A DNA stretch of 32,534 bases from Rhodosorus marinus CCMP1338 (GCA_029953675.1 JAMWBK010000016.1:1-32534), one strand, 5' to 3'. Shown: positions 1 through 32,534, counted from the stretch's first letter. Made by a program: numbers and translations. Notes: generated by a model from the sequence alone, not told the origin.

Positions 1-2784
1 GCGCGTCACGCGTGGCAGGTGGTGATCTGCGGCGGCGGCGGGCGGCGGGATCCTCCAGCAGCGGCAACCTGTGGTTCCATCTACTCCGATGATCTTTCTT
101 CACCGCTCCATTTGCTCTTTCCCTCGGAAGAGCTCCCCTTGGGACTCCTCGTTTGAATCAGTGTTGGAAGAGTACCGCGCCGCGCCACATCCCAGTGCGC
201 GGTTGGTGGTCAATCTGGAGAGCGGTGCGTATGAGGGTTAGTTCGCGATGCTCCGAAGGGGCAGTTTCCCCCAGGGCCCTCGGGGCTGCGGGTGGGAATA
301 TCTCCGTTTCTTAAGTGATGAAGGTTTGAAGGCGTTGGCGTGGGTGGTCGAAGCGCTCGTGAATGGTGATCCCCTGTGTGAGTGTGCGTTAGTTCTTGGT
401 CAGGCGTTCGCAGATGTGTCTGCTTTCGAAGCCCGGCCACACGACCTCGAGCCCACGCTGTTCGCCCTATTGGCCTGGTTGAGGAGTGGTCCGCAAATTG
501 GCGGCGCGATGGTTAGTGAAAATCCTGGTTCCCGAATCCCGCCGTTTCTTTGGGCACGTGCAGTTGGGCGTGGGCTATCGTGGTGGCTGTGAGTTGTTAT
601 CTGTTTTACTCCGTTCGGAAATGGCGTACTCCCCAGATTCTGGGCTCCTCTCTGTAGATTTTACCAATGCGTTCAACCGCGTCTCTCGTCCGGCTCTCAT
701 GCACGTGGTTGCGCGAAGTCTTTCCACTGTAGGCTTTCCCTTTGTTAGTAGACTTTATTCTCCGCTTGGTCGTGGGGCTACCTATACTTAGACACCGCTT
801 GGCGCTTCCTCACACACGTTTTGCGGCGCGCACCAGGGGCCTACAACAGGGTGATCCTTGTTGTCCCCTTTCCTACATGCCTGTATGGACTACAACTCGT
901 CTTGCGCCCTTTGTCTTCGCTTCGAATTCCCGCAGGTTCTTTTACGGTTGCATACCACGACACGACGTGTGCCTCCTGGGAGCCCCCTGATACTCAGCAC
1001 TCGCTTATGATCATCGTCTCCGCTCCTTGGCTTCGCGGGTTGACCTGGAGGTTAATCATCACAAATCGTTCTACTGGGGAGGTGTAGCTGCACAAGAGCA
1101 GCAGGTACCTGCGTCGTTCCAGGATATTTGGAGACCGGATGGTTTGTCCACTTAGGCATCCTACGGGTCGCCGTCCTTCGTTGAAGGCGAGTTGCTGCAG
1201 CTCCTCGGTAAGCACAGACAGCTGGTTGCAGAGCTTCGACGGCTACCTCGGGCTTTCTCCAGTGCTCGTTGTTGCTGTTTCGGTATTGTTGCAGTCAGCG
1301 GTTAACCTATTGGCTTCGCTCACTTCCAACTCATTGGGGCCGGTGGTTGGCCACTCGTGCGGATGCTGAAAGTTTCCGTGACCTGGGGTATTTTTCTCGA
1401 TGAAGAGCTGAGCGCTCTGCCGCGACCCACCTGTGATGTTGTGCGCGCCCAGGTAGGCCTCCCATTGCGATTGGGGGACTGGGCCTCTGCAATCGTGTTG
1501 TGGTCCAACCTGCAGCTGCAGTAGGGGCCTGGGGCACCGCACTTCCCACTTTCAGCAGCTTGGGTATCTGGAAGTTCCGCAATTTGAGTGGCGAGCCTCT
1601 CGCGGGGTGTCTTGCTTCCCAGCGTACCGGAAAGCGCCCAAGACTTGTTTCTGGAGCTCCAAACCGCCCTGAATTCCTGTACTAGTCTCCCCGAAACCGT
1701 TCAACCCCGTCTTCCTGACTGGCGAGCTGTATTTGACCGCTCTCGAGGCTCCGCCCCGGGGATTCGTCCTGCGCCTGAACCTGTTCTAGGGAGATTGACA
1801 CAGTGGTTGCCGCAGAAGAAGAAGTTCCAGTTGATCCTCCTGATGATTCCCAGCGCGCTGGGAGCCGAGCTCAAGCACGCACGGATGCGCTGCAAAATAT
1901 CCTTTCTTGGGACTTGCACCGTGCTGCATATGGCCGACTCCTCGCGCAGATGGTCTCATCTTCTCGCGCTCGCGCCCGCCTACGTAGTCTTGGAGGGGTT
2001 CTTAGCTCTCAGTGGCTCATGACCGTACCAGCCTTTCCGCCACTCACACTGTCGGATTTCGAAGTGCGTACTTCACTGCGCTTATACCTCGGCTTACATC
2101 AGCCCCCTTGGCCGTACGAGATGGGTTCGTCGTGCCCTCTCTGCTCTCAGACTGAAGACAACGCAGATTTTGGCGCCCACCTGCTCGCTAGTTGCCCGGC
2201 GGTGAAAGGTGCTCGAACCCGCCGCCACACACGGATCTTGAACCTGTTATACCGGGAACTTCGGCCTATAGTCCGGCAAGCCGGTCTGGAAATCGAACGT
2301 GAGAAACCTTTACCCGTCGCGGACTTTCAAAATGATGAACGCCGTGTAGCCGACCTGGTGATCACCTGTGACGACAGCCGCCCTACCACATACGTTGATC
2401 TTGCTGTTCCTAACCCTCAAGCTAGTCGTTATCTCCCGGCTGCGGGGAGCGCCGTGGATCTGCCGCCGCCAGCATGAGACGCCGCAAAGAGATCAAATAC
2501 GCGGGGGCTTTGTCTTCCCCTGGTGTTCGTGCTTCGGCACTAGCACATCGCTTGGTACCCCTGATCATTGAGTGCTTTGGGTTCATGGACTCTGTTGGTT
2601 CTCGCTGGCTTCGGGAGTTGTTCCGCGAACGCCCTGACCGTCTTCAATCGTTGTTTACCCGCTTAAGTTTCCTGCTGTGGCGCATGAATGCCGCTTTGAT
2701 GTTGGAGGCGCGAGTACTTCGCCGCGCTTAGTCTTTTTTTCCCCTCGGGGTTTTTTTTTCAGCCTCCGATTAAACCATTCGTTC
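1..2784 (+). mobile_element. Family A non-LTR retrotransposon copy (RT-CCHC-RLE part of ORF2 plus 3' UTR), cut by window start, many frameshifts
   Basis: Near-identical reverse complement of 14024-16766. ORF pieces give VDFTNAFN, QQGDP, YHD, CPLC..H..C, ADLVI..YVDLAV, LIIECFG. ORF2 stop at 2731, then T7-CCCCTCGGGG-T9 UTR and an ATTC-type tail. Confidence 0.95.
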
Positions 2785-3009
2785 GTACATGTCACTCTAT
2801 GCCTGTGCGGAGGGATGAGATGAGGTCTTTGCAAGAAACCTTGTTGCATGCTGTGTGTTTGTCGTTGATGGGGAGGGAGGACGAGCTAGTTTCGATGTGC
2901 GGAAGAGGATCTTCTGCTAATTGAGGGAGGTTGATTGTAGTCTAGTTTTGGAGGGGGGGGATTTGGGAAGGAGTGTTTCTGAGGCTGTTAGAGGGGGGGC
3001 TTGAGGCTG

Positions 3010-3256
3010 TGGCACGTTGCCCAAGGCTTCATTACCGAAACTACTGACCATCTTGAGCACAAAGCGGACGCGCAAACGCTCGTGCGCGTGGACCTTAATC
3101 GAGAGCTATGGCGTGGTACGGCTCGCTTGGCGATCCATGCCATGCGCAAAGATAATATTGTTCGGACGAGGTTCCCACTAGAAATTAATCTTCTACCCCG
3201 CTCTGGGGTCTCCTTAGCCTAGCCCCTCCTGTTTTCGGTGTTGGCAATAAATGTAC
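3010..3256 (+). mobile_element. Short 3' fragment of another D/F-like element (family G): endonuclease C-terminus and 3' UTR
   Basis: FITETTDHL..VRVDLNRELWRGTARLAIHAMRKD aligns with F (FLKEATIHL..ARAILNRTLWKGNAILATQARRVD) and D1 (LNRRLWAGN). Ends in AATAAATGTAC, resembling the AGTAAAGTGTAC terminus of F. Confidence 0.65.
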
Positions 3257-3448
3257 CCGTTGCCGACAGACGCTCGCAGACAATTGGACTGGATCCACTT
3301 ACTTACGGGAGCTACGAGACGCCTGCACGTCGACGAACCTCGTAATGGAAAATCTATGTTGTTTGCTCACCATCTCCATTGTTAGCTATGGGAAATGAGC
3401 ACGCATCAATTGGAGTCAATTCGTCACACTTTATCAATAGTTCGTTTT

Positions 3449-4075
3449 CTAGTTTGAGCAGTTCAATTCAATTTTACATGCTGTCCCGTCGTATCCCAAG
3501 TTGTCAACGTAAGAGCAACCGTTGTGCCCGTCTTGAGGAATTATATTCACGTCAGACTCGTCTATCACAGCTGCTATGAGTAAATATAAGTGTCCGCCGC
3601 AACATCCTTTCCCGCTCGGTAAAGGGAATACTTGAAATTCGTCCATGCATATATATTGGGTGGCTCCGATGGGAGACCATGTGTACAATGGGGGGCTAAC
3701 CTCGTCTCCATGAGACTGAATGACACCACCCTGTGTACCCGTAACTTTCGATCCTTTGACTAATCCCGTGTAGGTAATCATAAAGCATTTCTGTCCCTGA
3801 TGTGATACCACCTCGACACACGCTTGGGCAAGTTCCTGATATTCTCCAAAAACGCTCATCTTATAACAGACTTGGGATTGTCCCGCAAGTGTTACATTCT
3901 GGTAGTTCTTAGTAAACTCTGAACATACCGCCAAGCCTGGAGTCGGAGTCGGAGTCGGAGTCGGAGTCGGAGTCGATATCGAGCTCTGAGTCAGAGGTCG
4001 AGGTGGAGTATGCACCCCCTGCACTACGTTGATGCATAGCAACGTAGCAACCACAAACACAACCACAACTCTCAT
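3449..4075 (-). CDS. Putative secreted Cys-rich protein, 208 aa, signal peptide plus Pro/Thr linker
   Basis: ATG, hydrophobic N-terminus (MRVVVVFVVATLLCINVVQG), (TP)n linker encoded by (GGAGTC)x6 at 3939-3974, about 10 Cys, single uninterrupted ORF. Confidence 0.8.
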   Translation of the reverse strand: MRVVVVFVVATLLCINVVQGVHTPPRPLTQSSISTPTPTPTPTPTPGLAVCSEFTKNYQNVTLAGQSQVCYKMSVFGEYQELAQACVEVVSHQGQKCFMITYTGLVKGSKVTGTQGGVIQSHGDEVSPPLYTWSPIGATQYICMDEFQVFPLPSGKGCCGGHLYLLIAAVIDESDVNIIPQDGHNGCSYVDNLGYDGTACKIELNCSN

Positions 4076-4873
4076 TTTACAGCTTACCGTAGTTTACCTG
4101 TTGTAACTTTTCCTTGTCACTTTCCGCACAAGAATCCAATCACCAACCGCTGGGTACGAGCTGTGTAGTTGCTGAAGTACGCTACTTTACGTTTCTTGAT
4201 CTGCAAATGACTTCTCTCAAACGCTATGCCATCGTCTGTTCATCTTCGGAGGTCAACACGCTGCTCATTCTCTTTATATACTACTAAAATCTGATCACGC
4301 TCTCCGTCGTGGAACTGCTCTAAAGCATACTAAAGTATCAAGGCCTGACGGCTGGCCTGACAGCCAGCTGCTGGTCCTTGAGTTTCCTTGCTACTAGCTA
4401 CTACGACTGTTGCTCAATAAATCCACTAAACTACTACTAAATACGCATAAAGCAGCGAACGATATTCATATCCACGGAAACTACAAAAAGTTTGGAATCG
4501 TTTGGAAGCCGTTGAATGCGCATGTCCGAGAGCCCTAAATGATGGACGGGATAAAAGGTAGAACAGTCTCGATCAAGACCGGGTCAATATGAGCTTTGAG
4601 CTTCCAAACGCAATCGTTGAGCTATGGAGCCAGAAGTTGGGCATAGATTGGGAAGATAGGGGGCAGAAGCGAGAGAGTGAAGTAAAAAGATTGTATTAAA
4701 GATTAAACCAGCTTGTCCTGAGAATTATCTTACACCCATCACGGTTTTCACGTCAGCTCACCCGGAGGCCTCCACGGGTCAGCTGGGCACGGTGGCTCTC
4801 GCACTTTAGTTCCTCTGGTCATCGAAACTTTTAGCTTAACGGAGCCTGAAGGCGGGGTGGACTCCACGCTTCC

Positions 4874-5515
4874 GCCTATTAATAGAAGCAAAAAGCTGTT
4901 TAACGGAAGACTTGGCATGCGGGGGGGAATGGACTTCGGGAGCTGAGTGCGAGCACAGACCGGTGGGCTTACACAAGCGAAACGAAGATACGAGCAAGCA
5001 TGAGATGATGATGATTTGTCAGTCTCGGGTTCCGAATAAAGGCTACCGGTTACGTTAGTCTTGGCGATATTCTAGCAGCATGCTTGCCGAGGCGCGCCAT
5101 CGGCGCCTGGATTTGTCTCCCTAGTTCTTCGCGCCTGGGTTTGCACGTTTCCCTCCCTAGTTCTTACTTCTCTTTCACGCCTTGCGTAGCGCTGCCTATT
5201 AATAGAAGAAAAAAAACTAGCAACGGAAGACTGGGTTGCGGGGGGGAATGGACTTCGGGAGCTGAGTGCGAGCACAGAGCGGTTGGGCTTACACACGAAC
5301 GAACGAACACAAGGGCAACGAAGATACGAGCAAGCATGAGATGATGCTGATTTGTTAGTCCGGGGGTTCCGAATGAAGGCTACTCGGTTGCCTTCATTCG
5401 GAACCCCCGGACTTAGTCTTGGCGATATTCTAGCAGCATGCCTGCGGAGGCGCGCCATCGGCGCCTGGTTCTGTCTCCCTAGTTCTTACTTCTCTTTCAC
5501 GCCTTGCGTAGCGCT
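4874..5515. repeat. Diverged tandem duplication of a ~320-bp unit (4874-5193 / 5194-5515)
   Basis: Both units start GCCTATTAATAGAAG, share GGACTTCGGGAGCTGAGTGCGAGCACAGA and end CACGCCTTGCGTAGCGCT. Confidence 0.9.
5048..5061 (+). repeat. Interstitial telomere-repeat patch GGTTACGTTAGTCT
   Basis: 14/14 match to the terminal repeat, directly before a family B 3' fragment. Confidence 0.8.
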
Positions 5516-5570
5516 TCAGGCTATGCTATAGTTAGTCAGTAAAGTCCAGCAAAGCCAGTAAAGCCAGTCT
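5062..5570 (+). mobile_element. Two 5'-truncated family B 3'-end fragments (5062-5193 and 5420-~5570)
   Basis: TGGCGATATTC..GAGGCGCGCCATCGGCGCCTGG..CACGCCTTGCGTAGCGCT matches the 3' end of element B (minus strand of ~8973-9100). The second fragment ends in AGTAAAG-type repeats. Confidence 0.85.
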
Positions 5571-5886
5571 AGGGTAAGCGTTCATAGTTACGGCTTTCCG
5601 AAGGTTGGTTGCGCATGAGCAAATTTCGCCTGTAGATCGGGCCAGAATTCGGTCAGGAGCGGGTTCCAGATCGGGAGTGTGGTTGAATCTCGAACCGAAA
5701 AAACTTTTTGGAGGAACAGCAAATTTATTTGTTTTTACACTACTGCAAATTCCACTCAGGTTTGTTCTATTTTAGTCTCCGGTTAAACTATTCAAACACT
5801 GCAAATTAGTGTGCGACAGCTGTTGGGCCCGCAGACTCCAGGATTAAGAACTACGGAGAAGTGCGGCAGCTGTCGTGTTTCAAATG

Positions 5887-6330
5887 GGACTTTAGTCACT
5901 TTACTGGCTGTACTCACTTTAGTGGACTTCACTTTACTAACATACTAGCGATAGGGACTTTCAGGCAGGCTTGACTGGCTTTACAGGCTTTTTAGCCCGA
6001 AGCGGGTCGCAAGGCGTGAAAAGGGAACTAGCATAGTGTGAAGCGGTGCGCAAGACTTGAAAAGTAACGAAGAACTAGGGAGAGAAACCCAGGCGCCGGT
6101 TGCACGCGGCGGCAAGCATGCTGCTTGTTTTAGAACATCGTTAAGGGCGACACTGAAACGGCGTATGAGCTCCTAGTATTCGATAGGGAACTCAGCGAAA
6201 CACTTCCTCATTCCAAACCCGATTTCCCCACGTGGCCCAAGCTTTCCACAGTGAAAGGCTGGAACCAGTAAGAACGACCAGCAACGAAAGCGAGACTGGC
6301 TATACTCAGTGGTTTTTACCGTTTCCGTGG
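5887..6330 (-). mobile_element. Degenerate B-like 3' fragment (endonuclease C-terminus and tail)
   Basis: Minus strand encodes remnants FQPFTVESLGHVG and RKCFAEFPIEY.ELIRRFSVAL, like B (FQPFIVESFGHV..RKCFAEHPTEYLALLRRLSVSL). Tail of AGTAAAG/CTAAAG repeats. Confidence 0.75.
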
Positions 6331-6337
6331 TTTTTGT

Positions 6338-6357
6338 TGGGGTTACGTTAGTCTGGG
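6338..6357 (+). repeat. Interstitial telomere-repeat patch TGGGGTTACGTTAGTCTGGG
   Basis: 20/20 match; lies between the B-like fragment and the start of element C. Confidence 0.9.
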
Positions 6358-8554
6358 ATACTCTGGGCATAAATCGGAAAATACAGCGGTTTGGAACTAA
6401 ATTCGTAATGATAGAGAAGGAATTACGCGAGCGGTACCCGGAGCCTCTTCTGCTCCCGAGAAACCCGCCCTCGGTTACACGCGCACGCGAGAAAGAGCTG
6501 CTGCAACAGCACCAGCAGAACCACCAGCATACAGGAGCAGAACAGGACGCAGAGATGAATGCAGAAAACAGAGCAGAGGGGAAGGCTGCAGCCTACCCAG
6601 CTGCCGCCTTTATCCACCAGCTGCACAGCTACGACCGGTGCTACCAAGCCCTGGGAATGGGCGAGTCTGACATCGTCGACTTTTACCAGGCAGTCTTCAA
6701 CCTTTATTCGTGCATAAATTGTTCGAACGAACTGCAAGGAGTGACAGCACGTCTTAATGAGCTTGCACAAAAACCGCGTATGTGGCAAGGTGGACCAGCC
6801 ACTACGAGCTCGCCTCAACCCCCGCAGCAGCACCAGCGGACGTGCGGCAGTCAATCAATATGCGCCAGAACCTATCAACAATCAACTTCCGGAGGGGACA
6901 GGTGTCCTAGCTCAGGCCCACTACGCAGAAGTATTCCCTGTCATCGGGACCTGCAGCACACGGGCAACGTACGCTCAGCGCACTGTCTAAAATACTCCAA
7001 CTCGAGAATCAGAGGCTCAAGTCCGAACAGCAGGACGCCCGGGCTCACAGACCCAGCAGGCAGCGCTGCGACAGCTGCACGCCACAGTGGCAGGGTCCTC
7101 CAGGGGACCTGAGATCAAACCAATCCTCGCCACCCTTAGAAACGTACGCCCGCCAAGGCAGGATGATGTGGCACCTTCCGACTTCACCACCGTCCTCTGC
7201 CGCGCGCTGGGAATCCCAGCCTCTCACATCGCGCATGTGGACTTCATCTCATCACACGCAAGCTTGCTCTGCCATCCGGATGCAATCCCCATAGTGCAGA
7301 GCGCTATCGCCCGAGGCTCGGAAAGAGACATCTGTCGTTCTCTACTCTCGCAGCCATCGATGAAACGCTGGAAGAGCGTCTACCGCCGTTACGAGGACTA
7401 CAACATCCACCAGCGGTCGCCGGGGAGAGTGTGGAACCCCTTGAGACTGCAGCAGCTACACACGCAGCCCCAGAAGCCTAGGCTCCTCACGGAGCCGCGC
7501 AGGCAACCCGCGGGACCATTGACGCCTCGGGTAACTCCAGCGCTACGTCTCAACTACCACAGGAGGATGCCGAAGAGGAAAATCCACACGGCAAGTGACT
7601 CTCTACACGGGACAGGCACTGGATACAGACAACCTGTTGGGATATAATGAACGTCAGCACATTGCCCCAGCGAACATCGGGGCCTAGACCCTGAAAAGGG
7701 CCATTGAGCAGACTATCCGGATCCGCGCGAGGCTTCGCAGAAGGCAACTCTCGTTCAACACTCTCGCAAGCGATACACGAGTACCTGGAGAGCAGACTCG
7801 GAGACCTACAAGCCAGACAACGTACTCCAACGGTACAAGGGAAGAGCGGGGAACCCCCAGCGCCTGCAGCCGCCACGAACGCAGACCCTGAAGCCTCGTC
7901 CCTTACAGGGGACGCACAGGCAGCCCGTGGGACAGTCGACGCTCCGGGCAATCTCCTAGCGCTTCCCAAGTACCCGAAGAGGATGCACCCGAGGATAACC
8001 CTCATGCAGAGCTCCTCTGCAACCTGCCCAAGCCTCCTCAACACAAGCGGTCGGGAGTATCCACTGATGGCACAGGCCAGGATATCGAGATGACTCCGGC
8101 AGCCGTAGAGGCTCCACAGGGCAACACTGCACCCCAGGCCGACCACACTGCCACCCATCATGCGATGGACACACAGGACAGCCAGGAAACACCTACGCAA
8201 TAATGCCCAGCCGACAAAGGGGAATCAAACGAAGACGCGACGAGCCTCTGTTCTTCTCGGATCGTCAAGCCTGGGTCAAACGGTGGACCGACTTCGTTGA
8301 CCAAGTTACGACAGGAGGCAGGCATTGGACGCGCCTAACACACTGCCCGGTGCCCACACGGCGCTTTGTACCCCGTGCCCACGTCAATACCTGGAGCCGC
8401 CTTCTTCGTGCAGCTCTTGAGATTTCCATGGACACAGCCGCACCCGCCAACGCTAGCCTACTTCTTGTCGCACTTCCAGGCCTGGTGCTAGGACGTTGTG
8501 CACTTGACATCGGTATTCAGGTCACACATGTGCTCCAAGGAGAATTACATAGGG
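6358..8554 (+). mobile_element. Element C: 5' part of a two-ORF retrotransposon (frameshifted ORF1 ~6408-8203, ORF2 start 8203), 3'-truncated
   Basis: ORF1 piece RNVRP..DFTTVLCRALG..HVDFISSHASLL is homologous to ORF1 of A and B. ORF2 N-terminus (DRQAW..GRHW..W..LL.AL..LPGL.LG.CAL.IG.Q..H.L.GE) aligns with D2 at 20741-21760. Confidence 0.85.
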
Positions 8555-8563
8555 GGGGTTACG
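8555..8563 (+). repeat. Short telomere-repeat seed GGGGTTACG at the junction of element C and a B fragment
   Basis: 9-nt match located exactly where C homology stops and B-RT homology begins. Confidence 0.6.
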
Positions 8564-8802
8564 CACGAATTAGGTCCCTGTCGGGAGCAGCTTGAAGATC
8601 GAGGGGTTCATCCAACAGCGTGCCCCAGTGGTGTAGCGTCATCTCGTCGGCTTTGGCTGCGATCCACGAGCCCCGGTCCGGTGGTAGGCTGCGCAACCAG
8701 TAGTTGAGTCGGGGACCGGCACAAAAGCGGGAAAGCAACTTTACGGGAAAGCAACCAGGCCGATTGCTGCATGCTGTCTGGTAGGCGCTCAATGGCGTCG
8801 GT
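8564..8802 (-). mobile_element. Internal RT-region fragment of a family B relative
   Basis: Diverged direct copy of ~10285-10505; encodes LLSRFCAGPRLNYWLRSLPP..HWGTLLDEPLDL..DRDLIRA. Confidence 0.9.
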
Positions 8803-9020
8803 CCCAGCATCATTTGTTGGACTGGATGAGTTGTGAATGGGGAGCCTGCCTGCTCGTGGCTTGCAATGCGAGACCAGCAGATCTGCGATGCGGCGAGACG
8901 GCGCCGTGCCGGATACTTATCTGGGAAGTCTACCAGTAAATCCACAACGGACACATAGCGATTGGTATTCATGGACTTTACTAGCATAGACTGAAGCGCT
9001 ACGCAAGGCGTGAAGATGAA

Positions 9021-12000
9021 CTAATAACTATGGAGGGAAGCATGCAACCCCAGGCGCCGATGGCGCGCCTCGGAAAGCATGTGGCTCGAATATCGCCAAA
9101 GGGAGACACTTAAACGCCTCAAGAGCGCCAAATATTCAGTAGGATGCTCAGCAAAACATTTCCGCAGCCACTCTAAATCCGAATTATCCACGTGACCAAA
9201 GCTTTCCACAATGAATGGCTGGAACCGGTGAGAGCGACCCTCAGCGCAAGGCAGACTGGCCATGCTCTCAGCATACCGTCGTTCCTTAACTCTTCGAAGG
9301 GCTGAAGCCGCGGCCCCCCGGCGGCGGGCGGCTGCGGTGAGGTGGGCGCTGGCCACGGGGAGGTAATCGCAAGGTCCACATATGTTGAGCATCTGGCAGC
9401 AGCGTCGGAGACGAGGAGATCGGCGATACAACGGGGCGGTGCAGAGTCCGAGATTGATCTGGGCAGTTCCGACTCAACCTCAACCGTATGCCCTATCCGA
9501 GTCAAAAATTCGCTGAGGATGTACTTGAGGCGAGTCAGACGCCTCGTACGGAGACCTCTCAACAGTCAGCAGGAACCCAGGAAGTGGTAGCCACAAGCGT
9601 CAATCCGGCTCTCACATCCCTGACAGAAAGACGGCCGATTAGAGTGCCACGGAGCCTGTGGCAAACCGAGATAGATCCGTGCGGCCTAACGGAACTGGAA
9701 AGCATCGAGACGATGACTCAATGACGACGGTAGAGTGGTTAACCACAAGTGCGAGAGGTGGCCTCCCATGCCGCGGAGACGAGCGGCAGTGGTAGGCGGC
9801 GTGAGAGGAGAATCGAGCATGACTGTGTGAGCGGAACTGTGTTGGCCCCAGGTGAGGCTATGTTGAATCACATCAGTGCGGGAGCTCCATAATCGGCTCA
9901 AACCCGGGTAGTCTGCAACAGGTGACCCGGGGCTAGCCTCTCCGTCATCGGCAAGAACTCGGTCGAGGGGAGAATCCTCAATCGCTTCAGCTCGTCCCCA
10001 TAACAGCTCCTTCCAGGAACGAAAGCGGGACCTATTTGCGTCCGGCACGGCGTTGCACCTCCTGAACGCGTGTTGAAGACCATCATAAATTGTCAAAAGC
10101 GGGGCGGCAGGGTCACTGGATCCTCGTTGGTCAAAGCTCGAGCCAAGAGGCAGGCACTTCGCATCTGGAATGTCACCAACGTTCGCAGCGCGGTAGCTCA
10201 GGAGGCAACCGCCGCTGGCGAGCATACCAGCCCACGGTCTGCGACGCCGAATCCCCCTAATCGCAACGGTAGAGCGATCTGTGCACGAATCAAGTCCCTG
10301 TTGGGAGCAGTTTCAAGATCGAGGGGCTCATCCAAGAGCGTTCCCCAGTGTTGCAGGGTCATCTCGTCGGCTTTAGCCGCGATCCACAAGCCCCAAGCTG
10401 GAGGCAGGCTGCGCAACCAGTAGTGGAGTCTGGGACCGGCACAAAAGCGGGAAAGCAAGCAGGCCGATTGCAGCATGCTGTCGGGTAGGTGTTCAATGGC
10501 GTCGGTGAGTTGCTTGTGCCGTGCCAAAACTCGCTCGCAGGATGCTTGGACAAAGTTGTCAGTCCCCAATCCGACGCCGTGGTGTTCGAACCCTTCACGT
10601 TCGCTGATTAGTCGCAGAGTGGGTGGCAGAGAGGCCAGCGACACGTCCCTCGGGGGGAGAAAGCGACATTTTTCTGTTTCCACAATCAAACCGACGCGAC
10701 GTGCAATCGCTTCGATCTCGGTCAGCCCCCTAGCCAGGGTCTCAGGGGTGCCCGGCAATGTTAAGTCATCGTGGTACGCGCAGATTCGAAGATCCGAGAC
10801 CTCAGTCGAAAGACGTAAAAGTACGAGCTGTAGGGCACAGGCATGAAGAAGAGATCCGCAAGGGTCGCCTTGTTGGACGCCAGTATGTGCTTGAAAAACA
10901 GTGCCCTCCGTTGTCAAGTAGGGGAGGCTCTCCCCTCCGTAAATACCCGATAGAAACGGCCGCGCCTCCGGACACACCCGTCGGAGCACCTCTAGCGCAT
11001 GCGTCTGCGACACACTGTTGAATGTGTTCCGGAAATCAACCACCAAGACTCCCCACTCCGGCCTACTGGCGCGTTCTAGCTCGATCCCATGGGTGATCAG
11101 TTCGCAACCCCCAGAAAATCCCACCCCTACTTGCAAGGGCGCCATAAAAGCTGTGACGCGCTGGCGAGGCGCTGGCATAGCCACCTCCCGGCTAACTTCC
11201 GTAGGCTCTCCACCATCCCGATCGGCCGGAGACGCGGGTGGGCCGGCTGGTGGTCAGGTTTCGTGAGCAAGCAAAGCTGTGCCTGCCGGAGATGTTCCCA
11301 TGGCGCAGACGCACCCGATACGCCCTGAAACAACTTGTTAAGGATCCTCAGAAGCGCGCTCTGGCCAGGCTGGCTCAGGGCCTGCAATAGCTCTGTTCTT
11401 AGTCCGGAGGGTCCGGGACAGCGTCCCCGACGCGAGGTACGAAGCAAATCCTCCAGGTCAGACTCACTGAGGGTCAGATCGATGCGAAACCTGGCCAACT
11501 CCGGACGGTCCAAGAATACCTCGAATTCAGGGGACAAGTCCACGTCGGACTCAGGGAACAAAGACGACACCGTCTGGGCGAGACTATCATCGTAAGGGAG
11601 GACAGGCGCCTGGCCCTCCAAAACCCGCGCCGCTCGACTTGAATCGCCCACTGCTACCAATTTCTGTACTCGAGCCGGCACGGGCGACACTGTGCCATCC
11701 CGAGTCCGACGGGTGGATGGTGCTGACGACGCCAAATAGCTGCGCTGTAGTACTTCGAAGTCTCCCTTCAAGAACAGGGCCAGTCGGTCTCGTACTCGCC
11801 ATCTGCGCTCCGATGTGTGAATGGGGGCCAGAATCAGGCGCGGTATGACCCCCAGAATCCTACCCAAATGACTGTGTCCCGAATGTTACGAGCCAGGCTC
11901 GTGAAGATGAAATCGAGAATGGTTCCAGTTACTAGAAGGTCTCCACGAGGGAGGACGACTGGGGGAATGCCCCCACGGAGGGGAAGCGAGCCTCCTTCCA

Positions 12001-12091
12001 AAGAAATCCACCGCCGGAGCCAACTCCGAAAACGCGTACGCCAAATGCCCCAGTCTCCGCCCTCCTTCAGGACATAAGCCTGTAGATCCAT
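9021..12091 (-). pseudogene. Element B ORF2 (RT-CCHC-RLE), several frameshifts and in-frame stops
   Basis: Consecutive ORF pieces 11834-12091, 11127-11867, 10198-11184, 9686-10225, 9173-9562 and 9021-9431 align colinearly with A ORF2. Confidence 0.9.
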
Positions 12092-12122
12092 AGGCTGCGA
12101 CCTCGCAGCCGTGCCTGGAGCG

Positions 12123-13530
12123 CTAATCGTGCTTCTCCCCCTTAGACCCGGGAGGGTCGGTCCTCGCTATCTTACCTCCTATCCGCACCAAAGTCGTGAG
12201 CCGCCCACTCCGCGAGGCTCGCGGAACGGATCCCGCGGGCTTCAGCAAAGTAACCTGGGCGTCCTCCACCGCCATGCCCTCAGTCTGCTCCCCTGCCTCA
12301 CCACTCTCGCTGGAAGTGGTGCTGGAAGCAGAGCCCTCCAAAATCCCCAACCGCTGCAGCTCTGTCTTGTAGCGCAAAGTCAGCACAAGTCGCCTCTCCA
12401 GATCGAAGAAGCTGGACACCGCCATGCGCAGGTTACGAGGGCCCGACCGGAAGCGCTCCAACAAGATCCTCTCAAGGCGCTGAATCCGTAGCCAATGGAT
12501 CGCTGCCGCCTTCACGCTGCTCTCATGCTCAGAGAGCCCTGCCGTTTCTCCCGGAGACAGGAAATTGCCCGAGAGACGGTCAAAATCGAAGTGCAAAACC
12601 ACCTGCGGGTTGCAGCGCAGCCACCGGGCGCTCTCATGCCACTGCTCGGTAGGCTTCGCCAGTAAGGCCTCCAGGTACTTGGCGGCGGTTGCGGAGACCA
12701 AAAACAGCACTTCGCCAGCCCTCATAGTTTGTGAAGAAGAAATCACCCCGGCTGGACCCTAACGATTCCGCAAAAGTGTCCCGGAAGTCTCGCATAGACG
12801 GAACCTGGCCTCGTGTGGTCTGGGGCCGGACATTTCGCACCCACAGAAATTGGAGAGTGGTCTCCACAGGTCCATCCTGAGGCTCGCGAGATGGTAGGAA
12901 ACGGAGCATAGCCGCCGTACGTGTGGCAGTGGTGCCCTTCCGCAAGACTGAGGCGTACGAAGCGCCCCCCTTGCGGCCACCACGTGCCCCCGCAGTAGCC
13001 GGGAGCTGGTGACCACCTGAGGGCTGGTCCAAGAGAGGGAAGTCCACAGCTGCAGTCTCCTCCACACCGGTTGCCGCACAGTCACCACCACCATTGCCTC
13101 GAGTCCCCGAGCGCTGAGGCGCGTTTGGGCCCGGCCTGCCGCTCCCCAACGTCGTACTGTCCCGCGCAGAAGCAACCGCCCTCGCCTGTCCCGGGACAGG
13201 TTCATGTTGATTGACCTGATGTTGACTGCCTTCAGCCAACGCTGCCACTCTAGTGCAATTCAAATTCTCGTCATTTGAATTTGACCTGGCCAGCAATCCC
13301 GATTCCAGCCCACCTAGCTTCTGGCTGAGCTGAGGGAGCACTCCACGATCACTCGCAGCCGTGATCAGGCTGGTGACAGCGGAGATAAGTGCACGCGCCT
13401 GGGTGCCAGAAGCGCCTTCCAAGTCAACCTCGGAAGAAAAGGTGCCGCAGCTGAGGCGAACACGGAGTCCCCCACCTGGTAGTGCCTCCTTGGGAGGAGG
13501 CTCCGTCGATCGCGGAGATATCCCTACCAT
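12123..13530 (-). pseudogene. Element B ORF1, one frameshift near 12720
   Basis: Starts MVGISP (ATG 13530). SYASVLRKG..AMLR..WVRNVRPQT..RDFRDT..SLG aligns with A ORF1; continues in the 12123-12746 frame. Confidence 0.8.
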
Positions 13531-14079
13531 CCTGAGGGAATGCGCAAAGGAAACGTTGCACCACCAATATGAAACCGCACCGAGAGAATAATCGACCAAA
13601 CCCAACCCAAATAGGAAAGGCCCCGCAACACACAGACCCGGAAGACAGAAGTAGTTGCAAATGCAAACGACGCCTTGTCTATGACGGGGCACATCAGCGC
13701 GGATCATGAAACTCTTGAAGGAGGAGGCGAAGCCCACTCCGTGGTTTGGGGGTTTGGTGGTTTTACGACCTCTTCAAAACAATCGAGCTTGTGCTAAACG
13801 ACTGCTGAGCTGAAAAATGTACTCTTGCGTTTCTGTGGACAGCCTGGTGCTCGGTTCCCCAATCGGAAATTCGAGCTGAAAATTTTGGCTCCTGTTCAAG
13901 GGACGACCGTCTATGGAGGTGTAGCCAGACTAAAACCAACAAGCGACAGCGCTCGGATACGCTCACCATGTTGGGCGTTCGTCGCTCTTTGCCTGGTTAG
14001 GAGTCTGATTGCAAAGATCTAATATGAATGAATGGTTTAATCGGAGGCTGAAAAAAAAAACCCCGAGGGGAAAAAAAGA

Positions 14080-16614
14080 CTAAGCGCGGCGAAGTACTCG
14101 CGCCTCCAACATCAAAGCGGCATTCATGCGCCACAGCAGGAAACTTAAGCGGGTAAACAACGATTGAAGACGGTCAGGGCGTTCGCGGAACAACTCCCGA
14201 AGCCAGCGAGAACCAACAGAGTCCATGAACCCAAAGCACTCAATGATCAGGGGTACCAAGCGATGTGCTAGTGCCGAAGCACGAACACCAGGGGAAGACA
14301 AAGCCCCCGCGTATTTGATCTCTTTGCGGCGTCTCATGCTGGCGGCGGCAGATCCACGGCGCTCCCCCGCAGCCGGGAGATAACGACTAGCTTGAGGGTT
14401 AGGAACAGCAAGATCAACGTATGTGGTAGGGCGGCTGTCGTCACAGGTGATCACCAGGTCGGCTACACGGCGTTCATCATTTTGAAAGTCCGCGACGGGT
14501 AAAGGTTTCTCACGTTCGATTTCCAGACCGGCTTGCCGGACTATAGGCCGAAGTTCCCGGTATAACAGGTTCAAGATCCGTGTGTGGCGGCGGGTTCGAG
14601 CACCTTTCACCGCCGGGCAACTAGCGAGCAGGTGGGCGCCAAAATCTGCGTTGTCTTCAGTCTGAGAGCAGAGAGGGCACGACGAACCCATCTCGTACGG
14701 CCAAGGGGGCTGATGTAAGCCGAGGTATAAGCGCAGTGAAGTACGCACTTCGAAATCCGACAGTGTGAGTGGCGGAAAGGCTGGTACGGTCATGAGCCAC
14801 TGAGAGCTAAGAACCCCTCCAAGACTACGTAGGCGGGCGCGAGCGCGAGAAGATGAGACCATCTGCGCGAGGAGTCGGCCATATGCAGCACGGTGCAAGT
14901 CCCAAGAAAGGATATTTTGCAGCGCATCCGTGCGTGCTTGAGCTCGGCTCCCAGCGCGCTGGGAATCATCAGGAGGATCAACTGGAACTTCTTCTTCTGC
15001 GGCAACCACTGGGTCAATCTCCCCTAGAACAGGTTCAGGCGCAGGACGAATCCCCGGGGCGGAGCCTCGAGAGCGGTCAAATACAGCTCGCCAGTCAGGA
15101 AGACGGGGTTGAACGGTTTCGGGGAGACTAGTACAGGAATTCAGGGCGGTTTGGAGCTCCAGAAACAAGTCTTGGGCGCTTTCCGGTACGCTGGGAAGCA
15201 AGACACCCCGCGAGAGGCTCGCCATCAAATTGCGGAACTTCCAGATACCCAAGCTGCTGAAAGTGGGAAGTGCGGTGCCCCAGGCCCCTACTGCAGCTGC
15301 AGGTTGGACCACAACACGATTGCAGAGGCCCAGTCCCCCCAATCGCAATGGGAGGCCTACCTGGGCGCGCACAACATCACAGGTGGGTCGCGGCAGAGCG
15401 CTCAGCTCTTCATCGAGAAAATACCCCAGGTCACGGAAACTTTCAGCATCCGCACGAGTGGCCAACCACCGGCCCCAATGAGTTGGAAGTGAGCGAAGCC
15501 AATAGGTTAACCGCTGACTGCAACAATACCGAAACAGCAACAACGAGTACTGGAGAAAGCCCGGAGGTAGCCGTCGAAGCTCTGCAACCAGCTGTCTGTG
15601 CTTACCGAGGAGCTGCAGCAACTCGCCTTCAACGAAGGACGGCGACCCGTAGGGGATGCCTAAGTGGACAAAACCATCCGGTCTCCAAATATCCTGGAAC
15701 GACGCAGGTACCTGCTGCTCTTGTGCAGCTACACCTCCCCAGTAGAACGATTTGTGATGATTAACCTCCAGGTCAACCCGCGAAGCCAAGGAGCGGAGAC
15801 GATCATAAGCGAGTGCTAGAGTATCAGGGGGCCCCAGGAGGCACACGTCGTCGTGGTATGCAACCGTACGAACCTGCGGGAATTCGGAGCGAAGACAAAG
15901 CAAGACGAGTTGTAGTCCACAGGCATGTAGGAAAGGGGACAAGGGATCACCCTGTTGTACCCCTGTGCGCGCCGCAAACGTGTGTGAGGAAGCGCCAAGG
16001 GTGTCATAGGTAGCCCCACGACCAAGCGGAGAATAAAGTCTACTAACAAAGGGAAAGCCTACAGGGAAGACTTCGCGCACCACGTGCATGAGAGCCGGAC
16101 GAGAGACGCGGTTGAACGCATTGGTAAAATCTACAGAGAGGAGCCCAGAATCTGGGGAGTACGCCATTTCCGAACGGAGTAAAACAGATAACAACTCACA
16201 GCCACCACGATAGCCCACGCCTAACTGCACGTGCCCAAAGAAACGGCGGGATTCGGGAACCAGGATTTTCACTAACCATCGCGCCGCCAATTTGCGGACC
16301 ACCTCAACCAGGCCAATAGGGCGAATAGCAGGGCTCGAGGCCGTGTGGCCGGGCTTCGAAAGCAGACACAACTGCGAACGCCCGACCAAGAACCACGCAC
16401 ACTCACACAGGGGATCACCATTCACGAGCGCTTCGACCACCCACGCCAACGCCTTCAAACCTTCATCACTTAAGAAACGGAGATATTCCACCCGCAGCCC
16501 CGAGGGCCCTGGGGAACGGCCCTTCGGAGCATCATGAACCAACTCACGCACCGCCTCCAGATTGACCACTAACCGCGCACTGGGATGTGGCGCGGCGCGG
16601 TACTCTTCCAACAC
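14080..16614 (-). CDS. Element A ORF2, uninterrupted 844-aa part: reverse transcriptase, CCHC knuckle and restriction-like endonuclease (true start ~17220, N-terminal part frameshifted)
   Basis: SPGPSGLR, IRPIG, VQLGVG, VDFTNAFN, VQQGDPLSP, AYHDD, HLGIPYG, QVGLPLRLGGLG; CPLC-X10-H-X4-C; RVADL..YVDLAV..KEIKY..LIIECFG. N-terminal pieces lie at 17032-17220 and 16569-16943. Confidence 0.95.
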   Translation of the reverse strand: MLEEYRAAPHPSARLVVNLEAVRELVHDAPKGRSPGPSGLRVEYLRFLSDEGLKALAWVVEALVNGDPLCECAWFLVGRSQLCLLSKPGHTASSPAIRPIGLVEVVRKLAARWLVKILVPESRRFFGHVQLGVGYRGGCELLSVLLRSEMAYSPDSGLLSVDFTNAFNRVSRPALMHVVREVFPVGFPFVSRLYSPLGRGATYDTLGASSHTFAARTGVQQGDPLSPFLHACGLQLVLLCLRSEFPQVRTVAYHDDVCLLGPPDTLALAYDRLRSLASRVDLEVNHHKSFYWGGVAAQEQQVPASFQDIWRPDGFVHLGIPYGSPSFVEGELLQLLGKHRQLVAELRRLPPGFLQYSLLLFRYCCSQRLTYWLRSLPTHWGRWLATRADAESFRDLGYFLDEELSALPRPTCDVVRAQVGLPLRLGGLGLCNRVVVQPAAAVGAWGTALPTFSSLGIWKFRNLMASLSRGVLLPSVPESAQDLFLELQTALNSCTSLPETVQPRLPDWRAVFDRSRGSAPGIRPAPEPVLGEIDPVVAAEEEVPVDPPDDSQRAGSRAQARTDALQNILSWDLHRAAYGRLLAQMVSSSRARARLRSLGGVLSSQWLMTVPAFPPLTLSDFEVRTSLRLYLGLHQPPWPYEMGSSCPLCSQTEDNADFGAHLLASCPAVKGARTRRHTRILNLLYRELRPIVRQAGLEIEREKPLPVADFQNDERRVADLVITCDDSRPTTYVDLAVPNPQASRYLPAAGERRGSAAASMRRRKEIKYAGALSSPGVRASALAHRLVPLIIECFGFMDSVGSRWLRELFRERPDRLQSLFTRLSFLLWRMNAALMLEARVLRRA

Positions 16615-17212
16615 TGATTCAAACGAGGAGTCCCAAGGGAGCCTTCCGAGGGAAAGAGCAAACGGAGCGGTGAAGAAAGATCATCGGAGTATGGAACCAC
16701 AGGTTGCCGCTGCTGGAGGATCCCGGCTGCCCGCCGCAGATCACCGCCTGCCACCGCGTGACGCGCCCGATTCTGTCGAGAAGACCTAAAAGCTGAGGGA
16801 GCACTAGGAGAAAAGGAAGAGAGAGAAGCGAAATAAAGACGTTCGAGGTCCTCAAAGTCGCCGGAAAGGAAGATTTGCAGTTTTCGGCGAGGGTGGACCC
16901 GGCGAGGATGTGGGTTGAGGGAGACGGTAGAGGAGGTGAGCACGAGGCGGGGAAAAAGAACAAGAGTTCCCAGCGAAGAGAGCAGTGAGGGTTCGCGGCG
17001 ACCTGCTGCCAGAGAAAATCCAACACCAATCCTAGGGGCTTATGAAGTCGACGAGGGAGCCGTACGGCCGTGCTCTGACGACAAAGGGAAGGGAACCGTC
17101 CGGGTAGGAGGCGACAAGGTGCGAAAACCACGAGAGAACACGCTCATGCCAGGCTGAGCGGTCACTGGTAAACAAGGGTAACCGGGACGACACGCACGCG
17201 GAGGAGGAAGAC

Positions 17213-18510
17213 TCAGACATCGGGCCTCCCCTCAGTCGGGAAGGCAGATCGAATATCCGGAGGAGGTGCCTCGGAGGGAGGCTCAGGAGCCGCACGACGC
17301 TTACGTGGAGGGCGCACGAAGGAACTAAAAGACCTGAAGAAAGTAGACACAGGGTTTTCAGCAGCGGAGTCTTGACTGAGGGTGTCCAGAGCCAGCGGAT
17401 TCGGAGAGGCCGATGGTGCTTCTGCCATGTCGGTGTCACGAGCCTCGGAGACAGGGCGAGGGGAGGAAGGGTGCTCAAGAGTCGGCGGCAGAAGGTCAAA
17501 CGCAGGGTGAGCTTCCAGCAGGGTGGCCTCAGTGGAGAGGAAGGCGTCTAGCGCGATGCGGAGGAACCCGCGAGGAGGAAAACGCGCGAAGAGGCTCGCC
17601 TGTATGCGAGAGAGCCGCGCCGCATGAGTGTGTAGCGCGACAACCGAAGCCTGCGAGGCATCCAGGTTTTGCAAGGCCGACGGAGGAACCCAGCCGGCGT
17701 CAAAACGATCGAACTCGACAAACAAAGAGACATGAGAACGAGTCAGTATCATGTTGGCCAGAGCAGAGCGCTGGGGCGCGGGGGTGGTTACAAGCGATTG
17801 AAGGAACTGGTAAGCCGAGTCAGTAACAAGAAAACAGGCATGAGGGCCCGTGAAGTCCACATATAGGAATTCAGACGAGGCGACCCCAAGGGAGGAAGCC
17901 ATGGTGTCGCGAAAATCGCGGTAGTGGACGGGCGCGCGGCCCCGACCACGAGAGGGGGTCTGGGGACGCACGTTCGTCATCCAAACAAAGTGGAACGGAG
18001 ATAGTTGGCGAGAAGAGTCAATAGGGATGTGTTGTGGCATCATACGCACCATTGCCGTCGTGCGTTGTTCAGAAGAGCCCCTGCGTAGGACCTGCGAATA
18101 GGTCGCACGTGGGGCATTGGAGGGAGCAGGATTCGGGCCCGACGCGGGCCCAGGAGGCGTCTGTCCTTGAATAGGGGTAGGCCAGTCGGAATCAGGAATG
18201 ACCGGAGCGGAGCGCTCGGGTCGGGTGGAGGCAGGCCCCGCTGTACCGTGCGGATCCGCGGGGACGGGCACCGGGGGTATGGGGCAGGCGCGGAGGCGGA
18301 GAAGCGCTCCAAATAGGCGATCAGCAGGGGCAGGCGGTGTTCCTGGGAAGCAGTCACAAGAAGACTCGTCAGTTTCGAGCAGATCCCATGGGCTAACTCG
18401 TCAGCGCAGTCCGTGAGGGTGGCCACGGTACTAAACCCGCCCACGCAGAGCTCCACGCGCGCTGAGAGAACGGCTCCGTCCGCCGGAATGGGTGGGGAAA
18501 CCCCAACCAT
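17213..18510 (-). CDS. Element A ORF1, unknown function, one frameshift between ~18270 and ~18400
   Basis: Starts MVGVSP (ATG 18510, parallel to B MVGISP) and continues as the 352-aa ORF 17213-18271, homologous to B and C ORF1. Confidence 0.8.
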
Positions 18511-18923
18511 AACGATTGGAAGGTGTGAAAAACCGATTCCTCCACGAAACCCCCAAAAAGAGAACTTGTTCCCAACGTTTGCAACCAAAGAAAAACCACC
18601 ACGACCTCCAAGGGGCGCTAGCAACCCCCAGCACGCACCACACCACTAGAAGATGCGGGGGAAAGGCTGCAGAAAGAAGCGCCTCCCACCGAAGAACACA
18701 ATTGCGACTCAAAACCACCAAAAGCCAGCACCATACACCCTCACGATGATGATTGGGGTAACGTTCGGAAATTCCTTTCAACATCAAAGCGGCATTCATG
18801 CGCCACAGCAGGAACAACGCCAGCCTATCGAAACCAATTTTTTTTTATTACTGGATTTTTTTTGCTGGTTTTACTACGTGTTTTTTAATGACTCTCACCT
18901 CAGCTGGAGCAAAGTCGCTACAG

Positions 18924-19008
18924 TGAATGAATGAATGAATGGTTTAATCGGAGGCTGAAAAAAAAACCCCGAGGGGAAAAAAAGACTAAGCGCGGCGAAG
19001 TACTCGCG
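18924..19008 (-). mobile_element. 85-bp 5'-truncated family A 3' end
   Basis: Matches the A terminus (CGCGAGTACTTCGCCGCGCTTAGTC..TAAACCATTCATTCATTCATTCA). Confidence 0.92.
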
Positions 19009-19296
19009 TGGCTATGGGGTCTTATCTATAGCCGGAGCCAGTGTGCGTTTTTAAAGAGGGGGGATTGAGGGAGGGGTGATTCTGCAGCTGTTGGGTGGGG
19101 GGGGGGGGGGCGGAGGAGGGAGGTGAGGTTGTGGCAAGTTGGGGTTGGAGCAGTGGGCTGTTGAAGAGGTCGTTGAAGAGTTGGGTGAAGCGAACTGGTG
19201 GTTTCAACCTTTCTATTGCGTGACACATCATTCGCGGTCATGTTCCTCTTGCCTGTGGAGCTGAGGTGAGAAAACTTCTGTGCTGGGAGACGCAAT

Positions 19297-20791
19297 ATGG
19301 CCGACTTGGTAGCGGGTGAGGGCATGGGCCTAGACGAATCTGGATTTGGTGCGGAGTATAGCAGGGGAGAACTGGGACCTGGAGTTGGCAGGGAAGTACC
19401 TGCACAAGTGCGCTGGGGAGGGGATGGGGGCGGAGAGGTTGATAAAGTTGCTGGAGGACGTGGAAAGGGTTTTATCTGGAGAAGAGATGGCCAAGTGGTT
19501 GTCACACGTCAACAACGACGATTGGAGCGTCCTTCAAACTTGTGCGCGATACCAGGAGAAGGGAGAGACGTTGATAAAGTTGCTGGAGTATGGGGGAAAG
19601 TTTTTACGCAAAGAAGAAATGGCCAAGTGGTTGTCACACGTCAACAACATCGATTGGAGCGTCCTTCATTTTTGTGCCTATTACCAAAAGAAGGGAGAGA
19701 CGTTGATAAAGTTGCTGGAGTATGGGGAAAAGTATTTACGCAAAGAAGAAATGGCCAAGTGGTTGTCACACGTCAACAACATCGATTGGAGCGTCCTTCA
19801 TTTTTGTGCCTATTACCAGGAGAAGGGAGAGACGTTGATAAAGTTGCTGGAGTATAGGGGAAAGTATTTACCCCAAGAAGAAATGGCCAAGTGGTTGTCA
19901 CACGTCAACAACGACGATTGAAAGAATCAATGAATGGTTTAATCGGAGGCTGAAAAAAAAAACCCCGAGGGAAAAAAAAGACTAAGCGCGGCGAAGTACT
20001 CGCGCCTCCAACATCAAAGCGGCATTCATGCGCCAAAACGGCGTCCAAAACGACGATTGGAGCGTCCTTCAAACTTGTCCCCGATACCAGGAGAAGGGAG
20101 AGGCGTTGATAAAGTTGCTGGGGTATGGGGGAAAGTTTTTACGCAAAGAAGAAATGGCCAAGTGGTTGTCACACGTCAACAACGACGATTGGAGCGTCCT
20201 TAATCTTTGTGCCTATTACCAAAAGAAGGGAGAGACGTTGATAATGTTGCTGGAGTATGGGGAAAAGTATTTACGCAAAGAAGAAATGGCCAAGTGGTTG
20301 TCACACGTCAACAACGACGATTGGAGCGTCTTCATATTTGTGCGCGATACCAGGAGAAGGGAGAGACGTTGATAGCGTTGCTGAATTATGCGGGAATGTA
20401 TATGTCCAAAGAAGAGATGGCCAAGTGGTTGTCACACGTCAACAACATCGATTGGAGCGTCCTTCATATTTGTGCGCGATACCAGGAGAAGGGAGAGACG
20501 TTGATAAAGTTGCTGGAGTATGGGGGAAAGTATTTACGCGAAGAAGAAATGGCCAAGTGGTTGTCGCACGTCAACAACGCCAGTGACAGCGTCCTTTCTT
20601 TGTGCGCAGAACGTCAGAGGGAGGGGGAGACACTGATCAAGTTGGCGGAGCATGGGAGCAAGTATATGTTGAAAGAAGATATGGGCAAGTGGTTGGGAAC
20701 AGTGGCGGACAGCGACACTAGACTTAAGCTCGAAAATCGGCTAGGAGCCACCTCCGTTGGAGCCGGCGGTGGCTCGAACACACTCCCATAG
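19297..20791 (-). other. Span marker only; the coding feature is on the + strand (next entry)
   Basis: Minus-strand ORFs here (e.g. 19330-19515) are shadows of the repeat gene and not supported as genes. Confidence 0.05.
19297..20791 (+). pseudogene. Ankyrin-like repeat protein gene: about 7 near-identical 44-aa (132-bp) repeats plus degenerate end repeats, disrupted
   Basis: Unit WSVLHFCAYYQKKGETLIKLLEYGEKYLRKEEMAKWLSHVNNID with 132-bp spacing (19520, 19652, ...). Interrupted by an A insertion at 19921-20048 and a 1-bp deletion near 20330. Start and end uncertain; the 3' end abuts element D2. Confidence 0.8.
19921..20048 (-). mobile_element. 5'-truncated family A insertion with 11-bp target-site duplication
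   Basis: AACGACGATTG at 19910-19920 and 20049-20059; A sequence 19921-20035 plus 13 extra nt (20036-20048). Confidence 0.95.
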
Positions 20792-22061
20792 TCTGGCGCC
20801 ATCTTTCTTTTCGGCCTTGATGAAGGGCAACAATCGGCTGCTGCTCAGGGCCTGCCGTAGCATACGTGGAAATATGGAGGGGTTCTGCACCAGACTGCGC
20901 AGGAATCGAACCAGAAGAGGCCTGTTCGATGGAATCACCGCCTGGAGATGCTCCGCGCGAAGACCACTCGGTCCAGGGCCTGTTTTCGGCGGATGTCGGT
21001 TGATCATTCCAAGGAGAGATTCATCGCTCGCATCAGCTGGGTTCCATTGGCGGGGAGGGTGCTCCAGGGCGGTTTCGAGTAGTCGGTGCATCTCTGCCGC
21101 AACATCCGGATGTAAAGCTTCCATTGAGGCATCTGGAAATAGTTCACACAAAGCATTCCATGTCGAGGACGTCTGCGATGCGAGCTCCGTGGCCTCCAAG
21201 CGCTGGGCAGCTGCAGAGAGGCGCCCACACTGAGCCAGTTTCACCACCTGTCGATTCCGCCTGCTTTCTCTTTGGCTATCCGCTCTCCGCTCACGGGGTG
21301 ATGGCTGGGTAGCGGCCGCTAAATTCAGCGCCTGCCATACCACTGAGAATTCTCCCTCTAACAGATGCCCCGTTTGTACTCCGATCGGAAGGGCACAGAT
21401 CCCTAGCGACAGGCCAGGGAGTGCCATTAAGGATAGGCGTAAGAGTGGATCCGGGGTGGTGTCCACTGCGGGGCGGCTCAGAGCACGCTGGAGTAGTAGG
21501 TTCCAATGCTTGACTTGCGCATTATGGACATGCTCTCGAGTGCGTACTGGGCTGTTGGTGACCATCCACCAGTGCCGTCCGGAGTCTGTTGCGGTGTCCA
21601 GGAACGTGTGGAGTTTTGCCTGCCATGCTTCAGGGTCGGTGGTGATCAGCACCCCAGGAGTAGGTCGTTGTCGGTGAGCGCTTGCTCTGCGAGGTGAGCG
21701 AGAGGGGCTCGGTGTGTAGTCGTCGCGCGGGCGTTTAGTACTCGTGGGGCGTCTCGGCATTACTGGGGAGTATTGTATTGGCCGTCCTGGGTGTCCATCT
21801 CCATGCTCTCATCTGCGACTGCCGTAGCGTCCACGCGCGTGCGCTTCTGCTTAGGAGGCTCCTGGATGTTACACTGGAGCTCCGCGTGCGGGTTGTCGTC
21901 AGCTTCTTCCTCCTGTCCATGCTCGAATTCCATCGAGGCTGACTGGTCGATGGCGTTCATAGTGCTCTCGCACGGTGGTGCTGTGTCCAGGTTAATGGGC
22001 AACTCTGCATGGGGATTTTCGTCCTCTCCAGTGGTGGTTTCCCCTTCGTTCGCAGCCATGG
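20790..22061 (-). mobile_element. Element D2: ORF1 C-terminus (22059-21760) and ORF2 N-terminal part, truncated at both ends
   Basis: ORF2 contains GRLSAA..LE, GPGPSGLRAEHLQ, SSRLLPFIK; TAATG stop-start overlap at 21762-21758; homologous to element C. Confidence 0.88.
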
Positions 22062-22080
22062 AACCCCAGACTAACGTAAC
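22062..22080 (-). repeat. Telomere-repeat linker GTTACGTTAGTCTGGGGTT between D1 and D2
   Basis: 19/19 match to the terminal repeat, G-strand on minus. Confidence 0.93.
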
Positions 22081-24954
22081 TGTAAACTTTACTCGGCAAC
22101 TGCCTAATGCAGCGCAACACTAATTCTATCCAGATCTAGGGAAAATGTGTGTGTTTAACCCCGACTCCCGGGGTCTCTAGCTACGATAAAAAAGAAAAAT
22201 AAGGGATCAGTGGCTGGTCCGACTGATCCACGCGCAAAGCCCCTAACGCGAGCTCTGGGTTCCCTGCCCAGAGTCTTCTGTTTAGTTGAGCCCGCACGTT
22301 GCTCAACTCGTACTGCTTAGTTAGCATGTGCCCACAGCCCTCACGGAGAAAGTCTTGGGTCATCTGCCCTGTTCTGCCGAAGGTTTCTATCGCAATCGGA
22401 ATCAGTTTGTCATCTGGATGCTCTGTCGCCATCGCCTCCTTGTAGTGTGCAAGTTTCCAACGCTCCGCCTGTTTTGCTGCATAACCATTGTTGTCTTTGC
22501 TGTTGGCTAGGTGTCTCGCCTGTAGGGGTGACACCACCGTCACATCGATCGCAAATCGTTGCCAGGTTCGAGGGTGTATAGCTACCAAGTCAGGTCGTAG
22601 ATTCGAGTTCGTGAAGTAGTCTGTAGGTTCTTGCTGAACATCTCTGAGCTGCCATCTGTTGAGCCAACGCGCCAGCTCAGTGCAGAGCTCATCATGTCGC
22701 CGTTGCCAGAGCCCAGTCGAGGTCTGACAATGATGGAATCTTTGTACACCGTTCGTACGGTGTGTACTATTACACGTAGTACACCTCTCCGTCGTCCGCA
22801 GTCCCGGAATCGGGAGACCCAGCAATTGTCGGATATTCAGGTGCATGCCTCTCCCACTCAATTTTCGGGGTCCGAATTGTGGCAAATCTCTTAGCCAGAC
22901 GCCTGAACCTGCTCCTGCAGCGGAACGGATTCGGGCACGATGTTCCGGGTCGAGTAAGGGATCCGTGACCAGTCGGGTGAAAGCAGTAAGGTGTGCCTCT
23001 CTTGAGAGGGTCTGTCGTAAGGAACCTTGCTTCACCGCAGACTGGTCAGGGGGGGGGAATTTGCTGCAGGGGCAGCAGTCAGGTACGTGGGGTTGAGGAG
23101 CTGCCTTATTCGGGGGCTGGTTTCCGGTCTCAGTCTCCCCCTAATGGCTGTAGTTGCCACTAGGATTTGGGAGGGGAGGTCGTCAGTAGAGCGGTGTAGT
23201 GTCCTCGGGGGGTTGAGCAGCTGTGGTGTAGCTTCCTGGGTGCGTTCTAACAATTTTTGTAGGTGGGGCCAATAGCCCTTGTTAGCTGCAAAGGTTTGCA
23301 TCCAACCTGTGTAGAAAGAAATAGGTTGGATGCGCCTTCTAGTGCAGAATCCCAGTCCCCCCCATCGGCAGGGGAGTGCTACCTGCTTCCAAGCCGGGTG
23401 CGTTCCGTCAGGGTCGTCCGCATGGGCTGTTTGTAGACAGCCTAGTAGCCTTTCCAACTGTAGTCGTGTGTTGTAGTCCGCTTCTCGTGCTAAACTTCTG
23501 CCGTAGTGGTAAGCCACTGTCCTTAGGGTGTAGTCAAGTCTCGTTTCCGAGCAGTATCGGAACAGCGCCAGTTGTGTGTTGAGCTCTTCAGGAGGCAGAT
23601 GGGCTATCTCTTTGCCCAGTGTTTCATGCTTGTTTTCTAGTGTTCTCAAAGCTTCTTCCACATATTTTCTCGTCCCAATGGGAATGGAGTGTATGGTTAC
23701 TCCTTCGCGAGAAACATTGAGGTCCGGCATGTATCTGGTAACCAGTCGAGGGGATGCTATGTGGTAGCCGAATAGGGTGCACTTTTGAGGCTGTAGTTCC
23801 GCCCCAATGGTAGGGAGGGCATTTTGACTCCACAGTAGGGCATCTTTCAGGGACTCCAGGGGGCCCACGAGCGTGATATCGTCATGGATGGCGACAGTAG
23901 TCAGCTCAGGGTATTTCTGCCGCAGTGCTTCGAGAAAAGGCGCCAGTGAGAGGGCGTGTAAGGCAGGTCCCAAAGGATCTCCTTGTTGTACTCCCGTCTG
24001 CGCTTGTATGGGGTTACGCGGGGGCTTTGTCTTCCCCTGGTGTTCGTGCTTCGGCACTAGCACATCGCTTGGTACCCCTGATCATTGAGTGCTTTGGGTT
24101 CATGGACTCTGTTGGTTCTCGCTGGCTTCGGGAGTTGTTCCGCGAACGCCCTGACCGTCTTCAATCGTTGTTTACCCGCTTAAGTTTCCTGCTGTGGCGC
24201 ATGAATGCCGCTTTGATGTTGGAGGCGCGAGTACTTCGCCGCGCTTAGTCTTTTTTTCCCCTCGGGGTTTTTTTTTTTTTTCAGCCTCCGATTAAACCAT
24301 TCATTCATTCATTGTAGGTGTAGTCGATCTGGATGCAGTGTTCCGTCTGTAGCTTTGGGGCGCCAGCCAAGGAGCGTAGGTGAGTCCTCGCAGTTGCTTC
24401 CATATCCCAGGCGGTAGATGGCTGCCAGCTCTGGGTAATGGCGGTCGACTAGTTGTTTGGCAATACTCCGATCAATTCGGTTGAACGCATTCGCCAGGTC
24501 GAGTCGTAGAACTGCCGATTGTGGTTCACAGTAGAGATGGGCCTGTATTGCGTGCAGGGACCGTTCGCAACCTCCACTGACGGCAAGGCCTAGTTGCAGG
24601 GGGACGAGGAGCTCCCGAAGTCGTGTGGTCACGTGACCTAGTACCCACTGTGTCGCTAGCTTTCGTAGGACCTCAGGAACGCCAATAGGTCTGACAGCAG
24701 GGTGCGCAGGTGGGGGCCCAGTAGTAGGGGACTTGACAAACGGCAGGAGCCTGCTGCTGCGGAGAGCCCTGGTCAGGACTGCCGGGAGCCGCTCCGGAGC
24801 CGTGGCCAACTGTCTCAGGAACCGTACCAGGTGCGGGTGTGCCTCACGCGTTAGCATCTGTAAGTGCTCTGCGCGGAGCCCGCTGGGCCCGGGACATTTG
24901 TCTTTCGGCAGCAGGGTCAGTTTGGCGAGTAGACTCTCATCCGAGGCTTGTCCG
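22081..24954 (-). mobile_element. Element D1: 5'-truncated RT-CCHC-RLE retrotransposon with intact 3' end, interrupted by an A insertion
   Basis: GPSGLRAEHLQ, VRPIG, DLANAFN, QQGDPLGP, IHDD, LPCRWGGLG; C..C..H..C; RPDLV..IDVTV..K..Y..IETFG; stop 22181; 3' UTR to 22081. Confidence 0.93.
24009..24311 (+). mobile_element. 5'-truncated family A insertion inside the D1 RT, with 5-bp TSD and telomere-repeat filler at its 5' junction
   Basis: TTGTA at 24004-24008 and 24312-24316. Removing the insert and one TSD restores in-frame HPDRLHLQAQTGVQQGDP. The first 10 nt are TGGGGTTACG. Confidence 0.93.
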
Positions 24955-24960
24955 GTAACC

Positions 24961-25138
24961 GTAAGCTTTACTGGGCAGCTGCCTACTGCAGCGCAACACT
25001 ACGTCTAATCCTATCTAGGGAAAAACTTACTGGAACCCCGCTACCGGGGTCTCATGCTACGTTCAAAAGAAAAAACAGGTACCAGCGGATTCTCCAGCTG
25101 GTCCACGCGCAAAGCGCCTAATGCTATCTCTGCTATCT
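24961..25138 (-). mobile_element. Element D': 178-bp 3'-end fragment related to D1
   Basis: EIALGALRVDQLENPLVPVFFF* vs D1 ELALGALRVDQSDQPLIPYFSFLS*; 3' UTR aligns with D1; followed by GGTTAC (24960-24955). Confidence 0.88.
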
Positions 25139-25159
25139 TAACCCCAGACTAACGTAACC
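25139..25159 (-). repeat. Telomere-repeat linker GGTTACGTTAGTCTGGGGTTA between F and D'
   Basis: 21/21 match. Confidence 0.93.
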
Positions 25160-26020
25160 GCGTACACTTTACTGAAGAACTCCCTATTGGAGCCCATTAA
25201 GAAGCAATAAGGATCCTATTGGTCAGGAAAGAAACCCCTAATGGGTTGTGTGGCTACGTTCTAGGATAGGGACGATGTCATAGTCTGCTTCGTCGACACG
25301 ACGAGCCTGGGTGGCAAGGATAGCGTTTCCTTTCCACAAAGTGCGGTTCAAGATCGCCCGAGCCTCACTTACTTGCGTTGCCCGCTGATCCAGGTGTATA
25401 GTCGCTTCCTTGAGGAACTCACTCGCTTGTTGTCCCATCTGCCCAAATGTTTCCAGGCAGAAGGGGACGAAGATGTCGTCGTTATGTTCTCCGATACTGT
25501 CACGGTATTTGGACTCTTTAAACTTTTCCGCTTTCCGTGCCGCATACCCGGTCTCCCAAGACGCTTTGTGTAGGTGTGTTCTTTGCAAAGGCGAGGTCAC
25601 CTTCACATCGATCACGTAGTGCTTGCCTGTTCGTGGGTGTCGGGGCTAGAATGTCAGGCCGAAGCCGACTGCCTTGGTAGTGTCCGGTCGGTTCTATTGT
25701 CACTTCTAGTCGCCATTGTCTCAGCACTGTCGCCAGGGCGTCCCTGACCATGTTATGCCGAATTGTCCAGCTCCCGGTAGAGCTGGTGCAGTGGTGAAGG
25801 CGTTGAATGCCTGCAGCGTCGTGTGGTTGGGAACATATCGTACACGTACTAAGTATTCGTACACCCGGCAGGGGCAATCCCAACAGTTGTCGAAGGCTCA
25901 GGTTCAGTTCTCCGCTACTTAGGCCGCGTCCGTGTTTCCTTGGCAAGTCTCGCAGCCAAGTACCGCCTCCTGATCCCTTACAGGAGCGTATTCGCGCACG
26001 TGCCGTCTCGCTGATCTCCG
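25160..26020 (-). mobile_element. Element F: 5'-truncated copy (CCHC, RLE, 3' UTR)
   Basis: ARIRSCKGSGGGTWLRDLP, CTIC..H..HC, RLRPDIL, IDVKVTSPLQ..KESKY..CLETFG; stop 25238; one frameshift near 25630. Confidence 0.92.
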
Positions 26021-26045
26021 CGTAACCCCAGACTAACGTAACCCC
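26021..26045 (-). repeat. Telomere-repeat patch GGGGTTACGTTAGTCTGGGGTTACG
   Basis: 25/25 match; joins element F to the duplicated segment starting at 26046. Confidence 0.95.
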
Positions 26046-26183
26046 GAAATAATTATCGTAATACGGAGCTCCAATTCGTAGCTCTCCCCAATGATGACGT
26101 GCGCAGAAATTTTGCCTTGCTGATAAAGACCAAATCTTCGAGTCCGGCGGCCTCTGCAAGAGGAATAACCCAAGAAAAATCAT

Positions 26184-26391
26184 GGGTTTGGAGTGGTTGC
26201 GGAGATGCTTTGCTGAGCATCCTACTGAATACTTGGCGCTCTTGAGGCGTTTAAGTGTCTCCCTTTGGCGATATTCCAGCCACATGCTTTCCGAGGCGCG
26301 TCATCTGCCCCTGGGGCTGCATGCTTCCCACCCTAGTTCTTAGTTCATCTTCACGCCGTGCGTAGCGCTTCAGGCTATGCTAGTAAAGTCC
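26184..26391 (+). mobile_element. Family B 3'-end fragment (also at 30472-30679)
   Basis: Encodes LEWLRRCFAEHPTEYLALLRRLSVSLWRYSSHMLSEARH; ends CTATGCTAGTAAAGTCC. Confidence 0.9.
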
Positions 26392-26538
26392 ACCTAAATT
26401 GGCAACTGTTTTCAAAACACAAAGGACGACAGTAAAGCTCAAAATTAATCCTCACATCGAGCAGTTCGCTGCTACCACCAGCCAATATGGTGCTGAGGAT
26501 CACGCGGCCAACGTCGAACGGAATTTGCCCCATAAAAC

Positions 26539-26600
26539 TCTTAGTCTTTTTTTCCCCTCGGGGTTTTTTTTTCAGCCTCCGATTAAACCATTCATTCATT
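26539..26600 (+). mobile_element. 62-bp family A 3'-UTR insertion with 8-bp TSD
   Basis: CATAAAAC at 26531-26538 and 26601-26608; the paralogous empty site has a single CATAAAAC at 30824-30831. Confidence 0.95.
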
Positions 26601-27061
26601 CATAAAACCCTGCAGTAAGTTGGAATCAATAAAATCTTCCGGAATATTTTCGTCCCAATGCATACGACAAGAGTAAGCAAGTCTCTCTCCGAATCGATTG
26701 ACCATCGTTGTTTCTTCTCTTTTACAAACTCAGGTAGTAGTGAAGTTCAATTTCATGCGAGTGCAAAGTTTCTAAATATAGGTTGCAGGAGAACCAATAA
26801 TATCCTCCGTTTTCTTGTGGCCGCGGGCCAAGTTCAATGGATTTTTGAAGTTTTCTGGTCGGTCCCTTGATATGGTGGCCAGCACTTCCGGACGTGAACG
26901 AGCAACGGGTGGTCAGCCAGGAGAGTGGCCCTTAACGATTAGGCATTGCGGTGAGGGAACCAAGGCAACGGAAGAAGCATAGTTGCCTGGGCGTATCATA
27001 GACGCCTGGGGTTGTGCACGGTGAGTGACTGACCTAGTAGTCAGCTGCGACGATAGCCGCC

Positions 27062-27300
27062 GCACTTCTTCCGGTATTCGGAGATCCGGCCTGACATTGT
27101 GGGACGGCATCCAACGAGTGGGCATGTTTACCTGTTGGAAGTGATGGTAACGACACCACTGCAACTTCATCTGTTGCAGGAGAGCAGCTGGAAGAGTGGG
27201 TATGTGGCGAAGAAAGCGGAATATAGCAAGGTGGCACACTACGCGGAAGCGATACGGAATGAAAGCGGAGAACTCAAGCTGGACTATATTACATGATAGA
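27062..27300 (+). mobile_element. D/F-like endonuclease-domain fragment
   Basis: HFFRYSEIRPDIVGRHPTSGHVYLLEVMVTTPLQLHLLQESSWKSGYVAKKAEYSK aligns with F (RPDIL..DVKVTSPLQRTHLHKASWETGYAARKAEKFK). Confidence 0.85.
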
Positions 27301-27308
27301 TATTCGGG

Positions 27309-27338
27309 AACCCCAGACTAACGTAACCCGTAACGTAG
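27309..27338 (-). repeat. Telomere-repeat patch with stutter (TACGTTACG-GGTTACGTTAGTCTGGGGTT)
   Basis: 21-nt perfect match 27309-27329 plus an adjacent partial repeat. Confidence 0.88.
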
Positions 27339-27426
27339 AACGTGCGACATAAGTCCTGCGCAAAGGAGATGTCGCAATCCCTCCTGTCTAGCCTTGAACT
27401 CTTTCATATTCAGACACGGATTCTTC

Positions 27427-29969
27427 TTACAATTTCGGAGCGACTGTTGGAGTAGGCGTCGGTAGTCTCTCGTCGATCTCATAGCCACAGAACAGTGTCG
27501 CACTTCCGGTTGCAGGGTCCATCATGCCGAAGGCCAAGTAGTCGACACCGGGAGTGAACTGGTAGCCGTGGCCGTTTGCCATCCCTTCCTCAGCTGCAGA
27601 GCATTAGGAGAAATTGATCAGATATCTATTTTGGTAGACAAATAAATAGAGATCGAAGCGAGGTTGACGTACCTCTGAAGACAAACCCAACGACGTCCGA
27701 GAGCTCATGTTTCGGTGAGTATGGACCTTCGTTGTTCACCTGGAAGCCAAGATCATAGTCTGCTTGACCTCCTATGCATGTGAAGTTCTGAGCGGCCATG
27801 AAGATCGCGGATCTCTTCAGAGCTACTACGCTGGGAATCAGCTCGGAGACGTTGCTCTGCCCCTCCAGAAACTCGATCGATTCTTTCAGACCCTCAACAT
27901 ACTGTGCGTTCTGTAGTCGAAGTAGTTTAAAGGTTGGATGGGTTCGTGAGTAGCTTCTTCTATGTCATAGTACAAACAAATTTTCTCTCTCACCTTTGAG
28001 TCGAAGAAAGTAAGCGCTCCGAGAAAATCATTCTCGCCTTCGCAAGTGAAATCCTTGAATTTCAACGATGTGAGAGGGTAGTTATGGTAGCCGAATCCCC
28101 AGTCTCTGTTCGGCAGACTTGAAGTCTCCGAGTTGAGGGCGACGTGATCCGGACACAACGCCGGGGGGAAGGAGATATCCTCCAACTTTTTCCAGACACC
28201 TACGGGGCTGATCGACAACTTCTCGTGGGGGATCGGCGTCGGCTCCGGAGTCGGCGTTGGGGTTGGAACTGGAGTCGTCCATCCTCCCCACTTGTATTGT
28301 GGGCAGATACTCCTCACGAATCCACTCTCGTCAAGTTCTATGTAGATAATATACTTCATCCCAATCTCCCACAAGAAACCGTTGTATTCTGGCAAAGATT
28401 CATCAGCTGTGACAAGCAGAGAACAGATGTTCAGAAAACAGGGTACCAGAGCTTCGAGAGAGAAACGCATTTTTGCAGAGAAGTCGCAGCAAAAAAGCTG
28501 CGAAACAGCATAATTTCTAGTCAAAACCTTACCAACAAAGAGCAGAAGGAGCTTGTTGGAGAGTTGGTGGTAAGGCGACCATGGCCCGTTCTTTCGAACC
28601 TCGGCGCTGAATGCGGGATTGTTCGTCGCTGGCTCGCAAGTTACGTCTTGGTTGAAGTAAAGAACGTTCGACCTGTCCAGGGCCATGATGTCCCGGAGCA
28701 AACTCGCATCCGCTTCACCTACAGACGTCCAAATTCTGCTCATGGTTTCCGGCAATCCTGGAACTGAACTCGAATCCTGTCAAGGAGAGCGCAGTCATTG
28801 AGATGGAGTCAGGACCGGGATAGGCGAAAGCACGCTTGCCTAGAGTGAACTCACCTTGGAATTCACTGCAATAAGTGTGGCAGAGGACGGATCCTCTACT
28901 TTGCAATTCTCAAAGTTAAATTTGACTCCCGCATTGGCTTTATTAGCCAGGCCGATGTTTTGATAAGGAAATTCAAAGGACAGCTCCGGAGAATCCACTA
29001 CGGTGTTGGAATAGTCAAACTCGGTGCTACGGGCCCAGTTGCAGAGCGACCCTTTCGGGCTGAGAGCTGCTACTGCGTAGTAGATGCCGCCCCGATCCTC
29101 CATATTGAGCGGTTTATTCATCCAATCGATTGGCTCTGGCAGCGGCGTCTCCCATGCCCACTGAGAATATGTACAAAGCGTCTCAGTTAGACCTTCGGCG
29201 TCCAGAATGACGTAGCTAAGGTACTTTACGCCGTCTTCGAAAGTGAAGCCTTCGACATCCGGCGAGCCTAATATAGAAGCCGAAGTAGCTCTTAGAAGAC
29301 GCGTGACGAGATAGCTGTTCAGTTCACGGTGTTTGCTTACCTCTGAAGATAAACCCGATCGGGTTCGAAATCGGCTCCGCGGGTGAGTGGGGCCAGACCG
29401 GGTCCACCGTCGCCGCAAGCCCTTCTTTTGCGCAGGTCACGTCCTGGTCGAAGATGAAAGTTGCAGAGCGCTCCAAGGACATGACGGTTTTGACTAACGC
29501 CGCGAAGTTCGGATCCGACTGGCCGTCAAGGATGCTCCCCAAGCTAGTAATCAATCCGGGAACCTCGGCAGCGTTCTGGTGTGGAGGGGAAAAGACGACT
29601 TTTAGTACTTAGTTCAGGTGAGGTTTCGGAATTCGGATCGGCTCAGATGGCATCTGCTTAGCTGGCATCTGCTTGGCTTACCGCGCAATCCAGCATAGAC
29701 ACTGCAGAGGTCGATGGGTCATCGACGACACAACCACCGGATCCGAATTTTAAGGAGCTGAGTGGGTAGCTTCTATGGGGGAATGTCCAGCTACGAGAAG
29801 AATTGCTCGTAAGGCGATCAGCGATGATGATCGAGTTCGGACAGTTCTCCCCACTCATCTCCGAGACGTATTCCCATACTCCCTCCGGTTCAATAGATAA
29901 TTCTTCATCCTGCTGGGCGCGTACGACCAGCACGAAGAAGACAACACATGTGAACACGCCTCTCAACAT
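27427..29969 (-). CDS. Intact 7-exon gene for a 672-aa putative secreted protein with three tandem homologous domains
   Basis: Exons 29969-29682, 29575-29341, 29288-28855, 28776-28533, 28406-27994, 27910-27673, 27593-27427 (sum 2019 nt, open frame). GT..AG introns of 106, 52, 78, 126, 83 and 79 bp. Signal peptide MLRGVFTCVVFFVLVVRA. The intron 2 acceptor (GAG) is the least certain. Confidence 0.85.
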
Positions 29970-30333
29970 TGTTTTGAGCTCCTCAGTAAACTGGCAGTAA
30001 AACATAAAAAGAATTCGATATTTATTTGATAGCTTTCATGTCATCACCGTCTTCCTAGAAATTTCCCAACCTCGAGGAGTTCCTCTTTATAGTTTGTCAC
30101 TGTATATGCCTGCTGATTGTCATCGCTCGGTTACATGACGGTGGATACGGATATGAACCAGCGTCTAGTACGATCGAACAGCATCTGAACCGCTCGAAAA
30201 TAGCCGATAATTAGAATCCTCTGGACTACGATTATTATTAAGCACTGTATTCTGTAGGTCTTGAATAGCTCTTCCAGGAGGACTTCTCGAACGACCTTGC
30301 TGAATACTGATGAGTGAGAGACCGAGTGTTCGC

Positions 30334-31288
30334 GAAATAATTATCGTAATACGGAGCTCCAATTCGTAGCTCTCCCCAATGATGACGTGCGCAGAAATTT
30401 TGCCTTGCTGATAAAGACCAAATCTTCGAGTCCGGCGGCCTCTGCAAGAGGAATAACCCAAGAAAAATCATGGGTTTGGAGTGGTTGCGGAGATGCTTTG
30501 CTGAGCATCCTACTGAATACTTGGCGCTCTTGAGGCGTTTAAGTGTCTCCCTTTGGCGATATTCCAGCCACATGCTTTCCGAGGCGCGTCATCTGCCCCT
30601 GGGGCTGCATGCTTCCCACCCTAGTTCTTAGTTCATCTTCACGCCGTGCGTAGCGCTTCAGGCTATGCTAGTAAAGTCCACCTAAATTGGCAACTGTTTT
30701 CAAAACATAAAGGACGACAGTAAAGCTCAAAATTAATCCTCACATCGAGCAGTTCGCTGCTACCACCAGCCAATATGGTGCTGAGGATCACGCGACGCGG
30801 CCAATGTCGAACGGAATTTGCCCCATAAAACCCTGCAGTAAGTTGGAATCAATAAAATCTTCCGGAATATTTTCGTCCCAATGCATACGACAAGAGTAAG
30901 CAAGTCTCTCTCCGAATCGATTGACCATCGTTGTTTCTTCTCTTTTACAAACTCAGGTAGTAGTGAAGTTCAATTTCATGCGAGTGCAAAGTTTCTAAAT
31001 ATAGGTTGCAGGAGAATCAATAATATCCTCCGTTTTCTTGTGGCCGAGGGCCAAGTTAAATGTATTTTTGAAGTTTTCTGGTTGGTCCCTTGATATGGTG
31101 GCCAGCACTTCCGGACGTGAACGAGCAATGCGTGGTCAGTCAGGAGAGTGGCCCTTAACGATTGGGCATTGCGGTGAGGGAACCAAGGCAACGGAAGAAG
31201 CATAGTTGCCTGGGCGTATCATAGACGCCTGGGGTTGTGCACGGTGAGTGACTGACCTAGTAGTCAGCTGCGACGATAGCCGCCGCAC
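30334..31288. repeat. Segmental direct duplication, copy 2 (of 26046-27065)
   Basis: Near-identical; lacks the A insertion and has no telomere repeat at its left edge. Confidence 0.95.
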
Positions 31289-31395
31289 CACCTACGGTGA
31301 TCTGGCAGTCCCGAATCCCCAGACTAGTCGTTATCTGCCCGCAGCAGGAGAGCGCCGTGGTTTTGCCGCTGCCAGTATGCGTCGACATAAAGAGC
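31248..31395 (+). mobile_element. Diverged A-like endonuclease fragment
   Basis: VTDLVVSCDDSRRTTYGDLAVPNPQTSRYLPAAGERRGFAAASMRRHKE vs A VADLVITCDDSRPTTYVDLAVPNPQASRYLPAAGERRGSAAASMRRRKE. Confidence 0.9.
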
Positions 31396-31520
31396 TGACG
31401 GTATGCAAGGGCACTGTCTACCGAGACCGACTTGAACCGGTCGTGACTCCGGCCAACTGAAAAACTGGTCTGAGAAGCTGACTTTGCTAACTGACTGACT
31501 AGGTAGTGGACAAACAACAA

Positions 31521-31673
31521 GTCCGCTCGACGGACAATGTGTAGTCGGATTTGTAGCCATGTGATGCTGCTGTCTGCTCGACGGACAACGTGTAATCGGA
31601 TTTGTACCCTTGTGATGCTCTTGTCCGCTCGACCGACAATGTGTAATCAGATTTGTACCCATGTGACGCTTCT
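31521..31673. repeat. Tandem repeat, 3 x 51 bp
   Basis: Units start at 31521, 31572 and 31623 (GTCCGCTCGACGGACAATGTGTA.TCGGATTTGTA.CC.TGTGATGCT). Confidence 0.9.
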
Positions 31674-31809
31674 ACCACAACGGCCGGGTTTGTCCTCGGA
31701 TCTTATTGAAAAATACTTACAACCGGGGGTGGGTGTCCTATGAGAGGGAGAGGAGACAGATCGATTTAAACAATCATAGGGTTTGCAGTGTTTATTTTTT
31801 TTTTTTAGC

Positions 31810-32040
31810 TCTTATGTGGTGCATGTGGACTTTATTGCCTCCCATGCCTGCCTGCTGTGCCATCCAGACGCAATTCCGATTCTCCAAAGTGCCAACTCCC
31901 GAGGAGTTTTCCGGACTGGGATATTCGGATCCTTCACACAACGACACCCCGATCGACAAGTAAGCCTTTACACTGGCCAGGCGCTGGACCCAGACAACCT
32001 TCTGGGTTATACTCCATTCCAATTGGCACTCGGGTGTTTG
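31810..32040 (+). mobile_element. ORF1 fragment of a C-like element (family E) next to the telomere
   Basis: VHVDFIASHACLLCHPDAIPILQSA vs element C AHVDFISSHASLLCHPDAIPIVQSA. Confidence 0.85.
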
Positions 32041-32041
32041 C

Positions 32042-32156
32042 GTTACGTTAGTTTGGGGTTTTGGACGGCTTTGTTTGTGGAAAACGACGGAAAAAGGTGA
32101 TAAAAAGTTACAAGTATGATTGTGAAGGAGGTACGCGGGCCGTTAGTCTGGGGTTA
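32042..32156 (+). repeat. Two sub-terminal telomere-repeat patches (32042-32060 with one mismatch; 32141-32156 perfect) flanking an 80-bp unrelated segment
   Basis: GTTACGTTAGTTTGGGGTT and CGTTAGTCTGGGGTTA. Confidence 0.8.
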
Positions 32157-32170
32157 GGTCCGGTGCTACA

Positions 32171-32533
32171 TGGGGTTACGTTAGTCTGGGGTTACGTTAG
32201 TCTGGGGTTACGTTAGTCTGGGGTTACGTTAGTCTGGGGTTACGTTAGTCTGGGGTTACGTTAGTCTGGGGTTACGTTAGTCTGGGGTTACGTTAGTCTG
32301 GGGTTACGTTAGTCTGGGGTTACGTTAGTCTGGGGTTACGTTAGTCTGGGGTTACGTTAGTCTGGGGTTACGTTAGTCTGGGGTTACGTTAGTCTGGGGT
32401 TACGTTAGTCTGGGGTTACGTTAGTCTGGGGTTACGTTAGTCTGGGGTTACGTTAGTCTGGGTTACGTTAGTCTGGGGTTACGTTAGTCTGGGGTTACGT
32501 TAGTCTGGGGTTACGTTAGTCTGGGGTTACGTT
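32171..32533 (+). repeat. Terminal telomere array (TTAGTCTGGGGTTACG)n, about 22.7 units
   Basis: Homogeneous 16-bp tandem repeat running to the window end, G-rich strand 5'->3' outward; one unit near 32460 has GGG instead of GGGG. Confidence 0.9.
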
Positions 32534-32534
32534 G

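Follow-up and report, generated by a model that had tools for sequence, protein, structure and literature searches.

The window analyzed here, 32,534 nt from Rhodosorus marinus CCMP1338 (GCA_029953675.1 JAMWBK010000016.1:1-32534), ends in a true terminal telomere, 22.8 copies of TGGGGTTACGTTAGTC with the G-strand on the plus strand (32171..32534), and about 6 kb internal to it lies an array of retrotransposon copies and short telomere tracts, inverted relative to the terminal G-strand. On the minus strand, from 26045 to ~20806, the order is tel25–F–tel21–D'–GGTTAC–D1–tel19–D2. It starts with T2, a 25-nt tract (GGGGTTACGTTAGTCTGGGGTTACG, 26021..26045) whose G-strand is on the minus strand, followed on the same strand by element F (25160..26020), the 21-nt tract T3 (GGTTACGTTAGTCTGGGGTTA, 25139..25159), D' (24961..25138), T4, a GGTTAC spacer as long as a target-site duplication (24955..24960), D1 (22081..24954), the 19-nt tract T5 (GTTACGTTAGTCTGGGGTT, 22062..22080), and D2 (20806..22061). 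The original prediction had described this order and gave junction strings that proved exact; its claim of head-to-tail elements with their sense co-oriented with the telomeric G-strand was likewise borne out in the window array, although D2 homology stops near 20806 and not at 20790 as it proposed. A fifth minus-strand tract, T1 (GTTACGGGTTACGTTAGTCTGGGGTT, 27309..27334), lies directly 3' of the 3' UTR of a host gene. The interstitial tracts share the repeat unit of the terminal array (TGGGGTTACGTTAGTC x22.8, 32171-32533), and the 13-mer TTAGTCTGGGGTT, expected 0.02 times by chance in the window, is found in four interstitial minus-strand copies. The D/F array is an internalized, inverted relic and no part of the present functioning telomere.

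All four element copies in the array (F, D', D1, and D2) are truncated, and we saw no intact, demonstrably active D/F copy. F lacks its 5' part and retains only the linker-CCHC-RLE portion of ORF2 plus the 3' UTR, ending in ..CAGTAAAGTGTACGC, with one frameshift and ~70% amino acid identity to the MMETSP protein P0123. D' is a 178-bp D-type 3' end that terminates in ..CAGTAAAGCTTAC, with 77% nucleotide identity to the D1 3' end and 30 amino acids that are 93-97% identical to R. marinus-type proteins. D1, a 5'-truncated D-type element ending in ..GAGTAAAGTTTACA, has an ORF2 that begins at about residue 226 of the reference in transcript contig L001 and keeps RT, linker, CCHC, RLE, and 3' UTR; it carries one frameshift or stop near 23035, and its RT region is broken by a 298-bp, 5'-truncated piece of another element, E, inserted in the opposite orientation (24015..24312, plus strand). 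D2 has a short ORF1 (99 aa, 22059-21760) without significant similarity to the ORF1 of L001, and the N-terminal 318 aa of ORF2. It is 3'-truncated near 20806, where it is joined to the antisense of a gene with 132-bp (44-aa) repeats, and a D2-like Logan contig runs on as RPIAVPEVLRK beyond this point. Its 5' end is probably truncated too, because sequence upstream is common to L001 and the copy at 7120 in the window.

D and F are non-LTR retrotransposons with two ORFs, as predicted; ORF1 is short or acidic and overlaps the beginning of ORF2 (TAATG at 21760 in D2, ATGA in L001). ORF2 consists of an N-terminal region with no known domain, the RT, a CCHC-containing linker, and an R2-like RLE. Pfam RVT_1 matches the D1 fragment (E 7.5e-6, 26.2 bits), scoring just below the cut-off of 29.6 because the E insertion splits the D1 RT domain, and the D1 translation contains the RT motifs LDLANAFNRI, GVQQGDPLGP, and IHDDITLVG. 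PDB sequences matched by D1 are R2 and L1 ORF2 only, R2 being the best match, with the CCHC/RLE stretch included. The string CTTC..HHC..RRH..RPDLV..IDVTV aligned to the R2 RLE (HMMER), residues C84, C87, C102, R112, H113, D148, and D163 do not vary among D1, F, L001, and E, and a 30-sequence alignment, whose numbering is one higher, shows at least 90% conservation of E136, D164, K194, E217, and G220. Moreover, an AF2 model of the ORF2 C-terminus (pLDDT 88.5) returned R2 in all of its top-7 Foldseek matches against PDB (probability 1.0, TMq 0.58-0.66). Pfam gave nothing meaningful for ORF1, the ORF2 N-terminus, or the RLE module, and no N-terminal APE endonuclease was matched in the first 240-340 aa of D2 or L001 ORF2. 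Homology and modeling together support the predicted RLE identity, and we classify D/F as RLE-bearing non-LTR retrotransposons of R2-like architecture. Subfamilies are diverged, as the original prediction supposed, with 45-65% amino acid identity among one another, indicating that the array copies are separate insertions and not a tandem duplication. In D/F elements, the 3' end is a tail-less ..TAC, preceded at 8-10 nt by an A(A/G)TAAAG motif, and the 3' UTR also contains a conserved hairpin; the sequences are too few for covariation to prove the hairpin structure, and Rfam and tRNA scans were empty.

The remainder of the subtelomere is a patchwork as well. Between T1 and T2 lie X (27064..27308, plus strand), an internal RLE fragment of a P0124-like subfamily that lacks both ends and is antisense to T1 (48% identity of 27066-27254 to residues 892-954 of L001 ORF2), and the second copy of a segment S (26046..27063), a 98% duplicate of 30333-31288 that carries a 62-bp E insertion (26540-26603). 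S copy 1 (30333-) runs on past the point where copy 2 breaks at T2, and the left edge of T2 is a healing-type junction, at which segment S stops prematurely and gives way to GGGGTTACG. We rejected segment S as a telomere-targeting element with a defined 3' end, as the core common to S-like copies spans only ~220 bp and these copies diverge ahead of the tract. The E copies are nearly identical, suggesting that E was recently active. Elsewhere, an ORF2 N-terminal fragment of the type of the R. marinus NCBI protein P0003 (8209-8550, plus strand) is followed by GGGGGGGTTACG (8553-8563), which an antisense element fragment (8564-8756) abuts. Just inside the terminal telomere, a relic (31809..32170, plus strand) is made up of an ORF1 N-terminal fragment co-oriented with the terminal G-strand, GTTACGTTAGTTTGGGGTT, an 82-nt spacer, GTTAGTCTGGGGTTA, and a 14-nt spacer, neither spacer matching an element 3' end. 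Two features of this patchwork hint at a possible role of the elements in building chromosome ends: G-strand 3' ends run straight into antisense, internally started element cDNA (T1 into X, and at 8563/8564), and the tracts on either side of the 1.26-kb X-plus-S mosaic of non-element DNA have a 6-nt overlap that is in phase.

The junctions between elements and tracts occupy a restricted part of the repeat (a slash marks each junction). Canonical D/F 3' ends, three in the window and one in an independent transcript contig, all join it at TAC/(N)GTTACG, with (N)GTTACGTTAGTC coming next in each of the four, and thus fall within 2 of 16 phases (P ~0.004, corrected for window choice). At the 5' junctions, the repeat ends within GGGGT to GGGGTTACG in 7/7 cases, all within five phases (P ~0.005). 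Removing F, D', and D1, each with one copy of its overlap (7, 5, and 5 nt), restores a perfect in-phase telomere array, in agreement with the prediction of a single repeat phase and overlaps of 5-7 nt; the overlaps resemble target-site duplications, although within a tandem repeat their making at insertion cannot be proven. The same 3' and 5' junction phases recur in JGI transcriptome contigs: L003, L004, and L005 read ..AATAAAGCTTACC/GTTACGTTAGTCTGGGGTTA/5'-truncated element, and in L012 a 12-unit telomere tract ends at GGGGT/ ahead of a near-full-length element 5' end. Transcripts with 12 telomere units between elements are a further hint at end-building. The sense strand corresponds to the G-strand in the window array and the sub-terminal relic, as it does in the 8209-8550 fragment and in contigs L003-5 and L012, the only exceptions being the two internally truncated antisense fragments. 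The telomere specificity predicted for the family is seen at only four D/F-type 3' ends, and in the L001-type sister subfamily 3' ends have a non-telomeric flank in 3/3 cases (L001/6/7, L008, and window position 3257). The last of these belongs to a plus-strand 3' end at 2995..3257 with 91% nucleotide identity to L001, ending in ..AATAAATGTACC and continuing into non-telomeric sequence. L002 and a D-like 3' UTR fragment in L012 adjoin host genes.

Taken together, D/F are probably site-specific retrotransposons that integrate into the 16-nt telomere repeat TTAGTCTGGGGTTACG with their sense along the G-strand. Their junctions fit target-primed reverse transcription that starts at a nick in the C-strand, the G-strand being cut 5-7 nt away. 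The RLE would nick the C-strand at 5'-CGTAAC(C)^CCCAGAC, and the 3'-OH of the nick would prime reverse transcription at the RNA 3' end, possibly aided by pairing of a read-through GUUACG. A G-strand cut 5-7 nt further 3' would then generate the duplication GGTTA(CG), and incomplete reverse transcription would leave the 5' truncations. Since every insertion would restore the target on its own 5' side, elements could stack. D' may have entered the target immediately 5' of D1, so that nothing but GGTTAC separates the two, and F and D2 would have taken neighboring units. A broken copy of segment S would have seeded a short telomere tract, and in this tract the array would have arisen; a rearrangement may later have internalized the array and cut it off at D2. 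Such telomere-targeting insertion would account for the patchwork subtelomere.

Alternatively, the elements could lack sequence specificity and simply accumulate in the subtelomere, with the tracts arising from telomerase healing at element ends or from break-induced replication. We regard this as unlikely, even though the window is rich in healing-type junctions and in short interstitial tracts of both orientations, and the L001-type copies without telomeric flanks would be at home in such a scheme. Broken ends have apparently been healed by telomerase here, with repeats that mostly start at GGGG: this is the case at four of the seven healing-type junctions (26045, 6339, 8553, and L012:2814), corresponding to phase 7, whereas canonical 3' ends meet the repeat at (G)GTTACG, phase 9-10. 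The phase contrast is not clean, as two of the remaining junctions begin at GTTACG (27334 and 32042) and one at TGGGG (32171). Healing would have to explain the constant phase by microhomology of the ..TTAC ends with the telomerase template, and these ends do resemble GGTTAC. However, ..TTAC on the template predicts ..TTAC/GTTAGTC, and what is observed is ..TTAC/GGTTAC. Moreover, phase is restricted at the 5' junctions too, and a staggered cut, rather than repeated healing, suits both the 6 nt that separate D' from D1 and the array's perfect reconstruction in phase.

Still less likely is RLE-independent attachment to chromosome termini, at a G-overhang or uncapped end, like that of Drosophila HeT-A/TART or EN-minus Penelope-like elements. 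The two antisense, internally starting fragments that directly adjoin a G-strand tract at its 3' end (27309/27308 and 8563/8564) are the expected product of G-overhang-primed reverse transcription, but the same priming predicts an orientation opposite to that of the main array, L003-5, L012, and the sub-terminal relic. The conservation of RLE residues across subfamilies and the duplication-like overlaps also argue against it. Finally, that the inverted internal array is an assembly artifact, such as a small unplaced contig in which a chimeric long read has fused two chromosome ends, is very improbable: the 4.8-kb unique segment between outward-pointing telomere tracts is odd, but the later E insertions into D1 and S copy 2 speak for a real evolutionary history, independent transcript contigs have matching junction types, and the element-telomere junctions would stand even in a chimeric contig. 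Beyond targeted insertion into the repeat, the machinery of the family might take part in making or repairing chromosome ends, so that its members would be semi-domesticated end-builders and not pure parasites. We consider this unlikely; if true, RLE-cut or uncapped telomeres would capture RNA or DNA.

Insects, fungi, Giardia, and Chlorella are known hosts of telomere-targeting retrotransposons, and telomere-specific RLE elements are already represented by MoTeR, FoTeR, Cnl1, and GilM/GilT, while the telomere repeat itself is poorly known in red algae. In the literature searched, we found no red-algal telomere-targeting retrotransposon. D/F represents a new lineage, but the type of mobile element to which it belongs is already known. 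A search of JGI metagenome contigs with a protein pattern from the RLE alignment gave 269 pattern matches, none of them confirmed, and the exact telomere pattern was absent from metagenome contigs and prokaryote genomes.

Among the known systems, MoTeR1/2 of Magnaporthe/Pyricularia oryzae, FoTeR of Fusarium oxysporum, and Cnl1 of Cryptococcus are telomere-targeting members of the CRE/SLACS/CZAR clade. Like D/F, they combine an RT with a C-terminal restriction-like endonuclease, form head-to-tail telomere-repeat arrays with interstitial tracts from half a unit upward, and include 5'-truncated copies and internalized relics with telomere vestiges (PMC7367193, PMC12857005). Unlike them, D/F has two ORFs. 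In MoTeR and FoTeR, the 5' end lies closest to the chromosome terminus and C-strand repeats come after the 3' end, whereas D/F 3' ends are followed by G-strand repeats, making D/F an RLE lineage in G-strand-sense orientation, opposite to the fungal RLE elements. Moreover, MoTeR has a repeat-like 5' end, TTCGGG(TTTGGG)n, and none is seen at D2 or at the second element of L012. Duplications could not be resolved for FoTeR, but the D/F target unit of 16 nt, compared with 5-7 nt, makes phase, cut stagger, and duplication legible straight from the junctions. SART1 and TRAS1 of Bombyx mori and other insects are likewise specific for the telomere repeat at a fixed nucleotide position, and their mutually opposite orientations provide a precedent for that of D/F; they belong to the R1 clade, carry poly(A) tails, and have their endonuclease, of APE type, at the N-terminus, in contrast to the C-terminal RLE and missing A-tail of D/F. 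GilM/GilT (Genie) of Giardia, RLE-type non-LTR elements in head-to-tail telomeric arrays, offer a parallel in a protist, but with a single ORF and a host in a different supergroup (PMC10088271).

The best sequence and structure match of the D/F RT and linker-CCHC-RLE module remains R2, which shares the tail-less 3' end and site-specific target-primed reverse transcription, the latter presumed for D/F. R2 differs in its 28S rDNA target, its single ORF, and its N-terminal zinc-finger/Myb DNA-binding domains; Pfam detected no such domain in the D/F N-terminus. D/F is a good natural substrate for studying the retargeting of an R2-like endonuclease, and annotators of Rhodosorus gain a telomere motif and two retrotransposon families. 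Element E has the same ORF2 architecture as D/F, with 27% amino acid identity over the RLE module, yet it occupies non-telomeric sites, makes its own 5-8 bp duplication, and has a (CATT)n tail, suggesting that telomere targeting is a property of the D/F lineage.

Analysis of the junctions and coding plan supports the original prediction of a family of RLE elements that insert into telomere repeats, and the feature is real. The array runs on the minus strand from 26045 to about 20806, with the order and tracts first described and every quoted junction string exact: a 25-nt tract (T2, 26045-26021), element F (26020-25160), a 21-nt tract (T3, 25159-25139), element D' (25138-24961), a GGTTAC spacer (24960-24955), element D1 (24954-22081), a 19-nt tract (T5, 22080-22062) and element D2 (22061 to about 20806). 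A further minus-strand tract lies at 27334-27309, and the 13-mer TTAGTCTGGGGTT has four interstitial copies on this strand versus 0.02 expected by chance. The array lies 6 kb internal to the true terminal telomere, (TGGGGTTACGTTAGTC) x22.8 at 32171-32533, and on the opposite strand. The 16-mer TTAGTCTGGGGTTACG is the terminal unit, with 22.8 copies over 32171-32534 and one GGG variant unit near 32460. Red-algal telomere motifs are poorly documented in the literature, and one review (PMC7046594) documents no long, non-TTAGGG-type units for red algae.

Removing F, D' and D1 with one copy each of their 7-, 5- and 5-nt overlaps restores a perfect in-phase telomere array, as anticipated if the overlaps are staggered-cut duplications. 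Insertion of D' into a site regenerated just upstream of D1 would account for the 6-nt spacer between them. All four canonical D/F-type 3' ends read ..TAC/(N)GTTACG (slash, junction): GTGTACGC/GGTTACG in F, GCTTAC/GGTTAC in D', GTTTACA/GTTACG in D1 and GCTTACC/GTTACG in the independent contigs L003, L004 and L005. These 3' junctions, proposed to join the repeat at one phase, are confined to two of 16 phases (n=4; P about 0.004, corrected for window choice), and each of the seven 5' junctions follows a tract ending somewhere from GGGGT to GGGGTTACG. The subfamilies, rightly described as diverged, are only 45-65% identical to one another, suggesting that the array copies are independent insertions.

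The rival explanation is telomerase healing, with ..TTAC paired to the template. Such pairing predicts ..TTAC/GTTAGTC, but a repeat of GGTTAC is seen instead. Moreover, among seven healing-type junctions, where broken sequence is followed by repeats, four start at GGGG (duplicated segment S/GGGG at 26045; 6339; 8553; L012:2814), a phase differing from that of element 3' ends. The contrast is not absolute, because two others (27334 and 32042) share the element-like GTTACG start, and the seventh, that of the terminal array, begins with TGGGG.

Insertion, rather than healing, would proceed by an RLE nick on the C-strand at 5'-CGTAAC(C)^CCCAGAC, whose 3'-OH would prime cDNA at the RNA 3' end; a G-strand cut 5-7 nt further on would give the duplication GGTTA(CG), and 5' truncation with re-use of the regenerated site could build the stack. 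Since the D/F sense strand is the G-strand, G-overhang priming is excluded for the array copies. The main value of the D/F system is that its 16-nt target makes cut sites readable.

The coding plan comes from a 4.2-kb transcript-like contig, L001, which aligns with ORF2 pieces of D1, D2 and F and carries a 247-aa ORF1 whose stop overlaps the start of a roughly 1040-aa ORF2. The predicted two-ORF structure holds, since D2 has ORF1-TAATG-ORF2 and L001 overlaps at ATGA. D/F ORF2 contains RT motifs, with sequence matches only to Pfam RVT_1 and PDB R2 and L1 proteins, and HMMER aligned the R2 endonuclease to its C-terminal CTTC..HHC..RRH..RPDLV..IDVTV stretch. For the C-terminal 284 aa of D1, an AlphaFold model (pLDDT 88.5) retrieved R2 proteins as all top seven Foldseek hits in PDB (probability 1.0, TMq up to 0.66). 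A hairpin, GACCCCGG-nAG-CGGGGTT, is common to the D/F 3' UTRs, as is an A(A/G)TAAAG motif 8-10 nt upstream of a 3' end without an A-tail. No intact D/F copy was seen.

Telomere-specific non-LTR elements are, as already stated, established, including APE-type SART and TRAS, RLE-type MoTeR, FoTeR and Cnl1 of the CRE clade, RLE-type GilM and GilT of Giardia, and Zepp of Chlorella, and D/F appears to work like these. However, fungal RLE elements have 3' ends facing C-strand repeats, the orientation opposite to that of D/F, and unlike them D/F lacks a repeat-like 5' end and has two ORFs. No red-algal telomere-specific non-LTR element was found in the literature searches, and the searched passages of the R. 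marinus genome paper (PMC10250338) describe neither the telomere unit nor D/F elements. The host is R. marinus or a very near relation, judging by sequence identity. D1 shares 62-71% and D' 93-97% identity with D-type proteins from R. marinus transcriptomes; the CCMP1338 protein NDN08_004844 matches window 8428-8550 at its N-terminus (93%), and L001 matches 3022-3212 (91% DNA identity). An L001-type ORF2 (96% aa identity) also occurs in the MAG 'Cyanobacteria bacterium J06638_22' (GCA_039819145.1, JBCBSL010000655.1), most likely because red-algal DNA contaminates that bin.

Element E, the second RLE non-LTR family of the window (844-aa RT-CCHC-RLE ORF), shares its ORF2 architecture with D/F (27% identity). 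E insertions, however, fall at ordinary sites, where they make a duplication of their own and carry a (CATT)n tail, which points to telomere targeting as a D/F-lineage trait. The two long E copies (1-2790, plus; 14024-16766, minus) share about 97% identity overall and contain many long stretches at 100% identity, and the E 3' end reads ..CCCCTCGGGG(T)nCAGCCTCCGATTAAACC(ATTC)n. Fragments lie at 24015-24312 (a 298-bp piece inside D1), 26540-26603, 18927-19008 and 19926-20035. Very short 5'-truncated copies span 62-300 bp; the duplicate segment shows the unoccupied site of the 62-bp one, which has a 5-8 bp duplication (ATAAAAC). In the L001-type sister subfamily, three of three 3' ends are followed by non-telomeric sequence, and host genes adjoin L002 and one fragment in L012.

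In L012, from a second transcriptome, a 12-unit tract separates a broken element from a near-full-length one in the same orientation. Such long tracts exist, and therefore the short ones of the relic may be stable survivors; in MoTeR arrays, interstitial tracts are fragile once they reach three units (PMC7367193). Arrays appear to be transcribed across telomere repeats, because transcript-like contigs run through inter-element tracts (L012:2814-3067 and L003-L005:2199-2220; JGI 3300017118, 3300016967), including one of 12 units.

The array now lies outside the present telomere, inverted relative to the terminal repeats, and the region around it mixes broken elements and duplications with short tracts of either orientation. 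The array begins on a truncated copy of a sub-terminal segment (26046-27065, 98% identical to 30333-31288), and its other end is a rearrangement: D2 breaks off near 20806, where a 44-aa-repeat gene follows in antisense. A 4.8-kb unique piece between outward-pointing tracts needs an inversion, fusion or mis-join. At 27309/27308 and 8563/8564, a G-strand tract continues directly into an internally truncated fragment of an element in antisense orientation, as expected from G-strand 3'-end-primed reverse transcription or end fusion. The 1.26-kb mosaic at 26046-27308, made of the RLE fragment X and duplicate segment S, lacks an element 3' end and is flanked by two tracts that share a 6-nt in-phase overlap at their edges (GGGGTT). 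It looks inserted at one target site, which may be coincidence because its right edge also resembles a healed break. Just inside the terminal array, 32042-32170 reads GTTACGTTAGTTTGGGGTT, 82 nt, GTTAGTCTGGGGTTA, 14 nt, and neither spacer matched the other sequences compared.

A core of about 220 bp, present five times in both orientations (5061-5528, 6027-6307, 8972-9267, 26177-26392, 30465-30680), is a subtelomeric repeat family, and a 19-nt plus-strand telomere tract lies at 6339-6357. The gene whose 3' end is fused to antisense D2 carries a 132-bp (44-aa) tandem repeat at 19433-20695, in 9.5 copies open on the plus strand (..EEMAKWLSHVNN..LHICARYQEKGETLI..), and is interrupted by an E fragment. 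A 51-bp tandem repeat (31521-31670, 2.9 copies) occupies the sub-terminal unique region.
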